From: an uncultured archaeon
GTDB taxonomy: Archaea > Micrarchaeota > Micrarchaeia > Micrarchaeales > CABMGC01
Assembly (NCBI GenBank): GCA_963752955.1
Contig: CAVWAD010000002.1
Span: 8,573 to 72,572, forward strand
Length of the DNA stretch: 64,000 nucleotides
Reading direction: 5' to 3'
The translations under genes were made by a program, and so were the position numbers. A model generated the notes under the pieces. The model saw nothing but the letters and a program-made list of their open reading frames with translations. It made no database searches and was not told the origin of the DNA. Positions within the stretch are counted from its first letter, which is position 1; each line of letters begins with the position of its first letter. Shown one piece after another: positions 1-64,000 of the stretch.

Positions 1-411
1 TGGACTAGCGGTGATGGGGGTGGTGTCGGTGGTGGGGATTGCGCCTGCGTCGATGGTGGTGGTGCCGACAGGGCCAAAGGCTGAGCTGGGGCTAGGCTCT
101 CCCTCGCCAGCACGGCTCCGCCATCGCCGTGGGCTCGGACTCGCGCTCAGCGCAGCGCAGCTCGACTAAGCTTCTTTTCGCAGGGCGTCTACGTGTAGTC
201 GCCTTACGACGGGACTACGCTTGGCTGCGGCGTTCCAGGACTACACATCGGTCAGACGCAGTTCCAAGCCCACTAAAGGCTTAGGGAGACAGTCATAGCG
301 ATAGCATGGGAAAATATAGCAAGATGATAGCGAACCTGGGTAAGGAAGAGGAGGCCTGGCTCGAACTACAAGGCCGGTCAAGGCTACAAGAAGGCTGCCC
401 TTCTGCGGAAC

Positions 412-705
412 TTGATACGGCGGGCCATAGAGAAAGATGAAGAGTATGCCAAGACAATGCAGAAGGCGCGGGAAGCGCAGCCGAAGCACGCGGGAAAACG
501 GATTGACGCCGCGGAGCTTGTCGCCGACATGTGCAAAGACGAGAGCATCGATCCTAAGAGCAGAAAACTGTACGAACACATGGATTGGGCGTTCAAAAAC
601 CTGAATCATTTGCCTCCAGAAAGTGCCATGGCCCTGGGGATCCTAAAGGAAAGGTTTGAAAGGATTAGCGAAGATATAGATAACGAAGCGCCGGAATCGG
701 GATGA
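412..705 (+). CDS. hypothetical small charged protein (97 aa, TTG start in track)
   Basis: This is the only ORF with protein-like composition in 240-930. No family was recognised. The overlapping antisense ORF 241..609 looks like a GC artefact. Confidence 0.3.
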   Translation: MIRRAIEKDEEYAKTMQKAREAQPKHAGKRIDAAELVADMCKDESIDPKSRKLYEHMDWAFKNLNHLPPESAMALGILKERFERISEDIDNEAPESG

Positions 706-1150
706 CAAGAATGAGGAAACGGTATTCTACGTCGACAAACGTCTTGATGGACAGATGATAGCGTTTGACGTCGTAGGATTCCGGTGGTGAAGCACTTTTG
801 TCGTCAGTAGAACGGTCGGAGCAGGTCGACGACAAATCGAAGACAAAATTAGATGAAGGTTAATGTATTTCGAATCCTAAGCCTAAAAGGACACAGAGTA
901 TTTTAATGATTGTGCGCAACATAGTAAAATCTCAACTTGTCTAGGGCATTGTACATGAGAATCATTGTAGTAAGGCATGGGGAAACAGAAGAGAACAGAA
1001 GGCATGTGCTGGCGGGACATGCTCCCGGTAAATTGAATAGAACTGGGAAGAGCCAGATAGCTAAGCTTGCAATCAAATTGAAAACGGAAAAAATTGACAA
1101 GATATTCTCAAGCGACCTTAAACGCGCAGTCGATACTACGAAGGGGATAG

Positions 1151-2231
1151 GGTTGTGTCCAACAATTCCACTAATTACTAGGGGTTTTTAGCCCCTAGTT
1201 GCACTGGATTTTGGCGATTCAGTGCAGAACCATAAGAGAGATTGGAGTTTGTATAACCGACAGTTGGTTGACAGGGGAAGGACTTCCACCTATCTCGGAC
1301 CTGCACTTTCGCATCAGACGGAAGACCTTTCCGTTATGAACAACGGAAAGGTAGGCCATCCGTATGAGTACAGTGACCTTCTAATTATTGCAGGGTTTGC
1401 AGTGAAGTCTGTCTTCAAAATAGGCTACAGGGAGGCGGCAGGAAATGTCGCCGATTACGTGGATAGAATCGGTGTGAAAGGGCATCCCGATTTCAGAACG
1501 ATGCACTGGAGGATATCGCAGATGAAGAAGGACGGAATAAAGTTCATGATCTACCAAAAACACGGCAGTGACCTCGAAGTGATTATCGACTCCACTGGCA
1601 TAAAGTCAGTGAACGATGGCGAATACCGGAGCACCAAATACGGGAAAATGAAGGAGTGGGACAAGATGCACATCGCAATCGAACGAAAGACACACAGAAT
1701 ATTGAATGTCGAAGTGACGGGCAAAGACGTCGGCGATGTTCGCGAATTCATCCCCTTGATGAAACCCATAACGGAGATGAATGACGTCTCCCGCGCGACT
1801 ACAGATGGTGCATATGACTCGGAAAAGAACTTCGAATACTGCGACGACAGAGGCATAGAGCCAATATTGCCCGTCCACATCAATGCCTCTGGCAAGGAGG
1901 GCAGGCACCGTCGGAAGTACGTCGAAGAGCAGTTGGGTGTTAGGCGTAGGAGAGGCATGAACCGTAATGTGTCTCCACCAGAGAATATCAGAAGAAAGAA
2001 CCAGGAGGCGTGGAAGAATCGAACAGGTTATCACGATAGATCTCTTGTAGAGACCGTAATCGGCGTGTTCAAGGGCGCGTTTGGCGAATACACTTTTTCT
2101 AGAAACGATGATATGAAGGAGAAGGAATTGCTTCTGAAAGCAGTGGTCTACAATACGTTCCTGATTTGATTACTGGAGTCAAGAGTTAGGGGAACCCGTG
2201 CTGAGGTTAGGTTGAGTTATTGGACACAGCC
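1151..2231 (+). mobile_element. IS5-family-like insertion sequence (1081 bp)
   Basis: The terminal inverted repeats are GGTTGTGTCCAACAA (1151-1165) and TTATTGGACACAGCC (2217-2231), matching at 13/15. An 8-bp target duplication GGGGATAG lies at 1143-1150 and 2232-2239. The element carries a single transposase ORF. Confidence 0.85.
1222..2169 (+). CDS. DDE transposase, IS4/IS5 superfamily
   Basis: The 315-aa ORF fills the IS. It has DSTG..(D), TTDGAYDS (D) and a downstream E-region typical of DDE_Tnp_1 transposases. The start is GTG. Confidence 0.8.
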   Translation: MQNHKRDWSLYNRQLVDRGRTSTYLGPALSHQTEDLSVMNNGKVGHPYEYSDLLIIAGFAVKSVFKIGYREAAGNVADYVDRIGVKGHPDFRTMHWRISQMKKDGIKFMIYQKHGSDLEVIIDSTGIKSVNDGEYRSTKYGKMKEWDKMHIAIERKTHRILNVEVTGKDVGDVREFIPLMKPITEMNDVSRATTDGAYDSEKNFEYCDDRGIEPILPVHINASGKEGRHRRKYVEEQLGVRRRRGMNRNVSPPENIRRKNQEAWKNRTGYHDRSLVETVIGVFKGAFGEYTFSRNDDMKEKELLLKAVVYNTFLI

Positions 2232-2755
2232 GGGGATAGCAAAATATCATAAAGTCCCTATAGTATATACCGCGGACTTAAGAGAACAGAATTATGGAAT
2301 ATTTCAGGGAAAGACGCTGAAGGATCTTCTTGCTGTCCAAAAATCAAACCTTCGATATACCCCACCAAATGGAGAAAGTCTATACGATGTAAGAAGAAGA
2401 GTTAAACGTTTTGTGCGCTTACTACAGAGGGATAAAAACCTAAAACAAAAGATCGTGCTCGTCTCTGCACATGCGGGCGTCGTATACGGCATGTATTCAA
2501 TTTTTATGCACATATCCATGCAAAAAGCGATGGAGATGCACCCTAAGAATACCGACATTGTAATTTTCAATAGGCGGCTGGTGGCAAGTACAGAGAGGGC
2601 ATTCCGCTGAGTAAATAACAGGTAATATTAAAGCATATTTATCAATATTGATTGGGCATTTGACTTGTTCGACCATTCTCGGTCGTAGCATCTAGCTGAG
2701 ATTCCAAGGGGTTTGATTGACAAGAAGTGGCAAGGTCTCGGTAAAGAGGCAGACG

Positions 2756-3805
2756 ATGGAAAGAAAGGAGAGCCACATAAAGGTCTGTTTGGAAAAGCCG
2801 GTTCAGGCCAGAGAGCTGAAGACGCTGTTTGGCGACGTGCACCTCATCAACGACGCCCTGCCCGAGATGGATCTCGATGACGTTGACACCTCGACTACCT
2901 TCTTGGGCCACAAATTCTCGGCGCCGCTTATGATAGGCGCAATGACTGGAGGTGCATACCTCGCTAAGACCATAAACAGGAATCTTGCCGAGGCGGCGCA
3001 GGAGGCCGGCATAGGCATGGCGGTCGGCAGCCAGAGGGCGGGGTTCCTGGACAAATCCCTTGCCGAGACGTACTCGATAACGAGGAAGGTCGCGCCGGAC
3101 ATATTCCTCGGCTCGAACATAGGCGGCGCGCAGATTGCGAAAGGATTCGGCGTTGAAGAAGGCAGAAAACTCGTGAAGATGATAGATGCCGACGCGCTTT
3201 ATATTCATTTGAATCCTGCGCAGGAGGTGGTGCAGCCCGAAGGCGAAGAGAGGTATAGGAATGTCCTCTCTGGCATAAAGCCGTTCGTCGATGGGCTCGA
3301 CGTTCCTGTGGTGGTCAAGGAGGTAGGTTTTGGCATCTCGGGAGCGGTATCGAAAAAACTGGAGGACATTGGCATCGACGCGATAGAAGTTGCCGGATCG
3401 GGTGGCACAAGCTATGCCGCGGTCGAATATTACAGGGCAAAGGAGTCAGGGATGCAGATGAAGCAGAGGATGGGCGATCTCTTCTGGGACTGGGGCATAC
3501 CCACGGCGGCGTCCCTGTGTATGGCAAGGAAGGCGGTTAGGATCCCGATCGTCGCTTCGGGCGGAATCAGGACCGGCCTCGATATCGCAAAATCAATAGC
3601 CATGGGCGCGTCGATGAGTGCGGTCGCGCTTCCACTGCTCAGACCCGCAACGATATCTGCAGAGAAGGTCGGAGAGAAGCTCAACGAACTGACGTACGGA
3701 CTGAAGCTTGCCATGTTCTTGACAGGATGCAGGAACATTGCAGAGCTTGGCAGGGTCAAGCGCGTCGTTACAGGGGATCTCAAGGATTGGCTGGACCAGA
3801 TATGA
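2756..3805 (+). CDS. fni: isopentenyl-diphosphate delta-isomerase, type 2 (FMN-dependent)
   Basis: Motifs FLGHKFSAPLMIGAMTGG, VVKEVGFGIS and ASGGIRTGLDIAKSIAMGA are characteristic of IDI-2. The ATG at 2756 is preferred over the TTG at 2717. Confidence 0.9.
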   Translation: MERKESHIKVCLEKPVQARELKTLFGDVHLINDALPEMDLDDVDTSTTFLGHKFSAPLMIGAMTGGAYLAKTINRNLAEAAQEAGIGMAVGSQRAGFLDKSLAETYSITRKVAPDIFLGSNIGGAQIAKGFGVEEGRKLVKMIDADALYIHLNPAQEVVQPEGEERYRNVLSGIKPFVDGLDVPVVVKEVGFGISGAVSKKLEDIGIDAIEVAGSGGTSYAAVEYYRAKESGMQMKQRMGDLFWDWGIPTAASLCMARKAVRIPIVASGGIRTGLDIAKSIAMGASMSAVALPLLRPATISAEKVGEKLNELTYGLKLAMFLTGCRNIAELGRVKRVVTGDLKDWLDQI

Positions 3806-3809
3806 TGCC

Positions 3810-4292
3810 CTAGTGGCCTGCCATCGGTTTTCTCATGCGGGCCGCAAGCCTCCTGAGGTTCTCGTCGCTCTCGCGCTCCTTTCCGGACATGCTTATTATG
3901 AATCCGCTGTACCAGTTCGGCTTCAGGAGGCCGATGAGCTTGCCGTAGGTCTCCTTGCCCACCGTCTTCTTCCTTACCCGCTTGACCGGGAACAGCTTCG
4001 TGTGCACGTGGTCTATGGCATAGCCCTGGAACACCTGCATGCACCTCTCCGCGCCCATAGCGGAGTCTATTCGCTTCGCGACTTTCTGCGTGAAGGCCGC
4101 GAGCTCTTTCAGGTCTTTCTCCGGGATGTCGAAGACGTAGCCGCCGAAGTGCTTCTTGGGTATCGCTATCGCCTGGCCTTCGACTAAGGGAAAGACGTCC
4201 AGAAAGGCGATGTGTTTCCTGTCCTCAAGTATCATGTGGCCCTTCTCCTCCCCGGACGCTATCCTGCAGAACAGGCACTTTTTAGTTTCCAT
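3810..4292 (-). CDS. HIT-family (histidine triad-like) protein
   Basis: The protein has an N-terminal CLFCRI motif and the HIT fold pattern. The triad region reads DHVHTKLFP, so the third His of HxHxH is replaced. Confidence 0.6.
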   Translation of the reverse strand: METKKCLFCRIASGEEKGHMILEDRKHIAFLDVFPLVEGQAIAIPKKHFGGYVFDIPEKDLKELAAFTQKVAKRIDSAMGAERCMQVFQGYAIDHVHTKLFPVKRVRKKTVGKETYGKLIGLLKPNWYSGFIISMSGKERESDENLRRLAARMRKPMAGH

Positions 4293-4308
4293 AATACACA
4301 CTAAAAAC

Positions 4309-5181
4309 TCATCTTATTCCGTCCGCCCAATTTAGGGTAATGCGAGCCAGCTCTTTTTCCTTTCTGTGGAAAGAGTGGTCCGCGCCCGCTATTATCTTCC
4401 ACTCGAAGTCTGCGGACACCGTCTTGGACTCTAATATGCTCATATATTTTCTTACTGGTTTAGTTCTATGTTCTTCCTTGCTACCGAATACGGCGAGAAT
4501 AGGCTGCCTTATTCGCCCGAATTCCTCCAGATCTGAGTCATAATTGAATAATCTGGCCTCTACATTTCTAGGTTCCGCGTAACTCAGGAACCTCCTCGCT
4601 GTGTAATAGTATATCCCCCCTGAAGCCAACTCATCGCCCCTGCCGCGCCTGACCATGTCCTTCGCTATCCTCACTGCAAGCGGGAACCTGTCTTTGAGTT
4701 CCTGCCTGGCGACATTATAATCGTCTACCGGCGCGAGGAGTATTACGCCTCTGACCTTTCGATCCTTTCTTTTCGAACAGTAATAGGTTACTTTTTGGCA
4801 GCCCGTGCTTTGACCTTGGAGAATTATGCTCCTATAGCCCAGCCTCGAGAGGAATCTTATCGCCCCTTCGATGTCGAACAGGCAGTCTTCGAATTTCTCC
4901 CTTGCCGTGCCTATGTACCTTCTGTCTTTTCCGGTCGTGTGAAAACTGTTTACCGATCCCATGCCCCTGTTGTTTGCCAGGAATATGTCCACGTTGCCGC
5001 CCTTGGCCACGGAATATAGCGCCCTGTACCGCTCAGAGGAAAAGAAGTTGGAGGTCATCCCGAAGACGTTCAGTATGACCTTTCTGTTTCGGCTCCTGGA
5101 CCTCAGCAGGAATCCGTCCAGCCTCAGGCCGTCCTTCGTCGTGAACTTGACCAGCTCTCCGTACATGCGGCTATCGGCCAT
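4309..5181 (-). CDS. alpha/beta-fold hydrolase
   Basis: The 290-aa protein has a GQSTG nucleophile elbow (GxSxG) and a later D...H pattern (AGADHSF). Confidence 0.6.
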   Translation of the reverse strand: MADSRMYGELVKFTTKDGLRLDGFLLRSRSRNRKVILNVFGMTSNFFSSERYRALYSVAKGGNVDIFLANNRGMGSVNSFHTTGKDRRYIGTAREKFEDCLFDIEGAIRFLSRLGYRSIILQGQSTGCQKVTYYCSKRKDRKVRGVILLAPVDDYNVARQELKDRFPLAVRIAKDMVRRGRGDELASGGIYYYTARRFLSYAEPRNVEARLFNYDSDLEEFGRIRQPILAVFGSKEEHRTKPVRKYMSILESKTVSADFEWKIIAGADHSFHRKEKELARITLNWADGIR

Positions 5182-5254
5182 GGCCTGACCCGTTTCTGAT
5201 TTGGTGCCAGTTAGATTAAAAATACTAGCGTCGCATATTAATCGTGCCTTGGCG

Positions 5255-5647
5255 ATGTTTCATATGGCGAACGCGATAGTTTCGGTATTGGTCATCGCGA
5301 TAGTCCTGCTGTCCGCCTACATGCTGTACCTCTTATCGGCGAACTGGTCCCCCTTGTTGGCGCCGGCGCAGAGACAGAACAGCGTCGTGGTGAGCGGGAC
5401 GATAACGACCGGTGTCCTGACCAGGCCCACCCTGGCGGCGTTCACATCGAAGAGCACGGGCGCAAGGTTCGTCACGTCGATAAACGGCGGCGGCCACTAC
5501 GCGATCTCGCTCCTGGGCAACGACACCTACGCGGTCAAGGTCTATTACAGCAGCCTATTCGGGAACACGACCAGCCCCGCCTGCGGCTCGCGCACGGTAG
5601 CGCTGAACGGCAGCTCGCTGAGCGCCAACTTCACGATGAGCTGCTAG
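5255..5647 (+). CDS. membrane-anchored secreted protein with a beta-sandwich (CarboxypepD_reg-like) look
   Basis: An N-terminal TM helix (AIVSVLVIAIVLLSAYMLYLL) is followed by VVVSGTITTG..GGHYAISLLGNDTYAVKVYY. A TATA-like box lies about 30 nt upstream. The start could be 5255 or 5264. Confidence 0.5.
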   Translation: MFHMANAIVSVLVIAIVLLSAYMLYLLSANWSPLLAPAQRQNSVVVSGTITTGVLTRPTLAAFTSKSTGARFVTSINGGGHYAISLLGNDTYAVKVYYSSLFGNTTSPACGSRTVALNGSSLSANFTMSC

Positions 5648-5657
5648 CGCCGCCGGC

Positions 5658-7112
5658 TCAGAGCACGAAGACGAAGTTCCTGAACTGCCACACGTCGCTC
5701 GAGTCCGCCATGCTCAGCGGGTTCTCCTTGAAAAAGACCTTCCTGTTCTTCAGCGGCGTCCAGTCGCTCTGCATCGAGACCAGCTTGCCGAGGTACGGCT
5801 TGGCTATCTTCAGTATGAACTCGTGCGGCAGGTCGTCCGGCAGGCATACCCCCCTCCTCGGGTTCTCGAGCGCCCACAGCAGGGCCGAGACGACGCCTAT
5901 CGCGACCTGCAGGGTCGTGGCGTTCTGGTGCGGCACCAGCCTCCGGGTCTCGTTTATGCTGAGCACAGAGCCCGTCCACCAGGAGACGAAGGGGTGGCCC
6001 ATTATGAGCGCGCCGAGGATGTCCTCGCCCTTCTTGATGTCGTCGGACATTATCCTGAGCTTGGGCTGCATCTCGTAGTTCCTGGCCCTGAGCTCCCATA
6101 GCGACGAGAGCGTCTCGTGGCACGGCATGTAAGCGTAATGGACCGTGGGCCTGTACACGGCAGCACCGTCCTTCCAGACCGTGAGGTGCTCCGATATGCT
6201 GAACGCCTCGCCGTGCCTTATCACCATCCCCAGTATCTCCTGCCCGGGTATCCACGACCTCACCCAGGTGTTCATGCCCATCTGAGAGAGGAAGATCTGG
6301 TTCCTCGGCCCGACCGCCGGGACGTTGGCCAGCTGCGGGAGGTACTTCTCGTGGGTCCCCCATCCCATCTCCGCGGGGGCCACGCCCTCCTCGCGAAGGC
6401 CCTCGATGCTCCACGTGCCGACGAACTCGTTCACCTCCTTCGGCCTGCTCGTTATCTGCGTGTCGCGCTCCGAGCAGTGTATGACCTTGACCTCGAGCTC
6501 CATGCTTAGCTCCGCGTATCGCTTCCCCGCGATCAGCTCCTTTAGGAGCTCCGCCCTCTTCTGGGGGATCTTCTTGTCCCTGATCAGCTTCTCGGATATG
6601 TCGATGAGGCCCTTCTTGACGAAGTGCGATATGAGGCCGGGGTTCGCGCCGTGCTCCAGCACCGCGGTCGGGGCGCCCTCCCAGTCCTTTGTCAGGTCCC
6701 TTATCTGCATGTACCTGTGGTACAGCGATTTCTCATAGGGGGTCTTCTCCGTCATCCCCTTCTTGGGATCCCACTGCTCCACCGAGGTGTTGACGTAGAG
6801 GATCTCGTTGTCGTGGCACCACTTGAGAAGCTCGCAGCAGTCTATGTTCCACGCCAGGTCGATGAGCAGGTCACCGGGGGCCAGGTGCTTCGCCAGCATG
6901 CTCGGCAGGTTCTCCTGGGTTATCTTGCACCTCACGAAGGTCACCCCTTTCCTGATCCAGGGCGCCAGCTCCTTCGCCTTGTCCTCGAAATCTATCACCG
7001 TGATGTTCTTGAGGGGGACGTCGACGTGCGCCAGAAGCACGGGAAGCGTGCATCGCGCGACCGCGCCGTAGCCCAGCATCAGGATTCTGTTCTCGAAAAT
7101 CGCCTTTTTCAT
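5658..7112 (-). CDS. hss: homospermidine synthase (bacterial type, saccharopine-dehydrogenase-like)
   Basis: The 484-aa protein appears colinear with bacterial HSS as I remember it: the LGYGAVARCTLPVL Rossmann start, GANPGLISHFVK, ERDTQ, TWSIEG, YRPTVHYAY, NATTLQV and a C-terminal DVWQFRN. Confidence 0.8.
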   Translation of the reverse strand: MKKAIFENRILMLGYGAVARCTLPVLLAHVDVPLKNITVIDFEDKAKELAPWIRKGVTFVRCKITQENLPSMLAKHLAPGDLLIDLAWNIDCCELLKWCHDNEILYVNTSVEQWDPKKGMTEKTPYEKSLYHRYMQIRDLTKDWEGAPTAVLEHGANPGLISHFVKKGLIDISEKLIRDKKIPQKRAELLKELIAGKRYAELSMELEVKVIHCSERDTQITSRPKEVNEFVGTWSIEGLREEGVAPAEMGWGTHEKYLPQLANVPAVGPRNQIFLSQMGMNTWVRSWIPGQEILGMVIRHGEAFSISEHLTVWKDGAAVYRPTVHYAYMPCHETLSSLWELRARNYEMQPKLRIMSDDIKKGEDILGALIMGHPFVSWWTGSVLSINETRRLVPHQNATTLQVAIGVVSALLWALENPRRGVCLPDDLPHEFILKIAKPYLGKLVSMQSDWTPLKNRKVFFKENPLSMADSSDVWQFRNFVFVL

Positions 7113-7352
7113 GGTTTTTCAGCCTCGAAGAATAGATAACAGGCAATTCCTTAAAAAGCTTTCTGAATACAAAGGCGGGACAGCCGTCGGCTGGGCTACC
7201 CTGCGCCGGCTTTTTCTGCAGGCGGGACGACAAGGAATATATATCTAACGGGAGATAATAGTATTCGGAAAGAATCGTGTGGTGGAATTAAAAAGACGCG
7301 CTGTTCTTTCTACGAAGACTCTAATTTTCGCATAAATAATCCGGCGCGAAGT

Positions 7353-8072
7353 TTACCTTATTGGTGCGTACTCCTCGTTGGGCTTCTTGAAGAGATGGTA
7401 CCTGAATATGTTGAGTATGTGGTACAGAAAGAAGCCGGATACGCCCCAGGCCCTGATCCTCCTGACGCTCGTGTACACTACCGCGTCATCCAGGTACGCT
7501 ATCCTGCCAAGCTTGCGTATCCTGAGGGAGAGGTCCCAGTCCTCGTAGGTCTGGTACTTCTCGTTGAAGCCTTTAACCTTCTCGAATATCTTCCTGCGGA
7601 CCGCGAAGTTCAGGCCGACTATAGAGGGCCTGCCGAAGAGTATGGAAGACTTGACGAACAGTATGGAGACGAACTTGTATCCGAGGTTCACCCTCTTCTT
7701 GGTCCTCTCGAGCGGCAGTATGGGCCCCGTGGCCGCGACGTCGTCCGTGTTCTTGAACGCGTCGTAGTAGGTCTCGAGCAGCGCCTTTGAGGGCCTGGTG
7801 TCCGCGTCCAGGAACACGAGCAGGTTCCCTTTGGCCGCCTTCGCCCCAGTGTTCCGGGCTATCCCGATCCCCCGCCGCTTCTCCACTACGACGCGCGCGG
7901 ATCTCCTTGCTATCTCGCGGGTCCCGTCCGTGCTGTTACCGTCGGCCACTATGGTCTCGAAGTCCCTGAACGTCTGGACCCTGAGGCCGTCAAGGACGTG
8001 CCTTATGTACTTCTCCTCGTTCAGTGCGGGAATTATTACGCTTATGGCCACGCCGTCCTTCATACGGTTCAA
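7353..8072 (-). CDS. glycosyltransferase family 2
   Basis: VIIPALNEE, ADGNSTDGT and FLDADT motifs indicate a GT-A fold with a DxD motif. Confidence 0.8.
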   Translation of the reverse strand: MNRMKDGVAISVIIPALNEEKYIRHVLDGLRVQTFRDFETIVADGNSTDGTREIARRSARVVVEKRRGIGIARNTGAKAAKGNLLVFLDADTRPSKALLETYYDAFKNTDDVAATGPILPLERTKKRVNLGYKFVSILFVKSSILFGRPSIVGLNFAVRRKIFEKVKGFNEKYQTYEDWDLSLRIRKLGRIAYLDDAVVYTSVRRIRAWGVSGFFLYHILNIFRYHLFKKPNEEYAPIR

Positions 8073-8185
8073 TAAACGTATTAAAGTATAAAAAGAGGCA
8101 CGTGAAAGAGCGAAGTGGGGGCCGGGAAAGCATTTCTAACTAAATGTATATATATGCCGGAAGAAATCCCTAATTGGGTAAGTAA

Positions 8186-9670
8186 GTGAAAAGCGCAAGA
8201 ATCATGCAAGGGAACGCGCCTGCGATAATGTACAAAAGCACAAACGGATCCCCAGAGATTGTAGATTTTAAGAAGGCATTGTTTAAAGGGCAGGCCTCTG
8301 ACAGGGGGCTTTTCATGCCGACCGAGATTCCAGTCATACCTCAGGAGGTCATTTCATCAATGAAAGATATGGCGTACCCTGAGATAGCGTCAATAGTGCT
8401 TAGCTATTTCCTTGGAGGCGAGATACCGCAGAAAGAGCTCGGGGCGCTGGCCAAGGACGCGTATAACTTCGATGTCCCTATGCAGACGGTAAGTAATGAT
8501 GAGAGCATTCTGTGGCTGACCCGTGGCCCGACGCTGTCTTTCAAGGATCTCGCTGCAAGGATGATGTCCAGAATCATGCAGTACTATCTTAGAAAAGACG
8601 CGGAGGAAAAAAAAGTGCACCGCTCTCCCGAAGACGACGTGACCATCTGGGAGGACGACTTTGGCAAGATCACGATGCCTGCCTGGAAGGACAGTTCCGG
8701 CAAGATTACCGTGTTGCTCTCGACGTCTGGCGATACCGGCAGCGCGGTCGCACATGCGCTTTACGGATTGAGCAACATCGACTGCATAGTGCTGTTTCCG
8801 GAGAACGAAGTCACGGAGCTTCAGAGAAAGCAGATGACGACCCTTGGAAAGAACGTGACGACGTATGCGGTAAAGGGCACGTTTGACGACTGCCAGGCGC
8901 TGGTTAAAAGGGCGTTTGCGGACCCCGAGCTTGAATACCTCAACCTGACATCGGCGAACTCAATCAATTTCGGCAGGCTTCTGCCTCAGATAATACAGTA
9001 TTTCTACGCTTACTCCAGATCGGCCAAGGGGGAGGAGGACGAGCCTGTCATCTCCGTCCCCTGCGGAAATTTCGGTCATCTTACCGCGGGCATCATAGCA
9101 AAACGCATGGGGCTACCCATCCACAAGTTCGTCGCCGCCACCAACGCGAACGATGAGTTTCCGGAATTCCTAAAGAGGGGAATATACGAGCCCTTGGTGC
9201 CATCGAAAAACTGCATCTCCAACGCCATGAACGTTGGTCACCCCAGCAATCTTGCCAGGATAGTCGCTCTGTACGGGGGACAGATGGATGAGAAAGGCAA
9301 GATAGTCAAGATGCCCGATCTCGAGGCGATGGGAAAGGACATCTTCTCGGTGAGCATATCGGACGAAGAGACAATGCGAGCAATGCGGGGGATGTATGAC
9401 AAATACGGCATAATCCTAGATCCGCACGGCGCGGTTGGATGGGCGGGCCTGAAAGAATATCTGAAACAGGCGGTGGGCGCGAGACCTTGCGTCCTGTTCG
9501 AGACTGCGGATCCCGGCAAGTTCCTCAAGCCGATAAAGGACGCCTTGGGCATCGACCTAGAAGTCCCGAAAGTGCTGGCGGAACTGATGCATAAGAAGGA
9601 GAACTACAAGGTAATCCCGAACGAGTATGAGGAGCTGAAGAAAGCGCTGATGGCCTCGCTGAAGAACTGA
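8186..9670 (+). CDS. thrC: threonine synthase
   Basis: The PLP-lysine motif GPTLSFKD is present, together with STSGDTGSA and SANSINFGRLLPQ. The exact start is uncertain (GTG at 8186, or a downstream ATG). Confidence 0.85.
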   Translation: MKSARIMQGNAPAIMYKSTNGSPEIVDFKKALFKGQASDRGLFMPTEIPVIPQEVISSMKDMAYPEIASIVLSYFLGGEIPQKELGALAKDAYNFDVPMQTVSNDESILWLTRGPTLSFKDLAARMMSRIMQYYLRKDAEEKKVHRSPEDDVTIWEDDFGKITMPAWKDSSGKITVLLSTSGDTGSAVAHALYGLSNIDCIVLFPENEVTELQRKQMTTLGKNVTTYAVKGTFDDCQALVKRAFADPELEYLNLTSANSINFGRLLPQIIQYFYAYSRSAKGEEDEPVISVPCGNFGHLTAGIIAKRMGLPIHKFVAATNANDEFPEFLKRGIYEPLVPSKNCISNAMNVGHPSNLARIVALYGGQMDEKGKIVKMPDLEAMGKDIFSVSISDEETMRAMRGMYDKYGIILDPHGAVGWAGLKEYLKQAVGARPCVLFETADPGKFLKPIKDALGIDLEVPKVLAELMHKKENYKVIPNEYEELKKALMASLKN

Positions 9671-9698
9671 TCTTCCGCTTGCCATTCCAGCCTATGCC

Positions 9699-10217
9699 TT
9701 ATTGCCACCTACCGAGTTTTAGCACGGACACAGTTGTTTTTCTAGACCCGTAATTCCTTCGCTTAGGGTCAAAGAAGGTTTCAATTTCAACAAAGCCGTT
9801 CTTCTCCATCATCCTTCGCGAAGCATCGTTTTCAGAATGCCTCTCGGCATATATCGAATCGAACCCCGCAGCCCGGAGTTCTTTAACTGCAAGGGAAAGA
9901 AGACGACTTCCTATGCCCTTGCCTTTTAACTCACGGTCAACTACTGCCTCCCCGATATATCCATGATCTTTCTTCCCAAGGACTTTTGGACGCTTGACCA
10001 TCCGACCCCAGGTAAAAGAAACAAAACCGACTATCCTTCCATCGCGCAGAGCAAGCACCGCCCTGACAGTGCCTTTCTCTATATTATTCAGATGCACTTC
10101 AACCGATTTCCTCGGCAAGTAATTATAGGAGTTGGGACCATGCTGGAAGATTACGCGCTTCATCTCTTCCACATCTGCACCAGTCGCGTTCCGGTAGTGA
10201 ATCTTAATCATACTCAC
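9699..10217 (-). CDS. GNAT family N-acetyltransferase
   Basis: The acetyl-CoA binding pattern VDRELKGKGIGSRLL (Q/RxxGxG/A) sits in a 172-aa protein. Confidence 0.8.
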   Translation of the reverse strand: MSMIKIHYRNATGADVEEMKRVIFQHGPNSYNYLPRKSVEVHLNNIEKGTVRAVLALRDGRIVGFVSFTWGRMVKRPKVLGKKDHGYIGEAVVDRELKGKGIGSRLLSLAVKELRAAGFDSIYAERHSENDASRRMMEKNGFVEIETFFDPKRRNYGSRKTTVSVLKLGRWQ

Positions 10218-10224
10218 CCAAATC

Positions 10225-10650
10225 TTATTCGGACACCGTGAACCTATTTTCTAGGTAACAGTTAATCAGATTTTTCGCAGGGGGAAACAGGTTTTGTGGT
10301 ATCTCATTCTTGGAGAACCACTTCCATTCGCTCCAGTCCTCTGGAATCAGATTTTGGGGCTCACCCTCGATCTCAGCGATCACGCCTACGCCTACGTAGT
10401 GGTTGCCCAGGGCGTAATTCGCGTTAACGCAGATAACTTTCTGTTTTGTCACGCCGCAATCTAATTCCTCCCTGATGTCCCTTCTGACGGCGTCGGATAT
10501 TCTCTCTCCGAACCTGATGTCTCTTCCCGGGACGCCCCAGACTAGTTTTCCTTGGTACTTCCATCGCTCCGTCAGCAGCCCAAGCAGTATTTTGCCGTCC
10601 CTGACCACCAGGATATCTACATTTGCCTTTGGGTTCTTGCCATTTTCCAT
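10225..10650 (-). CDS. NUDIX hydrolase
   Basis: The Nudix box reads PGRDIRFGERISDAVRRDIREELD. The ATG at 10650 (MENGK) is preferred. Confidence 0.8.
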   Translation of the reverse strand: MENGKNPKANVDILVVRDGKILLGLLTERWKYQGKLVWGVPGRDIRFGERISDAVRRDIREELDCGVTKQKVICVNANYALGNHYVGVGVIAEIEGEPQNLIPEDWSEWKWFSKNEIPQNLFPPAKNLINCYLENRFTVSE

Positions 10651-10685
10651 CAGGATACCTTGTGTTTTAATTAGCACGAAAGAGT

Positions 10686-11369
10686 TTAGGCAAGGGCCGG
10701 ATCGCGTTCTGCGAACAGCCAGGATCCAAACGGGCCTGATTTTGATTCGTAAGGTTCAAGCCGATTCTGGATCTCTGTTATCTCTTTGGCCTGTTTGCCG
10801 CCCGGATAAAAGTGGGCCAGCGCATTCCATGCATCGCCTATTATTATCAGGGACTGGGTCACGACCTCCTTTTCGTTGGGTATCTCTCCCTTGGCTCCAG
10901 CCGCCCAGACCGTCAGTTTCGCCGTCCCGTAGGCAGCGTCGGCCGCCAGTTCCATCCCTATCGCGGACATCGAGTTCTGAGAGTTGCAGTCCCTTTTCGC
11001 CGGGGACAGCGCGGCCTTGGACCTGACAATCTTGGCCTTCTTGGCGGCCGTCTCTGCATTGAGTATGTTTTCAGCGGTGGGATCTTCCGCGCAGGCCCTC
11101 GCCGCATTTATCGCTTTAATCAGGGGATCCTTGTCGAGATATAGAGGGTGCATCTCGTTGCTGACGACGAACGAGCTCATGGCGGAGAGGCCGGGACGCA
11201 GTATGTCTCCGGTGAGCCTGCAGTAGTTGTTGAGTATGTGCAGGCTCTTCTCTGCGGCGTCGCACGCCGTCAGTACAGCCAGCTTCCTGACGTCCACATC
11301 CGTCCTTTCCGCCAAACTGATGGTGGGCTTCTTGCTCTCAATTTCCAGGGGTATCCAGCCCTCTTTCAT
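10686..11369 (-). CDS. hypothetical protein (227 aa, alpha-helical look)
   Basis: This is a long ORF with coding-like composition. No family was recognised. Confidence 0.5.
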   Translation of the reverse strand: MKEGWIPLEIESKKPTISLAERTDVDVRKLAVLTACDAAEKSLHILNNYCRLTGDILRPGLSAMSSFVVSNEMHPLYLDKDPLIKAINAARACAEDPTAENILNAETAAKKAKIVRSKAALSPAKRDCNSQNSMSAIGMELAADAAYGTAKLTVWAAGAKGEIPNEKEVVTQSLIIIGDAWNALAHFYPGGKQAKEITEIQNRLEPYESKSGPFGSWLFAERDPALA

Positions 11370-11450
11370 GCGCTCACATAAGGGGGTTGCCTTTCCTCAT
11401 TTATAAACTTAATCTGTGTTCTGCGATGCCGCGGTGCATGCCTCAGGCGT

Positions 11451-11477
11451 AGGGGGAGAGATTTGAACTCTTGCACC
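11451..11477. repeat. partial copy of the tRNA-Leu 3' end (attR-like)
   Basis: AGGGGGAGAGATTTGAACTCTTGCACC matches 12200-12226 inside tRNA-Leu at 26/27 positions. Confidence 0.9.
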
Positions 11478-11478
11478 G

Positions 11479-11910
11479 CTACACGAAGTCCCTGATGTGA
11501 ATTACCCGCGGCAATTTTGCCGACCTTATCAGTTTTTCGTCCGCGGTGTACAGCTCGGAATCGGTATTGATTGCCAGGGCCACATATGCCGCATCGTAGA
11601 ATGAGATGCTATGCTTTGCTGCGACATCGATGGTTCGCTCCATCAGACCCGCATCCAAATCGAACACTGCGAAGTTATAGTTCTCCAGCGCATTCGCTAT
11701 CACTTTCAGTTCTTCGACGGTGAATCTCCTCGCCTTCGAATAGCGCATGGCGTTCATCACCTCGTAGAACAGGAGGGAAGGCTCGCTGAGGCTTATATTT
11801 CCCGAGATGAGCGAGTCCCTGAGCCGGTGCGCCGCCTCCGAGTGCACTTCGTTAACGAAGAACTTCGCTATGACGCTGGCGTCAGCCACTACCCTCTCCA
11901 TATCGCTCAT
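11479..11910 (-). CDS. vapC: PIN-domain toxin (VapC-like)
   Basis: The VVADASVIAKFF start carries the first acidic PIN residue. The protein is 143 aa and overlaps the upstream antitoxin ORF. Confidence 0.8.
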   Translation of the reverse strand: MSDMERVVADASVIAKFFVNEVHSEAAHRLRDSLISGNISLSEPSLLFYEVMNAMRYSKARRFTVEELKVIANALENYNFAVFDLDAGLMERTIDVAAKHSISFYDAAYVALAINTDSELYTADEKLIRSAKLPRVIHIRDFV

Positions 11911-12130
11911 CCCTGAACTTCCTTATGGTAGAAGCGATGTCGCTCTTATGCTTCTTCTGCGAGTTGAATATCTTGTCGGTCAACGCGACGGCAAGGGCAA
12001 GGTTCCTCTGCTCATTTATCTTCTCCTTTATGAATTCCCTGATCTCCGCCGACCAGTTTATGTTGGCCCTCTTCATGCTGGCCTTGGTGGCCTTATCGAC
12101 CTTGACCAGGATCTGTTCCGCGTTCGCCAT
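11882..12130 (-). CDS. vapB: VapB-type antitoxin
   Basis: This 82-aa ORF overlaps the vapC start by 29 nt and has a charged N-terminal putative DNA-binding region. Confidence 0.6.
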   Translation of the reverse strand: MANAEQILVKVDKATKASMKRANINWSAEIREFIKEKINEQRNLALAVALTDKIFNSQKKHKSDIASTIRKFRDERYGEGSG

Positions 12131-12196
12131 GAACTCACTTTATATACTGTATATACTATATAGATATAAAAGGATTGCGTTTTTCATACGCCGTCG

Positions 12197-12282
12197 TGCA
12201 GGGGGAGAGATTTGAACTCTCGCACCCACAAAGGGAACGGGTCCTAAGCCCGTCGCATTTGGCCAAGCTCTGCCACCCCTGC
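12197..12282 (-). tRNA. tRNA-Leu (anticodon UAG)
   Basis: The hand-folded cloverleaf has acceptor GCAGGGG/CCCCTGC, anticodon stem ACGGG/CCCGT, loop CTTAGGA, a long variable arm and T-arm GAGAG-TTCAAAT-CTCTC. Confidence 0.9.
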
Positions 12283-12342
12283 ACAGAATAGAGTAGGGCA
12301 CACAGCATTTATATTGTTTCATTGAGAGTTATCCTTGATCTC

Positions 12343-13641
12343 ATGTTGACACCCAGGTACGTCAGGGACAACCTCGACGCCATAAGGCAGTCCCTCGCGA
12401 GGAGGAAGAGCGATTATCCAATCGACGAGCTCGTTGACCTGGAGGAGCAGACGAGAAAGACTGGCACGGAGCTCCAGGAGCTCAGGGCGAAGCGGAACAA
12501 AGGCACGATGCAGATCTCGGAGGCGAAGAAGCAGGGAAGGCCCCTCGATGACAAGCTCATTACGGAGCTAGCGGAGCTGAAGAAGAGGATAGACGAGCTG
12601 GAGAGCACGCTCCCGAAGTCCATGGAGAGGCTGGACTTCCTTCTGTGGAACCTGCCCAACATCCTGCACGAGTCGGTGCCGTACGGCAGGGACGACACCG
12701 AGAACGCGGAGATAAGGAAGTGGGGCGAGCCGAGGAAGAGGCAGATCCCGGGCCACGCGGAGATACTAGAGAAGCTGGGCCTGCTCGACATCGAGCAGGC
12801 GTCGAAGGTCGCCGGGGCGAGGTTCTTCTACCTCAAGGGCGACCTTGCGCTGCTGGAGCAGTCGCTGATAAGGTTCGCGATAGACGAGCTCAACAGGAAG
12901 GGATTCACGCTGGTGGCCCCCCCGTTGATGATGAGGCGGGAGTACTACAGGGGGGTGACCGCCTTGGGCGACTTCGAGGAGGCGCTCTACGGCTCCGCCG
13001 ATACCAGCGAGGCCAGGGCGAAGAAGGAACTGGAGCACACCGACGAGACCCTCTTCATAGTCTCCACCTCGGAGCACCCGCTGGCCGCGATGTGCGCCAA
13101 CAAGGTGTTCGGCGCCAAGGAACTGCCCGCGAAGTACATGGGTTGGAGCCCCTGCTTCAGGAGGGAGGCGGGCGCTCACGGCAAGGACACGAAGGGCATA
13201 TTCAGGGTCCACCAGTTCTACAAGGTGGAGCAGTTCGTCTTCTCCAGGCCGGAGGACTCGTGGAGGATAGTCGAGGAGCTCATCGGGAACGCCGAGGGGC
13301 TCTTCCAGAAACTGAAGATACCCTATCGCGTCGTAAACATCTGCACCGGGGACATCGGAGTGGTCGCGGCGAAGAAGTACGACCTCGAGGCGTACCTGCC
13401 AGGGCAGGACGCGTACAGGGAGATGGTGTCGTGCTCCAACTGCACGGACTGGCAGTCTCTCAGGCTCAACATCAAGTACGACGAGAAGGGCGAGAGGAAC
13501 TACGTGCACACGCTCAACTCGACGGCGATAGCCACGAACAGGACCATAGTCGCGATAGTCGAGAACTACTACAACGAGGACGGCACCATAACCGTGCCGG
13601 AAGCGCTCGTGCCCTACATGGGCAAGAGCAGGATAGGCTGA
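12343..13641 (+). CDS. serS: seryl-tRNA synthetase
   Basis: An N-terminal coiled-coil arm is followed by class II motifs (FRREAG.., RVHQFYKVEQF, GDIGVVAAKKYDLE, NSTAIAT). The ATG at 12343 is preferred. Confidence 0.9.
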   Translation: MLTPRYVRDNLDAIRQSLARRKSDYPIDELVDLEEQTRKTGTELQELRAKRNKGTMQISEAKKQGRPLDDKLITELAELKKRIDELESTLPKSMERLDFLLWNLPNILHESVPYGRDDTENAEIRKWGEPRKRQIPGHAEILEKLGLLDIEQASKVAGARFFYLKGDLALLEQSLIRFAIDELNRKGFTLVAPPLMMRREYYRGVTALGDFEEALYGSADTSEARAKKELEHTDETLFIVSTSEHPLAAMCANKVFGAKELPAKYMGWSPCFRREAGAHGKDTKGIFRVHQFYKVEQFVFSRPEDSWRIVEELIGNAEGLFQKLKIPYRVVNICTGDIGVVAAKKYDLEAYLPGQDAYREMVSCSNCTDWQSLRLNIKYDEKGERNYVHTLNSTAIATNRTIVAIVENYYNEDGTITVPEALVPYMGKSRIG

Positions 13642-13661
13642 TGGAGGAAATGTGATCTCTG

Positions 13662-16600
13662 ATGCTTGACCTTAACAAGAGCGAGGAAGAGGTGCTGCGG
13701 TACTGGAAGGAGCACGACATAGTTGCCAAGGTCAGAGCCAAGAACGCGGGCAAAAAACCGTTCTACTTCCTCGACGGGCCGCCCTTCGTGACCGGCGACC
13801 TGCACCTGGGCCAGGTGTGGACCAAGTCCTTCAAGGACCTGATAGTCCGCTACAAGCGGAGCAGGGGCTTCGACGTCGTCGACAGGGCGGGGTACGACAC
13901 GCAGGGCCTGCCCGCGGAGAACCTCGTGGAGAAGAGGCTCGGCATAAAATCCAAGAAGGAGATCGAGGAGGTGGTCGGCATCGAGAACTTCATCAAGGGC
14001 TGCAGGGAGCTGATAGACCACTACATAAGCAGGTGGGAGAACGACTTCGAGAGGTTCGGCGTCTCGCTCGACTTCAGCAGGCCCTACCTGCCGCACACCA
14101 ACGAGTACATGGAGGGGGAGTGGGCGCTGTTCAAGACCATAGACCAGAAAGGTTACCTCTACCAGGGCAAGAAGACAACGGCGTACTGCCCGCACTGCGA
14201 GTGCGTGGTCTCGCAGGGGAGCATGGAGGTCGAGCACTCCGAGGAGAAGGACCCGTCCATCTTCGTTACGTTCAAGGTAGACAGGGCGGGGTCGAAGGGC
14301 GCGAAACTGCCTCTGGAGGGAGACGCGTACCTCCTCGTGTGGACGACCACGCCGTGGACGCTGCCCGCGAACTTGGCCATCGCGATGGCCCCGGAGACGA
14401 TGTACGTGGTCGCCAGGATCGGCGGAAAGAACATGATACTCGCAAAGGCAAGGCTGGACCACGTCTCCGCCCTGCTGAAGGAGAGCGCGGTGGTGCTGAA
14501 GGAGTTCTACGGAAGCGAGCTGAAGGGCGTGCGCTATGTCAGCGCGCTGGAGGGCAAGGTCCCGAAGCAGAAGGAGCTGAGGGAGCACCACAGGATCCTC
14601 GCCGCGCCGGAGCTGGTCTCGAGCGAGGAGGGGACCGGGCTCGTGCACATCGCGCCGGGGCACGGACTTGAAGACTACAGTATGGGAATAAAGAACAAGC
14701 TGCCGATCTTCTGCCCGGTCGGGGCTGACGCTAAGTACACCGGGGACGCGGGCGCGTACTCCGGGATAAGGGTGCCGGCGGACGCCAACGCCGCGGTGCT
14801 GTCGGACCTGAAGGCTCAGGGAGCGCTCGAGTACAGCGGCGAGGAGACGCACAGCTACCCTCACTGCTGGCGCTGCCACAGCAAGGTGATATTCATAGCC
14901 ACGCCGCAGTGGTTCCTCAACGTCCAGAAGATAAAGAGGAAGCTCCTCGCGATGAACGAGAGGATAGGATGGCACCCCGAGGAGGCCAGGGCTTGGGAGC
15001 GGGACCTGCTCACGAACTCGCCGGACTGGTGCGTCTCGCGACAGAGGTACTGGGCGACGCCGATGCCGATCTGGATCTGCGGTAAGTGCAACGAGAGGAC
15101 GGTGATAGGCTCCAGGAGGGAGCTGGAGGAGAGAGCGGTCGACAAGGACTACGTGCGCGCCATGACCGACCTCCACAGGCCCCACATAGACAAGGTGGTG
15201 CTGAGGTGCGGCAGCTGCGGAGGCGAGAGCAGGAGGATAAAGGACGTGCTCGACGTGTGGTTCGATTCGGGCATGTCGTTCAGGCTCGGGGTCACGGAGG
15301 AGCAGTTCGAGAGGCTGTTCCCCGTCGATTTCATAGTGGAGTACGTGGAGCAGACGCGCGCGTGGTTCAGCGTCCTCCTGAAGTGCGGCGCGTTCGCCTA
15401 CGGCAGGAGCCCGGTCAGGGACATCGCAGTGCACGGCATACTTCTGGGCTCCGACGGGAAGAAGATCAGCAAGAGCCTGGGCAACTTCGTGCCGGTGAAC
15501 GAGCTGGTAAAACACATGAGCGCAGACTCGGTAAGGCTGTGGTTCCTGGGCCGCAACCAGATAGACAACCTGAACCTGAACGAGCAGGAGATCAGGGACA
15601 ACGACAAGATCGTCATGCTGCTCCACAATGTCGCGAACCTCGTCAAGGAGTACTCCGACGCGATGGAGTACGTTCCGAGGCTCAAGGTGCCGAGGGCGGG
15701 CCTGGAGAGCGAAGAGGCGTGGCTGCTCTCCCGATACGCGACGACTCTCGGCAAGGTGACCGCGAGCCTCGACGCCTACGAGCCGTGCGGTGCGGTCGAC
15801 GCGGTCAGGCGTTTCGTCGTGGAAGACCTGAGCAGGTTCTACCTAAAGGCCGCGAAGAAGAAGATCACCGGCGATAACAGGAAGCGTGCAAGATCGGCGT
15901 TAAACGTGATAAACTACGTGCTGTTCAACACCCTGATAATGATTGCGCCGATGGCCCCGTTCGTGGCGGAGGGCGTCTACCAGGAAAGATACAAGCTCAA
16001 GGAAAGCGTCTTCCTTGAGGACTGGCCCAAGGCCAAGAAAGGCGCGGTCGACGCCCGGCTCGAGGAGGAGTTCGTCGTCGCGCAGGAGGCCATAACCTCG
16101 CTGCTGAACAGCAGGGAGAAGGCCAACGTGAAGCTCAGGTGGCCGATCGCGAACGCCACGGTCGAGGTCAACGACGACGCCGTGGAGGGCGCGCTGCTCC
16201 GGCTGACCCCGATGGTCGAGGACTTCGTAAACGCGAAGCACCTCGCAGTCAGGAGGGTGGAGGGATTCGGGAGGGAGATAAGACCGGTATTCACCAGGAT
16301 AGGCCCCGCGTTCAAGGCGGACGCGCCGGCGGTCGCCGAGGCGCTGAAGAAGGAGGACGCTGACAAGGTGGAGAACGCGGTCGCGCAGAGCGGCCATTAC
16401 TCGCTGCACACCGACCGCGGCCTGTTCGACATAAAGGCGGAGCACTTCGCGGTCGTGGAGAGGCTGGAGAACCCCAACGCGATCCCGTTCAGGCACGGCA
16501 TGGCCTACGTGGACAAGGAGATCAGCGAGGAGCTCAGGGAGGAGGCGATGGTCAGGGAGTTCGAGCGGAGGGTCCAGATGGCGAGGAAGGAGGCGATGCT

Positions 16601-16799
16601 CAAGAAGGCGGACAGGATAGCGCTGTTCTACGAGGCGGGCCCGCGGCTGGCCGCGATAATAAAGAAGAACTCCAGGGAGATAAGGAAATATGTCGGCGCC
16701 AAGGAGATGCGCGACTCCATACTGGACTCTGCCAAGGCCAAGGAGCTCGAGATCGCCGAGGAGAAGATAAGACTTGAGATAGAGCCGCTGCCGAAGTAG
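13662..16799 (+). CDS. ileS: isoleucyl-tRNA synthetase
   Basis: The 1045-aa class I enzyme has WCVSRQRYWATPMPIW, a KISKS (KMSKS) motif and CP1 editing-domain colinearity. The HIGH region reads GDLHLGQV. Confidence 0.9.
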   Translation: MLDLNKSEEEVLRYWKEHDIVAKVRAKNAGKKPFYFLDGPPFVTGDLHLGQVWTKSFKDLIVRYKRSRGFDVVDRAGYDTQGLPAENLVEKRLGIKSKKEIEEVVGIENFIKGCRELIDHYISRWENDFERFGVSLDFSRPYLPHTNEYMEGEWALFKTIDQKGYLYQGKKTTAYCPHCECVVSQGSMEVEHSEEKDPSIFVTFKVDRAGSKGAKLPLEGDAYLLVWTTTPWTLPANLAIAMAPETMYVVARIGGKNMILAKARLDHVSALLKESAVVLKEFYGSELKGVRYVSALEGKVPKQKELREHHRILAAPELVSSEEGTGLVHIAPGHGLEDYSMGIKNKLPIFCPVGADAKYTGDAGAYSGIRVPADANAAVLSDLKAQGALEYSGEETHSYPHCWRCHSKVIFIATPQWFLNVQKIKRKLLAMNERIGWHPEEARAWERDLLTNSPDWCVSRQRYWATPMPIWICGKCNERTVIGSRRELEERAVDKDYVRAMTDLHRPHIDKVVLRCGSCGGESRRIKDVLDVWFDSGMSFRLGVTEEQFERLFPVDFIVEYVEQTRAWFSVLLKCGAFAYGRSPVRDIAVHGILLGSDGKKISKSLGNFVPVNELVKHMSADSVRLWFLGRNQIDNLNLNEQEIRDNDKIVMLLHNVANLVKEYSDAMEYVPRLKVPRAGLESEEAWLLSRYATTLGKVTASLDAYEPCGAVDAVRRFVVEDLSRFYLKAAKKKITGDNRKRARSALNVINYVLFNTLIMIAPMAPFVAEGVYQERYKLKESVFLEDWPKAKKGAVDARLEEEFVVAQEAITSLLNSREKANVKLRWPIANATVEVNDDAVEGALLRLTPMVEDFVNAKHLAVRRVEGFGREIRPVFTRIGPAFKADAPAVAEALKKEDADKVENAVAQSGHYSLHTDRGLFDIKAEHFAVVERLENPNAIPFRHGMAYVDKEISEELREEAMVREFERRVQMARKEAMLKKADRIALFYEAGPRLAAIIKKNSREIRKYVGAKEMRDSILDSAKAKELEIAEEKIRLEIEPLPK

Positions 16800-16881
16800 A
16801 AACTATGAGCAGAAAGAACGGGTTCGACGTCGTCAGGGAAGCACACTCTTCAGTGAACTTGCCACGACGAAACCGATGGCA

Positions 16882-17139
16882 CTACTTGCGAACTTTTGTC
16901 AGTGCCTTGACTTCCTTTGGCACCTCTACACCAGGAAGGAGGGCCAACACTGCCTGCTGAGTTAGCTCTTCTTTCTTGACTTTGGCGTTCGCGGCTTTCA
17001 GGGCGCAATCCCGATTGACCTGTATGACGCAGACCGCGCGATCCAACTCTGGAGCAATGCTTTCCCTCAGGATTCCGGCATCGAGCAGCTCTCTCCTCAA
17101 TAACGCGTCCGTTCTCGCTCTCTGAATGCGCCGTTCTAT
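16882..17139 (-). CDS. hypothetical ORF open up to the IS boundary (possibly the 3' part of an IS-disrupted gene)
   Basis: The reading frame IERRIQRARTDALLRRELLDAG...TKVRK has no stop between 17139 and 16882. The track lists it from 17100. Confidence 0.3.
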   Translation of the reverse strand: MERRIQRARTDALLRRELLDAGILRESIAPELDRAVCVIQVNRDCALKAANAKVKKEELTQQAVLALLPGVEVPKEVKALTKVRK

Positions 17140-18660
17140 CTTGACTTCGCCAAATAGGCCGCGAAGTGTCTGACAGTTGCCTCCAACTCAATTCGCCAAA
17201 ACGGTTCCTACCAGCGCAGATTGAGGTTTTTCGTACCATATCTGCGCAGGAAACTGCCGAAAATCTCCGAAATCGGGGGAGAAATGTTGCTCACTACCGT
17301 GAATTTGAACCTTCCGGGAGGGTAAACGAAGGTCGCTGTCAAATTCGTCAGGTATTTTTTGAGGAGCTTTACGTTCTTGACGAGGGGATTCTTGCATGAA
17401 AGCAGTGTCAAACTTATCAGGGATTCCGCGAGGAATGCGATCAGGATTGCGCCGATTATTGCATATTTCGTCCAGTGCCTGACAGGCCTCAGTTCGATCC
17501 CTTCCTTCATGTTGCGCACGAGTTTCTCCGCGGCATCCCTTTGCTTGTATATCCTCAGGATATCATCGGGACTCGCTTTCACCGTGCTCTCGAGGATAAA
17601 GAACCCCTCTATCCCGTTTATGTAGGGGTTCTCGACGCATCCCAGTGCGGTCTGGAGTTCCGGGTAGAGTTCGACCCATCCCCTCTCGCAGGGGTAAGTC
17701 TCCACCGCCTTGTGTTTTCCCGCTTTCTTCGCGAGTTTGTTACCCATCTTCTTTCGCCTTTCGAACTTCCTGTTCTTGTTGCGTATCTGCGTCTCGAGAA
17801 GCGTCTTCGAGAAGTAGATGTATTGGAATTCGCCGTTCTCTTCCACCACTGCCGCAAAGTAGGTGTTGTCGCCGATTTTTATCGTCGATTTCTCCGCGGA
17901 CTTGAACATGGCGATATATTTCCTATAGTTCTTGACGTTCTTCTGCTTCAGGGTCAGGTAGTTGAACCTGTCATGGACTATCATCTCCTTGTTACCTTTC
18001 GTGTTCGCGCCGCAGTCGAATATCAATAGGGAATCCTTCTGCAGTATCCTCTTGACGACGTTGTACGTCTCGACAAAATGCTTCTTGTCCAGGACGTTCC
18101 CCTTCTGAATCGTCAGTGCAGTAGGGATTCCATTGATTCCCGTCGCTATCCCGAAGGTCACCTGCTTCTTGTCGGGGCGGTGGTCCCTGGAGTAACCCAG
18201 TGCGCCCATCTCGGCCTTATTCCCCTCGAAATATATCGACGACCAGTCTATGTTCTGGTCCTTGTCTGCGAGATCCCTCGTGTTGAGGAAGTTCTGATAC
18301 CTTTCTACTATCGCCGCCGAGAGCAGCCCCACTTTCTCGACGGTTCTGTACAGCGACCTCTCCGAGGCGCCCTCTGCGCCGAGAAGCGCACAGGTGTCTT
18401 CAGAGGAGGTGGGAATTACCTGGTGTATCGACGTCGCGAAAGTCAGGCGGTTGTTGAGGAGCAGTTTCAACCGCCCGACGTATGCGGGACTCATGATCCC
18501 TCCGAAGACCGAGGAGAGCAGACCGAAATCATTTTCTATCTTGTCGATGATAGCTATACCGCCCAAGGGCGTAGTTGTGTTCTTCATCTTATCAATGAGA
18601 ATACTGCCCTTGGCATAAAAATAGTTTTCGTCAGTTTACGAGAGAAGTGGCGAAGTCAAG
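17140..18660 (-). mobile_element. IS1634-family (IS4 group) insertion sequence, copy A
   Basis: The 1521-bp element has 13-bp terminal inverted repeats CTTGACTTCGCCA/TGGCGAAGTCAAG. All six-frame ORFs are identical to those of copy B at 28233..29753. No flanking target duplication is visible (GTTCTAT versus TTGTAAA). Confidence 0.9.
17208..18587 (-). CDS. IS1634-family transposase
   Basis: The 459-aa protein has IDWSSIYFEG and GYSRDHRPDKKQ signatures typical of IS1634/IS4-group DDE transposases. Confidence 0.85.
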   Translation of the reverse strand: MKNTTTPLGGIAIIDKIENDFGLLSSVFGGIMSPAYVGRLKLLLNNRLTFATSIHQVIPTSSEDTCALLGAEGASERSLYRTVEKVGLLSAAIVERYQNFLNTRDLADKDQNIDWSSIYFEGNKAEMGALGYSRDHRPDKKQVTFGIATGINGIPTALTIQKGNVLDKKHFVETYNVVKRILQKDSLLIFDCGANTKGNKEMIVHDRFNYLTLKQKNVKNYRKYIAMFKSAEKSTIKIGDNTYFAAVVEENGEFQYIYFSKTLLETQIRNKNRKFERRKKMGNKLAKKAGKHKAVETYPCERGWVELYPELQTALGCVENPYINGIEGFFILESTVKASPDDILRIYKQRDAAEKLVRNMKEGIELRPVRHWTKYAIIGAILIAFLAESLISLTLLSCKNPLVKNVKLLKKYLTNLTATFVYPPGRFKFTVVSNISPPISEIFGSFLRRYGTKNLNLRW

Positions 18661-18938
18661 TTGTAAATCTTATTCAGCTCGGGCATTTTGATCAGCTTCA
18701 GGATTAATAACAGATAAAGGTCTTTAAAACTTGCTTCCGCGATAGAAGGTCCGGTTCGCGTATCCCGTCATGAAGAGTGGAACGCATTTGTAGATGCACA
18801 AGGATTAAAAGCCTTAAGCGCAGAAATTTACCTAGGCAAAGAATTGGATGGCCGACGCGACATCTTCGAGAATCAGCAACACGGATGCTGTTTATTGGAT
18901 TGAATAGTCAGTCAAGGGCCGTGAACTAGGGGTTAGCC

Positions 18939-19988
18939 GTGAAACGCGTAAGAGTCTGTCTCGTAGGCAATGAGGGAGAGTTTACGGCATCCAGCGGGCA
19001 GGGCGTGCAGAGGTACATGTACGAACTTGCAAGAAGGCTCGCGGCGAGCAAGGAAATTGATTTGCGCGTGAGAAAGTACAGGCCGCTGCCGTTCCTGTAT
19101 AACGGATTCACCCCCTACGTGAGGAGCATGTTCGACGGCTTCGGTTCTTACGATCTGGTTCACAGTCCCGACTTGCGACCCCTATCTAAGGTCGGTTACG
19201 GCAAGGCGCTGACTGTGACCACCGTGCACGATTTTCATGTTGTGACAATGCCCTCGCCCGAGGACCGTACCAGTCTCCGAAGGATCCTGGGGCTATACTT
19301 CGTCCTTCTTCCGGGAGTGAAAGAGGGATTGAATTCTGATTATCTCATTGCGGATTCCACCCAGACGCGGGACGAGGCGGCGGCCCTAGGATACGACCGA
19401 AAGAAAGTATACATAGCGAGCCTCGGGGTTGACGAGAGATTCCTAAGGGGACGCGGCGTAGCTAGAAAAGCGGCGCGCGGATTCAAGGTAGGCTACGTTG
19501 GCTCCCTCAGCAGCGCCAAGAACGTCGAGTTCGCGATAAAGTCGTTCAGGCACATCGGCGCAAAGGACGTATCCTTTGATCTTTGGGGGCTTGGATTGAC
19601 CGAAGACCTCAGGAATCTGGCAGGGGCAGACAAGCGAATAGGATTCAAGGGCTTTGCTCCCGAGAAGGATCTTATTTCGATATATGACTCGTTCGACTGT
19701 TTCGTCCACCCGACCTTCTATGAGGGTTTCGGACTGCCCATATTGGAGGCGCAAGCCAGGGGATTGCCCGTCATAATCTACAAAAAGGCGAAGATACCTG
19801 CGGAAGTAAGGAAGTTCTGCATCGAGGCTAAGGACGAGCGGCACATGGCGGAGCTCATTGAAAACATACGCAAAAACGGCTATCCGGAAAAAACAAGAAA
19901 AAAGGCAACCGCCTATGCAAGAAGCTTCACTTGGGACAGAACAGCACTGGAGACTGTGAGGGCGTACAGGAGCATGGTCAGGGAGTAG
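18939..19988 (+). CDS. glycosyltransferase family 4
   Basis: The C-terminal motif HPTFYEGFGLPILEAQARGLPVI (E-x7-E) indicates a GT-B fold. Confidence 0.85.
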   Translation: MKRVRVCLVGNEGEFTASSGQGVQRYMYELARRLAASKEIDLRVRKYRPLPFLYNGFTPYVRSMFDGFGSYDLVHSPDLRPLSKVGYGKALTVTTVHDFHVVTMPSPEDRTSLRRILGLYFVLLPGVKEGLNSDYLIADSTQTRDEAAALGYDRKKVYIASLGVDERFLRGRGVARKAARGFKVGYVGSLSSAKNVEFAIKSFRHIGAKDVSFDLWGLGLTEDLRNLAGADKRIGFKGFAPEKDLISIYDSFDCFVHPTFYEGFGLPILEAQARGLPVIIYKKAKIPAEVRKFCIEAKDERHMAELIENIRKNGYPEKTRKKATAYARSFTWDRTALETVRAYRSMVRE

Positions 19989-20241
19989 AAACCGGTGGCC
20001 AGCAGAGGCGCGGATCCGCGCAGGGTGCAGAGCCGCTCGGCAAACGTGCGGGCGCGGGATAAATAAGCCATTTAAATTAATTGATTCCAATATACATTCG
20101 ACAAACGCTAGTTAGAGTGATCTTCTGGACCCATCTCCTTCGGATAAAAAGGCAGGCGCGTGGCACCTCGACCAGAGAACGGTCCTTTTCCTCCTGCTTG
20201 CCGTAGCGATAATCGGGGTTACGGTCTACTACCGCATCCCG

Positions 20242-22719
20242 ATGCTGCGCTACTTCGGCTTCTACGAGCCGGACGGCTACTACCACTTCTCAGTAGTCAG
20301 GTCCGCTGTCCTGCATGGTTTTACCATACCCCACTACCTCAGCACATCAGGGTGGCCCAGCGACACCCCGGTCTCCGAGCCCTTCGGGCTCTACTGGGTC
20401 ACGCTCGCGCCCTACGCGCTCCTGCAGTTCTTCGGGGTCAGCTACTACATCATCATGCGCCTCGTCCCGGTGCTCTTCGGCATCTTCGACGTCATTGGCG
20501 CATACTTCCTCTCCCGCTACCTCAGCAAGGACAAGCTCTTCGGGCTTCTGGTGATGCTCTTCGTCGCGGTGAACATGGGGAACGCGGCCAGGACCAGCGC
20601 GTTGATCTACAGGGGGGACAGCTTCGTGACGGCGTTCCTGATTGTGACGCTGATTTTCGCGATAGAGATATTCAGGACGGAGGACCGCAGGAGGAAGATC
20701 GCCTTCGCTTTGGCATCCGGGCTATTCCTAGGCCTGTGCAACCTGGTGTGGGACGGCGGTTCCTTCGCTACCGCGATCTACGTCTTCGCGTTCACGCTGA
20801 TGGTCCTGCTGGGCTTCACTTTCGACAGGAAGAAGCTGATAAGCGACAGCAAATACCTGCTCGGCGCCCTATTCGTCTTCTATCTGTTCGCACAGTTGTT
20901 CTTCTATACTGGAAACATAATTGCAGAGCCCACTTTTGCAGGTTCGTACTTCTTCCTTATGTTCGCCGCGATGATCGTAGGGTGGCTGGCCGCCAGCGCT
21001 CTGGTAGGCGAGGGGCCTCTCAAGCTGCCTGAGAGTTACTCCAGGCACATATCGCGCTTCGTTGACACGCCATACAAGCGCTTTGCGATCGCGATTGCCT
21101 TCACGCTCGCGGCGGTCGCGGTGATATACTTCGTGATACCTGGTTTCGTCTATAACATCTTCGTCTCCAACGGATTCGAGACCAACGGCAGCACCTTCTG
21201 GGGCACCGTGCAGGAGCTCCAGCCGCCGACCCCGTCGTTCATCTTCGCGAGCTTCAGCCTGCAGACCTACCTGTCCCCAATGGACCTGCTAGTTCTGGCG
21301 TCCACTTACGCGCCTGCGCTCGTCGATGCCTTCTGGGTGCTGTCTCTACTCGCGTTCCTGCCCTACTTCTTCATGCGCGTCTACGACAGCAGAGGCTTCA
21401 ACTCGGGAAGCGCGCGGTTCGTCTTCGACTTCGACGCTGGGCTCCTGGTGCTGGTGTCGTTCTTCGCGCTTACCGCGTACCTGCAGATGCACGCGATAAG
21501 GTTCAACTCGCTTCTCTCGGTGCCCCTCTCCATCTTCTCGGCGTACACGGTGTACTGGGCGGTGACCTTCTTCAAGAATCATGACGTAAAGGGCGCATTC
21601 GGCGGCGGACTCTTCGGGAACCGCGGGGCCCTTGGAATGGCCGCGATCCTGATCCTGATGGCGTCAGCGTTCGCGGCGGTGGCCCTGTCGTACTCCGTCG
21701 ACATCATGAACCTGCAGCCGTATCTGGCTGGCGTCGCCCTTTACGCGGACGGCGCCCTTTACACGGTCCTGATGGTAACGCTCGTGCTGGCGTACCTCGT
21801 TGCATCCAGACTCGTCAAGGACCGCGGGACTCTTTATTTCTTTTCGATAGTTCTCGTCGCAGCATTCGCCCTCCTGCTCATATACATCGCCTCACAGTAC
21901 ATAGTCGGCCTCTACCCCGCGGACAACATCAACCCGCTCTTCATAAATGCCCTGGCGTGGATGAGGAACAACACGCCCGGCAACAGCGTAGTACTCACCC
22001 TATGGCCCGACGGATCCGTGGTCGAGGGGGTCGCGAACCTAACCAGCGTCACGGACAGCGTCGGCTCGCAGAACGCGAGCAAGGGAGAGCCCTTCGCGGC
22101 GTGGCTCTTCAACTCCAGCCCGGACCCGCAGTTCCTGACGAGCAGTATAAACGGGAAGCCGGACTACCTGGTGGTCAGGTCGACATGGCTGCTCGAAACC
22201 AGCGGCATATACACGGAGTCCAACTTCACCGCGCCGCCCAGCGCGTACGGCTACAACCAGTTCACCGGCCTGGACGAGCGGGTCAACTCCACGGCGCGGG
22301 TGTTCAGGTTCTACACCGGGAACCTCACCGAGGTGACCGAGCTGCAGAAGGCCAACGGCACGCAGAGCGTATCGAGCTACCTCGTGATAAACAACAACAC
22401 AGTCTCTCCGCTGGCGTACGTCTACTTCTACAACGAGAACAACGGCAACTTCTCCATAGTCAAGCAGACGGAGTTCAGCAGGACGAACAACGAGTCGTTC
22501 CTCATAGTCTACTCCAGCGTCCCGAGCCCGAGCATCTACGTGAACATAACCAACGCTTACCTGCTCAGCCCGGGCCTCGCCGCCAGCAACATGGCGAAGT
22601 TCCTATTCCTCTGCGGCCCTAACGCGTGCGCGTGGGACAACGGCCTCGCCAGCCTGCAGACGGTCTACGTCAACCCGGACACGAAGATCTTCAGGATAAT
22701 CTACAACGGGAGCGCGTAG
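20242..22719 (+). CDS. GT-C membrane glycosyltransferase, AglB/STT3-like oligosaccharyltransferase candidate
   Basis: The protein is multi-pass with a first-loop motif FYEPDGYYH. A possible degenerate WWDYG equivalent reads TLWPDGSVVEG. The C-terminal soluble domain is large and rich in N-x-S/T sequons. An in-frame TM helix (WHLDQRTVLFLLLAVAIIGVTVYY, 20161-20232) lies upstream of the first ATG without any ATG/GTG/TTG start. Confidence 0.6.
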   Translation: MLRYFGFYEPDGYYHFSVVRSAVLHGFTIPHYLSTSGWPSDTPVSEPFGLYWVTLAPYALLQFFGVSYYIIMRLVPVLFGIFDVIGAYFLSRYLSKDKLFGLLVMLFVAVNMGNAARTSALIYRGDSFVTAFLIVTLIFAIEIFRTEDRRRKIAFALASGLFLGLCNLVWDGGSFATAIYVFAFTLMVLLGFTFDRKKLISDSKYLLGALFVFYLFAQLFFYTGNIIAEPTFAGSYFFLMFAAMIVGWLAASALVGEGPLKLPESYSRHISRFVDTPYKRFAIAIAFTLAAVAVIYFVIPGFVYNIFVSNGFETNGSTFWGTVQELQPPTPSFIFASFSLQTYLSPMDLLVLASTYAPALVDAFWVLSLLAFLPYFFMRVYDSRGFNSGSARFVFDFDAGLLVLVSFFALTAYLQMHAIRFNSLLSVPLSIFSAYTVYWAVTFFKNHDVKGAFGGGLFGNRGALGMAAILILMASAFAAVALSYSVDIMNLQPYLAGVALYADGALYTVLMVTLVLAYLVASRLVKDRGTLYFFSIVLVAAFALLLIYIASQYIVGLYPADNINPLFINALAWMRNNTPGNSVVLTLWPDGSVVEGVANLTSVTDSVGSQNASKGEPFAAWLFNSSPDPQFLTSSINGKPDYLVVRSTWLLETSGIYTESNFTAPPSAYGYNQFTGLDERVNSTARVFRFYTGNLTEVTELQKANGTQSVSSYLVINNNTVSPLAYVYFYNENNGNFSIVKQTEFSRTNNESFLIVYSSVPSPSIYVNITNAYLLSPGLAASNMAKFLFLCGPNACAWDNGLASLQTVYVNPDTKIFRIIYNGSA

Positions 22720-22797
22720 CGGATCGCTGATCTGCCAGGAACCTCGTCCTTGCCTGGCCACGTTTGCACTACTGGTAAGAACAAAGAAAAAGAAAAA

Positions 22798-23205
22798 TTA
22801 CCTTCTCGGGCCGGACATCATGAACATGCCGGAGCCAAGGTACGCGAGCGCGAAGCCCACTACCGCCCCAGCCATGTACGTCATGTTGCCCCACGTCAGG
22901 GCCACCAGGCTGACGCCCGCCAGCACCGACGCCGTCGTCGCGGCCTTCGCCGTGTACTCCGACGCCATGCCCATGTTGGCAAAGCTCAGGAAGAACAGGG
23001 CCACCGAAGCGATTACCGCCGAGCCCACGAAGAACGGAAGCCATATGCCGCCGTTTGCCGTTCCCCATACCGTCGCCATCGAGGGTATCAGCATCGCGAC
23101 CCCCGCGAAGACCGTCCAGAGAAGGACCAGACTGCCGACGAGCTCCAGGATAAAAGCTCCCCAATTCTGTGTTGGTTTAGCCATCACACCACTGCATAAC
23201 AACAA
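22798..23205 (-). CDS. small multi-pass membrane protein (4 TM)
   Basis: The hydrophobic helices are clear on the minus strand. The overlapping plus-strand ORF 22820..23263 has non-coding-like composition. The likely start is MAKPTQ at 23184. Confidence 0.5.
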   Translation of the reverse strand: MLLCSGVMAKPTQNWGAFILELVGSLVLLWTVFAGVAMLIPSMATVWGTANGGIWLPFFVGSAVIASVALFFLSFANMGMASEYTAKAATTASVLAGVSLVALTWGNMTYMAGAVVGFALAYLGSGMFMMSGPRR

Positions 23206-23362
23206 GAAGATTAAGCTTTTAAATTTATGCGCCGAGCTGGCAAAGGACGAATGGACGGCCTGACGTTTGACGAGAGGTACTTATTTCGAGATCGTACAAC
23301 GGAAAAACCCTAGGTAATGTATATTAAGGGGAAAACGCAAAAAGGGCTATTGGGAGTGACAG

Positions 23363-24088
23363 ATGGCAGAGCTAAGAATCAAACCGCAGCCAAAGTTTGC
23401 GGATCCAAAGCAGTACGAGCTGTTTCAGGAGCGCATGGAGGAGATCAACCTGCAGCGCGACCCTGCGGAGAGCGAGAGGTTCCTGAGGCGCATGGAGGGG
23501 ATCGGGCGGAATCGGGAGTTTCTGAGCGCGGAGCTGTACGCGCAGCTTAGGACCCTGGCCCCCATATTGTGCATTGACGTGTTTCTGGTCCTCACAGGGC
23601 CGGACGGGGAAACGGTGGGCGTGCTCATGGGAAGGCGGGCAGAGGAGGATAAGGCCGCCGAGAATAGAGTGTGGCCCATCGGGGGGCGAGCCTTCTACAG
23701 GGAACGCCCTGAGGACACGCTGGCGTACACCGTCTTCAAGGAAACCGAGCTGCACGTGGAACTGATGGGGGACGGTCCAATAGGAGTGGGCTGGACTAGA
23801 TTCACGGTGGGGGAGAAGGGGAGGGTCACCCTCAACGCGACTTGCCTCGCCAGGGTGGTTGGCGGGGAGCTGAAGCCGTCGGAGTATTTCAGCGAATATG
23901 TATTGGTGGACAGAGAGGCGTTTGAAAACAATCCTAAGACGCATTATCTCTGCGATTACGTTTATGGCCTGCTGAAGGCCAGCGGTGTCCTTACCGGCAA
24001 TACCAATCCCGGGAGCCCCTTTGTGTATTATGACGAGGAGGACGAGGCCACCAGGCGCGAGGCCCTGAGAATAATAGGCAGGTCCTGA
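23363..24088 (+). CDS. NUDIX-like protein with a degenerate box (GDP-sugar hydrolase-like?)
   Basis: WPIGGRAFYRERPEDTLAYTVFKETEL resembles a modified Nudix signature. The gene lies in a glycosylation context. Confidence 0.4.
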   Translation: MAELRIKPQPKFADPKQYELFQERMEEINLQRDPAESERFLRRMEGIGRNREFLSAELYAQLRTLAPILCIDVFLVLTGPDGETVGVLMGRRAEEDKAAENRVWPIGGRAFYRERPEDTLAYTVFKETELHVELMGDGPIGVGWTRFTVGEKGRVTLNATCLARVVGGELKPSEYFSEYVLVDREAFENNPKTHYLCDYVYGLLKASGVLTGNTNPGSPFVYYDEEDEATRREALRIIGRS

Positions 24089-24112
24089 TCCTTGGACTGC
24101 CCCGGCAATGCC

Positions 24113-24745
24113 CTAATACGGACTCTGCAGTCTTCCTGAATCTGCCGGGCGCTTGTATTTCTTGACAAAGTTCATGACCGCGGCGGACGTGTGTTCATCG
24201 TACTTGCTAAGATATGCTTTTAATTTGGGCACGCCCACAGCTTTCAGCAGGCCACCATAGTTCTGCAGCGATAGCCTTACCTTATAATGGAACAGGTCTA
24301 TCAGCGTCTTCTCCGGATCGGAGACGGGAAGCATCAGCTTGCCGCAGCCGAGCATGCCATAGCCGAAGAAGTATCTGAGGGGCACATGGTGCACAAATAC
24401 GGTGTTGTCCCGCTCTCCGAATATCGACACGGTTGAGGCGCGCACGCCTTTTATCGTCATTATCTCGGGCTTGGATCCTTGCGTCCACAGGCCGCGCAGG
24501 GTCAGCGCGGACAGGAGACCATAGTAGAAGGGAGCGTAGGCAAAGCCCGCGACCATGCTGTCTTTCATCACAGTGTAGACGCCCTTCCTTACTGAGTATA
24601 TCCTGTTTCCGCTCTTAAGATAAGAAAGCGTCCTTGCAAGGTCCGTTTTTTCTGCCTTTTTGCGTCCGAAGTACCTCCTGACATCACCATAGGTGAAGAC
24701 GGGGTACTTTGAGAATCGGTCAAGTATATCGTTGTTAAGCGTCAT
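24113..24745 (-). CDS. abiEi: AbiEi-like antitoxin / wHTH transcriptional regulator
   Basis: The N-terminal pattern is FTYGDV..LSYLKSGNRIYSVRKGVYTV. The ORF overlaps the AbiEii ORF by 11 nt. Confidence 0.6.
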   Translation of the reverse strand: MTLNNDILDRFSKYPVFTYGDVRRYFGRKKAEKTDLARTLSYLKSGNRIYSVRKGVYTVMKDSMVAGFAYAPFYYGLLSALTLRGLWTQGSKPEIMTIKGVRASTVSIFGERDNTVFVHHVPLRYFFGYGMLGCGKLMLPVSDPEKTLIDLFHYKVRLSLQNYGGLLKAVGVPKLKAYLSKYDEHTSAAVMNFVKKYKRPADSGRLQSPY

Positions 24746-25412
24746 CCACCCATCCCTTTATCTTTTTCATCATGAAACTGAAGGTCGGCGCGGCGCCGCT
24801 CAGGATCAGGTGGTCGAGGCTGCGCAGGTTCGGAGGGGGATTGCTCTCGACCGCCTTGACGAGGACTCTGAGCCTCCCAACGATCTTTGATTTTCTCGAT
24901 TTTATAATCGTAGTCAGATGGTAGATGTCATACAGGTCCTGCACCTCAGGCTCCCGGAACCGGTTTTTGCCCTGCATCTTGTCCTCGTAAGCGTCTATCT
25001 TTTCTTCCAGAAGCTCCTCGGGCGTAAGGGCCAGCACCACCATCCTGCTGCCGTCCACGTTCACATATTCCGCCGGGACCCCTTCCTTGCGCTTCAGGTT
25101 TATGTCCACCTTCATCTTAGTCGTCGATTCCACCAGGAAGTGCATGACGCCGTTGGCGCCATCGTATCCTTTCTCCTTTATCGCGAAGCCGCGGTCCTTC
25201 AGGAACCCTGCTAACTCTCGGTACTGCGTCCTCTTGTCCTTTGCGGCGTCCAGGTAGAAGTCGATGTCCCTTGAGAACCTGTTTCCAGAGTAGCACCTCC
25301 ATATCGCGGTGCCGCCGTGGAACACGAGTCCCTTGTATCTGCCGTAGAGCATGCTCACCAGGACGTCTTCAAGCCTGGCCTTTTCAAGCTGCTCCTCGTT
25401 CCTGAAGTCCAC
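24735..25412 (-). CDS. abiEii: AbiEii/AbiGii nucleotidyltransferase toxin (DUF1814)
   Basis: The hallmark motif LVFHGGTAIWRCYSGNRFSRDIDFYL is present. Confidence 0.8.
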   Translation of the reverse strand: MDFRNEEQLEKARLEDVLVSMLYGRYKGLVFHGGTAIWRCYSGNRFSRDIDFYLDAAKDKRTQYRELAGFLKDRGFAIKEKGYDGANGVMHFLVESTTKMKVDINLKRKEGVPAEYVNVDGSRMVVLALTPEELLEEKIDAYEDKMQGKNRFREPEVQDLYDIYHLTTIIKSRKSKIVGRLRVLVKAVESNPPPNLRSLDHLILSGAAPTFSFMMKKIKGWVDDA

Positions 25413-25430
25413 GACATCTCCATTTTACAA

Positions 25431-25466
25431 ATGCAGTTTATTACAATTTTATGTAATAATATGCAT
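25431..25466. promoter_or_regulatory. imperfect 36-bp palindrome in the abiE promoter region (candidate operator)
   Basis: ATGCAGTTTATTACAATTTTATGTAATAATATGCAT has 13 of 15 outer positions pairing by hand. It is A/T-rich and lies 19 nt upstream of the abiEii start. Confidence 0.4.
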
Positions 25467-25635
25467 TTCTATAAGTTAGTCTTCCTCTGTAAAGGTTATT
25501 ATGGTTTTGCCTTGAAGGCTGCGATATAAGGAACCCATGGGCCCTCCCACCAGATGGCTTTTCCTTGCCGATGACCTAGTCAGGTATTCTTTTTAAGCTT
25601 GACGAGCGTAGAGATTCCGTAATACCGGAGATCCC

Positions 25636-26778
25636 ATGCGCATCGCATTCGTCTACGACGCCCCGTACCCCTGGCACGTGGGCGGCATCGAGGTGCTGAA
25701 CCACAACGAGGTCAAGGAGCTCGCGAAGCACAACGACGTCCACTTCTTCACGACGAAATGGCCGGGCATGCCCTCCTATGAGTTCACATACAACGGCGCT
25801 AAGTACCACGCGCGCCGCGAGATCAACAGGGACATGCTCTACAGGCACAACAGGCGCTCGATAAGGGAGGCGGTGCTGTTCTCCCTGGGCCTCTTCAGGA
25901 TCTTCCGCTACGACTTCGACGTGGTCGTCGGCAACTACTTCCCGATCCTCCACCTTCCCGTGCTCTGGCTCTACTGCAGAATAAAGGGTGCGAAGCTGGT
26001 CATGGAGGTGGCCGAGGTGTGGGAGAGGAAGTACTGGATAAGCTACCTCGGGCAGCCCTGGGGCGAGCTCGCCAGCCTCTACTCTTCGGTGCTGATACAC
26101 GCCGGCGATGCATACGTGTGCGACTCCAGCGTGACCGCCAGGAAGCTCGCGGCGCGCGGCGTGGAGAGGGGGAAGATGCGCGTCTTCGCGCCCTGCATCG
26201 ACGGCGCGGAGATGGCCTCGATCGCTAGGTCATCCAGGGGAGAGAGGCGCAGGAGGATAATCTTCTCCGGGAGGCTCATAAAGGAGAAGCGGCTCGACAA
26301 GTGGCTGGCCGCGGTCAGGGCGGTGAGCGAGAGGATGCCCGGCGTGGAGGCGGTCATAATAGGCGACGGGCCTGAGCTGGGGCGGATAAGGGGCCTGGTG
26401 CGCGCGATGGGCCTGTCGCGGACGGTCAGGATGATGCCCTTCTACGAGGACAAGGCAGACCTGTACAGGGCGATAAGCGAGTCCTCGCTGCTACTGCACA
26501 TGTCCGAGAGGGAGGGCTTCGGGATAGTCTGCGTGGAGAGCATCTCGCTCGGCACGCCTGTGGTCCTGCCGTCGTACACGCCGATACCCGAGGAGGTGAG
26601 CGGCATGTGCGTCGTGAGGGACGAGAAGGACCTGCCGGACGCGATCATAAGGATCCTCAGGAGCAGGGACAAGTCCTCATTCATACGCAACGGGCGGAAC
26701 ATGGACAAGTTCCTGGTCTCGAAGGTGAACGGCTTCTACGGCGCGCTCTTCAGGAGGATCGGCCTGACGAAGAAATGA
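25636..26778 (+). CDS. glycosyltransferase family 4
   Basis: The N-terminus is MRIAFVYDAPYPWHVGGIE and the C-terminal motif is SEREGFGIVCVESISLGTPVV. Confidence 0.85.
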   Translation: MRIAFVYDAPYPWHVGGIEVLNHNEVKELAKHNDVHFFTTKWPGMPSYEFTYNGAKYHARREINRDMLYRHNRRSIREAVLFSLGLFRIFRYDFDVVVGNYFPILHLPVLWLYCRIKGAKLVMEVAEVWERKYWISYLGQPWGELASLYSSVLIHAGDAYVCDSSVTARKLAARGVERGKMRVFAPCIDGAEMASIARSSRGERRRRIIFSGRLIKEKRLDKWLAAVRAVSERMPGVEAVIIGDGPELGRIRGLVRAMGLSRTVRMMPFYEDKADLYRAISESSLLLHMSEREGFGIVCVESISLGTPVVLPSYTPIPEEVSGMCVVRDEKDLPDAIIRILRSRDKSSFIRNGRNMDKFLVSKVNGFYGALFRRIGLTKK

Positions 26779-26795
26779 GCCGGCCTGGCCAAGGG

Positions 26796-27926
26796 TCAGG
26801 ACCGCTTCGCGACATTCCTGACCCTGTCGTCGAACACCTTGAAGAACCTCTTCCAGGAGTACCTCTCCCTGACGCGCCTCATCCCGCTCCTTCCCATCTT
26901 GGACATGTCGTGCTCCGAGACGTACAGCATCCTCTCGGCCATCTCGGACTCGCTGTTGACGAGGAAGCCGGTCTCCCCGTCGACTACCGTGTCCTTGGGC
27001 CCGCCCTCGTTCACGGCTATCACCGGCTTGCCGCTCGCCATCCCTTCCAGCGGCACCAGGCCGTAGTCCTCGTTCATCGGCGGGTACAGCACGGCCGTCG
27101 CCCTTGAGAGCAGCTCCCTGTACCTCCTGTCGGAGACGCTGCCAAGCACCTCGACGTCGCCGACCTGCCTCGCCAGGGGCGCCACGACATCCGAGTAGTA
27201 CGAGCGGAGCTGCCTGTCCTTCGAGACGGGCCCGGCCAGCACGAGCCTGTACCCCCTCTTCCTCCTCTTGAACGCGCCGAACGCGCGTATCGCGTACTCC
27301 TGCCTCTTGTTCGGGGAGATCCTGGAGGGGTAGAGGAAGTACCTCTCCGCGCCGCGGTTCCCGAAGAGCTCGTAGTCGACGCCGCCGTTCAGCACCTCCG
27401 ACTCCCTCCCGTAGTATTTCGTTATCCTTGACTTCGTGTTGCCGCTGTTAGCGAATATGTACTCGAGCTTCCTAACCGCACCCCTGTCCATCGCCCTGAC
27501 CGCGGACGCGCCAAGCACGTAGACCGGCCTCTGGTAGGGCTTCTTGAGGGAGAGCCTGAACTTGTACAGGTCGTAGACGTCCCTCAGCGGGGTGTGGCAG
27601 TACCACAGCACGCGCTCGTTCCTGTTCCTTATCCAGTGGCTCGGCGCCATGTGAGCGTTTATGACGTCGTAATCGTCCTTCATCCTGAAGTTGTAGAAGG
27701 AGAGGCCGTAGTTCAGCCCCTGCATCACCCTGCCGTAGGGCAGGGCCCCGAGGAACGACTTGGACCCTATCACCTCGACGTCGAGCCCCTTGAACTCCGG
27801 GAAGGTGGTCTTGCTGTTGTACTCGGCGGTGTATATCTTGGCGTCGTAGTGCTGCGCTATCTTCAGCACCACCCTCTCCCCTCCGCCGAACAGCGTCAGG
27901 TTGGACTGCGCTATCGCGAGCTTCAA
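26796..27926 (-). CDS. glycosyltransferase family 4
   Basis: The PPMNEDYGLVPLEGMASGKPVIAVNEGGPKDTV motif is present. Confidence 0.85.
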   Translation of the reverse strand: MKLAIAQSNLTLFGGGERVVLKIAQHYDAKIYTAEYNSKTTFPEFKGLDVEVIGSKSFLGALPYGRVMQGLNYGLSFYNFRMKDDYDVINAHMAPSHWIRNRNERVLWYCHTPLRDVYDLYKFRLSLKKPYQRPVYVLGASAVRAMDRGAVRKLEYIFANSGNTKSRITKYYGRESEVLNGGVDYELFGNRGAERYFLYPSRISPNKRQEYAIRAFGAFKRRKRGYRLVLAGPVSKDRQLRSYYSDVVAPLARQVGDVEVLGSVSDRRYRELLSRATAVLYPPMNEDYGLVPLEGMASGKPVIAVNEGGPKDTVVDGETGFLVNSESEMAERMLYVSEHDMSKMGRSGMRRVRERYSWKRFFKVFDDRVRNVAKRS

Positions 27927-27984
27927 TGAATCACTTTCTCGTTAGGTATCCGATGAAACTTATTTATATGTCTTCGGTGGCTCC

Positions 27985-28203
27985 GTGCCCTGGCGCCTCG
28001 ACCGCCTGCTCGATGTCGTTCATGGTAAGCTCCAGCAGCGCGTCATCCAAGACCCCGAGCGTGGGGGCGCGCTCAGCGAGCTCTCGAGGAACTACGCGGC
28101 GCACGCGAAGAGGAACGCGAGGATAAGCAGGGAGGTGCTCGGGGAGTTCTCCGGGGACAGGGCCGACGAGGTCTACGAAAGGATAATCGGCGGGCTGAAG
28201 TGA
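27985..28203 (+). CDS. hypothetical small protein (72 aa, GTG start)
   Basis: The ORF ends 30 nt before IS copy B. Its composition is acceptable but no family was recognised. Confidence 0.25.
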   Translation: MPWRLDRLLDVVHGKLQQRVIQDPERGGALSELSRNYAAHAKRNARISREVLGEFSGDRADEVYERIIGGLK

Positions 28204-28232
28204 TGGCGCCTGGGGCCGAGGCTTATTATTTA

Positions 28233-29753
28233 CTTGACTTCGCCACTTCTCTCGTAAACTGACGAAAACTATTTTTATGCCAAGGGCAGTATTCTCATTG
28301 ATAAGATGAAGAACACAACTACGCCCTTGGGCGGTATAGCTATCATCGACAAGATAGAAAATGATTTCGGTCTGCTCTCCTCGGTCTTCGGAGGGATCAT
28401 GAGTCCCGCATACGTCGGGCGGTTGAAACTGCTCCTCAACAACCGCCTGACTTTCGCGACGTCGATACACCAGGTAATTCCCACCTCCTCTGAAGACACC
28501 TGTGCGCTTCTCGGCGCAGAGGGCGCCTCGGAGAGGTCGCTGTACAGAACCGTCGAGAAAGTGGGGCTGCTCTCGGCGGCGATAGTAGAAAGGTATCAGA
28601 ACTTCCTCAACACGAGGGATCTCGCAGACAAGGACCAGAACATAGACTGGTCGTCGATATATTTCGAGGGGAATAAGGCCGAGATGGGCGCACTGGGTTA
28701 CTCCAGGGACCACCGCCCCGACAAGAAGCAGGTGACCTTCGGGATAGCGACGGGAATCAATGGAATCCCTACTGCACTGACGATTCAGAAGGGGAACGTC
28801 CTGGACAAGAAGCATTTTGTCGAGACGTACAACGTCGTCAAGAGGATACTGCAGAAGGATTCCCTATTGATATTCGACTGCGGCGCGAACACGAAAGGTA
28901 ACAAGGAGATGATAGTCCATGACAGGTTCAACTACCTGACCCTGAAGCAGAAGAACGTCAAGAACTATAGGAAATATATCGCCATGTTCAAGTCCGCGGA
29001 GAAATCGACGATAAAAATCGGCGACAACACCTACTTTGCGGCAGTGGTGGAAGAGAACGGCGAATTCCAATACATCTACTTCTCGAAGACGCTTCTCGAG
29101 ACGCAGATACGCAACAAGAACAGGAAGTTCGAAAGGCGAAAGAAGATGGGTAACAAACTCGCGAAGAAAGCGGGAAAACACAAGGCGGTGGAGACTTACC
29201 CCTGCGAGAGGGGATGGGTCGAACTCTACCCGGAACTCCAGACCGCACTGGGATGCGTCGAGAACCCCTACATAAACGGGATAGAGGGGTTCTTTATCCT
29301 CGAGAGCACGGTGAAAGCGAGTCCCGATGATATCCTGAGGATATACAAGCAAAGGGATGCCGCGGAGAAACTCGTGCGCAACATGAAGGAAGGGATCGAA
29401 CTGAGGCCTGTCAGGCACTGGACGAAATATGCAATAATCGGCGCAATCCTGATCGCATTCCTCGCGGAATCCCTGATAAGTTTGACACTGCTTTCATGCA
29501 AGAATCCCCTCGTCAAGAACGTAAAGCTCCTCAAAAAATACCTGACGAATTTGACAGCGACCTTCGTTTACCCTCCCGGAAGGTTCAAATTCACGGTAGT
29601 GAGCAACATTTCTCCCCCGATTTCGGAGATTTTCGGCAGTTTCCTGCGCAGATATGGTACGAAAAACCTCAATCTGCGCTGGTAGGAACCGTTTTGGCGA
29701 ATTGAGTTGGAGGCAACTGTCAGACACTTCGCGGCCTATTTGGCGAAGTCAAG
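28233..29753 (+). mobile_element. IS1634-family insertion sequence, copy B
   Basis: It has the same 1521-bp element and inverted repeats as copy A, in inverted orientation. A 7-bp target duplication TTATTTA lies at 28226-28232 and 29754-29760. Confidence 0.9.
28306..29685 (+). CDS. IS1634-family transposase
   Basis: The translation is identical to that of 17208..18587. Confidence 0.85.
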   Translation: MKNTTTPLGGIAIIDKIENDFGLLSSVFGGIMSPAYVGRLKLLLNNRLTFATSIHQVIPTSSEDTCALLGAEGASERSLYRTVEKVGLLSAAIVERYQNFLNTRDLADKDQNIDWSSIYFEGNKAEMGALGYSRDHRPDKKQVTFGIATGINGIPTALTIQKGNVLDKKHFVETYNVVKRILQKDSLLIFDCGANTKGNKEMIVHDRFNYLTLKQKNVKNYRKYIAMFKSAEKSTIKIGDNTYFAAVVEENGEFQYIYFSKTLLETQIRNKNRKFERRKKMGNKLAKKAGKHKAVETYPCERGWVELYPELQTALGCVENPYINGIEGFFILESTVKASPDDILRIYKQRDAAEKLVRNMKEGIELRPVRHWTKYAIIGAILIAFLAESLISLTLLSCKNPLVKNVKLLKKYLTNLTATFVYPPGRFKFTVVSNISPPISEIFGSFLRRYGTKNLNLRW

Positions 29754-29766
29754 TTATTTATATATC
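29754..29766 (+). promoter_or_regulatory. TATA-like box of the giant surface-protein gene
   Basis: TTATTTATATATC lies about 30 nt upstream of the ATG at 29792. Its first 7 nt are the IS target duplication. Confidence 0.45.
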
Positions 29767-29791
29767 TAGTCAGTTACAGTATAACGTTTGT

Positions 29792-32700
29792 ATGCGAAGG
29801 CGAAAAACAGCCACGAGACCCGCATTACTGTACACCGCGCTGTTCCTGATCCTAGTCGCAGTCATCTCACTGAGCTTCATCCCCGCGAAATCGGCCGCGC
29901 ACGCGGGCGCGGCGGCGCAGTCCGTCGCGTTCTCCGCGCCGATTGCCTCGGGCGCGGGGCCGGCGAACGTGATCCGCCCCGCGGTCATGCAGGAAAGCTC
30001 GGAGTGCTCGGGCAATTCCGACTGCGCCTGCACGAATCCGTGGTGCTACTCGGACTCCGTTGGCGGGCCCGAGAGCTGCCATCCCTGCCCTTTGGGTTCG
30101 CAGCTGGGCCAATCGGCCGACGGGACGGCGATCTGCGCTTATAACAGCGGGGGCTCCATGCCTTTCAGCGCCGGGGCGTCCGGCACCTGCATCAGCGGAG
30201 TGCCGACCGCGAGCAGCACGGCGGCCCAGAGCATCGCGCCCGCGGGGACCCAGTGCTCGGCCGCCAACCCGTGCCCCTGCACGGAGTCGTGGTGCGTCGG
30301 AGGGAGCTGCCAGGCGTGCCCCCAGGGCTTCTACCCGAACGGCGTCGGGGAGTGCGAATCCTTGAGCGGCGGGAGCTATCAGGGCTTCACGACGTCGTCC
30401 GGCTGCACACCCAGCACCGCCGCGTCGACGATCAGCAACACGGGCGGGAGCATCGGGAGCGGGAGCGTGGCGGCGAACTGCCACGGCACCTCTGACTGCT
30501 ACTGCAGCGAACCTTACTGCGTGCAGGGGAACTGCTACCCGTGCCCTGCGAAATACAAGTGGGACAGCGAGACGTCGCAGTGCATATCGCTCGCAGATGG
30601 CTCCATATATTCCGGAACTGCGCCCACCGGCTGCATGAGCGGCATCGTGCAGACGTCGTCGGGCGAGAGCATAGGAAGCGGGAGCGTGGCGGCGAACTGC
30701 GCGAGCCCCGCCGACTGTTTCTGCAGCGAACCGTACTGCAACAGCGGGAACTGCTATCCCTGCCCGCCGACATACTACTGGAACAGCGAGAACTCGCAGT
30801 GCATATCGATCAGCAACGGCGCGGTATACTCCGGGGCGGCGCCCACAAACTGCAAGAGCACCCTTCCCTCGACTTCGGGCAACAGCGGCGGGAGCATCGG
30901 GAGCGGGAGCGTGGCGGCGAACTGCCATGGCACCTCCGACTGCTACTGTAGCAGCCCGTACTGCGTCCAGGGCGACTGCTACCCGTGCCCGTCGACATAC
31001 TACTGGGACAGCCCGGACGCGAAATGCGTATCGCTCGCCGACGGCTCCATCTACGCCGGCGCGAGGCCCACCGACTGCATGAGCGGCGTTCCGTCGACCG
31101 CCGCCACGGCGACCCAGACCACCTCGTCGGGAGGGACCCAGTGCTCGGCCACCAACCTGTGTTCCCAGTGCACTGATTCATGGTGCGTCAGCGGGGAGTG
31201 CCAGCCGTGCCCGTCCGGCTGCTACCTGAGCGGCGCGGGAGGGGCGTGCCTGTCCTATCCGTCGACGCCGGGGGCCAGCGGGGTAAGCAAGTGCGCGCTC
31301 GCCTCGTCTCCTGCCTCCACGTGCGGCAGCACGTCGTCCGGCGGAACTTCATCCAACGGCGTGGCTGGCGGCTCGACGCTCATCGTCAGCCTGCCCGGTT
31401 CCGCGGGCGTCGTTAGCATAGGAGCGGGCTCGCAGGCCGCGCAGCCGAGCGTGAAGACGACGGACGCGACCCTCACGTCGCCGCCCGCGCCCGCTGGCCT
31501 GTCGAAGATCTCGGCCGTCACAGTCAGCGTGACCCCGAACACGTCCGCGCCGGTCAGCGTGACGCTGCCCTACCCGTGCTCCGCGTCTTCGGGAGACATA
31601 GCGCCCTACGCCGTGGTCAACGGCGCGTGGAGCAAGATAGGCTCATTCACGATAAACCCGAAGGCGTGCTCAGTATCGTTTCCGATAAGCTCCGGGTCCC
31701 AGGCTTCCGGCGGCAGCGGCACAACGTCCCAGGCTTCCGGCAGCGGCGCTTCAACAGGCAGCGGGACCGCTTCGAGCGGCGGCGCTTCCTCGAACAGCGG
31801 CGGATTTCCCTCGGTCACGCTACCGATCCAGGCTTCTAGCGCCGTCGGCGCGCGCCCCTTAGTTCCCGCCATCGACGCCGCCCCCGCGGCGCAGGGCGGC
31901 GCTTCCCCAAACGCGGGAATCTCCCTTGACAGTTCGTCCTCGTCGGAGGGCACTTCCCAGACGGTGGGCATATTCGAGACGTCTTCCGGCTCATGCACCA
32001 ACTACTGCGACGGCGTCGGCGGATCCGGCGCCTCGTGCACTAGCATCATGAGCGTGGACGCGCAGGTGGTGCAGATCAGCATATGCCACCTCTACCAGAC
32101 GGTCACGACCGCCTTCGATAACCCGGGGTCGGAGCTGGCGGCGTCGGGACAGGCGGGGCCGTTCGACACCTCCCCGGCGAACGCGGTGAACGACTACAAC
32201 GCGCAGAGCGCGCTGCCCCTCCTCACCTGCCCGAACGCGCCCGAGAAGAACCCAACTGACGCAAGCTACTTCTACTCGGGAGCGGTCCCAAACGTGGCGG
32301 GCGACGCGTGCACGCCGGTGCCCTCGAGTCTGAAGACCGGCATAGACCTCCAGACCGATTTTTCGACCATGCAGATGGTCGCATACTCCTACAGCACCTC
32401 GCCGCTGCCCATACAGGTCAATGGCCACCTGGTGGAACAGCCCACCACGTTCTACGACTACGTGAGCATCGAGGACGCGAAGGTGAACCCCGACATGGTA
32501 GTGTCGAACGTCGGAAGCCTGCAGCTCGAGGACATCGCGTACTCGCCGATGATCCTGGATGGGTCGGGCGGCACGATATCTAGCGCCTTCGCGACCAACA
32601 GCTACGTCTTCGACGGCGTCCCGGCCTCGGCGCAGCACGCCATATGGACCTGGACCGCCCAGTTCGCGGACCTGTCCAACGCCGCGCCCGACCAGCAGAC

Positions 32701-35700
32701 AGTGGTGCTCACCGACCTCCGGGCGAGCTACTCATGGTCGCCGCAGGCGATACACCCCAGCAGCAGCTGCAGCTCCGTCCTGTACTCCTGCGTCTACAGC
32801 TACACCCTCACCGCGGTGACGTCGCTGAGCGGCATCGCCAACACCTACGTGCCCTTCAACGTGGTGACCCCGGACGGGCCGAAGCCGGTGAGCTCCAACG
32901 TACTTCCCTACTTCACGTTCGGCGCCTCGATGCCGACGCCGGACGGGCAGCCGATGTCGCAGTCCTACGACGTCTTCAGCCCGCTGAACTACTACACGCC
33001 GGGGAACTCCATCGAGATGTTCCCCATCAACACGCCGGGCGCGTTCTTCGTGCAGCGCGCCGTGAGCCCGCCCTTCACCAGCTACCTGCTCTCGATGCCC
33101 GAGGGCACGGTGAACAACGCCCTTGCCTTCGGCAGCGCGCTGGACGCCGCGTACGGCAGCGATCCGAAGTTGCCGCCGAGTCTCGTCAGCCTGAGTGCGG
33201 CGAATCCCGGCGCTGGCGCGGCGAATCCGTTCCCGGCCAACCCGATCTCGGTCACCGGCACGCCCGAGGGCTATGTCTTCGTACTAAATTCGAGCTGCAC
33301 GGGGCCGTATCCCTGCACGCCCACTTACTACCTCAGCATCCTCAGGCCGGTGGACAAGGGCTACTACAGCATCCCCGGCTACCAGCCGAACGGCGTGCCC
33401 CAGGCCGCCGCGGGGACCGACGCGGCGGCGAACGCCCTGTGGGCCGGCAACTGGAAGAGCTACTGGGAGAACGTCATGGCGCTGCAGAGCAACTCGATCT
33501 ACGTGGTTAACACGCTCACCCTCAGCACCCCCGGGACCCTCAAGGTGCCCGAGGGGACGGGCCTGCTCTCCGGCTACACCAAGCAGCTCCAGAGCCAGGA
33601 GTTCGGGCTCGGATGGGGGTTCGTGCCGCTCAACATAAGCGCCGACTCGAGCGGGGACGTCTTCATAACCGGCTCCGAGGGCGCGCTGCTGGGCCTGGGC
33701 GGCGGCTTCCCGGCGATAGTGGAGGTAAGCAACACGCTCAACCCCACGCAGACGCAGGTCACAGCGACGCCGCTCGACTGGTCGAGCAGCGTCGGGATCA
33801 ACGCCCTGCCCGAGATAGCGGCCACCTCCACAGGCGGGCTGATCTTCGCGACGGGCCCGAAGGAGGGCAAGATCTACGCGTTCGCGCCGTCAGGCGACGG
33901 GATCTCCAACGCCTACGACATCGACCTCGCTTACTCCGCCAGCACATCCGTGAGCGGATCCGGGACCGTGATGCTTAACGTGAGCTACTACCTGTACCAC
34001 GGCGGGCCCTACGGCGTCCCTATGAACGGCGCTGTGGTGAACGGGGTCCAGACGCCCAACGCCATCGACGGGAACAACAACCTCGACGCTGGCAGGGACT
34101 TCGACACCGACCTGCAGCACCACCCGCTCGGGATCCAGGAATCCGGGGGCTTCCTCTACGTTCTGGACGACTGGAGGGGCTACGCGGGCTCCAGGGAGTC
34201 CTGCCCGCTGCTGGGCTCCTGCACGTTCACGGGCGGGATGGCCTTCGACATGCTCTCTGTGAGGGTGCTCAACTCCACGGGTTCGAACCTGCCCGTGGAC
34301 CCTACGCGCTTCAACGACATGTGGCAGTCGCAGTCGTGCGACAACCCGATGTTCCTGGGCCACACTTCCGGCGGCCTGTCGGCCGGCGACATCACACCGA
34401 GCGCCCCCACGATAAGCAGCGGGCAGTCCGTCACCCTCACCGCCAACCCCTCTGGAGGGACGCCTCCGTACACCTACGGCTGGTACGTGGACCCCGGCTG
34501 CACGTCGCAGATAGCCAGAGCGGCATCCAGTACCTACACCACGTCCCCGACGGGCACGGACACCTTCTATTACAAGGTCAAAGACAGCGCCGCGACTCCC
34601 GCGACGGTGTGCTCCGCGGGAGACACCGTGACCGTGAGCAACGGCGGCGGAGGAAGCGGCATCGGAGCAGCGACCTGCGGCGGACCGATACTCCCGCCCT
34701 GCCCGGCTTCGGGCAGCGCCTCCCAGAGCGGCGGCACCGCTTCGGGTACCGCACCAGCCTCGCAGACTCCGAGCGCCGGCTCGCAGCCCGTGCAGGCCGA
34801 CGTGAACACGTGCTACGACACGACCAAGCCGCCGGCAACTTCCATACCCACGTGCTCGCCGAAGGAGTGCAGCCTCGCCATGGCGGGCTGCGACCTCCCG
34901 GGCGGGGTCGTCGGGACCAAGTTCTCGTGCGAGGACAAGAGCACGGGTAGCGGAGCCTACTCCACGCTCGCCACGAGCCAGTACGCCAGCGGCACCTACC
35001 CCCCCTATGGCTGGGTCCTCTCAGCGGACGTCGTCCCGTGGGGCGGCGAGGGACCCGCCGACAATGCCAAGGAGGTGACCTTCTGCTCCTCGTCGGGATG
35101 CTCGTTCAACCCGGGCAAGATGCCGGGCCCGGACATGTACTCCGGCGGCTACACGCCAGTCGGGCCCGAGCTCTCTGTCGCGAACGCGGAGATAGACTCG
35201 CCCGCCTTCTCGGTGAACTTCAACGGCACGCTTGACCTGCTGCTGAACACGCCGAAGCCGGGCATAGTATCGAGCCTGTGCAGCTTCTTCCTCGGCGCGC
35301 TCTGCGGAAAGCCGCCCAACCCGACGGCCTATTCAGAACTGCTCACCGCGGACCTCAACATACTGAACTACACGAAGATCCTCCAGGGCGAGCCGGCGTA
35401 CACCTGCTACACGACGGACACCAACGACCAGAACTACCGCGCCGGAGGGTGCAACTACCTGCCGGAACTGGGCGACAGCGCGTACACCGGCCCGATATAC
35501 ACTTTCCCGAACCCGCTCGAGTACCTAGAGAGGGTGGGCGGCGCGCAGACGCTGAGCTTCGCAGGCCAGGTGTCCTCGTCATACCCGTCGGGCACCAGCC
35601 ACGAGGGCTGCCAGAGCCTGATAACCGGGGGTCAGGGATGCACGTCCAACGCGCTGTACAACCCCGGCCCGCCCGCGCTGACGATCCAGCAGGATCCCGT

Positions 35701-38122
35701 CGGGTGGGGGCAGCCCGACGTCATAACCGGCAAGGCGGAGGCGGCGACCGACGAGGTCGTCATCTACTTCAACAACGAGGTGGCGATGACCGGAACCGGC
35801 ACCGCGTCGTTCACCGTATCCGGCAATCCTGCGATATGCACCAACCCCGGCAGCGTCACCGAACAGTACACCCTGCCCATCGAGAACTGCCCGCCGCCCC
35901 GCGCGGAACCGTACTCCGTGAACGTTGTCGACCTAACGACCGGCCAGTACAACGCCAACGCGCTGACCGTATATCCCGCGCCGCTCCTTGCGCTGCAGAG
36001 CTCCACGGTAGACGTCGAGCAGTCGGGCGCCGGGAACTCGTGCACCAGCGACCTCATAACCGCGAACGCGCTGGACAACGTGGGCACCGTCGTCATATCC
36101 ATAGCGGAACCCGGGGGCGGCGAGGTCGCGAGCGCCTCTGGCACGGGCTCCGCCTACTACATAATACCGGGCAGCGCCGGGCTCTGCGACGGCCTCACCG
36201 CGGGCACGTACACCGTCACCGCGAGCGTGGCCGGCCAGAGCCCCGTCAGCCAGAGCCTCTACGTCAGCACGACCACGACCCAGCAGGCCCTGCCGGCCGG
36301 GTCGGTGGCGACGCAGGCGCTGTCGACCAGCGTGGGCGGCTATGTTGTGGTGCCCTATAAGTACACCTACTCACTGCAGCAGGACTGGGGCGGCGCCGCC
36401 GAGGTCGTCAGCCTGTCCAGCACCACGCAATGTGACTGCAAGACGGGCTGCAGGACGCCTACTGTGGGAGCCGACTGCCCCTACAACGTGGTCCCCGACC
36501 GGCAGTTCTCGCAGCAGACGGTCTACAGCTACGCGCTCACGAGCGGCACTTCGGATACGCTGACCGCGACGGTCGAGAGCGGCGACACCTACCTGAAGAG
36601 CCTCAGCTCCGGCACGCTCTACGTCCCGAACATGTCCGACGCGGGCGTAGTGGTGCCTCCGCAGGTGCTCTACGTCCTTATGAACAACAGGCTCTTCGGC
36701 ACGCTCTACGTCAACGACACTGGCTGCAAGCATAACGGCGCCTCGGTCTGGGACTGCTCCGGGAACCCGCAGTACGTGCTCAACGCGACCAGGCAGGACA
36801 AGTACGCCATGAACTCATACTCGCAAGACGGCGGCGGCGCCGGTGGCTCCGGAAGCTACGAGACCCTGCAGGTCCTGCCCGAGGAGGAGCCCGAGTACGG
36901 CGCGAACCTCATAGCCCCGTCCCAGCTCCAGCAGGCGGTGACCACCCAGAACGCGATCGGCTTCGCGTACGAGCTGACGGGCGGGATGGACTTCGTCTCG
37001 ATCTTCGACCTCTACAGGCAGGTCGCCTACTCCAACCCGCTCTACATGTACCTCAACAGCACGCCGTTCTTCGAGAACGGGCTGCCGGTCAACGCGATGG
37101 GCTACCACAGGCTGACGTACGTCATGGAGGACAGGTTCGGCAACAGGATCATGGCGCCGATGGACGTCGACGTGGCCAACCCAGTGACGATAGCCCTCAA
37201 CGTCAGCACCGCGGTGGACCAGAACAACGCCAACCAGACCGCCCTCACGATAAACGGGGTCGCCGGGTCGTACTCGGACTTCGGCACGGTCTTCACCCCG
37301 CTGCCGGCGGGCCAGCCGGTATACCTCTACTACAACAGCAACCTCAACTACGTCGAGTACAACCCCATGCGCAACCCGCTCGACGCCGTCATCTGCGCCT
37401 ACAACCTCAACGACCCGACGAAGCAGCCGTGCCACCAGTCCGACCCGACTTACACCGGAAGGCAGGCGAACGCCGGCCAGATGACTTTCGCGACGTCGTA
37501 CAACTCCGCAAGCCCGGACGAGTGCAACCCCCCGCCGAACAGCCTGCTGGCCAAGAGCTGGACACCGTGCAACGTCTACGGGAACCTCGACCTCCCCTCG
37601 GCGTGCACCGGCGCGGGGCCGCAGCAGTTCTGCATGCCCGTGTACGCCAACGGCACGGGCGAGTGCACGTCGCAGCTCGGGCTCTTCGCGATCGCCCAGA
37701 CCGACGCCAGCGGCGCGTTCAGCGCAAACATAATAGCGTGCGGGAGCAGGCAGGACGAGATAACCGCGCAGTACTACGGATGGTCACCTACGCCGGAGCC
37801 GATCTCCGTGACGCAGGTGCCGCTCGCGCTCTCCGAGAGCAGGGTCAACACGCCGGGCTCAGCGGGGAGCGCGGCGATAACGTCCAACGAGCTCAACTAC
37901 TACTCGGCTCCGGCGCAGGCCACGACGACTTTCACGATAGGCCTCTTCGAGCTCAACTACGGCGACCTTGGGGTAGCCGCGTTCGGAATCGGCATAGTGG
38001 CGGTGCTGGCGATCCTGGTCGCGAAGAAGGCGGCGGAGGATAGGAGGGCGAAGAGGCGGCGCGTCGGGGTCCGCGGCCGGACGGCAGCAGGAAGGATGCG
38101 GAGGCGGACGCCTCCGATGTAG
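29792..38122 (+). CDS. giant (2776 aa) secreted, C-terminally membrane-anchored cell-surface protein with Cys-rich modules
   Basis: The signal peptide reads MRRRKTATRPALLYTALFLILVAVISLSF..AKSAA. It is followed by six tandem 8-Cys modules, S/T/G-rich linkers, an Ig/PKD-like segment (SGGTPPYTYGWY) and many N-x-S/T sequons. The C-terminus has a TM helix (VAAFGIGIVAVLAILVA) and a basic tail. The track ORF start at 29654 lies inside the IS and is an artefact. Confidence 0.85.
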   Translation: MRRRKTATRPALLYTALFLILVAVISLSFIPAKSAAHAGAAAQSVAFSAPIASGAGPANVIRPAVMQESSECSGNSDCACTNPWCYSDSVGGPESCHPCPLGSQLGQSADGTAICAYNSGGSMPFSAGASGTCISGVPTASSTAAQSIAPAGTQCSAANPCPCTESWCVGGSCQACPQGFYPNGVGECESLSGGSYQGFTTSSGCTPSTAASTISNTGGSIGSGSVAANCHGTSDCYCSEPYCVQGNCYPCPAKYKWDSETSQCISLADGSIYSGTAPTGCMSGIVQTSSGESIGSGSVAANCASPADCFCSEPYCNSGNCYPCPPTYYWNSENSQCISISNGAVYSGAAPTNCKSTLPSTSGNSGGSIGSGSVAANCHGTSDCYCSSPYCVQGDCYPCPSTYYWDSPDAKCVSLADGSIYAGARPTDCMSGVPSTAATATQTTSSGGTQCSATNLCSQCTDSWCVSGECQPCPSGCYLSGAGGACLSYPSTPGASGVSKCALASSPASTCGSTSSGGTSSNGVAGGSTLIVSLPGSAGVVSIGAGSQAAQPSVKTTDATLTSPPAPAGLSKISAVTVSVTPNTSAPVSVTLPYPCSASSGDIAPYAVVNGAWSKIGSFTINPKACSVSFPISSGSQASGGSGTTSQASGSGASTGSGTASSGGASSNSGGFPSVTLPIQASSAVGARPLVPAIDAAPAAQGGASPNAGISLDSSSSSEGTSQTVGIFETSSGSCTNYCDGVGGSGASCTSIMSVDAQVVQISICHLYQTVTTAFDNPGSELAASGQAGPFDTSPANAVNDYNAQSALPLLTCPNAPEKNPTDASYFYSGAVPNVAGDACTPVPSSLKTGIDLQTDFSTMQMVAYSYSTSPLPIQVNGHLVEQPTTFYDYVSIEDAKVNPDMVVSNVGSLQLEDIAYSPMILDGSGGTISSAFATNSYVFDGVPASAQHAIWTWTAQFADLSNAAPDQQTVVLTDLRASYSWSPQAIHPSSSCSSVLYSCVYSYTLTAVTSLSGIANTYVPFNVVTPDGPKPVSSNVLPYFTFGASMPTPDGQPMSQSYDVFSPLNYYTPGNSIEMFPINTPGAFFVQRAVSPPFTSYLLSMPEGTVNNALAFGSALDAAYGSDPKLPPSLVSLSAANPGAGAANPFPANPISVTGTPEGYVFVLNSSCTGPYPCTPTYYLSILRPVDKGYYSIPGYQPNGVPQAAAGTDAAANALWAGNWKSYWENVMALQSNSIYVVNTLTLSTPGTLKVPEGTGLLSGYTKQLQSQEFGLGWGFVPLNISADSSGDVFITGSEGALLGLGGGFPAIVEVSNTLNPTQTQVTATPLDWSSSVGINALPEIAATSTGGLIFATGPKEGKIYAFAPSGDGISNAYDIDLAYSASTSVSGSGTVMLNVSYYLYHGGPYGVPMNGAVVNGVQTPNAIDGNNNLDAGRDFDTDLQHHPLGIQESGGFLYVLDDWRGYAGSRESCPLLGSCTFTGGMAFDMLSVRVLNSTGSNLPVDPTRFNDMWQSQSCDNPMFLGHTSGGLSAGDITPSAPTISSGQSVTLTANPSGGTPPYTYGWYVDPGCTSQIARAASSTYTTSPTGTDTFYYKVKDSAATPATVCSAGDTVTVSNGGGGSGIGAATCGGPILPPCPASGSASQSGGTASGTAPASQTPSAGSQPVQADVNTCYDTTKPPATSIPTCSPKECSLAMAGCDLPGGVVGTKFSCEDKSTGSGAYSTLATSQYASGTYPPYGWVLSADVVPWGGEGPADNAKEVTFCSSSGCSFNPGKMPGPDMYSGGYTPVGPELSVANAEIDSPAFSVNFNGTLDLLLNTPKPGIVSSLCSFFLGALCGKPPNPTAYSELLTADLNILNYTKILQGEPAYTCYTTDTNDQNYRAGGCNYLPELGDSAYTGPIYTFPNPLEYLERVGGAQTLSFAGQVSSSYPSGTSHEGCQSLITGGQGCTSNALYNPGPPALTIQQDPVGWGQPDVITGKAEAATDEVVIYFNNEVAMTGTGTASFTVSGNPAICTNPGSVTEQYTLPIENCPPPRAEPYSVNVVDLTTGQYNANALTVYPAPLLALQSSTVDVEQSGAGNSCTSDLITANALDNVGTVVISIAEPGGGEVASASGTGSAYYIIPGSAGLCDGLTAGTYTVTASVAGQSPVSQSLYVSTTTTQQALPAGSVATQALSTSVGGYVVVPYKYTYSLQQDWGGAAEVVSLSSTTQCDCKTGCRTPTVGADCPYNVVPDRQFSQQTVYSYALTSGTSDTLTATVESGDTYLKSLSSGTLYVPNMSDAGVVVPPQVLYVLMNNRLFGTLYVNDTGCKHNGASVWDCSGNPQYVLNATRQDKYAMNSYSQDGGGAGGSGSYETLQVLPEEEPEYGANLIAPSQLQQAVTTQNAIGFAYELTGGMDFVSIFDLYRQVAYSNPLYMYLNSTPFFENGLPVNAMGYHRLTYVMEDRFGNRIMAPMDVDVANPVTIALNVSTAVDQNNANQTALTINGVAGSYSDFGTVFTPLPAGQPVYLYYNSNLNYVEYNPMRNPLDAVICAYNLNDPTKQPCHQSDPTYTGRQANAGQMTFATSYNSASPDECNPPPNSLLAKSWTPCNVYGNLDLPSACTGAGPQQFCMPVYANGTGECTSQLGLFAIAQTDASGAFSANIIACGSRQDEITAQYYGWSPTPEPISVTQVPLALSESRVNTPGSAGSAAITSNELNYYSAPAQATTTFTIGLFELNYGDLGVAAFGIGIVAVLAILVAKKAAEDRRAKRRRVGVRGRTAAGRMRRRTPPM
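30005..31330 (+). repeat. six tandem ~75-aa Cys-rich coding modules
   Basis: The module consensus is C-x5-6-C-x-C-x3-(W/Y)C-x3-4-C-x2-CP...C...C. The DNA stretches starting at 30443 and 30887 are identical for 41 nt and have 3 mismatches over about 67 nt. Confidence 0.85.
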
Positions 38123-38163
38123 CCCCTCGGTGCCCGCGGGTTTCACGCCCGTCATACCATGGG

Positions 38164-39394
38164 GGCTTCATCCCATAATTCATGCCGACGCTAATCCTGA
38201 CCTTTTCGGGCGGTAAGATTTTGTTCCTTTCCGTCGATGCCACATTATGGGAAAGCCCAAAAGGAGGGCAAACCCGAAGGTGGTAACGAGAGTCGATAGA
38301 AACATAGCGGTATTGACCGCAAAGACCGCGAAGAGATTCGCCAATAGGCTTCCTCCCCCTTGGGAGAAGAAGACGAGGGGAAGTCCCCCGATACACGACA
38401 GCAGAACAGTATTCGTGCTGTGCCTCCTAATGGTCTCCCTGAACCTGACTTATGATGGCATGGAGGTGGAAAAACGGAAGGGATACCTTCAACAGGTGTT
38501 GAAGGCCCCGAACCTCCCGAGTCGTAGCGCATTACATCGAGGAATGCAACGACTTGATCAAAAATACATCAGGAAGTTCAATAAACTTCTCGTTAGGAAG
38601 TTTGTCAACAAGGGAATGACCGTTGCGGTGGATTCGACAGGGATACGACTGATGGTCAGCAGTTCGTGGTACGACATCCGAATTGGGAGGGTCAACAAAA
38701 GGAGGGACAACGCGAAATTGCACATATCTGTGGCCCTGCGAAGAAACATTATCGTAGGATACAAGATAACGTCGTGGAAACGAAACGATTCGCCGCAACT
38801 GGGGTTCCTATTGCGCGACATCGACGAACTTCTCCAGGTGCTGGGAGATGCAGGATACCTCGGCCGAGACAACTGCAACGTAGTTGCCAGCAAGAACGGG
38901 AGGCCGTTCTTCGCCCTTAAGGATGGAGTAAAAAGCAGGGCGAAAGGTTCGCAGGCATGGAAGGAGATGGTCGTATTCGCGAGGAAAAAGAAGGAGCTGT
39001 ACGACGCGATTTATCATGCGCGTTCGGTGATAGAAAGCATCTTCTCCGCGGTAAAGAGACGGTATGGAAGTTGCGTAAGGGCTGTGAATCGGAAGACGCG
39101 AAACATGGCGATCGCGCTGAGGGTGATCGCCTTCAACATAAAACAGCGCCTCTACGACGCAACGGCAAGGCGACTAGGGTTGCCATTCTGGGTAAAGTGC
39201 GACCGGTAAAAAGGACCTGAAGGTCATCAACAGTTAGCGGAAGCGAAGTCACATGAGTTCTAGGCCGATGTTTTCCGTCGAAATCTACGCCTTTTTCAGA
39301 AAATCGATGCCACATACGGCCCAGAACATGCAGACAATTCTTTCTCATCGACGGACAACCGCCTTCGCGGCGTCATTCTTTATGGGATGAAGCC
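38164..39394 (+). mobile_element. IS5-family-like insertion sequence (1231 bp)
   Basis: Perfect 15-bp inverted repeats GGCTTCATCCCATAA (38164-38178) and TTATGGGATGAAGCC (39380-39394) bound the element. A 9-bp target duplication TACCATGGG lies at 38155-38163 and 39395-39403. Confidence 0.9.
38247..39209 (+). CDS. DDE transposase, IS4/IS5 superfamily
   Basis: The 320-aa protein has VAVDSTGIRL, LGDAGYLGRD and a YHARSVIESIFSAVKRRYG (Y-x2-R-x3-E) region. Confidence 0.85.
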   Translation: MGKPKRRANPKVVTRVDRNIAVLTAKTAKRFANRLPPPWEKKTRGSPPIHDSRTVFVLCLLMVSLNLTYDGMEVEKRKGYLQQVLKAPNLPSRSALHRGMQRLDQKYIRKFNKLLVRKFVNKGMTVAVDSTGIRLMVSSSWYDIRIGRVNKRRDNAKLHISVALRRNIIVGYKITSWKRNDSPQLGFLLRDIDELLQVLGDAGYLGRDNCNVVASKNGRPFFALKDGVKSRAKGSQAWKEMVVFARKKKELYDAIYHARSVIESIFSAVKRRYGSCVRAVNRKTRNMAIALRVIAFNIKQRLYDATARRLGLPFWVKCDR

Positions 39395-39398
39395 TACC

Positions 39399-40544
39399 AT
39401 GGGGATACCTATTTATAGGAAGAAACGCACAATCATACACATGGGATGGGTGTTTGGAATGGCGTTGGTGCTGCTGCCGGTGCTGCTGACGTTCGGCGCG
39501 ATAGACGCGCTGGTGCCGGTCCTGATCATAATCGTGCTCATAGCCGCGGCCGCGACCCTGACGAGGGGCTGGAACGCGCTTAACATATTCGGCATAGGCG
39601 TACTCGCGGGCGTGGCCAGGCAGGCCGGCACAAGGGGCTCGATGAGGGGAAAGTCGACCATGACCGGAGGGAGGACGCCCGGGCGTGGCTACTCTAAGCT
39701 GGCTGCGGGGGCGTTCAGGATCAAGGGCAGGACCAGCGACCTGCTCAACACCAAAGCGGCGCTCGCGCCGAAGGAGGCGCAGAAGCTCAGGGCGGAGGCC
39801 AAAACCCTGCCCGACGCTGAAAGAATGGCGAAGGAAAAACAGGCAATGCAGCTGGAGAAGAGGGCCCCGATGTACGTGAAGCTAGCGACCGGGCTGGACA
39901 TCGTGGGCATGACGCACGCGAAGAAGATGTGGGGTTCCATGCGCGCGGACATGAAAGATGCAAAGACCGAGAAGGAGGTGCGCGACTCGACGGGAATCAA
40001 CCCGAACTACAATGTTGTGAACTACAATGTTGTGGCCCCCGAGGAGCAGCTGTCCAAGGCGAAGGACGAGATAGCGAAGGAGGTGGCCAAGCGGCAGGGC
40101 GAGCTGAACAGGACATACTACAACATGAACGTCAATCCGAAGATGGCGAGCAAGCTGGAGGCGGAAGCGAATACCGCAATCCAGCCGCTGGTGGCGAAGG
40201 CAGTGCTCTGGGAGCAGGTCAGGGCCGGCCACCTTAGCAATACACTTACAGAAGGGGGGGTCTGGGACCTCGTAAGCCAGATGAGGGAGAGCAGGGGGGT
40301 CTTCGCCCCAGAGAACCTGAGTAGGGAGGCCGGGGTATACACCTCCTCCATTCCGGCCGCGCTGACTTCGTACGTTCCGACGGACTCAAACACCAGGAAG
40401 CTTGCAGACCTGCTGGAGCTGCCTCCGAAGCCTCTCGACCTGGCGGTGCTGGCAGCGGGGTCGCTCATGACGGGAGGCGCATACTTCGCGGCTCACGTGG
40501 TCAACAGAAAGATCGAAAAGAGAAGGAAATACGAGGAGCTTTAG
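39399..40544 (+). CDS. membrane protein with N- and C-terminal TM segments and a K/E-rich helical middle
   Basis: The start ATG at 39399 lies inside the right copy of the IS duplication. The track start at 39387 is inside the IS inverted repeat, and an alternative ATG is at 39441. The N-terminal TM pair is MALVLLPVLLTF../VPVLIIIVLIAAAATL and the C-terminal TM is LAVLAAGSLMTGGAYFAAHVV. Confidence 0.6.
   Translation: MGIPIYRKKRTIIHMGWVFGMALVLLPVLLTFGAIDALVPVLIIIVLIAAAATLTRGWNALNIFGIGVLAGVARQAGTRGSMRGKSTMTGGRTPGRGYSKLAAGAFRIKGRTSDLLNTKAALAPKEAQKLRAEAKTLPDAERMAKEKQAMQLEKRAPMYVKLATGLDIVGMTHAKKMWGSMRADMKDAKTEKEVRDSTGINPNYNVVNYNVVAPEEQLSKAKDEIAKEVAKRQGELNRTYYNMNVNPKMASKLEAEANTAIQPLVAKAVLWEQVRAGHLSNTLTEGGVWDLVSQMRESRGVFAPENLSREAGVYTSSIPAALTSYVPTDSNTRKLADLLELPPKPLDLAVLAAGSLMTGGAYFAAHVVNRKIEKRRKYEEL
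40004..40033 (+). repeat. perfect 15-bp tandem duplication (encodes NYNVV NYNVV)
   Basis: GAACTACAATGTTGT occurs twice back to back, in frame. Confidence 0.95.
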
Positions 40545-40654
40545 GCCCCGCCAATTCCGAGGAGAAGAAGGGCGAGCAACCCGCCTCCGGGGCGGCGCGG
40601 CAGACAGTAAGACGTTCGGTACGAAGAAAAAAGAGCAGGGGCCCTGATGAGCCT

Positions 40655-40771
40655 TCAGAATTCGTCGGTGTCGTCGTAGTCGTCCTCGTCGTCCGAATCC
40701 GAGTCGAAGTCCTCGTCGTCCTCGTCTTCATCGCTGTCCGCGGCATCGTCCTCTTTTTTTGGCATCGTCAT
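40655..40771 (-). CDS. hyper-acidic microprotein (38 aa, 23 D/E)
   Basis: The product is MTMPKKEDDAADSDEDEDDEDFDSDSDDEDDYDDTDEF. GGAGGT lies 8 nt upstream of the second ATG (40765), and TATA-like CTATATAA/TTTAAATA lie about 30-45 nt upstream. The ORF is below the track threshold. Confidence 0.45.
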   Translation of the reverse strand: MTMPKKEDDAADSDEDEDDEDFDSDSDDEDDYDDTDEF

Positions 40772-40896
40772 CGACCTCCGATCGTTGAATCGCATTTCAT
40801 TATATAGAAAAACTATTTAAAGGTATTGGGGAAGCCCGCGGGCCGCGAGAAGCGCCGAGAAAAGCGTTATAAAACAGATGAGACAGAGTATTTCCG

Positions 40897-40968
40897 GGGC
40901 TTGTAGCGCAACGGTAGCGCGTCTCGTTTGCAACGAGAAGGTTACGGGTTCGAATCCCGTCAAGTCCA
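40897..40968 (+). tRNA. tRNA-Ala (anticodon UGC)
   Basis: The cloverleaf has acceptor GGGCTTG/CAAGTCC with the G3:U70 Ala identity pair, anticodon stem TCTCG/CGAGA, loop TTTGCAA and T-arm ACGGG-TTCGAAT-CCCGT. Confidence 0.9.
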
Positions 40969-40996
40969 CTTTTCGATCTGATGGGACGGCCTAGGC

Positions 40997-41266
40997 CTAG
41001 TATTTATCTGGATGATGCTCGAGATTCACCAAGGAGACTATCTGTTCCTTGTCGTCAACTCTGAACATCAGCACAAACCTGCCGTGCATCAGGTGCACTT
41101 CCCGTACGCCGGCATAGCTGCCATGCATCCATTTGCCTGCCGTATAAGGCGCTTCGGCTATCTTGTCAAGCTTTTTCATAAGCTGATAATAAAGCGCCCT
41201 GTCCCGCTTCTGCAATCTGGCAAGCTCGGCTTCCACACTCTCTACGGGCCTTACCAGATACGTCAT
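40997..41266 (-). CDS. RelE/ParE-family toxin
   Basis: The 89-aa protein has the C-terminal pattern GRFVLMFRVDDKEQIVSLVNLEHH. It lies immediately downstream of a small antitoxin ORF. Confidence 0.65.
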   Translation of the reverse strand: MTYLVRPVESVEAELARLQKRDRALYYQLMKKLDKIAEAPYTAGKWMHGSYAGVREVHLMHGRFVLMFRVDDKEQIVSLVNLEHHPDKY

Positions 41267-41277
41267 TCTAACACGAA

Positions 41278-41505
41278 TTAGGCAAGATTGCGTCTCTTTA
41301 TCGCCCTGTCAAGCTCAGAAACAGATCTGTAAGTGTGGTATTTGCCTTTCGACAGCTCCATGAGCCCGCGTTCCAGCCCAAGGTTCCGCTTCTGACTTAC
41401 CACTTTCCTCAGTACCTTGACCTCGGCTTCAAGGCGGCCTATTTTGGCCGCCATACCCTTCAGTTCCTTCATAATCTGTACCTGTTCGGCCTTCATGTCC
41501 ATCAA
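41278..41505 (-). CDS. antitoxin partner (75 aa, coiled-coil)
   Basis: It is positionally coupled, 11 nt upstream of the toxin. It is similar in layout to 46972..47172. Confidence 0.5.
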   Translation of the reverse strand: MMDMKAEQVQIMKELKGMAAKIGRLEAEVKVLRKVVSQKRNLGLERGLMELSKGKYHTYRSVSELDRAIKRRNLA

Positions 41506-41627
41506 ATATTATGTGATTATAATGACTTAATAATCTTGCGTATGACAGTGAGATTGAGCGACATCTTTAGATAGCCAATTATTGATGCCATGAGGACTTA
41601 TGATGTAGTTTGTATCGTCTGGCAGCA

Positions 41628-41667
41628 AAAATACGCCTCACCTTATGTAGTAAGTCCGTCAAGTCCA
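41628..41667 (+). repeat. cassette junction A: conserved arm plus a 12-nt copy of the tRNA-Ala 3' end
   Basis: AAAATACGCCTCACCTTATGTAGTAAGT is followed by CCGTCAAGTCCA, which equals 40957-40968. It matches junction B at 37/40. Confidence 0.9.
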
Positions 41668-41678
41668 TCTAACCCAGG

Positions 41679-41897
41679 CTAGACGTACTTGAGGATATCT
41701 TCTTTTGTCAAGTTGCAATCGCTTAGGATCTTATTTAGTATTCCCTGCCCCAGTTCCCTGTTGTGGTAGGGAATCGTGGTGTAGTGCTGACCGTCGGTCA
41801 AGAAAATATGGCTTCCCTTTTGCCTAAGGGCGCGGTAGTTGTAGTATTTAGTAAGTATCTTGAGCAAACCCGTGTCTTTGATGGTCAGACGAGGCAT
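41679..41897 (-). CDS. hicA: HicA-family toxin
   Basis: The protein has the pattern RQKGSHIFLTDGQHYTTIPYHNRELGQGILNKIL. Confidence 0.8.
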   Translation of the reverse strand: MPRLTIKDTGLLKILTKYYNYRALRQKGSHIFLTDGQHYTTIPYHNRELGQGILNKILSDCNLTKEDILKYV

Positions 41898-41911
41898 ATG
41901 ACCACCGATCC

Positions 41912-42097
41912 TTAGACGCTGGCTCTAATGGCGATCTTATTCTTGCGCATCTCAACTAGGCCTTCGACTGTGACCTCTATGGCCTCTTTCAGGTTCTTTT
42001 TAAGCTCCCTTATCGTCTTTGCCTGAGTGTTTATGTGGAGCGAGGGTATTCGCGCAGCGTACATCCCTTTCTCCTTCCATATTTCTATGTTTTGCAT
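41912..42097 (-). CDS. hicB: HicB-like antitoxin (UPF0150 type)
   Basis: This 61-aa ORF lies upstream of hicA and has the YAARIPSL..TQAKTIRELKKNLKEAIE pattern. Confidence 0.65.
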   Translation of the reverse strand: MQNIEIWKEKGMYAARIPSLHINTQAKTIRELKKNLKEAIEVTVEGLVEMRKNKIAIRASV

Positions 42098-42159
42098 GCG
42101 CCTACCAAATATATTATGCTATGAAAACTTATAAAGCAGTTAGCCGTCTTCCGGTATCG

Positions 42160-42205
42160 AAAATACCCCTCACCTTACGTCGTAAGTCCGTCAAGTCCAC
42201 TTTTC
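42160..42205 (+). repeat. cassette junction B: conserved arm plus an 18-nt copy of the tRNA-Ala 3' end and its downstream flank
   Basis: AAAATACCCCTCACCTTACGTCGTAAGT is followed by CCGTCAAGTCCACTTTTC, which equals 40957-40974. Confidence 0.9.
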
Positions 42206-42234
42206 TTGTCCTCCATGAGTCTCACAGATGGCTA

Positions 42235-42750
42235 TCACCCGCGTGTCATTATTGCTTTCTTAACCAGTCGTTTAAGGTACTGATTCTTCAGCCTTCTGTA
42301 GGTCTCACCGTCTCCCCTGGCGAGCTTCACCGCCTTCCGCTTTACCTCCTCGTACTTCCTGGCTTCTTCCCTGTGCTCCCTCAGATAATCCCTCAAGGCG
42401 ACCATTTCGATAAAGTCCCTGCTGCCCTGGAAGGTAAGGTGCAGGTGAACCCTCCGTTCTCTTCCATTCAATCCGTAGTCCCTGAAGAAAAACATCCTCA
42501 CCCGAGTACCGGCGGCGGGCACGAATTCATAGCCTCCCTTTTCCAGCAAGTTAGTTGCGGGGCCGATGCTCCTTCTTGGGACCGCTATTGCGATATCGAT
42601 CAGGCCCTTGCCCCTTAATCCCTTCACGGCGCTGCTGCCGACGTGCTCTATTCTCGCGTGCCTTGGCAGTATTCTTCTCAGCCGCGCCAGCTCCTTCTTG
42701 TACAGTATCGGGAAATCCCTGCTGTACCTCCTGAACTTGTATTTCTCCAT
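42235..42750 (-). CDS. GrpB-family protein
   Basis: IEHVGSSAVKGLRGKGLIDIAIAV and HLHL motifs are present. The ATG at 42750 (MEKYKF) was chosen because the longer track ORF overlaps nac on the other strand. Confidence 0.75.
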   Translation of the reverse strand: MEKYKFRRYSRDFPILYKKELARLRRILPRHARIEHVGSSAVKGLRGKGLIDIAIAVPRRSIGPATNLLEKGGYEFVPAAGTRVRMFFFRDYGLNGRERRVHLHLTFQGSRDFIEMVALRDYLREHREEARKYEEVKRKAVKLARGDGETYRRLKNQYLKRLVKKAIMTRG

Positions 42751-42847
42751 CCTATCCGATGTCTTATTTGGCCACGCCAGCCTTGATAAGGCATGCCTTT
42801 CCCAATTCCTATTTAACTTTTGCCCGCCAATTATCCCCGGTGCATTT

Positions 42848-43189
42848 ATGTTTCCGAACATGGACCCCAGGGCGCTGAAGGGGATGCTCGACAGGCTCGG
42901 CATAAAGAGCAGGAGCATAGCCAGCAGCAGGGTAGTAATAGAGTGCGACGGCAAGGACATCGTGATAGAGGAGCCCGAGGTAACTCTCGTGGAGGGCCAG
43001 GGCATGAAGTCGTTCCAGATAAGCGGGAGGGTCAGCGAGGTCGACAGGACCGCCGCGGAGATAAGCGACGACGACGTGAAGTTCGTCAAGGAGCAGACCG
43101 GGGAGCAGGACGATGCTCTCGTCAGGAGGACGCTCGAGGAGACGAAGGGCAACATAGCCGAAGCGATACTGAAGCTCAAGAAGGCCTAG
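42848..43189 (+). CDS. nac: nascent polypeptide-associated complex protein (archaeal NAC)
   Basis: The N-terminus is MFPNMDPRALKGMLDRLGIKS, followed by the NAC domain and a C-terminal UBA-like NIAEAILKLKK. Confidence 0.85.
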   Translation: MFPNMDPRALKGMLDRLGIKSRSIASSRVVIECDGKDIVIEEPEVTLVEGQGMKSFQISGRVSEVDRTAAEISDDDVKFVKEQTGEQDDALVRRTLEETKGNIAEAILKLKKA

Positions 43190-43200
43190 CCCTTCCGCCG

Positions 43201-43509
43201 CTACACTATCGCGTACAGCTGGACGAAGGGCACGCCCTCCACCGCCTTGACGTCATCGGCGCCGACCAGCCCGGACTTCACCACTATCCCGACGGACCTC
43301 TCGCCGACTATGTTCGCCGAGTATATCCTCTCGCCGCTCAGCCTTCCCGCGGCCTCTTCCTCGCTGAGCAGCTCGCCCTTATAGAACGACGCGTACCTGT
43401 CCAGATCCAGCACCAGCTTGCCGCTCCGCAGCACCCTGCCTATGAGCTCCTCGTCGCACATCGCGACCACGCTCCCCTGCTCCGTCAGGTAGCTCTTGAA
43501 GTATATCAT
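43201..43509 (-). CDS. DUF424-family archaeal protein
   Basis: The MIYFKSYLTEQGSVVAMCDEELIG start is typical of DUF424. The protein is 102 aa. Confidence 0.7.
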   Translation of the reverse strand: MIYFKSYLTEQGSVVAMCDEELIGRVLRSGKLVLDLDRYASFYKGELLSEEEAAGRLSGERIYSANIVGERSVGIVVKSGLVGADDVKAVEGVPFVQLYAIV

Positions 43510-43513
43510 GGCG

Positions 43514-45112
43514 TCACCCGTACTTGAAAAAGAAGAAGAAGGTCGAGCCGTACAGGGCCGAGTACCAGAGCAGCCACAGGCCCCCGAAGAGGTTGCTGGC
43601 GGCCACCGCGACGACTCCAGCGGCCAGGAGTATGCCGGAGAAGGACAGCTCCGCGGCGGAGTTCCTGAACGACGAGAAGAGCTTCGCGCCGACCTCGAGC
43701 CCGTCGCCCTTGATCCAGCCCCTCATCGGGCTGTTGTGCAGGACCGCCGCGATGGCCGCCTTCATCCTGGTGAAGGAGAGGGCGAAGTTGAGGACGAAGA
43801 GCATCAGCCCCTTGGAGAAGGAGCCGAAGTAGACCTTCGTGATGACGGCGGGCGTCAGTATCGAGAGCGTGAAGGCGAGCGCGGCGAGGATCTCCAGGTC
43901 CACCACGGGGTACCTTATGAACAGTATCTGCCTCAGGGACGCGGACGCGAACGGCGCGGCCGAGAGCACGACCAGCATCGAGACCAGGGAGAAGAGTATG
44001 AGAACGACGGAGATGTAGTTCAGCCCGAAGCCGTGCGCCACGTAGTCTATCTTCGAGGACGCGGTCATGCCGCGCCTCTTGGCCTTGGCGCCGCCCCTGT
44101 TGAAAGACCTGAACAGGTACGCGAGGAACTGGGTGTCGCCGTAGTTGTAGCGCCACTGCTGCCTGGCCAGCTCGGTGAATGTCAGCAGGGGCCTGCCGAG
44201 GGCGTAGACCTTCGGGAGGTAGACGCTCTTGAAGGAGTTCACGTCGGACTCGAAGCTGAAGAAGGTGTCCTCGGTCACGTACTCGGGGAAGCCGCCTATC
44301 GCGTCGAGCGCCGACCGCCTTATCATGCCGCACGACCCGGCGAAGATGGCCGTGCCGTTGAGCGCCCTCGACGTCTGTATGAACCTGAAGAAGATCGCGT
44401 CGAAGAGGTCGATGCTGTCCGAGAAGAACGTGCCCTTGGCGTACCTCTTCTCGGTCTGCACGAACGCCACGCGCCCGTCCCCGAAGTAGGGGACCAGGTC
44501 CCTGAGGAAGCCCGTGTCGGCCAGGTACTCGTCAGAGTCGAAGACCGCCAGGAACTCCTCCCTGGAGTTGGAGAGCAGGTTGTTGAGCGCCCCGGCCTTG
44601 AACCCCTTCCGGTCGTCGCGGTGTATGTACACCGCCCCGTTGCGCCCGCTCGCGAGCTCTACGCCCCTTCGGATCTCTGGATCCGACGAGTCGTCCAGCA
44701 CGTAATAGGTCACCTTGCCCCTCTCGTAGTCCAGCTCCCTGAGCCGCCTGAGGTTCCTCTCGACCATTGCGGGGTCCTCGTTGTACACGGGCATCGCCAC
44801 GGCCACGCTCGGATAGTGGCGCACCGGCGCGAGGCCCCTCTTAAGCTTCGCGAGATAGCCGTCGTAGAAGTACGACCTGTAGTAGAAGTTGGCGGAGACG
44901 AAGTTCAGGAAGCCGGACGTGGCCGAGAGGGCGGCGAAGCACGCCGCCAGGAAGTACATGTACGCAGTCGTGGCGGTCAGCAGCAGGAACACCGAGAAAG
45001 CGATCCCCACCGCTGAGAGGGCGACGAAGAACACCATTATCAGGAGGCGAGGCAGCACACCCATTGCGAAAGACTTCTCCATCGGATCCCGTTTTTTGCG
45101 CCGGTCAGGCAT
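43514..45112 (-). CDS. processive membrane glycosyltransferase family 2 (cellulose/chitin-synthase-like)
   Basis: TM helices flank a GT-A domain with VAMPVYNED, YYVLDDSSD, VFDSDEY, TED and a QQWRY (QxxRW) motif. Confidence 0.8.
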   Translation of the reverse strand: MPDRRKKRDPMEKSFAMGVLPRLLIMVFFVALSAVGIAFSVFLLLTATTAYMYFLAACFAALSATSGFLNFVSANFYYRSYFYDGYLAKLKRGLAPVRHYPSVAVAMPVYNEDPAMVERNLRRLRELDYERGKVTYYVLDDSSDPEIRRGVELASGRNGAVYIHRDDRKGFKAGALNNLLSNSREEFLAVFDSDEYLADTGFLRDLVPYFGDGRVAFVQTEKRYAKGTFFSDSIDLFDAIFFRFIQTSRALNGTAIFAGSCGMIRRSALDAIGGFPEYVTEDTFFSFESDVNSFKSVYLPKVYALGRPLLTFTELARQQWRYNYGDTQFLAYLFRSFNRGGAKAKRRGMTASSKIDYVAHGFGLNYISVVLILFSLVSMLVVLSAAPFASASLRQILFIRYPVVDLEILAALAFTLSILTPAVITKVYFGSFSKGLMLFVLNFALSFTRMKAAIAAVLHNSPMRGWIKGDGLEVGAKLFSSFRNSAAELSFSGILLAAGVVAVAASNLFGGLWLLWYSALYGSTFFFFFKYG

Positions 45113-45201
45113 AGCTCTGCCTGGGCGGCTTGAATAGATAGCATTAGATAAAAATATTAATTAACCCTGACAAATGAATTCTATGCCAACGGGGCAGTCA
45201 T

Positions 45202-45303
45202 GCCGGGATGGCGGAACCAGGTAACGCGCCAGAACCATTGGCGGCGAAACTCGAGATCTGGTTGCCCTCGCGGGCATTTTGGGTTCGAATCCCAATCCCG
45301 GCG
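45202..45303 (+). tRNA. tRNA-Ser (anticodon CGA) with a putative 16-nt intron at a non-canonical position
   Basis: The acceptor is GCCGGGA/TCCCGGC with discriminator G. A long variable arm (GCCC..GGGC) makes it class II, and the T-arm is TTGGG-TTCGAAT-CCCAA. The anticodon stem CCAGA/TCTGG encloses 23 nt; removing ACCATTGGCGGCGAAA (45234-45249) leaves the loop CTCGAGA. Confidence 0.75.
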
Positions 45304-45375
45304 CCTGACATTTCAACGGCACGGCAGGGTTCGGAGCCGCGCCCAATCACTACAATAGGGATTGGGAATTTACTA

Positions 45376-45573
45376 CTATGTTCTTTTCAACGACCTTAAC
45401 TCTTGAGAAAGCGCAGCACAATTGTAACAGGCAAAGGCACCGGCACCAAATAGGAAAGCGTTCCCAAGGTGACCTGAAAATAATTCTCCAAATGCACTCG
45501 CGCCCCAGGAGACAGTAGCCAGTTTCCACATCGTTGGGGAATGCCTAAACCATGTTTCTGCCACCTTTACCAC
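45376..45573 (-). CDS. hypothetical small membrane protein (65 aa)
   Basis: This is a short ORF with one or two hydrophobic segments. Support is weak. Confidence 0.3.
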   Translation of the reverse strand: MVKVAETWFRHSPTMWKLATVSWGASAFGELFSGHLGNAFLFGAGAFACYNCAALSQELRSLKRT

Positions 45574-45668
45574 CGTATATATTATGGCTAACCAAGTATA
45601 TCGCAGTTAGTGCCTAATTTTAGTCCGAAAAGGTAATATTTATATATTTTAAGTTAATAAATGTCAAA

Positions 45669-46639
45669 ATGCACTACAGCCCGGATTCGCGCGACAGGAG
45701 GCTCCTGTACGAGCTGGACCTCAACAGCCGGCAGCCGTTCAGCGGGCTTGCGAAAAAGCTGCGCCTCAGCAAGGGTGCGGTGGCCTATCGCGTCGAGAAT
45801 CTGCAGGAAAGGGGAGTAATAAAGCAGTTTCAGGCGATTGTCGATACCGGAAAGCTGGAATACACCAGCTTCCGCCTTTACCTCAAGCTCTCGGGGGCGA
45901 CCCCCAGAAAGAGCAGGAGATAATCGATTTCCTGAAGCGGAAGGAGATCGCGATGTGGCTCGTCTCGATAGAGGGGGAATACGACATAGGCGCGGCGTTC
46001 CTTGCAAGATCCATAGGCGAGATGAATGCCCTCTGGAAGGAGCTTCTTGAAAGATACCTCAATTACATTGACGAAAGGCGCTTCGCGATACTTACGAGGG
46101 TACGCTACTTCTCCCGCGCATACCTGGCGGGTCTGGACCAGAACGATTACGAGGCGGATTTCGCGACCGAGCCCGAAGAAACGGACTTGGACGAAACGGA
46201 CATGGCGATCCTGAAGCTGCTCGCGCGGGACGCAAGGATGCCGATCATCGACATCGCGTCAAAAACAGGAATCACCCCCAAAACGGTGATTGCAAGGATC
46301 AGGAGCCTTGAGAAGAAAGGGATCATTGTCGGATATAGGACGGTATTCGATCTGGAGATGCTCGGCTATCAGTATCTCAAGATCGATTTCAGGCTGCACA
46401 ACCTGACGCAGGAAAAGCTGAGGCGTTTCAAGAGCTACATCCGATCGCATCCGAATATCGTCTATGAAGATGAAGCCCTGGGAGGAGATGATATCGAGAT
46501 CGAAATGCAGGTTGCGAACACGCAGGAATTAAACAAGATACTCATGGAGATAAGGTTGAATTTCGCCGAAATAATAAAAGGGTACAGGACGATGCTCTTC
46601 ACAAAAGAGCACAAGTATGCCCCTTTCCCGTCCGGGTAG
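45669..46639 (+). pseudogene. tandem (double) Lrp/AsnC-type regulator interrupted by a frameshift
   Basis: ORF 45669..45923 has an HTH (RRLLYELDLNSRQPFSGLAKKLRLSKGAVAYRVENL). The frame of ORF 45953..46639 is already open from about 45905 as QKEQEIIDFLKRKEIAMWLVSIEGEYD, which continues the RAM domain. The frames switch at the G5/C5 runs at 45893-45905. Confidence 0.7.
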
Positions 46640-46704
46640 GCTCTGAACCACTAACTCCCCTCAGCAATTCCCTGGGCCCCCTCCGCCTTCAGCTCGACAT
46701 AGCT

Positions 46705-46967
46705 CTATTTGTACGCGCCGCCACGCCATTCTATGTCGGATACCTCTATCTGCTCGAGGTTCCAGACGACATTGTAAAGTACGCGTATGCCTCTATCCTT
46801 ATCCTGTAGGTGTCGTCCATGCCCTGAAGCTTCTTCACATCGTACAGGCCCGCGGGCACGGCGTCATTCTTGAGCGTCTCAATAAGTTCTTCCGCCCGCT
46901 TCCGGTAATGAATCGGCATCCCTTCCGCCGATTTCTGCGCCCTTTTGGCGACCTTCACCAGGAACAA
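46705..46967 (-). pseudogene. relE: RelE-family toxin with a frameshift
   Basis: Frame A reads ..KKLQGMDDTYRIRIE and then runs into a stop at 46746. The conserved continuation GIRVLYNVVWNLEQIEVSDIEWRGGAYK* is in another frame, ending at 46705. The shift is near 46788-46794. Confidence 0.7.
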
Positions 46968-46971
46968 TAAA

Positions 46972-47172
46972 TCAGCCCGTGCTCTTGAAGAGCCTCTCCG
47001 CAGCCACCCATTCGCCGCGCGCCATCTCCTTCTTGGCCTCCTCTATGGCCTTCAGCTCCCTCTTCGTGGGCTTCGCGGTAGGCAGCAGCATCGCCCTGAG
47101 CCTCATCAACTCGATCTCCACCGAGCCGAGCCTGCCCATCACTTCCTTCATCTCAGTCTGCGTAATCGCCAT
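46972..47172 (-). CDS. antitoxin partner of the decayed relE (66 aa from MAITQ)
   Basis: It lies directly upstream of the toxin, 4 nt away. It has a coiled-coil segment and a KAIEEAKKEMARGE segment. Confidence 0.5.
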   Translation of the reverse strand: MAITQTEMKEVMGRLGSVEIELMRLRAMLLPTAKPTKRELKAIEEAKKEMARGEWVAAERLFKSTG

Positions 47173-47239
47173 GATATTGTTGGGAAAGAGCAAATATTTA
47201 ACATTTGCTTCTTCCTTTGAATCGGAGCGGCGGGCGGCG

Positions 47240-49003
47240 TCAGCTCGCCAGCCTTCCCCCGTTGGGCAGCTCGATCGTGGTGTCGTACTTGTAGCCGATG
47301 CCCAGCTTGACGCACATCTCGGCCTTCGCGAGCTCGGCGCCTATGAACACCGCGTGATCGATCCTCGATATTATGTCGAAGTGCTTTATCTTGTAGAGGA
47401 GCTGCCTGGCGGTCTTGCCCTCCAGCTCGAGCAGAATGCCCCCGGTCTCCGGGTTCTGCAGCTTCAGCTTTATAGTGCCGTCGACGACCACGATGTTGAC
47501 GATCCCCCTGGGGTCCAGGTCCTTCTCCGGCTCGAAGTACATGTTTATGGGCGCGTCGTCGACCCTCTCCTTGATCAGACTCTCGACGGTCTGCCAGTCC
47601 TTCTGGTATACGTGCGCGGACTGGCTCTCTATCACGACGAATCCCGGGCGCTTGCCGGATTCCCTCGCCACCCTCCCCAGCAGCCTGGTTATCCCGTAGA
47701 AGTTGAAGAACCATCCCTGGCAGATGTCGTGGGTTCTCACGAACACGTGCAGGTCCACCCTGTCGTTCCTGACCGAGAAAGAGAATTTCAGCAGGCATGG
47801 CCTGCCTGTCTCGAGCTTCGAATGGTACCTGACGTCCCATAGGATGGCCTCCTTGTCCAGTTCGGAGCTCTTCCTCTTTATCCTGTCTATGACGTTCGCT
47901 ATCTGGTCGGTCTTCGGCATAAGGCCCTCCACCAGTATATCCAGTTTTTCCTTTTCGGGAAGGCCCTTTGCCTCCACCGCCGCGATCAGCGCCTCCGTCC
48001 CGCTCTTGTCCCTCTGGGAGTTGAGCTTCACGAACTCCTTTGCGGCATCGTAGCCCTTCCTCTCGAAGAGATCCTTGATCGTCCTGTCGACCTCATGGGG
48101 TCTCGGGAACGCGTGGAGGAGTTCCGTGTACATGTACGAATAGTCCTTCGGCCTCTCGAACTTGCGGACGCCCTCGAAGATCTGGGTGGTGTATGGCTCG
48201 GCGGTGAACTGGGCCTTGTAATAGTTCTCCAGGCTCTCCTTCGTTATGCCGAGCGCCTTCGTCTTCAGCAGCCAATCGGGCAGGTACACGTCGTCGGGGT
48301 TCTCGTTCTCTATGACGACCACCGCATCCCTTATCTCCTTGACGTCAGATTCGCCTTCGTTGATGGGATGCTTGATCCCGTATTTCCATATGCTGTGCAA
48401 CAGCCTCAGATACGCGTCGGCGCCCTTCTTTTCCCTTATGAGATAGGTGTATCTCTCGGAAGGCAGCATGTCGGGGGCCCTGACTACGAACTCGCTGAAC
48501 CTCACGGGCTCCATGTACTTCGCACCGGATTCCAATTGGAGTTCCTGCGCGTCGGGAGTGGCACCCGAGCCTATATCCTTCAGTTCCACGTTCTTCAGTA
48601 TGCTTGCCAGAACCTTCTTGTCGATCTCGTCGACCAGCCTGAACGGCGTGCCGTTTATCTGCCCTCTATCGTCGAAACCGTTGTTCCAGAGACTGACCAG
48701 AGTATTCTTTCCGGCAATACCGATATCGGTGTTGCTGAGCTTGTCCGCCCCCCACACGACCAGGCGCTTTATCTGCGGGTTCATCGCCAGGTTGTAGAGG
48801 ATTATGTTCACCCCGAAAGGCGACCTCAGGTTGCCGATCAGCGCGAAGGCGTCCTTGAAGGAGGGGTTGGCGTCCATCACGCTCTTGACGTCCTGCCACA
48901 CCACGCACAGCGCGGTGCCGCTGCTGGGGTTCCCGACCACGACAGGGAACTCCACGTTCTTGTACAGCTCCAGGCCGTCAACATTGGAAATGTAATCCAT
49001 CAA
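47240..49003 (-). CDS. thymidylate-synthase-like protein with large N- and C-terminal extensions
   Basis: The core motifs GRPCLLKFSF (P-C nucleophile) and VRTHDICQGWFFNFYG correspond to ThyA PCH.. and RS.D..LG.PFN. The protein is 587 aa, versus about 220-320 aa expected for ThyA. Confidence 0.65.
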   Translation of the reverse strand: MMDYISNVDGLELYKNVEFPVVVGNPSSGTALCVVWQDVKSVMDANPSFKDAFALIGNLRSPFGVNIILYNLAMNPQIKRLVVWGADKLSNTDIGIAGKNTLVSLWNNGFDDRGQINGTPFRLVDEIDKKVLASILKNVELKDIGSGATPDAQELQLESGAKYMEPVRFSEFVVRAPDMLPSERYTYLIREKKGADAYLRLLHSIWKYGIKHPINEGESDVKEIRDAVVVIENENPDDVYLPDWLLKTKALGITKESLENYYKAQFTAEPYTTQIFEGVRKFERPKDYSYMYTELLHAFPRPHEVDRTIKDLFERKGYDAAKEFVKLNSQRDKSGTEALIAAVEAKGLPEKEKLDILVEGLMPKTDQIANVIDRIKRKSSELDKEAILWDVRYHSKLETGRPCLLKFSFSVRNDRVDLHVFVRTHDICQGWFFNFYGITRLLGRVARESGKRPGFVVIESQSAHVYQKDWQTVESLIKERVDDAPINMYFEPEKDLDPRGIVNIVVVDGTIKLKLQNPETGGILLELEGKTARQLLYKIKHFDIISRIDHAVFIGAELAKAEMCVKLGIGYKYDTTIELPNGGRLAS

Positions 49004-49109
49004 ACCACGCGTTCCGATCAGTAGCTTTGATGCTCATTTATTGAGCTTTTTATCCTTAAATATATGCGCATTATGATGTCTTTGCACCTAAATCGACTTA
49101 AAATGCGAA

Positions 49110-49141
49110 TTTTAGGTGCAACTTTCACCTTTTAGGTGCAA
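49110..49141. repeat. 32-bp subterminal direct repeat, left copy
   Basis: TTTTAGGTGCAACTTTCACCTTTTAGGTGCAA is identical to 50484-50515. It contains two TTAGGTGCAA motifs and the palindrome CACCTTTTAGGTG. Confidence 0.95.
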
Positions 49142-49209
49142 GATTAACTTAGATGCAAAGCCGGACCAAGGTATAGTAAAGGATCATTTAAAAACCCAGC
49201 TATGCTATT

Positions 49210-50307
49210 ATGAACATGGCAGTTATAGGGATAGATACCCTATCCATCGATATAAAAAACTCTCAACGTCAGAATGCAAAAGAATCATCTTTTGCATTTA
49301 GAACCATTCTTGGAGTTGGAGTCGTAGTAAATGATTATGAAAAATTTAGATTGGCGTATTCAGAAGCTATATTAAAAGCGTTCAAAACAATTTCATATAC
49401 TGAAAAAGAAAAGGAAGTTTATTGCAATTACGATTTCAGGAAAATATATGAACTTAGCAATGCCCCCGTACATAACTTGTTTTTCAGGGAAATTTCAAAG
49501 CACATAGATGGGCTATATGTCTTTAACACAACTTTTTCAAAATCAACAAAGATGTTTGCCTATAGTGAGATAAGCGAAGAGCTAGGGCATAAGCTTTCTG
49601 AAGACGCATTTGATTTTGATAAGGCAATAAATAAGATAACTGCTTACTTTCCTCTGATTGGAGTATGGTGTGATAGGGACTATCTGCGCGATGAAGTCTC
49701 ACAGATATATATTGATGGAATTACTCCGATACGTTTCAATGGCTGGAGAAACATCCAGCATCTGCCCCTAGAGATTTTATTCGAAGGAGATAAGTGCAAT
49801 GCTGTAATCGCAACCGCGGATATCATTGCATATCTTATTAGTATGAGATTGCGCCAAAAACGGCTAAAATACGGCGAGGATGGATTCAGGGAAGCACTGC
49901 CAGAGCTAAACGATAGATTACGGTATGTTGCTGTTACTCGAGGATTTTTCAAGTATATAAACCCGGTCAGTAATAAAAACTTGAATATTAACAGTTACCT
50001 AAACCATCCCATAATATTCTTATTCAAAGACGAAGCCAAACAAGTTACAACAGAAGTAATTCGTGCATTACCTGGATTCGACTCTGTTTATAATTTTGCT
50101 TTTAGGAAAAATGGGTCTGTTAAATTCTTCGACAAACAAAACGACCAAGGTAAAATCAGAGAGGGCGACTATATAGTTTATTTTTCTGAAGATGGTAAAA
50201 GAGAACTAAGTACAATTAAAGGAGTTATGGGAGAGAACATAAACCTTCTAAGCTTTGACCAAGTGCGCAAAGAAGGTGTTTATAAACATGCCAAACCGCA
50301 AGGATAA
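49210..50307 (+). CDS. uncharacterised 365-aa protein (possible RNase-H-like/DUF3800-like fold)
   Basis: This is an intact AT-rich ORF. The only motif-level hints are the N-terminal VIGIDT and a later NAVIATADIIAYLIS. No confident family assignment was made. Confidence 0.6.
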   Translation: MNMAVIGIDTLSIDIKNSQRQNAKESSFAFRTILGVGVVVNDYEKFRLAYSEAILKAFKTISYTEKEKEVYCNYDFRKIYELSNAPVHNLFFREISKHIDGLYVFNTTFSKSTKMFAYSEISEELGHKLSEDAFDFDKAINKITAYFPLIGVWCDRDYLRDEVSQIYIDGITPIRFNGWRNIQHLPLEILFEGDKCNAVIATADIIAYLISMRLRQKRLKYGEDGFREALPELNDRLRYVAVTRGFFKYINPVSNKNLNINSYLNHPIIFLFKDEAKQVTTEVIRALPGFDSVYNFAFRKNGSVKFFDKQNDQGKIREGDYIVYFSEDGKRELSTIKGVMGENINLLSFDQVRKEGVYKHAKPQG

Positions 50308-50483
50308 TCTTATATAGCCAGACGTTCTGTAAATAATTACGCCATGCACTATACCAGGGGCATGTCTACCTTGCATAGATATGTATGTGGGGCAACGTTC
50401 GCGTTGCCTCACCAGTAAAGTCTCTCTAGTTCGGCGGATTACTAAAAAGCCATTTAAGTACGCTATTTCTTATAGGAGTTCCT

Positions 50484-50515
50484 TTTTAGGTGCAACTTTC
50501 ACCTTTTAGGTGCAA
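50484..50515. repeat. 32-bp subterminal direct repeat, right copy
   Basis: This copy is identical to 49110-49141. Confidence 0.95.
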
Positions 50516-50620
50516 AATCGACTTTAAGTGCAAAGCCCATTATGATATCCACTCCAGAGAGTCGCCACATTACAGAAAGGGATATAAATTCGGGATCAGA
50601 TATTTAACCGTGGCGTTAGG

Positions 50621-51178
50621 ATGATACTTTCAGATAGGGACATAAGAGCGAACATTAATAGCGGCAAGATAAAGGTGGAGCCTTGCGACCTTGAGACGCA
50701 GCTCTCGTCCGTAGGCATAGACCTCAGGCTGGGGAACGAGTTCAGGCTGTTCAAGGTAACGCACAAGTCCCACGTGGACCTCTCGAAGGTCAACACGCAG
50801 ATCGACACGGAGCTCGTTGAGGTGCCGGACGGCGAGACGTTCATGCTGCACCCGGGGGAGTTCGTGCTGGGCATAACGAAGGAGACCGTCGAGCTGCCGG
50901 ACGACATCGCGGCGCGCATAGACGGCAGGTCGAGCCTGGGCAGGCTCGGCATCATCGTCCACTCCACTGCGGGGCACGTGGACCCCGGCTGGAGGGGCAA
51001 GCTCACGCTCGAGATAAGCAACATAGGGAAGCTCCCCATCGCGATAATACCCGGGATGAGGTTCTGCTCCCTGATGTTCGAGAGCCTCAGCTCCCCGGTG
51101 GAGAAGAAGTACAAGGGCAAGTACCTCGACTCCTCGACCCCGCTGTCGTCCAAGATAAACGAGGAGTTCAAGAGATAG
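50621..51178 (+). CDS. dcd: dCTP deaminase (possibly bifunctional dCTP deaminase/dUTPase)
   Basis: MILSDRDI, GIDLRLG, ARIDGRSSLGRLGI and VDPGWRGKLTLEI motifs are present. Confidence 0.9.
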   Translation: MILSDRDIRANINSGKIKVEPCDLETQLSSVGIDLRLGNEFRLFKVTHKSHVDLSKVNTQIDTELVEVPDGETFMLHPGEFVLGITKETVELPDDIAARIDGRSSLGRLGIIVHSTAGHVDPGWRGKLTLEISNIGKLPIAIIPGMRFCSLMFESLSSPVEKKYKGKYLDSSTPLSSKINEEFKR

Positions 51179-51314
51179 CCCCGATCCCGGCCGTAGCGGG
51201 TTCGCACACGCTCGGAATGGATCGATGGGCAGTTTGACCTGCCAGAGAGTCGTTCCTCAGGGATAGCCATATCTAGCTTCAGGCTAGGATTGCGCCTTGG
51301 AATGGGCCTGCCTC

Positions 51315-51602
51315 CTACTTATTCCTGCGCTTGACCTTGCTCCTGCCGTACTTTATCGCGAAGAGTACTATCGCGACAATCACGAACCAGACGACTACGT
51401 CGATAACAAAGCTTGCGGCCTGGAAGCTCCAGGGATTGTACTGCGGCCCGACCACCATGTATATGTTCCAGCTCGCGGGGTAGCCGTACCAGGTTGCGCC
51501 AACCAGCGGATATGGCGTGCTGTTTATCAAGCCCGTAAGAAGAGTTATCAGTAGCCCTCCGATCACCGACAGGACCAGGACCATCGGACTGCCAATCTTC
51601 AT
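51315..51602 (-). CDS. small membrane protein (95 aa, 2-3 TM)
   Basis: The protein has hydrophobic helices and a basic C-terminus. Confidence 0.5.
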   Translation of the reverse strand: MKIGSPMVLVLSVIGGLLITLLTGLINSTPYPLVGATWYGYPASWNIYMVVGPQYNPWSFQAASFVIDVVVWFVIVAIVLFAIKYGRSKVKRRNK

Positions 51603-51624
51603 GGGTTGGGATAGGAAGGATAGT

Positions 51625-52650
51625 TTAAAAAAGCTTCGCGGCGCCAGCGATCTTGAGCCGGCATCCGCACTTCGCGCAGCGCATGCCGCTGCCGAGGTGC
51701 CACTTCAGTATCGAGAGCGAGCCGCGTTCCACCGCTAGCGCGCCGCAGCCGGGGCAGTAGGTGTCCTCGTAGGGGTTGCCGGGGACGTTCCCGATGTAGA
51801 CGTACCTCAGCCCGGCCTTCCGCGCGACGTCGCGGTGCGCCTCCAGCGTCTCGTACGGCGTCGGGGGAATGTCGACCTTGTAGTCGGGATAGAACCTCAG
51901 GAAATGGACGGGCGTGTCCGGCCCGAGATTCCTGAAGATCCACCCGGCGAGCTCGCCGCACGCCTCGAGGGAATCGCCGTCCCGCGGGACCACGAGGTCG
52001 GTGATCTCGATGTGGATGCCCGCCTTGCGCATCGCGGCCAGCGACTCCTTTATGGGCTCGTTCGACGGCACCGCCTCGTACTTCTTCGCGAACCCGGGTT
52101 CCCCGCTGCCCTTGTAGTTCACCACGGCGGCGTCGATCAGGCCCTTCATCGCGCCGACCGCCTCGACCGTCATGAATCCGTTGGTGACCATGACGTTGAA
52201 CAGCCCCTTTTTGTGCGCCTCCCGGGCCACGTCCAGCGCGTACTCCAGGAATATCGTCGGCTCGTTGTAGGTGTAGGCGACGCCCTGCGCGCCGTTGCGC
52301 AGTGCCAGTTCGACGACCTGCGCCGGCGCCAGCTCTTCGCCCGCTATCCCCGTGCTCTTCGATATCTCGTGGTTCTGGCAGAACGAGCACCCGAAGTTGC
52401 ACGACGACGTGCCTATGCTGAAGACCCGCGTCCCGGGCATGAAATGGTTGAACGGCTTCTTCTCGATCGGGTCGACCTGCACGGACGCGAGCGTGCCGTA
52501 GTTCATGAGGTACAGCTTCCCGCCGGAGTTCTGCCTCACGAAGCAGAATCCGTGGCCGCCTTCGGGTATCCTGCAGAGCCTCGCGCAGGCGCGGCACTCT
52601 ACGCCCCCGTTCTGCGTGCTCCTGTAGAGCGTTGCTTCCTTCTTCATCAT
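51625..52650 (-). CDS. AmmeMemoRadiSam-system radical SAM enzyme
   Basis: CRACARLCRIPEGGHGFC, DPIEKKPFNHF and the CNFGCSFCQN (CxxxCxxC) cluster are present. The ATG at 52650 (MMKKEATLY) is preferred. Confidence 0.8.
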   Translation of the reverse strand: MMKKEATLYRSTQNGGVECRACARLCRIPEGGHGFCFVRQNSGGKLYLMNYGTLASVQVDPIEKKPFNHFMPGTRVFSIGTSSCNFGCSFCQNHEISKSTGIAGEELAPAQVVELALRNGAQGVAYTYNEPTIFLEYALDVAREAHKKGLFNVMVTNGFMTVEAVGAMKGLIDAAVVNYKGSGEPGFAKKYEAVPSNEPIKESLAAMRKAGIHIEITDLVVPRDGDSLEACGELAGWIFRNLGPDTPVHFLRFYPDYKVDIPPTPYETLEAHRDVARKAGLRYVYIGNVPGNPYEDTYCPGCGALAVERGSLSILKWHLGSGMRCAKCGCRLKIAGAAKLF

Positions 52651-52803
52651 ATGTATTGGCGCTTCCGAGATATTTAACCTTAATCTCGGAAAACTTAGGT
52701 CACCGGGATTTGCTCGGGGAACCGCACCGAAAGGGGTTCTGAGGAAAAAGGAGAGTACAGAGGGCATCAACACATAATAAGCTGATTTTGTCTATATACC
52801 GCT

Positions 52804-53661
52804 ATGTTGAGCCCGGGATTGGAAATCGCGTTCGGCGCCCTCGCCGCGTACGTCATTGCCGACATGCTTGCGAAGAATGCCTCTGCAAAGCTGGGAGCGC
52901 AGAGATCGGCGCTCGCAAAGGCGGGCTTCCAGCTATTTCCTATGCTGTTGCTGGCATATTTCTTTGGCGTTACGACCCTGAACGCGACAGTAGCGCTCTT
53001 CTCGGTCCTGGCAGGCATTGCGACCGCGCTGACGTGGTTTCTCGTGTATAAGACTCTCGAGACCGAACAGGTGTCCAACACGGTCTCCCTGACGGGGCTA
53101 TCTGCGATAATGATAATCGTGTTCGGTATCCTGATCCTTAAGGAAAACGTGACGGCCGTTGAAGGCCTCAGCATTGTGGCGATTCTGGTCGGGGCGTTCC
53201 TTGCCACGACCAACTCCAGATTCAGATTAAACAGGGGATATGTTCCTGCCATAGCCGCGCAGGCATTTAGCGGCGCGTCCGCCTTCCTTCTGGTTTTTGC
53301 GCTTCAGGCCTCGGGGGGAATCTTCACGCCGCTGATAATCGCGGGCATCGCGGAGTTTGCCACGATGGCGGCATATCTTAAGATACGCCCGCAGAACACC
53401 AAACACCTGAAAACAGCAAATGCTTCCGTCAGGCAACGCGCATACGGCGCTTTTCTAGGGATATTTCAGGGTCTGGGCGGGGTGGGATTCCTTGCCCTTG
53501 CGTACGTAAATTTCTTGGCGGTCGGTTATGCAATAACCGCGACGGAAGGGGGGTTCGTAATCCTTTTGGGATATCTCATTTACAGGGATAGATTCGAGAA
53601 GCACCAGGCAATAGGCCTGATTCTGCTTGTCATCGGGGCCATTGCAATAAGCGTCGCATGA
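52804..53661 (+). CDS. EamA/DMT-family transporter
   Basis: The protein has about 10 TM segments arranged as two EamA-like halves. Confidence 0.7.
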   Translation: MLSPGLEIAFGALAAYVIADMLAKNASAKLGAQRSALAKAGFQLFPMLLLAYFFGVTTLNATVALFSVLAGIATALTWFLVYKTLETEQVSNTVSLTGLSAIMIIVFGILILKENVTAVEGLSIVAILVGAFLATTNSRFRLNRGYVPAIAAQAFSGASAFLLVFALQASGGIFTPLIIAGIAEFATMAAYLKIRPQNTKHLKTANASVRQRAYGAFLGIFQGLGGVGFLALAYVNFLAVGYAITATEGGFVILLGYLIYRDRFEKHQAIGLILLVIGAIAISVA

Positions 53662-56192
53662 ATCTGGTGCTACCCCGGCGAAACAAGTCGGGCCAGCCGT
53701 GTTTTTATTTCTGCACTTTTCATACTCCATTGGATGGGATTCGAGTGGCGGACCAAGGTCGCGAGGGGCTCAGTTTTGCGGAGGCCGGAAGGCGGCTGCT
53801 GAAGTTCGGCCCCAACCGGATCTACAAGCCGACGAAGGTCAGCTTCCTCGGCATAGCGAAGCGCGAGATCACGGAGCCGATGATACTCCTCCTGTTCGTC
53901 GTGGGCGTCATATACAGCGCCTGGGGCAGCCTCGATGACGCGGTCACCATATTCGTGGTGATAACCGCGCTCGTCCTCGCCGAGGTCAACAACGAGTTCA
54001 GGGCCGTCAAGGCCATAACGGCGCTCTCGAAGGTCACCGCTCCCAGGACGAAGGTGATCAGGGACGGCCGCGCGGTCGAGATCGACGCGGAGGAGGTCGT
54101 GCCCGGGGACGTGCTGATCCTGACTCCGGGGACCCGGATTGTCGCCGACGCGAAGATCGTGGAATCGATAGGCCTGCAGCTCGACGAGTCGGCGCTGACC
54201 GGGGAGTCCGTTCCCCTGGACAAGTCAGGCGGCGGCGAGATCTACGCGGGCACCACCGTGTCGTCCGGGGAGGGATCCGCCGTAGTCGCGGTTACGGGAG
54301 CGGGCACCAGGTTCGGCGCGATCGCCAGCGCGGCCAAGGCGGTGAAGCCCCCGCGGACGAAGCTGCAGCTGGAGATGAAGTCGCTCGCCGGGAAGCTCGT
54401 CTACGTCGCCCTGTTCTTCTCCATAGCCATACCGCTGGTCGGCATCGCGCAGGGGCGGAACCTGGAGACCATGATCCTCACCGGGCTGTCGCTGGCCTTC
54501 GCCACCATTCCCGAGGAGCTGCCGATAATAATAACCATGGTGCTCGGCCTGGGCGCGTACACTCTGTCCAGGAACAAGTTCCTGGTCAAGAGCCTGAACT
54601 CGGCGGAGACGCTCGGCACGACGACCGTGATAATCACGGACAAGACGGGAACCATAACCGAGGGCAGGATGAGGATCGCGCTAGTCTACCCCGGGGGCAG
54701 CGAGAAGGAGACCGTCGGGACGGCGCTCAACGCGATATCCGATTACGAAACGTCCTACATGGACCAGGGAATCCGGGACGAGGCCCGGCGGCTGAGAGTA
54801 ACGCCGGTCTCCCGGTCGATCTTCCGCCAGAGGGGCTTCGGGGACGGAAGGAAGACGAAGACGGCCATAAGAAAATCCGGGAAGGGCTACGAACTGTTCA
54901 TGAGCGGCGCGCCCGAGGAGGTGTTCGCGCGATGCAGGAATGTCGGATCTGGGGTCAGGAAAAAGCTGGCCGAGGAGACCGCCAGCGGCAGGAGGGTGAT
55001 CGCCGTCGCCTTCAGGAAGCTCGGGCCCGCCGAGAAGGGCCTCGCCATTCCGAAACTCGAAAAAGGCCTGGAGCTCGCCGGACTCATATGCTTTGAGGAT
55101 CCCGTGAGAAAGGGCGTCGAGGAGACCATACGCGACGTCACGAGGGCGGGGATAAGGACGATGATGATAACAGGGGACCATCCCCTCACCGCCGGATTCA
55201 TAGCCAAGAAGGTCGGCATACCCGCGGGCAGGGTGATGACCGGCGAGGAGCTGGACAAGCTGACCGACGCCGCGCTGCGCAAGACGGTCAGGGAGGTCTT
55301 CGTCTTCGCCAGGGCCACGCCGATGCACAAGTACCGCATAATGCGCGCGCTCCAGAAGAACGGCGAGGTGGTCACCGCGACTGGCGACGGGATCAACGAC
55401 GTGCTGGCGCTGGAGGGCGCCGACATAGGCATAGCGATGGGCATCAAGGGCACCGACGTCGCGAAGGAGGCCGCGGGCGTGGTGCTCGCCGACGACAACT
55501 ACGTGACCATAGCGCAGGGCATCTTCGAGGGCAGGAAGTTCTTCGACAACCTCAGGAAGGGCATAGAGTACTACCTCTCCGTCAAGGTCGCGCTCGTCCT
55601 GATATTCCTCCTGCCGATACTCCTGCTGCTGCCGCTGCCGTTCGCCCCGATACAGATAATCCTGCTTGAGCTCTTCATGGACCTCGCGGCGTCCGCCGGG
55701 TTCGTCGCCGAACCCAAGGAGAGGGACCTCTACTCGAGGCCGCCGCGCGATCCCAGGGAGCCCATATTCAACGGCAGGCTCGTGAAGAGCTTCTTCCTGA
55801 AGGGCGCCGCGCTCTTCGCCGCGGTGATGGTCGCATACCTCTACGCGCTGCACGCGGGCCTCGGGCAGCTGCAGGTCCAGACGTTCGCCTTCTCGGCGTG
55901 GATGATCGGCTACATGGCGCTCGCCTTCGTCTCGCGCTCCGAGAGCGAGCCGCTGCTCTCCCTGGGGCCTTTCTCGAACAGGGTGATCAACATCTGGACG
56001 GCGGCGTCGGCCTGCTTCCTGCTGGCCGCGGTCTATTTCGCGCCGGTCAGCGGCGCCCTGGGCCTGACCGCGATAAGCCCAGCGCAGCTGGCGCTGGTTG
56101 CGGCGTCGACCGTGGTCATCATAGGGCTGCTCGAGGCCAGGAAATACCTGAAGGGAGGCGGAGCCGGGCGCGGGAAGAATCTACGCCAATGA
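53658..56192 (+). CDS. cation-transporting P-type ATPase (P2-like)
   Basis: GLSFAEAGRRLLKFGPN, TGES, IPEELP, ITDKTGTIT (phosphorylation Asp) and TGDGINDVLALEGADIGIAMG motifs are present. The start is uncertain: ATG at 53658 overlapping the upstream stop (ATGA), or TTG 53730, or GTG 53745. Confidence 0.9.
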   Translation: MNLVLPRRNKSGQPCFYFCTFHTPLDGIRVADQGREGLSFAEAGRRLLKFGPNRIYKPTKVSFLGIAKREITEPMILLLFVVGVIYSAWGSLDDAVTIFVVITALVLAEVNNEFRAVKAITALSKVTAPRTKVIRDGRAVEIDAEEVVPGDVLILTPGTRIVADAKIVESIGLQLDESALTGESVPLDKSGGGEIYAGTTVSSGEGSAVVAVTGAGTRFGAIASAAKAVKPPRTKLQLEMKSLAGKLVYVALFFSIAIPLVGIAQGRNLETMILTGLSLAFATIPEELPIIITMVLGLGAYTLSRNKFLVKSLNSAETLGTTTVIITDKTGTITEGRMRIALVYPGGSEKETVGTALNAISDYETSYMDQGIRDEARRLRVTPVSRSIFRQRGFGDGRKTKTAIRKSGKGYELFMSGAPEEVFARCRNVGSGVRKKLAEETASGRRVIAVAFRKLGPAEKGLAIPKLEKGLELAGLICFEDPVRKGVEETIRDVTRAGIRTMMITGDHPLTAGFIAKKVGIPAGRVMTGEELDKLTDAALRKTVREVFVFARATPMHKYRIMRALQKNGEVVTATGDGINDVLALEGADIGIAMGIKGTDVAKEAAGVVLADDNYVTIAQGIFEGRKFFDNLRKGIEYYLSVKVALVLIFLLPILLLLPLPFAPIQIILLELFMDLAASAGFVAEPKERDLYSRPPRDPREPIFNGRLVKSFFLKGAALFAAVMVAYLYALHAGLGQLQVQTFAFSAWMIGYMALAFVSRSESEPLLSLGPFSNRVINIWTAASACFLLAAVYFAPVSGALGLTAISPAQLALVAASTVVIIGLLEARKYLKGGGAGRGKNLRQ

Positions 56193-56195
56193 AGT

Positions 56196-57332
56196 TCATT
56201 CGCCCTTGTGCCGGTCGAACCTCCTCGGCGTCGCGAGGTCCAGGAACCAGTCCCGGCCGCCCTCGACGGCCTTCGCCATGTGCCTGCCGGCGACCCAGCT
56301 GGTGACTATGCCCTGGTCCCCCATCCCTATCGCGACAAGGATGTTGGGCGTCACCTTTCCGACTATGGGCAGCCAGTCCCTGGTCTTGGCCCAGACGTCT
56401 CCCCACTGATCCCTGACCTCGAACCCCGCGCCGGGATAGTAGTAGCGCAGCTTCTTTTCGGACCCTGCGAGGTCGTACATCTCGAGGGCCATCCGATCGC
56501 CCAGGGGATACAGGACGTCGTACCTGTCCTCCATGGACCAGATTATCTTCTCCCGGGGCCACACCTTCCCGATGTCCTTGGCGGGTGCGCTCGCCAGCAC
56601 GACCGACGACTCGATCCTGAAGTGCCTCTCAAGTCCGAAGCAGGGCTGGTGGTTCGTCGCGAGGACGAGCTTCGAGCAGGAGATCCTTGCGCGCGGCGTC
56701 CTTGCCGAGACGCCGTCCTTCGTCTCCTTCCAGCCGACGAGCGGGGACCGCTCGAAGACGCGGATTCCGGCGGCGCGCGCCAGGCCGGACGCCATCATCG
56801 CGGGATGGATCTGCGCGCAGGCGTCGAACGCGATGCCCCGCAGGAACGGCCTCGGGGGGAATATCTCCCGTAGATCCTCCGGCGACAGCAGCCGCGCGCT
56901 TATCCCGGCCCCGCGGAGGCCCGACTGCTCCGCCCTGAGCTCCTCCGCCTCCCTCTCCCTCTTCGCGACCATCACCGCGCCGCATGTCCTGAGGCCGCAC
57001 GGAATGTCCCTGGCCTTCGCCGTCCTCACAATCTCCCTGATCGCCGAGCCGCTCTCCCTCCAGAGCAGCCGCGCGCTCTTCTTGCCGAAGAGCCTTGCCG
57101 CTGGGACGAAGTTCGTGCCCGTGCCGTAGTAGAGCACGCCCGAGCTCGCCCCGGAGGCGCCGCTCCCGAGCTCGTCCTTCTCTATGAGCGCGACGTCGTA
57201 TCCCTCAAGAGACAGCCGGTACGCGGACGCTATGCCCGCCATACCGCCGCCTACCACGAGGACGTCGGCCCTGAGCCCTCCGCCTAGCCTGGGAAACCTC
57301 GTTTCGACGGGCCAGAGGGGATTGGATTGCAT
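56196..57332 (-). CDS. FAD-dependent oxidoreductase (DAO family)
   Basis: The dinucleotide-binding motif DVLVVGGGMAGIASAY is present in a 378-aa protein. Confidence 0.8.
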   Translation of the reverse strand: MQSNPLWPVETRFPRLGGGLRADVLVVGGGMAGIASAYRLSLEGYDVALIEKDELGSGASGASSGVLYYGTGTNFVPAARLFGKKSARLLWRESGSAIREIVRTAKARDIPCGLRTCGAVMVAKREREAEELRAEQSGLRGAGISARLLSPEDLREIFPPRPFLRGIAFDACAQIHPAMMASGLARAAGIRVFERSPLVGWKETKDGVSARTPRARISCSKLVLATNHQPCFGLERHFRIESSVVLASAPAKDIGKVWPREKIIWSMEDRYDVLYPLGDRMALEMYDLAGSEKKLRYYYPGAGFEVRDQWGDVWAKTRDWLPIVGKVTPNILVAIGMGDQGIVTSWVAGRHMAKAVEGGRDWFLDLATPRRFDRHKGE

Positions 57333-57394
57333 ATGCGTCTAGATGGAGAGCCAAGGATTAAAAAGCAGGCCAGAGGGGAAGAGCAAGCCGCACT

Positions 57395-57796
57395 TCAGTC
57401 TGGAGCGGCCACTTCGTGCACTGGCTTCTGCTCCATCCTGTTGACCAGGTGGATCAGGTCCAGCGCGTCAGCGTACTTTATCCCGACGAGCCACTTCTGC
57501 GGGTCCGCGAGGTCCTCCTGCTCGCCCTCCATGCTGAAGTGTATCCTGCAGAACATGGGGCCCCGCTCGAGCTTTACGTCGGTTATGCTGCCGTACTTCA
57601 TGATCTTGTAGTCGGTATGCAGTCCCATGGCGCTCTTCCGGATTACGATTATGCCGTAGTTGGTGCCGAAGATGTGAGCGGGCGAGAGCATCTTTGCCCC
57701 GCCCAGCCTGTGCTCGACTATCTCGAGCTCCACGGTCTCGCCCTCCCCCAGCAGGTCCTTCACCATCGGGTAGTCTTTCGCAACCGCGTCGGCCAA
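57395..57796 (-). CDS. bacterial-type PH-domain (DUF304/YdbS-like) protein
   Basis: The pattern is LLGEGETVELEI...IIVIRKS...ITDVKLERGPMFCRIHF. Confidence 0.5.
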   Translation of the reverse strand: MADAVAKDYPMVKDLLGEGETVELEIVEHRLGGAKMLSPAHIFGTNYGIIVIRKSAMGLHTDYKIMKYGSITDVKLERGPMFCRIHFSMEGEQEDLADPQKWLVGIKYADALDLIHLVNRMEQKPVHEVAAPD

Positions 57797-57889
57797 TGCA
57801 TCACCAGAATATCTTACACGTCAGGTTAAAATTACTTGCTTCCTGAGGGGCTCCGTTCTGAGCCAAGAGATATATAGGGGAAAATCAGA

Positions 57890-58321
57890 ATGACATCGGG
57901 GGCGCGGATGAGAAGTACGTACGAGAGACGGGGAACCTGGCCCCGCCCGAGCGCGGAGCGGCGATACGAGAGTTATGGGTTAATATTCGACGGGCAGGTG
58001 CTGAGGGGCGCGGCGGACAGGGAATCCGGATACTTCAGCTACAGGATAGCCCCGGACGGGGATCCGGAAGAGATCGGGGCGCGGCTCATGGAGGATATCG
58101 GCCGGACGGGGATGCCAAGGAAGCACGCGGGCGTCAGGATTGGGGTCGAGACGAAGGAGTACGGGGGGAAGCGATACTTGGAGATTCGTGCCATGGGGAT
58201 AGGGAAGGCCGAATTTGACGAGGTCAAGGCAGGCCTGCTTGCGGTCTGTTCGGCTGAGGCGACGCGATGCGAGTCGGCCGAACAGGCCCAGTGCGACCTT
58301 GCGGAGTCGGTGCGGGTCTAG
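57890..58321 (+). CDS. hypothetical protein (143 aa)
   Basis: This is an ORF with acceptable composition. No family was recognised. Confidence 0.4.
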   Translation: MTSGARMRSTYERRGTWPRPSAERRYESYGLIFDGQVLRGAADRESGYFSYRIAPDGDPEEIGARLMEDIGRTGMPRKHAGVRIGVETKEYGGKRYLEIRAMGIGKAEFDEVKAGLLAVCSAEATRCESAEQAQCDLAESVRV

Positions 58322-58409
58322 CACGCTAGTGGCGCTGTGGCTCAGTCCGCCCATTATCCCGCGGTGGGCGCGCGGTATAAAAACCCCGCCGTCTTAAGTT
58401 GAATCGACC

Positions 58410-58727
58410 GTGGTGCAGGAAATGGACAAAATAGTGAGGAAGGGTCTCGAGTTCGGGCTGGGCGTGGGCTACATAACCGTGGAGGCGCTTGAGGAGGCGA
58501 TGGACAGGCTCGCCAGGGAGGGGAAGATAAGCAAGAAGGACGGGGAGAAGATGGTGCGCGAGCTGGTGAGCAAGTACGAGATAGCCGGAAGCAAGTACTC
58601 CAGGGAGGTGCAGGCGCGCCTCGACAGGTTCGTGAAGCAGGCCCCGTTCGCCACGAAGAAGGACATAGCCGACCTCAACGCGAAGATAGCGCGCATGGGC
58701 AGGCCCGCCAGGAAGCGCCGCAAGTGA
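58410..58727 (+). CDS. small helical protein (phasin/PHA-granule-regulator-like?)
   Basis: The 105-aa protein is helical and charged, with an ATKKDIADLNAKIARM segment and a basic tail. Confidence 0.35.
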   Translation: MVQEMDKIVRKGLEFGLGVGYITVEALEEAMDRLAREGKISKKDGEKMVRELVSKYEIAGSKYSREVQARLDRFVKQAPFATKKDIADLNAKIARMGRPARKRRK

Positions 58728-58939
58728 TTGCGGAAAGCGGGACCTGGAAAAATCGGAGGCTAGCGGAGCGGGTTGGTATTTTCCCTACGCCGCGTGCGCG
58801 TCAAAAAATCGGCACCCGTCTAACAAGTAGAGGGGCAAGGGACTCAGGGGGCAGAACGGGCAGTTCGTCTTCCAACCCAATGTTTAAATATGCGGAAACC
58901 CATAACATACTATTACAGGGCTCTGAAGGGTGGGGAAAA

Positions 58940-58978
58940 GGAAGGGCCGTGCTCTGCACAGGCCCTTCCTCAAAAAAA
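58940..58978 (-). terminator. 9-bp-stem hairpin adjacent to a T7 run (minus strand)
   Basis: GGAAGGGCC-12 nt-GGCCCTTCC spans 58940-58969. A7 on the plus strand (T7 on minus) spans 58972-58978, about 50 nt downstream of the 37-aa minus-strand ORF. Confidence 0.3.
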
Positions 58979-59027
58979 TAGTCAAGTCCTGATTTTCTTA
59001 CCTAATTGACCTTAATCCAATAAAAAT

Positions 59028-59141
59028 TCAATCCACGTAAACGACTCTCCAGACGTTAGTTCCTTCCTGCACAAACCCTACTCGCCTCTCCTCCGGCTCC
59101 GGCTCAACGGCCTTTCCAAACAGAAAATCTTGTATTGACAT
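59028..59141 (-). CDS. possible 37-aa small protein
   Basis: The product is MSIQDFLFGKAVEPEPEERRVGFVQEGTNVWRVVYVD. It is followed by an oligo-T run. No clear TATA or SD was seen. Confidence 0.2.
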   Translation of the reverse strand: MSIQDFLFGKAVEPEPEERRVGFVQEGTNVWRVVYVD

Positions 59142-59382
59142 CTTTCCACCAATTGCAAGCATGATGCGCAGCCCCCGCTGCGCACAATAGGCGGAATAAG
59201 TGGATGAACTTTACAGCCGTGGGGTGGCTAAATCAGGCATGATAAGATATCTCCTGATTGCAAAGCCCACCCAGCAGATCCCGCTCTAAAATAGTTATGG
59301 TTCGTCTAATATAAATACCTGGCTTTTTAAGAAATTATCTGCAATATTATTCCATATTTTGGCACTATGTCGTCTGGGGTTT

Positions 59383-60624
59383 TCAGAGCTTTACCATCTT
59401 TTCGGACAGGTCGCTGAAGAAACCCTCCCCCTCCTCGATGCTCCCTACTTTGATCACGACGATGTCCCCGTCGCGCGCGTCGACAGTCTGCTTCACGAAG
59501 TCCGACTCCTCGGAGACGGCGGGATGGCTCTCCGTGAACAGGTTCCGGTTGCTCTCATCTATCGCCAGCGAGTCGATCAGGTCCCGGTGCCTGCCATCGA
59601 CCCTCATCGCCAGAACCCTGCCGCCGTTCTTGATCGTACTGCTTATGGCCACGTTGCCGTTGTCGGCGAACGCACCCGTCACGTCGAAGATCACGGAATC
59701 CCTCAGCTTTTCACTGAACGATTTGGACAGGTGTGATCCGCCTATCTTGTCCGATCTCTGTATTATTATTCCCGCGGAGACGAGCGCCGCTATCGCCAGG
59801 TAGTAAAGCTTTATCTGCTCGGCGAAGAGCGCAGCGGCGTATCCCATGGTTAGGAAGGACGAGAACGCGAAGACGTTCATAACCATCGTGGTCTTGAGGG
59901 TCTTGAGCGCGTAGAAATACATGTAGAAGCTCGCTATGTTCGTTACCGCCAGGTACGCGATTATGGACATGTCCGCGGCGGTAAGGGGAGCGAACCTCGC
60001 GCCGCCGGCCACGAACAGCAGCCCGAAGAACACCGAGAGGATGATCCCAGACAGGGACAGCAGCACGTCGGTGTCGAACATCTGCCACTTTATGACGACG
60101 TTCGCGAACGCGTAGCCGAAGGCCATCAGCAGGAGGAAGGCCAGTATCGGCGCCGAGGCATTCCCTGCTAGGAGGCTAGAGAAGTTCCCGCCGCTCAGCC
60201 CTATCAGGACGCCAACGAACGCGAGGCTCAGCGCCAGTACCTGGCGTTTGCTGAGCCTCTCGCGAAGGAATATCGGAAGCAGCGCAAGCATGAATAGGGG
60301 ATTCGCCCTGAATATCACAGTTGCCAGGGAGGCGCTAACGAAATGCTCAGCGTAGGCTATCCCGTACTCGTACGGCACGTACATCAGGAGGACCGCCATT
60401 GCCAGGAAGAAGAGCTTCCTCCCGTTGCCCGCCAGGGCGGCCACGTCCCGGGTCTTCTTCCTTGAGAGGACCAGCGCGAGCCCTACGGGAATGCTGAGAA
60501 CCGACGCAACCAGGAAGAACTCCGGCATGCTCGTCCCTCCGGTCTGCGCGAGTAGCACGGGCGTCAGCGAGCCTATGAGTAGGGCTGTCACCAGGTAGGC
60601 ATAGGCGCGATTCCTCAGCTTCAT
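59383..60624 (-). CDS. EamA/DMT-family transporter with a ~120-aa C-terminal soluble domain
   Basis: About ten TM segments are followed by a cytoplasmic-looking domain (..VLAMRVDGRHRDLIDSLAIDE..DGDIVVIKVGSIEEGE..). The ATG at 60624 (MKLRNRAYAY) is preferred. Confidence 0.7.
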   Translation of the reverse strand: MKLRNRAYAYLVTALLIGSLTPVLLAQTGGTSMPEFFLVASVLSIPVGLALVLSRKKTRDVAALAGNGRKLFFLAMAVLLMYVPYEYGIAYAEHFVSASLATVIFRANPLFMLALLPIFLRERLSKRQVLALSLAFVGVLIGLSGGNFSSLLAGNASAPILAFLLLMAFGYAFANVVIKWQMFDTDVLLSLSGIILSVFFGLLFVAGGARFAPLTAADMSIIAYLAVTNIASFYMYFYALKTLKTTMVMNVFAFSSFLTMGYAAALFAEQIKLYYLAIAALVSAGIIIQRSDKIGGSHLSKSFSEKLRDSVIFDVTGAFADNGNVAISSTIKNGGRVLAMRVDGRHRDLIDSLAIDESNRNLFTESHPAVSEESDFVKQTVDARDGDIVVIKVGSIEEGEGFFSDLSEKMVKL

Positions 60625-60753
60625 GATGTGGGATGGGCTGCGATGATTAAAGAACGTTCCATATTTTGAAAAAATAGGCATAGTATTTCACTAAATTGTA
60701 ACATTGGCGCGGTTTAAATACCTTGCCAGAGGAGGTTCCCAGAGGTATCTTGC

Positions 60754-61815
60754 ATGGACGAGGAGCACCTGTTCAGGAGCGAGTTCAACGAGAGGTACAG
60801 CGTCCTCGTGAGGAGGGTAGTGCGCATCCTCTCGGCAGATTCGCGCAGGTCGGTCTCCGAGATGTCGCGCGAGCTTGGAGTCTCCAGGCACACAGTGGTT
60901 GAGAAGATAAGGCAGGCCGAGAAGGAGTTCGGGCTCAGGTACACCCTGGAGCTCGACGAGGAGGCGCTCGGGCTCAACAACCCGAGGCTGATACTCGTAA
61001 GGTTCGAGCGCACGCCGGACCCCGACGAGGTGGCGGCGGTCCTCGGGAAGTCGCACATACCACAGGCGGTAGCGGCCGTGGACGGCAAGTCCGACCTGCT
61101 GATATACGCCAACGCGGAGTCCACGAGCGAGTACGTCTACTGGGACAAGACCACGCAGGTCCTCCTCTCTAAGTACGGGGTACTCTGGCAGCCGTCCGAC
61201 CTCGCGTTCAGGCACATCGGGTTCTTCCCTCTCAGGTCGGAGCTACTGCAGAGGCTCGACATCCCGAAGAAGTACAAGGACATACTCCTGCTCCTAAACG
61301 AGAACTCCAGGATGACCTTCATGGAGATGTCGCGTAGGCTGGGCGTGCGCTTCGACACCGTGACCTACAACTTCGGCAAGCTGATGAAGATGGGATACAT
61401 CAGGCGCTTCACCACCGTGATGAGGAGCCCGCCGGACGCGTCAATGACCTACCTCTTCGGTAAGTACATCATCTCAGAGGGCTTCGAGGAGGACTCGATG
61501 AGGATGAGAAAGGAGATAACCCTGATCGACGACAAGATGCCCCTGGTGAGCAGGTGCCTCTTCTCCGCACAGCTTGTTGGAAGCTACGACTTCTTCTTCG
61601 TCGGCGCGTACGACGACCAGAGGACGGGCTACGAGCGGCTGATAAAGTACTACAGGAAGAGGTTCAGCAGGCACAAGGTGAAGGAGGTGCACGGCGCCAT
61701 AGGCAGGATGCTGATAGGCGACTTCCCGATAAGGAACCTGGACGTGCGCAAGGAGTTCAACATGATAAAATGGATCCCGAACGCCACGCCGGTCATAACG
61801 AAGCCGGGCCTCTGA
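60754..61815 (+). CDS. tandem (double) Lrp/AsnC-like transcriptional regulator
   Basis: There are two HTH+RAM-like halves (..RRSVSEMSRELGVSRHTVVEKI.. and ..NSRMTFMEMSRRLGVRFDTVTYNFGKL..). The architecture matches that of 45669..46639. Confidence 0.6.
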   Translation: MDEEHLFRSEFNERYSVLVRRVVRILSADSRRSVSEMSRELGVSRHTVVEKIRQAEKEFGLRYTLELDEEALGLNNPRLILVRFERTPDPDEVAAVLGKSHIPQAVAAVDGKSDLLIYANAESTSEYVYWDKTTQVLLSKYGVLWQPSDLAFRHIGFFPLRSELLQRLDIPKKYKDILLLLNENSRMTFMEMSRRLGVRFDTVTYNFGKLMKMGYIRRFTTVMRSPPDASMTYLFGKYIISEGFEEDSMRMRKEITLIDDKMPLVSRCLFSAQLVGSYDFFFVGAYDDQRTGYERLIKYYRKRFSRHKVKEVHGAIGRMLIGDFPIRNLDVRKEFNMIKWIPNATPVITKPGL

Positions 61816-61866
61816 ATGAACGCCGCGACGTTGCCTCTCAGAGGCTTTTGCATCTGCGGTCTATTT

Positions 61867-62493
61867 CTAAGACTCTGGGGCCCTACTGACTTCTGCCTTT
61901 ACTAGCTCATACGCCTTATCGCAAATGCCGCGTGAGTGCGTAATATTCGCCTCGGCGGCAATCAGCATCAGCTCATCGTCGCTTGCTCCCCTGAGGGTTG
62001 CTTCTCTGAAGTCTGCCCTGAAGTCTTCTATGCGGCTAATGAGCTTTTCAGGCTTCCACAGCAGGCAGGTGCCCTTTACGGAACCCATTTTCTTAATCGC
62101 AGCGTACAATTCATCAAAGGTCTTTGCGGCGGCCACCCCATCTGACGGCAGTCTTTTCTCCCTCTCCTCCTTCTCCGCGAGCTCAGCCACCTTATCGCGA
62201 ATGCCGTGCGTGGGCGGTATCCTGTCCAGGACATGACTTAGCCCATTCTCCCTGTAGTCTTCTATGAGATTCTTGATGCCTTCTGGCGTCACCCTTCCAT
62301 ACCAACCGCCTTTCACCGGGCCTATACTTTCGATAGCGGCATAGAGCTTCTCAAACGTATCCGCGCCATTGATCAACTTCTCGGGCGACGCGTTTTCTTC
62401 AGTTCTTATTATTCCCTTCGCCCCTGTGATTCCAATTGCTCCTATCTGTTTAATTCCTTCAAACATTTCATCGCAGGGAATGTAGTTTTCCAC
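61867..62493 (-). CDS. hypothetical protein with an internal ~70-aa duplication
   Basis: The two repeat units are TFEKLYAAIESIGPVKG..EGIKNLIEDYR..THGIRDKVAEL and TFDELYAAIKKMGSVKG..EKLISRIEDFR..HSRGICDKAYEL. Confidence 0.5.
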   Translation of the reverse strand: MENYIPCDEMFEGIKQIGAIGITGAKGIIRTEENASPEKLINGADTFEKLYAAIESIGPVKGGWYGRVTPEGIKNLIEDYRENGLSHVLDRIPPTHGIRDKVAELAEKEEREKRLPSDGVAAAKTFDELYAAIKKMGSVKGTCLLWKPEKLISRIEDFRADFREATLRGASDDELMLIAAEANITHSRGICDKAYELVKAEVSRAPES

Positions 62494-62586
62494 CTATAAA
62501 AACATTACTCGTGAATCAGTTCCGGCCTTTTTCAGTTCCGGGTGGACGAAAGCCTGTTTATGGGTTAGGAGTAGTTGAGGAGTTAT

Positions 62587-62629
62587 ATGGAGGCACAGGT
62601 CATCCTACGTCAGGTGATGTGCATTTTCG
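62587..62629. repeat. cassette junction: 13-nt copy of the tRNA-Val 3' end plus the conserved arm
   Basis: ATGGAGGCACAGG (62587-62599) equals 63398-63410. The adjacent 62600-62627, reverse-complemented, gives AAAATGCACATCACCTGACGTAGGATGA, which matches the tRNA-Ala junction arm at 20/28. Confidence 0.85.
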
Positions 62630-62652
62630 GTGTTGCAGGCAACCTTATGGAA

Positions 62653-63069
62653 TTACATTATACTTTTCTTCAGCAATAACGACAAGTCGCCTATTGAGAA
62701 TATCTTTACTTTGCGCTGTTTCCTAAAATCGGTATCATAACTCCATATACCATCTGCGCGCAGACTCAGCGCGAGTGCGATATAGGGTTCATCGTCCTTG
62801 TCTATGCCTCCTATCACCTTATGAGCTTCTCTCATACTTTTCGCGTAAAACTGTTTCGGCATTATCCTGATTTTCTTAGTGATGAGTTCCAAGGCGGATT
62901 TGTATCCCTTTCCGGTTTTGGCAGATATTTCTTTTTCGTGTTCCTTTATCTCATCAAGCAGGAAGTCAGGCGAATAATAGTCAATATAGGGATAAAGCAG
63001 CACTTCCCTCGTTATTGAAGATCTGACCAACGCAGCAACAACTACATTGGCATCGACTACTATCTTCAT
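62653..63069 (-). CDS. vapC: PIN-domain toxin (VapC-like)
   Basis: The MKIVVDANVVVAAL start is present and the protein is 138 aa. It overlaps the antitoxin stop by 4 nt. Confidence 0.8.
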   Translation of the reverse strand: MKIVVDANVVVAALVRSSITREVLLYPYIDYYSPDFLLDEIKEHEKEISAKTGKGYKSALELITKKIRIMPKQFYAKSMREAHKVIGGIDKDDEPYIALALSLRADGIWSYDTDFRKQRKVKIFSIGDLSLLLKKSIM

Positions 63070-63287
63070 AGGCCATGCCTTTTGGCTACACCCTGCTTTA
63101 TCTTTTGACCTATTTCTATGGCGTCCTTCTCAGTTAGCTCGGATTTTTCAAGAAGTCTATCCAGTATGGCCAGCTTTCTGGCGTATTCCTGCATCGCACG
63201 CCTGGCGACTTCGCTCCACCTTATCTGCTTGTGCTTCTTTATTGTCTTGTATAGTTCTTCGGATATGGATATCGTTACATTCGGCAT
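63066..63287 (-). CDS. vapB: VapB-type antitoxin (RHH-like)
   Basis: The 73-aa protein begins MPNVTISISEELYKTIKK (a beta-strand followed by a helix) and is translationally coupled to vapC. Confidence 0.65.
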   Translation of the reverse strand: MPNVTISISEELYKTIKKHKQIRWSEVARRAMQEYARKLAILDRLLEKSELTEKDAIEIGQKIKQGVAKRHGL

Positions 63288-63398
63288 TCAATTCACATAT
63301 ATTATGTGAACTCACATATATTTAACTATTTGTATAAATCTGGGTTTGAGCAAAATAGTTATGAGAATTGGCCGAAGTCCACCGTACTTAAGGTGCGA

Positions 63399-63469
63399 TG
63401 GAGGCACAGGGAATCGGACCCCGGCTTGCAGAATGTCAATCTGCCGTCCTACCACTAGACTATGCCTCC
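63399..63469 (-). tRNA. tRNA-Val (anticodon GAC)
   Basis: The cloverleaf has acceptor GGAGGCA/TGCCTCC, D-stem GTCT/GGAC, anticodon stem GCAGA/TCTGC, loop TTGACAT and T-arm CGGGG-TCCGATT-CCCTG. Confidence 0.85.
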
Positions 63470-63533
63470 GCGGAAAGAATATTGGCTCTAAACTTATAAA
63501 AGGCTTAAAGCTCGGCCCTCTCCCGACTTCAAG

Positions 63534-64000
63534 TCACAGCTCGATCGCTTCGCCCTCCTTCGCGATCTCCGCCTTCGGGAAGATCCTCTTCGCCTCCTTG
63601 AGCAACTCCGCGGTGTCCCTGTGCCTCGCGCTTATGTGAGTCAGGAGCAGCCTCTTCACCTTCGCCTTCTTCGCGATCTCGGCGGCCTCCTCAGCTGTCG
63701 AGTGCTTCCTCTTGACGGCCAGCTCCTTCTCCGCCCTGGTGTAAGAGGCCTCGTGTATCAGCAGGTCCGCGCCTTTCACGGCTGCGACGGTCACGCCCAT
63801 GGGCCGCGAGTCCGCCGCGTAGGCTATCTTCTTGCCGACCTGCCTGTTCGTCAGCTGCCCTATCGTGATCCTCCTGCCCTTCACTGTCATCGATCCCTTC
63901 TTCTGCAGCTCCGAGAACATCGGGCCCTTAAGGCCCGCCTTCTTCGCCTTGTCGGTTATGAACCTGAGCCTGTCGTCCTCCTTGAAGACGTAGCCGTACG
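63534..64000 (-). CDS. rnz: ribonuclease Z (C-terminal part; the gene continues beyond the window)
   Basis: The frame is open to the window edge (..YGYVFKEDDRLRFITDKAKKAGLKGPMFSELQKKG..). AYAADSRP, LLIHEASY, HSTAEEAA and LLLTHISARH are metallo-beta-lactamase/RNase Z motifs. Confidence 0.8.
   Translation of the reverse strand, partial: YGYVFKEDDRLRFITDKAKKAGLKGPMFSELQKKGSMTVKGRRITIGQLTNRQVGKKIAYAADSRPMGVTVAAVKGADLLIHEASYTRAEKELAVKRKHSTAEEAAEIAKKAKVKRLLLTHISARHRDTAELLKEAKRIFPKAEIAKEGEAIEL

Follow-up and report, generated by a model that had tools for sequence, protein, structure and literature searches.

A vapBC toxin-antitoxin cassette without a recombinase, bounded by tRNA-Leu(UAG) and a displaced copy of its 3' segment, in a Micrarchaeota archaeon

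Cis-mobilizable elements (CIMEs) derive from bacterial integrative elements; they keep the flanking att sites but have no recombinase, and the integrase of a related element can mobilise them. Chromosomal superintegron arrays contain toxin-antitoxin (TA) cassettes that are thought to stabilise the arrays. In archaea, elements integrated at tRNA genes by SSV1-type (type I, 'suicidal') integrases have been described (She et al. 2001, as cited in PMC8371274) and are treated by Badel et al. 2020 (PMC7253208). A survey of S. islandicus describes elements captured at archaeal tRNA genes (PMC3718332), and the family PF16795 is given for the integrases of SSV, pTN3 and pT26-2 (PMC8371274). DPANN genomes are tiny and streamlined, and how they acquire and retain foreign DNA is little understood.

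We analysed a stretch of 64,000 nt (the window) from an uncultured Micrarchaeota (DPANN) archaeon (GTDB lineage Archaea; Micrarchaeota; Micrarchaeia; Micrarchaeales; CABMGC01; assembly GCA_963752955.1, contig CAVWAD010000002.1, forward-strand positions 8,573-72,572). We found that a 27-nt segment of tRNA-Leu(UAG), AGGGGGAGAGATTTGAACTCTCGCACC, reappears downstream of the gene in the same orientation with one mismatch (Table 1), so that directly repeated copies of the tRNA 3' segment enclose the insert. The repeat-to-repeat distance is 749 bp. Both ORFs of the interior lie on the tRNA strand. A preliminary description of this DNA had reported the 27-nt repeat with its single mismatch, an interior of vapB and vapC only, and a vapC stop codon abutting the distal copy. 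All of this held, with two refinements: the interior also includes a 65-nt spacer, and 1 nt separates the vapC stop (11479-11481) from the edge of the distal repeat (11477). The spacer, a putative promoter to judge by its TATA-like boxes, is homologous in the related genomes L091 and L086.

Table 1. Features of the tRNA-Leu(UAG) locus and its distal flank, in window coordinates
Feature	Position	Strand	Remarks
tRNA-Leu(UAG)	12196/12197..12282	(-)	ARAGORN and Rfam RF00005, 54.9 bits; intact; putative integration target, attL side, reconstituted gene
Proximal 27-nt repeat copy, within tRNA-Leu	12200..12226	(-)	variable-region 3' bases, T-arm, acceptor bases
Spacer, 65 nt, tRNA 3' end to vapB	12131..12195	(-)	TATA-like boxes TTTTATATC, TATATAAAG
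vapB antitoxin, 82 aa	11882..12130	(-)	NF050799 match
vapC PIN-domain toxin, 143 aa	11479..11910	(-)	PF01850, PDB 2FE1, acidic residues
Distal displaced tRNA 3' segment	11451..11477	(-)	attR-like scar; 26/27 identical
227-aa ORFan	10686..11369	(-)	beyond distal copy; foreign composition
NUDIX gene	10225..10677	(-)	beyond distal copy; foreign composition
GNAT gene	9699..10217	(-)	beyond distal copy; foreign composition
thrC-like gene	8186..9670		ortholog in L091

The repeat is specific to this locus. With up to 3 mismatches allowed, the 64-kb window contained exactly 2 copies of the 27-mer, and the number expected was 0 (100 shuffles). Local alignment of the distal copy with the tRNA gave a score of 50, which was reached by 0 of 2000 shuffles. 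The exact distal variant had 0 matches in the GTDB representative genomes, and the 27-mer had 0 matches in IMG/VR. These results bear out the earlier view of the 27-mer as a displaced tRNA fragment such as site-specific integration leaves, and not a dispersed repeat. We rejected a reading of the insert as an insertion sequence or transposon: a repeated 27-nt piece of a tRNA does not qualify as a target-site duplication, and the DDE transposases of the window lie elsewhere.

The repeat (tRNA positions about 57-83) takes in the T-arm in full, with 5 nt of the variable region on one side of it and 5 of the 7 bases of the acceptor 3' strand on the other. It falls 3-4 nt short of the tRNA 3' end, whereas the displaced copies in L086, at the Ala and Val tRNAs and in the integrase elements of relatives do extend to the tRNA end. 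The mismatch (tRNA C12221, distal copy T11472) lies on the displaced side, a point that the preliminary description had left for comparison: the tRNA copy equals that of relatives, the whole tRNA-Leu sequence being identical in L091 and L094 and differing by 1 nt in L086 and L092. The G49-C65 pair is kept in the tRNA copy, and in the distal copy A49 is unpaired, which breaks the T-stem pair. One change in 27 nt is compatible with the age of the cassette itself (P=0.35 at 8% per-lineage divergence).

The two genes of the insert encode a recognizable VapBC pair. VapC contains a PIN domain (PF01850, E=4e-11) and matches PDB 2FE1 (PAE0151; E=4e-8) with the DAS, YEV, YDAAY and T-D motifs aligned. 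Its acidic residues are all present: D10 (VVADASV), E50 (LFYEVMN), D124 (YTADEKL) and the aspartate of YDAAY (by count approximately residue 106). The true start of VapC is likely M4 at 11901, which would match homologs of 140 aa; vapB and vapC overlap by 29 nt, or by 20 nt if vapC starts there. VapB (82 aa) has a full-length match to NF050799 (TA_anti_VapB_Sulfo; E=1.3e-11, 44.9 bits, below the model cut-off of 60), and a protein identical to it has a weak precomputed match to PF26688 (RHH_12). The pair has the features of a type II system: the toxin is a PIN protein that retains the acidic residues, and the small gene directly upstream of it in the operon encodes an antitoxin with a DNA-binding fold. 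None of the remoter VapC homologs (53-60% identity) adjoin tRNAs or integrases.

We found that the insertion is polymorphic among the closest relatives, the comparison that the preliminary description had asked for, and that the empty site is intact. L086 and L091 have the vapBC pair next to this tRNA; L092, L094 and L096 do not. A spacer of 21 nt separates the L092 tRNA from a convergent purC, and one of 7 nt separates the L094 tRNA from purB; the site in L096 is empty too, and across the three the tRNA adjoins pur or other genes. The occupied site of L091 consists of tRNA and vapBC, then 39 nt, then the ortholog of the thrC-like gene of the window. The order in L086 is tRNA, a ParE-like cassette, a 63-nt partial tRNA and vapBC. 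Homology among the three cassettes begins at the tRNA and breaks off no more than 2 nt past the stop codon of vapC, and each of the three genomes has different distal neighbours. With identical ends and three different neighbours, a discrete moving unit fits at least as well as decay in place.

A displaced tRNA copy is not part of every occupied site. None was detectable after vapC in L091 or L086, where Smith-Waterman scores were at or below the shuffle mean. In L086 a 12-nt 'GGGCGAGAGTTC' lies 140 nt past vapC and is suggestive only. An ORF of 167 aa after vapC in the same genome was considered as a truncated purB, which would have marked a deletion, and was rejected because it has no similarity to that gene.

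The composition of vapBC is foreign. GC3 was 0.75 in vapB and 0.72 in vapC, compared to 0.89-0.90 in the core genes serS, ileS and sdh. Values for the ORFan, NUDIX and GNAT genes were 0.70, 0.60 and 0.49, respectively.

We also found that the cassette is younger than the split of the host lineages. At four-fold sites, identity between the window and L091 was 64/76 in vapBC compared to 36/56 in serS (p=0.013), and identity between the window and L086 was 52/71 compared to 93/160 (p=0.038). When other flank genes were added to the comparison, the values became p=6e-7 (L091) and p=0.013 (L086). After correction for chance identity, 61-77% of the signal was left in vapBC and 28-38% in serS. Synonymous-site divergence of vapBC was 2.6-4.9 times below that of serS, a figure that comes from 71-76 vapBC sites and may be biased by constraints on a small overlapping operon. 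The cassette therefore moved after the lineages split. The preliminary description had suggested that this might be an older insertion, and the synonymous divergence does not support that suggestion.

The serS-linked tRNA-Leu(UAG) is an integration hot spot in Micrarchaeota. Displaced tRNA copies or a full or fragmentary integrase were found in 16 of 49 related loci: displaced copies lay 0.6-5.2 kb downstream in 8 of them, and a full or fragmentary integrase stood beside the tRNA in 8 more. This integrase is a tyrosine recombinase that matches PF00589 only, not PF16795. Its gene is split by integration in SSV1-like fashion. The part called int(C) reads out of the tRNA, and int(N), which has an ATG and some 16 codons, runs into the displaced copy in frame; both halves were found in L073, L065, L041 and L051. 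The core of these elements is roughly 40 nt and extends to the tRNA 3' end. TA pairs accompany the integrase in L073 (HicAB) and L065 (DUF4258/DUF2283).

Might the window locus owe nothing to integration? The vapBC genes would then be an ordinary chromosomal TA pair, and the 27-mer would be left over from a local partial duplication of the tRNA or from illegitimate recombination, or would serve the vapBC transcript as a tRNA-like RNA signal. The window has no recombinase, and L091 and L086 have vapBC with no repeat, as this account would allow. However, in many relatives this tRNA is a proven target of integrases and the repeats have the same geometry, empty sites exist among relatives, and the composition of vapBC is foreign. 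The distal 27-mer, with its unpaired T-stem base, was matched by no Rfam model and has no oligo-T terminator. We regard this account as highly improbable.

Neither half of an integrase gene is found at the window cassette: vapC runs up to the repeat, and the integrase frame contains no start codon. A tblastn search of the 64-kb window with three Micrarchaeota tRNA-Leu integrases detected no integrase or vestige, the matches being tRNA-derived bases only, and a Pfam search of the unannotated ORFs of the window detected no recombinase.

These findings bear on a second account, which starts from a single integration, in an ancestor, of a larger element that encoded a gene-splitting integrase of its own. 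The element would have been unable to excise because integration broke its integrase gene, and genome streamlining would have whittled it in place to an addiction module and one att scar. Vertical descent would have followed, with loss of the cassette or the scar elsewhere. The preliminary description had offered the remnant of a larger element as one possibility, and reduction of that kind is documented in a relative. L050 has only a DUF4258/DUF2283 pair, by eye a close match to the pair beside the full integrase in the 5.2-kb L065 element, and retains vestiges of both integrase halves, an int(C) of roughly 20 aa and 'ATATGGCT' as the int(N) start. Intermediate stages of integrase decay occur in L051, L061, L018, L005, L006, L035 and L054. 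Intergenic spacers in the genomes of relatives are tiny (7-39 nt), and deletions ending at stop codons are therefore expected. Published work also describes elements that became trapped and degenerate at the tRNA genes of archaea, and vapBC is one of the imports it names (PMC3718332, PMC8371274). For the window cassette itself, however, the possibility fared less well. No vestige of an integrase flanks vapBC, the same cassette ends recur in three genomes despite different distal neighbours, and between the same genomes the synonymous divergence of vapBC is significantly below that of serS, which speaks against vertical inheritance alone from an ancestral integration onward. We consider this history unlikely, although it is a credible one.

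A third account separates the origin of the 27-mer from that of the cassette. The window differs from L091 by exactly the 27-mer, the ORFan, the NUDIX gene and the GNAT gene. If vapBC already stood beside the tRNA, this block could have come later, for example into an old distal att site (attR accretion), with the tRNA-like segment as its own end, so that the 27-mer was made or refreshed separately. The GC3 of the block (0.49-0.70) is more atypical than that of vapBC, and a recent foreign block distal to vapBC is not predicted by simple stacking at the tRNA. Its first gene is without homologs: the 227-aa ORFan, with which we sought an 'empty site' of tRNA followed directly by this gene, had none among 5.8e9 proteins. 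Against this, the far end of the block (9671-9698) has no second tRNA-like copy and the block has no recombinase. In addition, an attP ending ...CCCCCTACGCC would destroy the real tRNA-Leu upon integration, and an att site at vapBC would still be required. We judge such a separate event to be quite improbable.

Other small TA units are associated with tRNA genes. Units of 0.5-0.8 kb that consist of a TA pair alone, with tRNA 3' copies at their bounds, are found twice at tRNA-Ala and once at tRNA-Val in the window and also in L050 and L086; one in L056 is 1.45 kb. All of the tRNA genes in the window (3/3) have at least one small TA-only unit. The Ala and Val cassettes have a 21-nt arm, AAAATRCNCNTCACCTKAYGT, just inside a 12-nt core that runs to the tRNA 3' end. 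With 3 mismatches allowed, the arm occurs in the window only at 41628, 42160 and 62607 and is absent at the Leu locus. The Leu cassette, with its 27-nt core ending short of the tRNA 3' end, is thus of a different type, as the preliminary description had thought possible. Cassette orientation also varies, being opposite to the tRNA at Ala and the same as the tRNA at Leu and Val. An arm-like AATTCACATCA in the 3' end of vapC, 15 nt before the repeat (the spacing of the Val arm), agrees at 9/19 positions and is coding; we treated it as chance. A search for the arm motif gave 16 scattered bacterial matches in 596 Gb. This is judged to be approximately the chance level for a short degenerate pattern, and the matches are therefore uninformative on the recombinase.

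These units suggest a broader idea, which we put forward tentatively and hold to be doubtful. The small TA-only units (promoter, antitoxin, toxin and tRNA 3' fragment; Leu, two Ala, Val, L086 and L050) might be distinct recombinase-less mobile cassettes of DPANN archaea. Gene-splitting integrases, supplied in trans, would capture them and stack them at tRNAs, much as in integrons, and the cassettes would pass as such from one lineage to another.

For the Leu locus, the explanation we favor is probable on balance, although by no means secure: the locus would be the product of site-specific recombination in the 3' part of tRNA-Leu(UAG), and the insert a discrete integrase-less vapBC cassette, likely moved by a helper integrase in trans. 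Recombination would have placed the 749-bp unit between a reconstituted tRNA (attL) and the 27-nt copy (attR). Having no recombinase, the unit would not move by itself. The likely route is through a circular intermediate and a tRNA-Leu-specific tyrosine integrase supplied by the elements with gene-splitting integrases that use the same tRNA in Micrarchaeota, and such an element was probably the ultimate origin of the cassette. By this route the cassette would have reached tRNA-Leu in several related lineages after their divergence. VapC (a PIN RNase) and VapB (a labile antitoxin) may act as an addiction module. A cell in which one repeat copy recombined with the other, or that lost the unit in some other way, would then be poisoned, and for that reason the TA pair would be the part that persists.

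Several observations count against this explanation. A conservative attP x attB event should leave a displaced copy, and L091 and L086 are without one. The ...CCCCCT at the end of the distal copy gives way to ACGCC, whereas a former working tRNA 3' end would be expected to continue with the terminal GCA(C); as a conjecture, a 2-nt deletion would restore CCCCCT--ACG. The lack of any integrase or vestige in the window and of a free form in IMG/VR also weighs against it.

Searches for free or excised forms covered several collections. IMG/VR had 0 matches for VapC, the integrase of relatives or the 27-mer. Scans of JGI metagenomes with the vapC end and with a wobble-degenerate vapB core both gave 0 matches. 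Seven public runs contained pieces of the locus, and their Logan contigs were fragments of 150-230 bp only, at a depth of 2-5, with no joints, a coverage too sparse to reveal excision.

One tRNA-Leu gene is a recurrent landing pad across Micrarchaeota. It is used there by gene-splitting integrases, which the cited literature describes only in other, mostly thermophilic, archaeal orders, and the recurrent survivor at such tRNA sites is a bare TA pair. If bare pairs move as units, no simpler site-specific mobile cassettes would be known in archaea, and the pairs would offer a way to study the colonisation of minimal genomes by addiction modules. If they are relics only, the locus is a clear natural case in which an addiction module has outlived its element.

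The proteins themselves are ordinary. Like the Pyrobaculum PIN protein PAE0151 (PDB 2FE1) and the Sulfolobus VapB (NF050799), the pair combines a PIN toxin with a small overlapping upstream antitoxin gene and is predicted to act as a toxin and its antitoxin.

The locus resembles SSV1-type elements in its tRNA 3' target and in the direct repeat of a tRNA segment at the bounds of the insert. SSV1-type elements get trapped and decay, and vapBC pairs are typical cargo. Relatives carry int(C) beside tRNA-Leu and int(N) beside the displaced copy, whereas the window unit has neither half. The SSV1-like elements of relatives also have a core of roughly 40 nt that reaches the tRNA 3' end, unlike the repeat in the window. 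The host is a DPANN archaeon, outside the orders given for SSV1-type integrases in the reviews cited (PMC8371274, PMC7253208).

The TA cassettes of integrons are likewise small, self-contained, promoter-bearing TA operons arrayed at one recombination site, with a presumed stabilising role. We rejected an integron reading because the locus has no IntI and no attC-type imperfect palindrome; the site here is a tRNA 3' segment, and orientation relative to the site is not constant.

The locus also resembles CIMEs in organization, with attL- and attR-like repeats at a tRNA gene, no integrase, related integrase-bearing elements at the same site, and tandem arrays at tRNA-Ala (window) and tRNA-Leu (L086). 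The window unit differs in that it is far smaller (0.75 kb, TA only), its host is archaeal, and its mobilisation in trans is presumptive. The cassette is an integrase-less, att-flanked element in archaea, of a kind already known.

The window carries three tRNA genes (ARAGORN). The 749-bp vapBC cassette lies beside one of them, tRNA-Leu(UAG), and a 27-nt segment of this gene recurs on the far side of the cassette with one mismatch. There were exactly two copies of the 27-mer in 64 kb when up to three mismatches were allowed, and none in 100 dinucleotide-preserving shuffles. It spans the final 5 nt of the variable region, all of the T-arm (GAGAG-TTCAAAT-CTCTC) and five of the seven acceptor 3' bases, ending before the terminal GCA(C) of the tRNA; ACGCC comes next in the distal copy. 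Only three things lie between the copies: a 65-nt spacer with TATA-like boxes, between tRNA-Leu and vapB, an 82-aa ORF, and a 143-aa ORF. The 82-aa ORF has a full-length match to the Sulfolobus-type VapB model, with a score under the model's curated cut-off (E=1.3e-11). The 143-aa ORF is a PIN-domain protein (PF01850) in which the acidic PIN residues are present, and its closest solved structure is Pyrobaculum PAE0151. The vapC stop codon is 1 nt away from the distal repeat. Coordinates and ORF content thus bear out the preliminary description of a single-mismatch repeat with only vapB-vapC in between and the vapC stop abutting it. Rfam detected no other RNA family in 11000-12600.

Coordinates of the tRNA-linked units and other mobile genes in the window, and of elements at tRNA-Leu(UAG) in related loci (L-numbers)
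Feature	Position	Strand	Details
tRNA-Leu(UAG)	12196..12282	minus	ARAGORN, confirmed by Rfam
27-mer, proximal copy	12200-12226		inside tRNA-Leu
27-mer, distal copy	11451-11477
227-aa ORF (ORFan)	10686-11369		just past distal copy
NUDIX gene	10225..10677
GNAT gene	9699..10217
tRNA-Ala(UGC)	40897..40969		then two tandem TA units on opposite strand; region 40897-42205
Ala unit 1	40997..41266; 41278..41505; 41628-41648; 41656-41667		ParE-like toxin; antitoxin; arm; 12-nt copy
Ala unit 2	41679..41897; 41912..42097; 42160-42180; 42188-42199		HicA; UPF0150/HicB-like antitoxin; arm; 12-nt copy
tRNA-Val(GAC)	63399..63469		TA unit downstream, same strand as tRNA
Val unit	63066..63287; 62653..63069; 62607-62627; 62587/62588-62599		antitoxin; PIN_2 toxin; arm; 12-13-nt tRNA 3'-end copy
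Two IS copies	16850-18587; 28306-29750		inverted, enclosing ~10 kb
2822-aa ORF	29654..38122		GC 0.66
73-aa ORF	46746..46967		RelE-like by eye, no Pfam match
Further mobile or defence-type genes	24113-25412; 46746-46967; 1222-2169; 38247-39209; 49210-50307
Full integrase	within elements L073:1983-5869; L065:636-5899; L041:1064-4441		also L026, L037, L038
Integrase fragments			L061, L051, L018, L005, L006, L035, L054
Displaced copies with UAA anticodon	L011:3312-3400; L061:1742-1830
ParE-like TA pair	L086:261-1828		region in which the pair lies between tRNA-Leu and vapBC; same genome as L093
DUF4258/DUF2283 pair	L050:5200-5887		between tRNA-Leu and 20-nt displaced copy
DUF4258/DUF2283 pair by integrase	L065:4250-5899		within 5.2-kb element
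GGGCGAGAGTTC	L086:1969-1981		140 nt past vapC stop

We found that the mismatch, whose side the preliminary description had left to be established, is in the displaced copy. The gene has G49 and the distal copy A49; C65 pairs with G49 and not with A49. Relatives that have A49 in tRNA-Leu also have a compensating U65, and the gene copy in the window has the same sequence as tRNA-Leu in close relatives. Because A49 breaks the pairing and the gene copy matches that of relatives, the derived, broken state is on the displaced side.

The tRNA-Leu(UAG) gene is a frequent integration site in this phylum. The adjacent seryl-tRNA synthetase gene (serS) places the window in Micrarchaeota (DPANN), with SerRS identity to the best species-representative genomes of only ~70%. 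The divergent serS/tRNA-Leu(UAG) layout was kept in 49 fetched loci, and in 8 of these, part of the tRNA-Leu 3' end recurred 0.6-5.2 kb downstream. Among the segments up to these displaced copies, a tyrosine recombinase lay beside the tRNA in three (L041, L065, L073) and was broken in two (L061, L051). The segments also held TA pairs (HicAB in L073, DUF4258/DUF2283 in L065 and L050, AbiEii in L056) and various cargo. By tblastn, a tRNA-adjacent integrase of the same kind was found as a full copy at three other loci and as fragments at five. The partial copies together with the integrase matches elsewhere therefore indicate integration footprints at this tRNA in at least 16 of the 49 loci. In L011 and L061, where tRNA-Leu(UAG) is the resident gene, the displaced copies nevertheless reach into an anticodon arm whose loop is CTTAAGA (anticodon UAA). 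These two elements seem to owe their attachment site to another tRNA-Leu isoacceptor.

We found the same cassette at the same site in two relatives. A large protein search gave VapC homologs of 82-83% identity in L091 and L086, both directly downstream of the serS-linked tRNA-Leu(UAG) and with a homologous spacer. The order in L091 is serS, tRNA-Leu, vapB, vapC, then unrelated sequence. In L086 it is tRNA-Leu, a ParE-like TA pair, a 63-nt partial tRNA-Leu (positions 25-87, 62/63 identical), spacer, vapB, vapC, then unrelated sequence. The ParE-like unit is thus a textbook recent insertion that displaced the old tRNA end and vapBC outward. This pair is homologous to Ala unit 1 of the window (40-47% aa, tblastx), and ~4 nt separate its toxin stop from the partial tRNA, much as the vapC stop abuts the 27-mer in the window. 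A SerRS search gave four closer genomes (88%, 88%, 88% and 83% identity); locus L093 overlaps L086 and is from the same genome. No vapBC was present beside tRNA-Leu in L092, L094 or L096, where the tRNA is followed by convergent purC after 21 nt, convergent purB after 7 nt, and a 1343-aa gene, respectively. Among the nearest lineages the cassette is therefore present in three (window, L091, L086) and absent in three, the kind of insertion polymorphism that the preliminary description had proposed looking for. The three cassettes have the same left junction, and their homology extends no further than 2 nt past the vapC stop. Beyond it are an ORFan-NUDIX-GNAT block in the window, a thrC-like gene after 39 nt in L091, and a 167-aa ORF without homolog, then purC, in L086.

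The vapBC cassette is foreign to its host. GC3 was 0.89-0.90 in serS, ileS and the saccharopine dehydrogenase gene, 0.75 in vapB and 0.72 in vapC. The three genes past the distal copy had GC3 of 0.70, 0.60 and 0.49. The 227-aa ORFan has no homolog but itself among 5.8 billion proteins, and with the NUDIX and GNAT genes it forms a low-GC3 block that L091 does not have.

The main rival to transfer as a unit is that the cassette is a stranded relic, inherited vertically and never moved as a bare cassette. Such relics have been described in Sulfolobus (PMC3718332), and in L050 an element can be seen directly to have shrunk to its TA module: only a DUF4258/DUF2283 pair remains between tRNA-Leu and the displaced copy, this pair closely matches, by eye, the one adjoining the full integrase in L065, and there are short vestiges of both integrase halves. 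For the cassette in the window, however, the identical ends and the synonymous-site data argue against a relic. Window and L091 were identical at 64/76 four-fold sites in vapBC (0.84) versus 36/56 in serS alone (0.64; Fisher p=0.013), or 64/129 with other flank genes included (p=6e-7). For L086, the values were 52/71 (0.73) versus 93/160 (0.58; p=0.038), or 242/422 with other flank genes (p=0.013). From base composition, the four-fold-site identity expected by chance is 0.42 in serS and 0.30-0.32 in vapBC. After correction, 61-77% of the signal was left in vapBC and only 28-38% in serS, so the cassette is roughly 2.6-4.9 times younger. VapC protein identity (0.82) is not above that of SerRS (0.82-0.88), and the effect is therefore not simply stronger constraint. 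The lower synonymous divergence of vapBC indicates that the divergence of the three cassettes postdates that of the host lineages; all three arrived at the same tRNA. A neutral 27-mer would retain at least 26 identities with P=0.35 at ~8% per-lineage cassette divergence, so the distal copy can be as old as the window's copy of the cassette.

Some observations are at odds with simple integration. We found no displaced copy after vapC in L091 or L086, where local alignments to the 3' two-thirds of the tRNA scored no higher than the shuffle mean. The distal copy in the window scored 50 in the same alignment, a score attained by 0 of 2000 shuffles. A displaced copy is expected from a conservative attP x attB reaction, yet these two loci have none. 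Later deletion could account for this, as could secondary recombination at the core's inner edge or another route of acquisition. Deletion is plausible because intergenic DNA is held to 7-39 nt in these genomes and because a cassette that would be toxic to excise becomes fixed in place once the repeat is lost. In L086, GGGCGAGAGTTC matches the start of the window 27-mer (GGTGCGAGAGTTC) and is oriented like it; this may be either all that is left of a displaced copy or a chance match. The distal copy in the window is itself without the terminal GCA(C), though these bases should follow the former end of a working tRNA. We conjecture that a 2-nt deletion would yield CCCCCT--ACG there, that is, the tRNA plus one flank base. 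Relative to L091, the extra DNA of the window is exactly the 27-mer, ORFan, NUDIX and GNAT, which allows that this block, and not vapBC, brought or refreshed the 27-mer. However, the far end of the block has no second copy, and an attP of this kind would ruin a real tRNA.

No integrase was found in the window: tblastn with three tRNA-Leu integrases matched tRNA-derived bases only, and no start codon runs into the distal copy in the integrase frame. Pfam searches of unannotated mid-size ORFs of the window found no tyrosine or serine recombinase; they found DDE transposases, an AbiEii toxin, HTH regulators and GrpB. The recombinase search covers 64 kb of the genome, and a helper integrase may lie elsewhere in it. 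The IS copies encode two 459-aa DDE transposases identical over the first 60 residues listed, and the adjacent ORFs share their first 33 residues. The terminal ORF of the second copy is an in-frame fusion with the 2822-aa ORF. Further mobile or defence genes include the AbiEii toxin with an upstream partner and two more DDE transposases; a 365-aa ORF (GC 0.36) had no Pfam match.

We found that the integrase at tRNA-Leu in relatives is split by integration. Its frame exits the 3' half of tRNA-Leu (int(C)), and at the far end of the element an ATG and ~16 codons (MARNxGxKQLGxxLKPLAGSRVQISPPA) run in the same frame into the displaced copy (int(N)). The linker is open in five diverged elements, with length differences in multiples of three. 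SSV1-type 'suicidal' integrases are arranged in this way: attP lies within their gene, and integration splits the gene (PMC8371274, PMC7253208). The reconstituted integrase (314 aa) matches only PF00589 and not PF16795, the family of the SSV/pTN3/pT26-2 'suicidal' integrases in a 2021 review (PMC8371274). DPANN go unmentioned in that review and in Badel 2020 (PMC7253208). In the literature searched, we found no description in DPANN of gene-splitting integrases or of TA-only tRNA cassettes; the search was limited and does not prove absence. The Micrarchaeota integrase may belong to a family not described so far, or its gene-splitting arrangement may have arisen independently.

The best-supported reading is that an integrase-less vapBC unit was recombined into tRNA-Leu by an integrase supplied from elsewhere. 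A unit whose attachment site is a copy of the 3' segment of tRNA-Leu would recombine with the tRNA gene, rebuilding tRNA-Leu from its own copy and leaving the 27-mer on the far side. The enzyme would most likely be a tRNA-Leu-specific tyrosine integrase supplied by an element with a gene-splitting integrase. Such elements demonstrably use this tRNA-Leu within the phylum, and the vapBC unit probably descends from one. By analogy with the established behaviour of type II TA systems, VapC and VapB would make loss of the unit costly, which may be why TA pairs are what remains at these tRNA sites.

The Leu unit has a different type of attachment site from the units at tRNA-Ala and tRNA-Val, as initially suspected. 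The Ala and Val units all terminate in 12 nt copied from the tRNA 3' end, and a conserved 21-nt arm lies before this copy. In contrast, the Leu unit is without the arm, and its core is longer and stops short of the tRNA 3' end. The arm occurs at those three places only (up to three mismatches allowed); 596 Gb of genomes gave 16 scattered bacterial matches, which we judged to be about chance level. In the outer Ala copy, 6 nt of the tRNA trailer (CTTTTC) recur as well. The four units of the window and the ones in L050 and L086 all consist of a bare TA operon, 0.5-0.8 kb long. Integrase-less elements integrated at tRNA genes are already known in archaea, and the vapBC cassette belongs among them; some of its features are unusual, namely the DPANN host, the TA-only content, and the presence of the same unit in three lineages.

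Follow-up and report, generated by a model that had tools for sequence, protein, structure and literature searches.

The gene at positions 29792-38122 of the 64,000-nucleotide stretch of DNA analysed here (the window) encodes a giant protein of 2776 amino acids. On balance we favour the view that it is a type-I surface protein, anchored at the C-terminus, in which a conserved core carries a variable tip for binding a ligand or the host. It qualifies as a candidate host-contact protein because a core conserved in the phylum is joined to outer cysteine modules that are nearly unique. The source organism is a tiny, symbiotic Micrarchaeota (DPANN) archaeon, its IleRS being 70% identical to that of a Micrarchaeota MAG. 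In this organism the protein represents a surface-protein family restricted to Micrarchaeota-type genomes. The gene and its surroundings comprise:

18939-19988, + strand: GT4 gene, glycosylation neighbour
20242-22719, + strand: AglB/STT3 gene, glycosylation neighbour
25636-26778, + strand: GT4 gene, glycosylation neighbour
26796-27926, - strand: GT4 gene, glycosylation neighbour
28233..29753, + strand: IS4-like insertion sequence with inverted repeats (transposase 28306-29685), in the promoter of the giant gene
29754..29767, + strand: TATA-like promoter box (TTATTTATATATCT), ~30 nt 5′ of the ATG, conserved at the orthologous locus L057
29792..38122, + strand: coding sequence of the 2776-aa giant surface protein, a single ORF
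38164..39394, + strand: second, unrelated insertion sequence (DDE_Tnp_1 transposase 38247-39209, 31-nt inverted repeats), between the giant and partner genes
39441..40544, + strand: downstream partner gene, a membrane protein whose central portion is charged and helical; no Pfam match, homologues in family loci

The ORF was found as previously described, the same gene being present in two independent assemblies, and the NCBI/ENA entry P0003 is identical to the 2776-aa product. The second assembly (L056) is 99.6% identical to the window over 28 kb; its copy of the giant gene differs by four SNPs and one single-base indel and the number of modules is unchanged at six. Repeats and high GC are prone to error, the gene is flanked by IS elements, and frameshifts occur at 37306 in the second assembly and twice in the orthologue contig L057; all this might mean that the long ORF is spurious, either a product of misassembly (chimeric or collapsed repeats) or a pseudogene undergoing decay. 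We regard this explanation as exceedingly improbable. The two assemblies concur in the six modules and in the 8.3-kb ORF as a whole, and past position 37306 it is the window's frame in which 15 homologues can be aligned as far as the transmembrane (TM) anchor. GC3 stays between 0.85 and 0.94, in frame, along the entire gene. Finally, contigs from public short-read runs (tiny, the organism being present at ~2-5x) are 100% identical at several sites in the gene and exact across module junctions. We conclude that the giant gene is real and intact and that it has native codon usage.

With 66% GC against ~55% in its surroundings, the gene could be suspected of horizontal acquisition. Codon-position analysis led us to reject this idea: GC3 (0.89) is like that of the IleRS, AglB and GT4 genes and the excess sits at codon position 2, so that the high overall GC results from amino-acid composition. 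As for the translation start, a longer ATG at 29654 falls within the IS element, whereas the start at 29792 coincides with that of the orthologue (MRRQKAS...) and is preceded by the conserved TATA-like box, whose L057 counterpart reads TTATTTATATCT...GTTTGTATGCGAAGGC.

The IS4-like element (transposase motif Y-2-R-3-E-6-K, as read from the sequence) replaces the sequence directly 5′ of the TATA box. It is bordered by a 7-bp duplication, TTATTTA (28226-28232 and 29754-29760), the right-hand copy of which constitutes the first 7 nt of the box. A 99.9% identical element lies on the opposite strand at 17140-18660, and the junction was confirmed by a public short-read contig running into the flank of the other copy. 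The possibility of a composite transposon carrying the giant gene was discarded, since the IS elements on either side bear no relation to each other and an intact target duplication of its own borders the upstream one. Because one element occupies the promoter and another precedes the partner gene, expression of the giant gene could be altered in this strain. A search for RNA runs turned up none containing the gene. The partner gene probably starts at M19 of an ORF beginning at 39387. In 12 loci of the family, its homologues (membrane/coiled-coil proteins) immediately follow the giant gene on the same strand; in the window the partner has been pushed 1.1 kb away by an IS.

Hydrophobicity scans identify just two hydrophobic segments in the protein, one near the N-terminus (~aa 7-36), the other near the C-terminus (~aa 2723-2748):

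29792..29923, + strand: predicted N-terminal signal peptide/TM segment, aa 1-44 (MRRRK, a 20-aa hydrophobic stretch and AKSAAHAG)
37952..38119, + strand: C-terminal TM helix (~aa 2723-2748) and Arg-rich cytoplasmic tail, conserved in 15 members

The first segment, whose cleavage is a prediction, has similar counterparts in the orthologues P0017, P0018 and L057. Both assignments agree with the preliminary description and support the view that this archaeal protein is exported and anchored through a C-terminal TM helix. Processing of the PGF-CTERM/archaeosortase type was considered and rejected: NCBIfam gave no match at E ≤ 1 and the C-terminus lacks a PGF motif.

A large, secreted, acidic protein (D+E 181 versus K+R 66) encoded beside AglB and glycosyltransferases might be the S-layer lattice protein itself. 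The adjoining glycosylation genes announced by the preliminary description do exist, as AglB/STT3 and three GT4 genes, and the L057 orthologue, too, is preceded by AglB and GT4, which is not the case in distant family members. The Micrarchaeota S-layer protein identified experimentally (SLP_Mh) is a ~101-kDa PF05123 protein, nearly devoid of sulfur amino acids and rich in predicted glycosylation sites (bioRxiv 10.1101/2021.04.28.441871). The 2776-aa protein, in contrast, is about three times longer, shows no PF05123 match and contains 100 Cys (3.6%) and 39 Met. Nor does it have the many N-x-S/T sequons initially reported: the sequons are depleted, as 14 are observed and ~28 expected (28.4 ± 4.4 in shuffles, z = -3.2), and none falls within the Cys modules or their linkers. 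The earlier suggestion of an S-layer protein is thus very unlikely to be right, and the heavy N-glycosylation that many sequons would have implied found no support either.

The most distinctive portion of the protein is a series of six modules following the N-terminal segment:

29996..30244, + strand: Cys module 1, aa 69-151
30245..30472, + strand: Cys module 2, aa 152-227
30473..30691, + strand: Cys module 3, aa 228-300 (also modelled with AF2)
30692..30916, + strand: Cys module 4, aa 301-375
30917..31132, + strand: Cys module 5, aa 376-447
31133..31351, + strand: Cys module 6, aa 448-520
30443..30483, + strand: 41-nt stretch identical to 30887-30927 (exact repeat), linker and start of module 3
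30887..30927, + strand: 41-nt stretch identical to 30443-30483 (exact repeat), linker and start of module 5

Each module contains eight cysteines, spanning residues 72-133, 155-205, 230-281, 303-354, 378-429 and 451-486. The pattern C-x5-6-C-x1-2-C-x3-6-[WY]C-x3-10-C-x2-CP occurs six times in the protein; in composition-matched shuffles of aa 1-560, it was matched even once in only 2 of 5000. HMM E-values for the individual modules range from 1e-14 to 1e-25. These data bear out the original count of six 8-Cys modules. The GSIGSGSVAA linkers said to join them are present between modules 2-3, 3-4 and 4-5 only and missing from the remaining junctions.

The 41-nt identity, noticed at the outset, was verified; it encodes the linker GGSIGSGSVAANCH preceding modules 3 and 5. 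Outside this stretch the two modules are diverged (pS ~0.45) and dN/dS is ~0.4 for modules 3-5. In L057, a two-module repeat is 93% identical in DNA. The module arrays have been remodelled independently in both carrier lineages, through tandem duplication and perhaps also gene conversion, in agreement with the initial impression of an unusual array evolving by duplication or conversion. In the second assembly, the first Cys of module 5 (C378) is replaced by Ser.

An exhaustive HMM search of 1.84 billion (1.84e9) proteins retrieved the full module only from the protein itself and from P0011, the orthologue from a related Micrarchaeon. Among the loci collected for that comparison, matches to the module HMM were restricted to the window gene, L057 and L056, the last being the window gene itself in the second assembly. 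An alignment-based scan of genome contigs yielded no additional carrier of Cys modules, and a scan of metagenome contigs returned one distant relative of the core with zero modules. With two carrier proteins among 1.84 billion representatives, the module is essentially an orphan.

The modules were initially called EGF/furin-like. This label found no statistical support: no module matched Pfam at E ≤ 10, and comparison with PDB profiles gave a best E of 0.23 with the 6-module profile and nothing with the 11-module profile, so that no well-described family was matched in either collection. EGF-like, laminin-type EGF, furin-like/GCC2_GCC3 and CBM14 repeats are likewise small tandem extracellular modules with even Cys numbers and beta-hairpins, and they share with the Cys modules the hairpin motif C-x2-C-P-x-G-[YF]-x-[WY]...C, but the eight cysteines and their spacing set the Cys modules apart. 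An EGF-like domain was rejected specifically, as it has six Cys (paired C1-C3, C2-C4, C5-C6) and another spacing besides giving no Pfam match; an EGF-like, furin-like or TNFR-type fold was set aside as well, since the structural comparison gave no superposition on solved members. CBM14/peritrophin-A was rejected too; it gave no HMM match and has only the CP.G..WD....C hairpin in common with the modules. Remote matches beyond the orthologue are confined to this hairpin, and three of these proteins have partial CBM_14 matches. The AF2 model of a single module (module 3; pLDDT 71.7) consists of two beta-hairpins. Disulfides are assumed from the extracellular location and the even Cys counts. If the module folds as predicted, it would be a small archaeal domain, rich in disulfides and of a new kind.

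The remainder of the protein consists of conserved blocks and inserts:

31352..31687, + strand: small domain, aa 521-632 (PYPC...VNGAW.KIG.FTINP.AC.VSF), common only to the L057 orthologue (alignment); no Pfam match
31688..31993, + strand: S/G/T-rich linker, aa 633-734, 55% S+T+G, not in the orthologue P0011
31994..34360, + strand: core block N, aa 735-1523, conserved in the family
33239..34186, + strand: putative beta-propeller-like blades in core block N, aa ~1150-1465 (weak)
34361..34642, + strand: Ig/PKD-like unit, aa 1524-1617 (SGGTPPYTYGWY), an insertion not in any other family member
34643..34750, + strand: second linker, S/G/P-rich by composition, aa 1618-1653
34751..35668, + strand: core block M, aa 1654-1959 (homologue alignment)
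35669..36247, + strand: insert, aa 1960-2152, shared with L069 (the closest relative) and missing from distant members; no Pfam match
36248..37951, + strand: core block C, aa 2153-2720, membrane-proximal, with 8 invariant Cys (alignment of 15 members)

What had been taken for about 2000 aa of low-recognisability sequence contains ~1650 aa that make up the conserved core of the Micrarchaeota family; the S/T/G-rich stretches are there as described. The homologues P0011 and P0017-P0023 align with the protein in three collinear blocks, ~1650 aa together. In BLASTP, the blocks (737-1523, 1654-1959 and 2153-2750) match P0019-P0023 and 14 genome ORFs with E-values from 1e-15 to 0. Core block N is 31-52% identical to P0011, P0017-P0023 and 19 genome loci, and the TM helix, the basic tail and the eight invariant membrane-proximal Cys are all conserved in the 15-member alignment. 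When the whole protein served as query in a word-index search, low-complexity words dominated the candidates and nothing beyond the protein itself and one PKD-repeat protein was matched; the family was recovered with a split query.

The Ig/PKD-like unit could be placed at aa 1524-1617, but all its family matches are sub-threshold: SprB (2e-4), Ig_3 (9e-4), PKD (0.014) and also Big_9. For PKD (PF00801), the score is 15.9 bits against a Pfam gathering cut-off of 23.5. The unit is homologous to the repeats of P0002 (35-45% identity, E-values down to 4e-10), which themselves show faint PKD/SprB/Ig_3 matches. Judged by its sequence, the insert at aa 1960-2152 looks like two beta-sandwich units, with a Cys pair in each.

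AF2 modelling of the large middle part gave an unusable result for core block N (9 sequences, pLDDT 35), only aa ~1150-1465 reaching 50-70. In Foldseek this pLDDT-35 model matched beta-propellers at all top positions (best E = 3e-4, TM ≤ 0.38), and putative blades can be read in the sequence (GDVFITGSEG, GGLIFATGP..KIYAF and HHPLGIQESGGFLYVLDDW). SBBP repeat matches occur in three homologues, all sub-threshold. Because of the low quality of the core model, the beta-propeller assignment is weak. The putative blades, together with structural neighbours that, at non-significant levels, include lyases, lactonases or a xyloglucanase, could suggest an anchored extracellular enzyme or substrate-capture protein, its propeller and beta-sandwich domains binding or cleaving biofilm-matrix polymers for nutrients; Micrarchaeota depend on external carbohydrates (PMC8975820). 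Such a role seems improbable, as catalytic families are absent from the Pfam, NCBIfam and PDB profile results and the Foldseek matches, coming from a pLDDT-35 model, indicate no more than a generic propeller.

Family members were found at first in 19 and then in 50 loci from species-representative genomes. These are labelled mostly Micrarchaeota, Micrarchaeia or Micrarchaeaceae; a few are MAGs titled "archaeon" and two are labelled Marsarchaeota. The ORFs are 1600-3148 aa long. Typical members measure ~1600-1700 aa and have neither the Cys modules nor the domain at aa 521-632; the long S/G/T linker and the Ig/PKD-like unit are missing from them too. Examples are RXO35_03830 (1658 aa) and QXX74_03380 (partial), unnamed Micrarchaeota "hypothetical proteins" with the three core blocks at 27-56% identity; such members also have the N-terminal signal, the C-terminal TM anchor, the eight invariant Cys and the downstream partner gene. 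In P0017, P0018 and L069, the core directly follows the signal peptide, and L062, L063 and L074 bear other N-terminal extensions. Across the family, the tip may consist of PKD/Ig domains, a Gly/Cys-rich region or a 1290-aa Cys-free repeat region, or be missing altogether. The Cys modules are lineage-specific additions to this core, as are the S/G/T-rich linkers and the Ig/PKD-like unit; the array lies at the N-terminal, membrane-distal end. None of the papers searched describes the family or the 8-Cys module. We propose a candidate family present in 50 species-representative genomes, whose partner gene is conserved and whose outer tip is hypervariable.

The family is nearly single-copy and, in distant members, lies in a housekeeping neighbourhood, and for this reason a structural role in the envelope fits as well as host binding does. 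The anchored core might tether or space the S-layer lattice in the manner of SlaB, with the N-terminal additions serving for decoration or stabilisation. SlaB-type stalks likewise occur in archaea with an S-layer (Sulfolobales) and have beta-rich extracellular domains, preceded by a Sec signal and followed by a C-terminal TM anchor. They measure ~400-500 aa, with a coiled coil and no variable tip. The wide distribution of the family in Micrarchaeota, mostly as a single copy with the neighbourhood and the partner gene conserved, and the conserved C-terminal anchor are all in keeping with such a role; moreover, the Micrarchaeota S-layer protein is without an identified anchor (bioRxiv 10.1101/2021.04.28.441871; PMC8975820), and SlaB-type S-layer stalk proteins are mentioned in the former study. 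On the other hand, the membrane-distal architecture differs completely between lineages, which is unexpected of a part docking to a conserved S-layer protein, and at 1600-3150 aa the family members far exceed SlaB-type stalks. None of our searches detected a sequence relation to SlaB. We consider a purely structural function fairly unlikely, noting that envelope and host-binding roles are mutually compatible.

The host-contact reading, already put forward in the preliminary description along with an adhesin function, is the best fit for a DPANN Micrarchaeon with a variable tip on a conserved core, and it is on this fit that we infer it. Micrarchaeota are found attached to Thermoplasmatales hosts, and we know of no attachment protein in this phylum. 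The giant protein would be exported by Sec. Its conserved core, with the putative beta-propeller, would form a stalk or base spanning the space from membrane to S-layer, and the linkers would act as flexible spacers. Each of the six modules is expected to form a small beta-hairpin domain, stapled by disulfides and bearing conserved aromatics ([YW]C, CP.G[YF]), and their array may be the ligand-binding tip that touches the host cell surface or matrix. Its ligands would plausibly be glycans, judging from the motif-level resemblance and the conserved aromatics.

Very large surface proteins are known from other genome-reduced episymbionts. The SPEARE proteins of Nanohaloarchaeota are giant DPANN surface proteins thought to serve host attachment. 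The present protein resembles SPEARE and the other DPANN/CPR giants in its size and location; it differs from SPEARE in having no protease, restriction-endonuclease or other SPEARE-type domains (Pfam, NCBIfam), and in belonging to a Micrarchaeota-restricted family. Giant proteins of DPANN/CPR episymbionts are discussed in PMC10266531. Within the phylum, "Ca. Mancarchaeum acidiphilum" Mia14 has strain-specific large surface proteins combining a PKD fold with Kelch/YVTN beta-propellers and CARDB, for which cell-cell interaction and contact with the Thermoplasmatales host were proposed (PMC5498576). By description, these are alike in being very large, secreted or anchored, and built of propeller and PKD/Ig domains; the 2776-aa protein shows no CARDB, Kelch or YVTN Pfam match, and Cys-rich modules are not reported in PMC5498576.

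More tentatively, the giant anchored protein and its membrane/coiled-coil partner could constitute a Micrarchaeota-restricted two-gene cassette serving as the host-attachment apparatus of the phylum, with a conserved stalk and a lineage-specific tip setting the range of hosts. In that case the 8-Cys module would form a new disulfide-rich, lectin-like domain family that arose in one sub-lineage, and the cassette might explain the filaments observed where Micrarchaea touch their hosts, or the S-layer anchor. The family is amenable to test in the co-cultures A_DKE/Scheffleriplasma, Mia14/Cuniculiplasma and ARM-1/Metallosphaera.

Sequon depletion is a trait of the cysteine-rich family members, which are sequon-poor, whereas the cysteine-poor ones do not show it. 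This contrast hints that disulfides and N-glycans may be alternative stabilisers of surface proteins.

The gene for the giant surface protein runs on the + strand from an ATG at 29792 to a stop at 38122 (2776 aa). The ATG of a longer reading, at 29654, sits within an insertion sequence (IS). A TATA-like box precedes the start at 29792; this box is conserved at L057, the orthologous locus of a related Micrarchaeon, and so are the initial residues (MRRRK here, MRRQK there). The same population is represented by a second public assembly, which carries the gene as L056 and is 99.6% identical to the window across 28 kb. Within the gene the two differ by four SNPs and one single-base indel (37306), past which the window follows the frame that aligns with 15 homologues up to the membrane anchor. 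Both assemblies have six 8-cysteine modules. Contigs from short-read soil and freshwater-sediment runs (depth 2-5x) match exactly at several places in the gene, module junctions included. All four SNPs are nonsynonymous (30924, 31610, 36303 and 37671, giving C378S, A607T, S2171L and S2627L); C378S, a candidate variant or a long-read error, would abolish the first cysteine of module 5.

The isoleucyl-tRNA synthetase (IleRS) of the window is 70% identical to that of one Micrarchaeota MAG, 56% to that of another and far less to those of other archaea; the STT3/AglB gene confirms that the organism is an archaeon. The giant gene lies in the following surroundings:

17140-18660, - strand: IS4-like element, 99.9% identical to, and inverted relative to, that at 28233-29753
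18939-19988: GT4 gene, upstream of the giant gene
20242-22719: AglB gene, upstream of the giant gene
24113-24745, - strand: 210-aa ORF, presumed antitoxin, overlapping the toxin gene
24735-25412, - strand: AbiEii-type nucleotidyltransferase toxin gene; an AbiE pair inside the glycosylation cluster
25636-26778 and 26796-27926: two GT4 genes, upstream of the giant gene
28233-29753, + strand: IS4-like element, 1521 bp, between the last GT4 gene and the giant gene
29754-29767: TATA-like box
38164-39394: IS unrelated to the upstream one, starting 42 nt past the giant-gene stop
about 39441-40544, + strand: partner gene, moved away by the preceding IS
43514-45112, - strand: GT2 gene

The adjoining glycosylation genes (AglB and GT4) are real; they also occur at L057 and are missing from distant family members. 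The upstream IS has an intact 7-bp duplication, TTATTTA, which contributes to the giant-gene TATA box, and its end at 29753 is confirmed by a public contig running from the IS into the flank of the other copy. The two IS4-like copies flank the AglB/GT4 cluster and encode a 459-aa transposase with a Y-2-R-3-E-6-K motif; the flanks of the copy at 17140-18660 show no matching duplication. Altogether the 64 kb contain four DDE transposase genes (1222-2169, +; 17208-18587, -; 28306-29685, +; 38247-39209, +), which are of two or more kinds; for a small genome this IS load is high. Two long minus-strand ORFs (27964-28815 and 28864-29418) have GC1 above GC3, opposite to real genes here, and are mostly antisense to the IS and its transposase gene; they are probably not genes.

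The giant gene is richer in GC (66%) than the surrounding region (about 55%). Its GC3, 0.89, equals that of the IleRS, AglB and GT4 genes, and the excess falls on the second codon position (0.57 vs about 0.40), so the high GC reflects a composition rich in Ser, Gly, Ala, Thr, Pro and Cys rather than a foreign origin.

The protein has only two hydrophobic segments: one is N-terminal, the other spans aa ~2723-2748 and precedes an Arg-rich tail. Given a Sec-type start and an anchor at the C-terminus whose positive tail lies inside, an acidic stretch of about 2680 residues would be extracellular, the N-terminus being most distant from the membrane. The "many" N-x-S/T sequons initially attributed to the protein are in fact depleted: it has 14, where its composition predicts 28.4 +/- 4.4 (z = -3.2), with none in modules or linkers.

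Of the 100 cysteines, 48 fall in the six modules. The pattern C-x5-6-C-x1-2-C-x3-6-[WY]C-x3-10-C-x2-CP matches six times in the protein; when the first 560 aa were shuffled 5000 times with their composition kept, just 2 of the shuffles contained even one match. Neither the whole protein nor any single module matched a Pfam or NCBIfam family, even at E ≤ 10, and profiles of 6 or 11 modules found no significant match among PDB sequences, the best (E = 0.23) being a CP..W......C hairpin in the LOX-1 lectin domain. An exhaustive search of 1.84 billion representative proteins with a module HMM gave seven matches at E ≤ 1e-3. Two contain the whole module: the giant protein itself and P0011, the L057 product, which was matched over five modules (E = 9e-24). 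In the remaining five the match is limited to a C-P-x-G-[YF]-x-W-D-x5-C hairpin, and three of these proteins also give partial CBM_14 matches. Given these failures to match and the near-absence of the module elsewhere, the "EGF/furin-like" label of the preliminary description holds at motif level, not as family membership, and the 8-Cys module is new and essentially an orphan.

The 41-nt stretches at 30443 and 30887 are exactly identical and code for the linker GGSIGSGSVAANCH preceding modules 3 and 5. This linker, described as joining all modules, was found at junctions 2-3, 3-4 and 4-5 and not at the remaining ones. Because synonymous sites otherwise differ by about 45% in these modules, the identity suggests a tract of gene conversion or unequal crossover; we put the probability of an identical run like this at about 0.02. 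Modules 3, 4 and 5 are mutually 50-66% identical (dN/dS about 0.4), and modules 2 and 6 have a junction repeat in common. The P0011 gene is frameshifted and truncated by the contig end: the true N-terminus (MRRQKAS...) and first module lie in the preceding frame, and another frame runs to the contig end. Pieced together, the orthologue has six modules, a counterpart of the giant-protein domain at aa 521-632 and the core (46% identity to the giant protein), and lies downstream of AglB and one GT4 gene with no intervening IS. At L057 a two-module unit is repeated with 93% DNA identity. By sequence comparison, the arrays have been reshaped independently in the two lineages.

Separate searches with the middle and C-terminal parts of the giant protein recovered its family. 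P0017-P0023, hypothetical proteins (the complete ones are about 1440-1660 aa long; the source names Micrarchaeota or Micrarchaeaceae MAGs for two), are collinear with aa 737-1523, 1654-1959 and 2153-2750. Two scans of species-representative genomes gave 19, then 50 family loci, with ORFs of 1600-3148 aa, labelled mostly Micrarchaeota, Micrarchaeia or Micrarchaeaceae; the exceptions are a few "archaeon"-only MAGs and two with a Marsarchaeota label. Fifteen members have in common a C-terminal TM helix, a basic tail and eight invariant membrane-proximal cysteines, so extracellular disulfides are probably a family trait. Cys-rich members (the window protein, P0011, L062, L067, L070; 2.8-5.1% Cys) are sequon-depleted (z = -3 to -4); Cys-poor P0019-P0023 (1.4-1.7%) are sequon-neutral or enriched. 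This inverse relation, seen across P0011, P0017-P0023 and L061-L074, may be due to phylogeny, or disulfides and N-glycans may trade off against each other.

In 12 loci (within L061-L073) a partner gene lies directly downstream on the same strand. It matches no Pfam family and encodes a membrane protein of ~300-480 aa with N-terminal TM segments and a charged, K/E/A-rich helical middle. In the window, the downstream IS overlaps its annotated start at 39387. Distant members have the cassette surrounded by housekeeping genes (KsgA, Pelota, TBP, L21e), with NAC and a GT2 gene downstream, as in the window genome, where NAC is known from the L056 gene calls. To the core the giant protein adds:

N-terminal 735 aa: modules, a small domain and an S/G/T linker
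aa 1524-1653: Ig/PKD-like unit plus linker
aa 1960-2152: insert common to the giant protein and its closest relative, L069

P0017, P0018 and L069 lack the N-terminal extension. Other members carry different tips: PKD plus Big_3_5 domains in L062, a Cys/Gly-rich region in L063 and a 1290-aa Cys-free repeat region in L074. The module HMM matched none of these six. The Ig/PKD-like unit, single in the giant protein, is 35-45% identical to the SGGTPPY.Y.WY repeats (more than 12) of P0002, a 3725-aa protein from another MAG (L079, 1868-13045).

Giant PKD/propeller surface proteins of Micrarchaeota, with a proposed role in host interaction, have been published (PMC5498576), so the kind of protein is already known; what is new is the delineation of a core family that is confined to Micrarchaeota, comes with a partner gene and varies at the tip. 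The best-supported reading, to which we give slightly better than even chances, is a host- or matrix-binding spike. It draws on the episymbiotic lifestyle, on a tip that differs between lineages and turns over fast, and on the filaments observed where Micrarchaeon and host touch (PMC8975820). The stalk or base would be the conserved core, which probably includes a beta-propeller at aa ~1150-1465, as suggested by NHL-like blade motifs, sub-threshold SBBP matches and propeller-only Foldseek matches from a poor model. The S/G/T-rich stretches would serve as flexible spacers, and disulfide-stapled, aromatic-rich hairpin modules as the variable tip. That the modules bind glycans is a guess, prompted by the resemblance of their hairpin to that of CBM14 and C-type lectins, by conserved aromatics and by the surface of Thermoplasmatales hosts, which is rich in mannose and galactose (PMC8975820). 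Chief among the alternatives is that the protein is purely structural, for example the missing S-layer-protein anchor; such a role is compatible with binding. A lattice-forming S-layer protein, one of the options first proposed, is unlikely: the known one of Micrarchaeota is a sulfur-poor, 101-kDa PF05123 protein (bioRxiv 10.1101/2021.04.28.441871).

About 85 of the ~105 differences between L056 and the window (28 kb, 16 indels included) fall within the GT2 gene (region 43400-45112); they reflect either strain-level hypervariability of a surface-glycan gene or recombination in it, or else a consensus of mixed haplotypes. Further downstream, an unusual fusion ORF of 587 aa (47240-49003, - strand) joins a thymidylate-synthase-like region to a PterinBD-DUF4346 domain at its C-terminus.

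Follow-up and report, generated by a model that had tools for sequence, protein, structure and literature searches.

Cassettes at two tRNA genes

The DNA analyzed here is a stretch of 64,000 nucleotides (64 kb; the window below), whose host is probably a Micrarchaeota (DPANN) archaeon. In its second half, a tRNA-Ala(UGC) gene is followed by two stacked segments, each containing a single toxin-antitoxin (TA) operon and each closed by a copy of the 3' end of the tRNA. The locus consists of the following features:

40897–40968/9, plus strand: tRNA-Ala(UGC) gene (ARAGORN; Rfam RF00005, 75.3 bits)
40957–40968, plus strand: core copy 1, CCGTCAAGTCCA, the final 12 nt of tRNA-Ala
40969–41667, plus strand: cassette 1, 699 nt, 47% GC, with a RelE/ParE-like TA pair, right arm and core
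40997–41266, minus strand: toxin of the RelE/ParE/YafQ superfamily, 89 aa (Pfam ParE_toxin 5e-4; NCBIfam YafQ 9.7e-8 and RelE_StbE 1.8e-5; mutually concordant matches, all below the curated cutoffs)
41278–41505, minus strand: putative antitoxin, 74–75 aa, 11 nt upstream of the cassette 1 toxin
41621–41655 and 41656–41667, plus strand: right arm of cassette 1 and core copy 2 (53-nt repeat; arm alignment; arm profile)
41668–42199, plus strand: cassette 2, 532 nt, 46% GC, with hicAB, right arm and core
41679–41897, minus strand: HicA toxin, 72 aa (Pfam HicA_toxin 8.7e-9, 35.8 bits against a cutoff of 27)
41912–42097, minus strand: HicB-like antitoxin, 61 aa (Pfam UPF0150 1.6e-4, HicB_lk 0.04)
42153–42187, 42188–42199 and 42200–42205, plus strand: right arm of cassette 2, core copy 3 and native flank CTTTTC

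The tRNA-Ala(UGC) gene is the integration target and forms the attB/attL side. It does not encode CCA, and core copy 1 spans the 3' side of the T-stem, the 3' strand of the acceptor and the discriminator. On the plus strand, CCGTCAAGTCCA is present in exactly three copies, starting at 40957, 41656 and 42188, which gives a spacing of 699 and then 532 nt. About 0.24 matches would be expected by chance for this 12-mer, those with one mismatch included, and the observed number was reached in none of 100 shuffles; the repeats at tRNA-Ala are exact and non-random. The longer 18-mer, formed by the 12-mer and CTTTTC, occurs at 40957–40974 and 42188–42205, while the middle core copy is followed by TCTAAC instead of CTTTTC. 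The end repeats of cassettes 1 and 2 continue beyond the tRNA-derived part and reach 53 nt, with 85% identity. As a control, we searched for exact copies of the last 12 nt at 60–3000 nt downstream of 116 tRNAs, taken from the window and all fetched loci. The only positives were the locus of the window, found in the window itself and in three other assemblies of the same locus, and two other loci. The 3' end of the tRNA-Leu gene (12196–12282) is repeated nowhere in the window.

An assembly artefact could be ruled out: an independent Logan assembly (L002) matches the window exactly at 40939–42659, covering all three cores, and an ENA contig with 99.2% identity has an unchanged cassette layout. 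Within the population, represented by four assemblies that all have two cassettes, no variant in cassette number, empty-site read or excised circle was encountered.

All four TA ORFs of cassettes 1 and 2 are on the minus strand, and the toxin stop codons are 28 nt (cassette 1) and 11 nt (cassette 2) past the preceding core. The ORF upstream of the cassette 1 toxin has no family matches in Pfam or NCBIfam, and is assigned as a putative antitoxin by its position only. A preliminary description of this region had given the positions of the tRNA end and of the 12-mer and 18-mer copies, the two TA-only segments (a RelE-like pair and hicAB) downstream of tRNA-Ala, and the distances from the toxin stops to the preceding cores; all of these proved correct. 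It had missed the extension of the repeat to 53 nt, as well as a third cassette at a tRNA-Val gene:

63399–63469, minus strand: tRNA-Val(GAC) gene (ARAGORN), the second integration target in the window
62588–63398, minus strand: cassette 3 (vapBC), 811 nt, 42% GC
about 63360–63398, minus strand: left arm, which aligns with left arms of integrase-bearing elements
63066–63287, minus strand: antitoxin candidate, 73 aa
62653–63069, minus strand: VapC toxin (PIN_2 1.1e-22, 81 bits, above the cutoff)
62600–62634, minus strand: right arm (E 2.4e-4 with a profile trained solely on arms of tRNA-Ala cassettes)
62588–62599, minus strand: core, CCTGTGCCTCCA, an exact copy of the 3' 12-mer of tRNA-Val

The 12-mer of tRNA-Val is found exactly at two positions, and cassette 3 combines an arm of the tRNA-Ala type with a tRNA-Val core. 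In cassettes 1–3, the partner gene is 11–14 nt upstream of the toxin gene or overlaps it. By family and operon layout, all three would be type II TA pairs, with toxicity and its neutralization predicted from sequence. Both tRNAs bounding the cassettes score as intact, and the inserts are bounded by direct repeats of the 3' part of the tRNA. The GC content of the cassettes is 42–47%, compared with 55–60% in the flanks, which we counted toward their foreign origin.

Occupancy of tRNA sites and integrase-bearing elements in relatives

Among relatives, the tRNA-Ala(UGC) site is polymorphic, with empty, one-cassette and two-cassette states. An empty site, in terms of the window, is tRNA-Ala directly joined to CTTTTCTTGTCC. 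In the loci L069 and L070 the site is empty, as the tRNA is directly followed by CTTTTCTT, identical to the 8-nt flank at the far end of the cassettes in the window. A metagenome scan with the 3' half of the tRNA yielded three short contigs only, two of them serving as empty sites. In four further loci (L072–L075), TA cassettes are absent at tRNA-Ala and synteny with the window is present on both sides. The single-cassette state is represented by L076, with hicAB alone, and by L061, with vapBC alone, where the native flank TTATAAATCTAAT is pushed 946 nt away; L009, a close relative of L061, has an empty site with the same flank. The L061 cassette also contains a T-arm-like piece of a tRNA. In L063 and L077, an integrase gene follows tRNA-Ala immediately.

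The hicAB genes of the window and L076 have 81% nucleotide identity, and the tRNA-proximal flanks have 85%. As the two are similarly conserved, the hicAB cassette may have been inherited vertically. The neighboring host protein, at 29% amino acid identity between the window and L076, is a poor clock against HicA (89%) and HicB (95%). The respective dN/dS values are 0.03 for hicA and 0.04 for hicB, with dS near saturation, and hicAB is under strong purifying selection. Close HicA relatives, with 74–89% identity, occupy different contexts. In particular, hicA of L160 adjoins tRNA-Gln and is followed by an anticodon-arm-like 14-mer, and hicBA of L162 is bracketed by direct repeats of ∼45 nt, beside a different RelE/ParE-like pair. 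We considered whether the ParE-like toxin of L162 could be a re-sorted cassette 1 and rejected this, as it has 27% identity to the cassette 1 toxin.

The integrative-element family to which the integrase loci belong is widespread in Micrarchaeota. It encodes a tyrosine integrase of ∼400 aa, with the gene immediately downstream of the target tRNA; in nine loci of the family, the distance from a tRNA to the integrase gene is at most 200 nt. In complete elements, with lengths of 9843 and 7162 bp, 12-nt repeats of the tRNA end form the boundaries. In the 7–10 kb integrase elements, repeat identity stops exactly with the last nucleotide of the tRNA, as it does in the cassettes. One integrase locus (L165) has a tRNA-Val identical to that of the window and the same Lactamase_B flank, with the integrase after the tRNA. 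The 64-kb window itself contains no integrase of this family (tblastn; best E-value 1.5 with the family HMM). In viral contigs, a single integrase query found no extrachromosomal form, and with an alignment as the query, all matches were distant relatives (identity of 42% or less) located at the ends of proviruses, and gave no information on attP.

The preliminary description had proposed serial site-specific insertion at the tRNA with displacement of the native flank. This is supported by the polymorphism of the site and by the full-size elements at the same kind of site: comparison of relatives for zero, one or two cassettes revealed length polymorphism, rather than the uniformity that would have spoken against the proposal. 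The absence of an integrase, also noted there, holds for the relevant family in the window. Its picture of minimal cassettes with no integrase stands as well, with the qualification that the cassettes belong to a family of integrase-bearing elements.

Arms of the proposed recombination sites

The right arm is a segment of ∼30–35 nt that abuts the core and has no tRNA origin. An arm of ∼30 nt is common to five TA cassettes, namely cassettes 1–3 of the window and the cassettes of L076 and L061, which represent four unrelated TA families, both orientations and two different tRNAs. A core-free profile of the tRNA-Ala arms recognized the tRNA-Val arm (E 2.4e-4), its next match being the inverted copy within the left arm of cassette 3. 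With a profile built from arms of other genomes alone, the top four matches in the window were the four cassette ends. As the arm is common to unrelated TA families and to two tRNAs, it tracks the att site and not the TA genes or the tRNA.

In cassette 3 and in the L076 cassette, the left arm repeats the right arm in inverted form and can be aligned with its counterparts in the integrase-bearing elements L063, L077, and L067. These two cassettes retain both arms, with the core copy of L076 eroded to 8 nt. The canonical left arm is absent from cassettes 1 and 2 and from the L061 cassette. Cassette 1 begins with CTTTTC and has no recognizable left arm; in cassette 2 the left arm is cut down to TCTAACC, making it ∼40 nt shorter than the L076 cassette. 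Having lost the left arm, cassettes 1 and 2 are probably fixed in place.

The cassette-type right arm was found at the right end of none of the full-size elements: the right arms of L065 and L067 differ from it, and the sequence of the closest integrase loci breaks off ahead of attR. Therefore, the link between the cassettes and the full elements is based on the left arm and the shared tRNA targets. For L063, L077, L165, and L168, either the contig ends or there is no core copy within reach, and in L170 the core does not recur over 11 kb. Degenerate scans with the right arm (genome and viral contigs) and with the left arm (viral contigs) retrieved unrelated bacterial and phage matches, lacking tRNA context and about as numerous as expected by chance. 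Similarly, a search for attP-like junction patterns in viral contigs gave chance matches or none.

Origin of the cassettes and comparison with known systems

We consider it likely that cassettes 1–3 are non-autonomous att-flanked inserts that resulted from tyrosine-integrase recombination at tRNA 3' ends, the junctions being presumably made by the integrase family described above. Given their TA-only content, their tRNA 12-mer ends and the arms shared with integrase elements, the cassettes resemble passengers that lack an integrase, or the remains of site-specific integration. In the parent family, integration would duplicate a core of 11–13 nt, the last nucleotides of the tRNA, and each end of the element would have an arm of ∼30 nt against the core, the left one being an imperfect inverted copy of the right one. 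A second insert could then enter one of the att sites of the first (accretion), which would produce two stacked inserts at tRNA-Ala, in an order that we infer, while regenerating the tRNA and moving the native flank, starting with CTTTTC, to the far end. The cargo of each cassette is a single type II TA operon that has its own promoter; as the cassettes carry the TA operon alone, an integrase would be needed in trans from a full-size element. The survival of the cassettes is probably explained by the TA pair, because deletions removing it would be counter-selected, the pairs acting as addiction modules. Serial insertion of a minimal cargo and serial insertion with later whittling would both agree with cassettes 1 and 2, in which most of the left arm is gone.

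Alternatively, the cassettes could be immobile decay relics of separate 7–10 kb elements that underwent internal deletions, with the TA genes kept since their loss is toxic; as small units they would then never have moved. We regard this as a serious contender, at somewhat under an even chance; it overlaps with the explanation given above and differs only on mobility and on the origin of the small size. Decay would agree with the short distance from core to toxin stop in cassettes 1 and 2 (28 and 11 nt) and their missing left arm, and with cassette 2 resembling the L076 cassette minus a further ∼40 nt of the left arm. On the other hand, decay would require two independent deletions, one in L076 and one in cassette 3, that both ended just inside a left arm and left it intact. 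The attR core of L076 is worn to 8 nt, as in a relic, but the right arm is conserved across unrelated cargo, for which a dead remnant offers no selective reason. The cassette number is invariant within the population, and TA-only chromosomal islets have already been proposed to be remnants of mobile elements (PMC12548467). Still, five of the five small inserts contain exactly one TA operon with no other genes or gene fragments, and the close relatives of HicA (74–89%) are found in other contexts, such as L160 and L162.

It is very improbable that the repeats are instead a functional RNA or DNA signal, be it a structured RNA, a terminator of the tRNA or of the TA operons, or a TA operator. An oligo-T tract such as CTTTTC after a tRNA terminates archaeal transcription, and a terminator role could place CTTTTC there independently of att identity. 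In favor of a signal, the arm precedes the TA promoter in cassettes 1 and 2 and L076, but it is downstream of the toxin in cassette 3 and L061, so that its position is set by the core and not by the genes. Moreover, the Ala and Val sites differ in the core, in step with their tRNAs, but not in the arm. Folding of the five arm-core regions gave a consensus of −0.16 kcal/mol, with neither compensatory pairs nor covariation, no terminator-like hairpin was found at the repeats, and Rfam matches only the tRNA. A conserved structured RNA or terminator, named at the outset as the alternative to att sites, was rejected on these three grounds. An origin with no site-specific recombinase, by tandem duplication of the tRNA and decay, slippage or short homologous recombination, with the TA genes between the repeats by chance, is hard to credit: short tRNA-like fragments do occur near other TA cassettes (L061 and L160), but the sequence preceding the core does not resemble a tRNA and is common to the Ala and Val sites, identity stops exactly at the tRNA 3' end in the cassettes as in the 7–10 kb integrase elements, and relatives have clean empty sites with the native flank.

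The explanation by integrase-mediated insertion has a bolder version, in which Micrarchaeota carry mobile integrase-less cassettes, each consisting of a TA operon and a site of ∼45 nt (the arm and a swappable tRNA core), captured serially at tRNAs by visiting trans-acting integrases. We put it forward tentatively, as a conjecture with the balance tilted against it; the cassettes would then move as small units. If it is true, tRNA genes would be integron-like platforms on which symbionts with very small genomes accumulate cassettes for addiction or defence, and for tiny host-dependent DPANN genomes cassette-wise gain at tRNAs would be a compact route of gene flux. Chromosomal TA loci often have no visible link to mobile elements, and their arrival and persistence are debated. 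In the present case, the boundaries have been preserved: both recombination scars are still in place around three TA operons of the 64-kb window and another two of relatives, with arms common to the integrase-bearing family. This provides a concrete archaeal system for cis-mobilizable elements (CIMEs) and accretion, and the arm, core and integrase sequences allow for direct testing of trans-mobilization. For annotation, such inserts can be flagged cheaply and specifically by a second copy of the last 11–13 nt of a tRNA within ∼1 kb downstream of it.

CIMEs and their tandem accretion at tRNA genes have been described for ICESt1-related elements of streptococci (PMC5704250). Like the cassettes, which have core copies at both ends, CIMEs have lost integration and transfer genes and kept attL and attR; they are stacked in tandem by integration at the att site of a tRNA 3' end, and their integrase is encoded elsewhere (PMC5704250). 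Unlike CIMEs, the cassettes are archaeal (probably from Micrarchaeota) and not from Firmicutes, measure 0.5–0.8 kb and not kilobases, and have exactly one TA operon as cargo. Besides, several cassettes with unrelated TA pairs have one arm in common, and no conjugative helper is implied. With respect to the att family, by which CIMEs are assigned, cassette 3 and L076 agree with L063, L077, and L067 in the left arm, and the tRNA targets and the core length are equal; however, the right arm was found in no full element, and the left arm is missing from cassettes 1 and 2. The cassettes would correspond to the bacterial CIME concept, with mobilization by a helper integrase as a prediction.

In Vibrio superintegrons, TA cassettes of ∼0.5–1 kb contain one TA operon with its own promoter and a recombination site at the end, and form a head-to-tail array at one platform, which they are thought to stabilize. 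Such TA gene cassettes of chromosomal (super)integrons in Vibrio were reportedly treated by Guerout et al. in 2013 (listed in PMC12548467). Similar to them, the cassettes described here are small, TA-only and arrayed. However, there is no attC-like folded site (consensus fold −0.16 kcal/mol, no covariation), and for the tested recombinase family the 64-kb window has no intI/attI platform, its role being taken by a tRNA gene. The repeated core is the 3' end of the tRNA and changes with it, and recombination is likely due to an integrase that targets tRNAs and is encoded by an integrative element.

A survey of thaumarchaeal iMGEs also notes arrays of tyrosine-recombinase elements that share one site (PMC6563490); there, as here, integration at tRNAs, short direct repeats and re-use of the site lead to arrays. 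VapBC and restriction-modification genes are common cargo of archaeal elements integrated at tRNA genes (PMC6563490; PMC7253208). The smallest cryptic element in the survey has 2.6 kb and still encodes an integrase (PMC6563490), whereas the cassettes are 3–5 times smaller and encode none. SSV-type integrases split their own gene upon integration (PMC7253208); the integrase gene of the parent family is intact beside the tRNA, and hence this family is not of the SSV type. Compared with tRNA-integrated elements in general, the cassettes have the direct repeats and the empty sites, but not an integrase of their own.

MITEs are miniature non-autonomous derivatives of insertion sequences, which depend on DDE transposases, generate target-site duplications and are usually gene-free. 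As an analogy only, they also keep terminal recognition sequences, comparable to the imperfect inverted arms of the cassettes, and use an enzyme supplied in trans. Unlike MITEs, the cassettes would arise by site-specific recombination with a tRNA as the target, and their cargo is a selfish TA operon.

Core repeats and toxin-antitoxin genes after tRNA-Ala(UGC)

The following features define the cassettes in the window.

40897-40969, tRNA-Ala(UGC), predicted by ARAGORN
40897-40968, tRNA-Ala(UGC), predicted by Rfam (75.3 bits)
Cassette 1 (40969-41667), minus strand, RelE/ParE/YafQ-superfamily toxin, 89 aa, with concordant Pfam and NCBIfam matches below the curated cutoffs
Cassette 1, minus strand, partner gene upstream of the toxin, 75 aa, without a family match
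Cassette 2 (41668-42199), minus strand, HicA, exceeding the Pfam cutoff
Cassette 2, minus strand, HicB/UPF0150-like protein with a Pfam match
63399-63469, minus strand, tRNA-Val(GAC)

The tRNA-Ala(UGC) gene is 72 nt long, with the discriminator A at 40968 and no encoded CCA. Its last 12 nt (the core), CCGTCAAGTCCA, recur exactly at 41656-41667 and 42188-42199, with start-to-start distances of 699 and then 532 nt, while only 0.24 matches are expected by chance (one mismatch allowed) and no shuffle reached the observed count. The first and third copies are directly followed by CTTTTC, and the middle one by TCTAAC. The two segments carry a toxin-antitoxin (TA) operon only, a RelE/ParE-like pair and then hicAB; all four genes lie on the minus strand, and the toxin stop codons are located 28 and 11 nt past the preceding core. 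In all these respects, that is, the tRNA end and repeat coordinates, the displaced flank, the stop codon distances, and the TA-only content, the preliminary description was correct. An assembly artefact is ruled out by a Logan contig from another run, which matches 40939-42659 exactly and spans all three cores; an ENA contig, 99.2% identical, shows the same layout.

The hicA and hicB genes have dN/dS of 0.03-0.04 in comparison with the related locus L076, with synonymous sites nearly saturated, and therefore are kept by selection. Such maintenance would fit an addiction role.

The window also contains two DDE_Tnp_1 transposase genes of IS elements, at 1222-2169 and 38247-39209 (both on the plus strand), the latter 1.7 kb upstream of tRNA-Ala within a local GC dip. 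Upstream of this IS, a giant ORF of 2822 aa (29654-38122, plus strand) has no Pfam family in the gene tables of the near-identical ENA contig. The most pronounced low-GC island, at 48700-50300 (35-38% compared to the window mean of 57%), carries a 365-aa ORF (49210-50307) which, like its neighbours, has no Pfam match; this island may be another foreign insert.

Shared arms and a third cassette at tRNA-Val(GAC)

The last 53 nt of cassettes 1 and 2 (41615-41667 and 42147-42199) are 85% identical; ∼35 nt of this stretch are located upstream of the tRNA-derived core and bear no resemblance to the tRNA. A similar arm was found at tRNA-Val(GAC). There, an 811-nt segment following the tRNA (cassette 3) terminates in an exact repeat of the tRNA-Val 3'-terminal 12 nt, CCTGTGCCTCCA, at 62588-62599. 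It carries a vapBC-type pair consisting of a 73-aa protein and a PIN_2 toxin (E 1.1e-22). Cassette 3 has a right arm, CGAAAATGCACATCACCTGACGTAGGATGA, homologous to those of the tRNA-Ala cassettes, e.g., CGAAAATACCCCTCACCTTACGTCGTAAGT, while the adjoining core is that of tRNA-Val, not tRNA-Ala. With a profile built from the four tRNA-Ala cassette arms only, omitting the core, the tRNA-Val arm was the best non-training match in the window (E 2.4e-4); with a profile built from two arms of other genomes only, the top four matches in the window were cassette ends. The GC content of the cassettes is 42-47%, compared to 55-60% in their flanks and 57% in the window.

Duplication and decay of the tRNA is rejected, as the arm is not tRNA-like and is common to the Ala and Val sites. 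The possibility that the repeats are a conserved structured RNA or a terminator, raised in the preliminary description, is likewise rejected, along with an operator: the repeats have no consensus structure, compensatory pair, or terminator hairpin, Rfam yields no family besides tRNA, and the arm holds a constant position with respect to the core both where it is 5' of the operon and where it is 3' of the toxin gene.

Related loci and the integrase family

The tRNA 3' half, flanks, and protein matches point to a Micrarchaeota-like DPANN archaeon as the host. Within this group, the tRNA-Ala(UGC) site is highly variable. Two loci (L069/L070), 85% identical to the window in the upstream flank, have CTTTTCTT directly after tRNA-Ala, the same 8 nt as the far-end flank of the window. 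In loci L072-75, synteny with the window extends to either side of the site (an upstream protein and an acidic peptide; downstream, NAC, DUF424, and a glycosyltransferase), with no TA genes between tRNA-Ala and the downstream genes. L076 has hicAB alone, 81% identical to cassette 2 in nucleotides and 89% (HicA) and 95% (HicB) in amino acids. The insert in L061 is 946 nt long, encodes a PIN_3 toxin and an AbrB-like protein, and is closed by aCGTCAAGTCCA followed by TTATAAATCTAAT; in L009, a close relative of L061, the flank TTATAAATCTAAT directly follows tRNA-Ala. Thus, the comparison of this locus across relatives, proposed in the preliminary description, reveals length polymorphism, with no TA genes at some sites and one pair at others.

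The left end of the L061 vapBC cassette (∼3730-3770, 48-88 nt past tRNA-Ala) contains a fragment, GTCGTCAGCGGGTTTGAATCCCGCCGTTTACTA, that resembles the T arm of another tRNA and may be a scar of an earlier att site. By eye, tRNA-Ala(UGC) of L009 and L061 has a ∼40-nt intron-like insertion after the anticodon loop, absent from that of the window. Exact repeats of the tRNA-Ala(CGC) 3' 12-mer were also seen in a Methanobacteriota MAG (L049) and a Promethearchaeia MAG (L062). In L049, the repeat is 88 nt downstream and delimits a gene-less scar; in L062, it is 2676 nt downstream, and the segment carries non-TA genes.

In L063 (same contig as L050) and L077, a tyrosine integrase of ∼390-400 aa begins ∼60 nt after tRNA-Ala. 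In L165, tRNA-Val(GAC) identical to that of the window, with the same Lactamase_B neighbour, precedes an integrase of 400 aa (77% identical to the L063 integrase) and restriction-modification cargo. The family has >1000 members at E <= 1e-60, mostly in Micrarchaeota and 'Marsarchaeota' MAGs, and in 9/9 inspected loci the gene lies just 3' of a tRNA (Ala-UGC, Ala-GGC, Pro, Val-UAC, Val-CAC, Val-GAC). Two of the loci extend to the far end of the element; these elements, 9843 and 7162 bp in length, are delimited by a 12-nt tRNA 3'-end repeat, the core having the same position and length as in the cassettes.

The sequence 3' of the core in the integrase loci L063, L077, and L067 follows the pattern TCnTACnyCAAGTnAnGTGGACnTnGGC, which is also found in the L076 hicAB cassette and in cassette 3. 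This left arm repeats the right arm in inverted, imperfect form, and therefore a reconstructed attP would be a ∼75-nt imperfect palindrome centred on the tRNA-derived core. Palindromic arms about a core are the expected layout of a tyrosine recombinase site, which the reconstructed attP appears to match. The arm alignment shows no such left arm in cassettes 1 and 2; cassette 2 resembles a version of the L076 cassette from which ∼40 nt past TCTAACC have been lost.

The cargo of full-size elements (L165, L167, L168/L170, L067) includes restriction-modification genes: a methylase with Vsr, an MmeI-like enzyme, and an N6_N4 methylase with ResIII. In L067, the integrase is interrupted and spans two ORFs (10001-10882 and 10928-11203); this locus also encodes a second tyrosine recombinase, of 200 aa. 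L165 has a further PIN/VapB pair (5016-5614) two genes upstream of tRNA-Val, adjoining no tRNA core.

Probable serial integration, and mobile units or relics

The reading with the best support is accretion, in which site-specific integrations occur serially at the 3' end of the tRNA, as already suggested in the preliminary description; the site varies among relatives, and full-size integrase-bearing elements have a core of the same position and length. Each integration would regenerate the tRNA and add an arm and a core to the distal end of the insert, and the native flank would come to lie behind the last core copy. Both insertion orders are compatible with the junctions. Archaeal transcription termination uses oligo-T; the extra CTTTTC on the left side of cassette 1 may belong to the att identity of this cassette, or may simply provide the oligo-T terminator needed by the tRNA. 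As noted initially, the cassettes contain no integrase; none of this family is encoded anywhere in the 64 kb window either, and the cassettes are therefore non-autonomous, matching the concept of cis-mobilizable elements (CIMEs) and the accretion model, both already known (PMC5704250).

Whether the cassettes move as small units or are relics of mobile elements is about evenly balanced. Mobility is favoured by exactly one TA operon in 5/5 small inserts, by one arm common to inserts of four unrelated TA families in both orientations, by the left arm intact right up to the cargo in two inserts, and by close HicA relatives in other contexts, L160 (adjoining tRNA-Gln) and L162. On the other hand, relics are favoured by the eroded left ends of cassettes 1 and 2 and by erosion of the L076 core, of which 8 nt remain. 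The population showed no polymorphism, and no full element with the cassette-type right arm was found, which also favours relics, as does the earlier proposal that TA-only islets are remnants of mobile elements (PMC12548467).

TA cargo is known in integrons. Tandem arrays at tRNA genes have also been reported, as have integrative elements with TA cargo (PMC6563490). The smallest cryptic integrated element in that thaumarchaeal survey is 2.6 kb and retains its integrase, whereas the cassettes in the window are 0.5-0.8 kb and have none. Searches of open-access text revealed no account of TA-only att-flanked cassettes of 0.5-0.8 kb with an arm common to several tRNAs, nor anything comparable from DPANN archaea.

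In L160, the hicBA pair (2289-2855; HicA 75% identical to that of the window) begins 56 nt past tRNA-Gln(CUG). A 14-nt stretch located after the hicA stop codon, and 528 nt downstream of the region it copies, matches the anticodon arm of this tRNA at 13/14 positions; it may reflect an integration that took place elsewhere within a tRNA than at its 3' end. In L162, direct repeats of ∼45 nt (20-70 and 640-690) bracket a hicBA pair (HicA 83% identical), which is followed by a convergent RelE/ParE-like pair different from that of cassette 1, another stack of TA cassettes with different arms.
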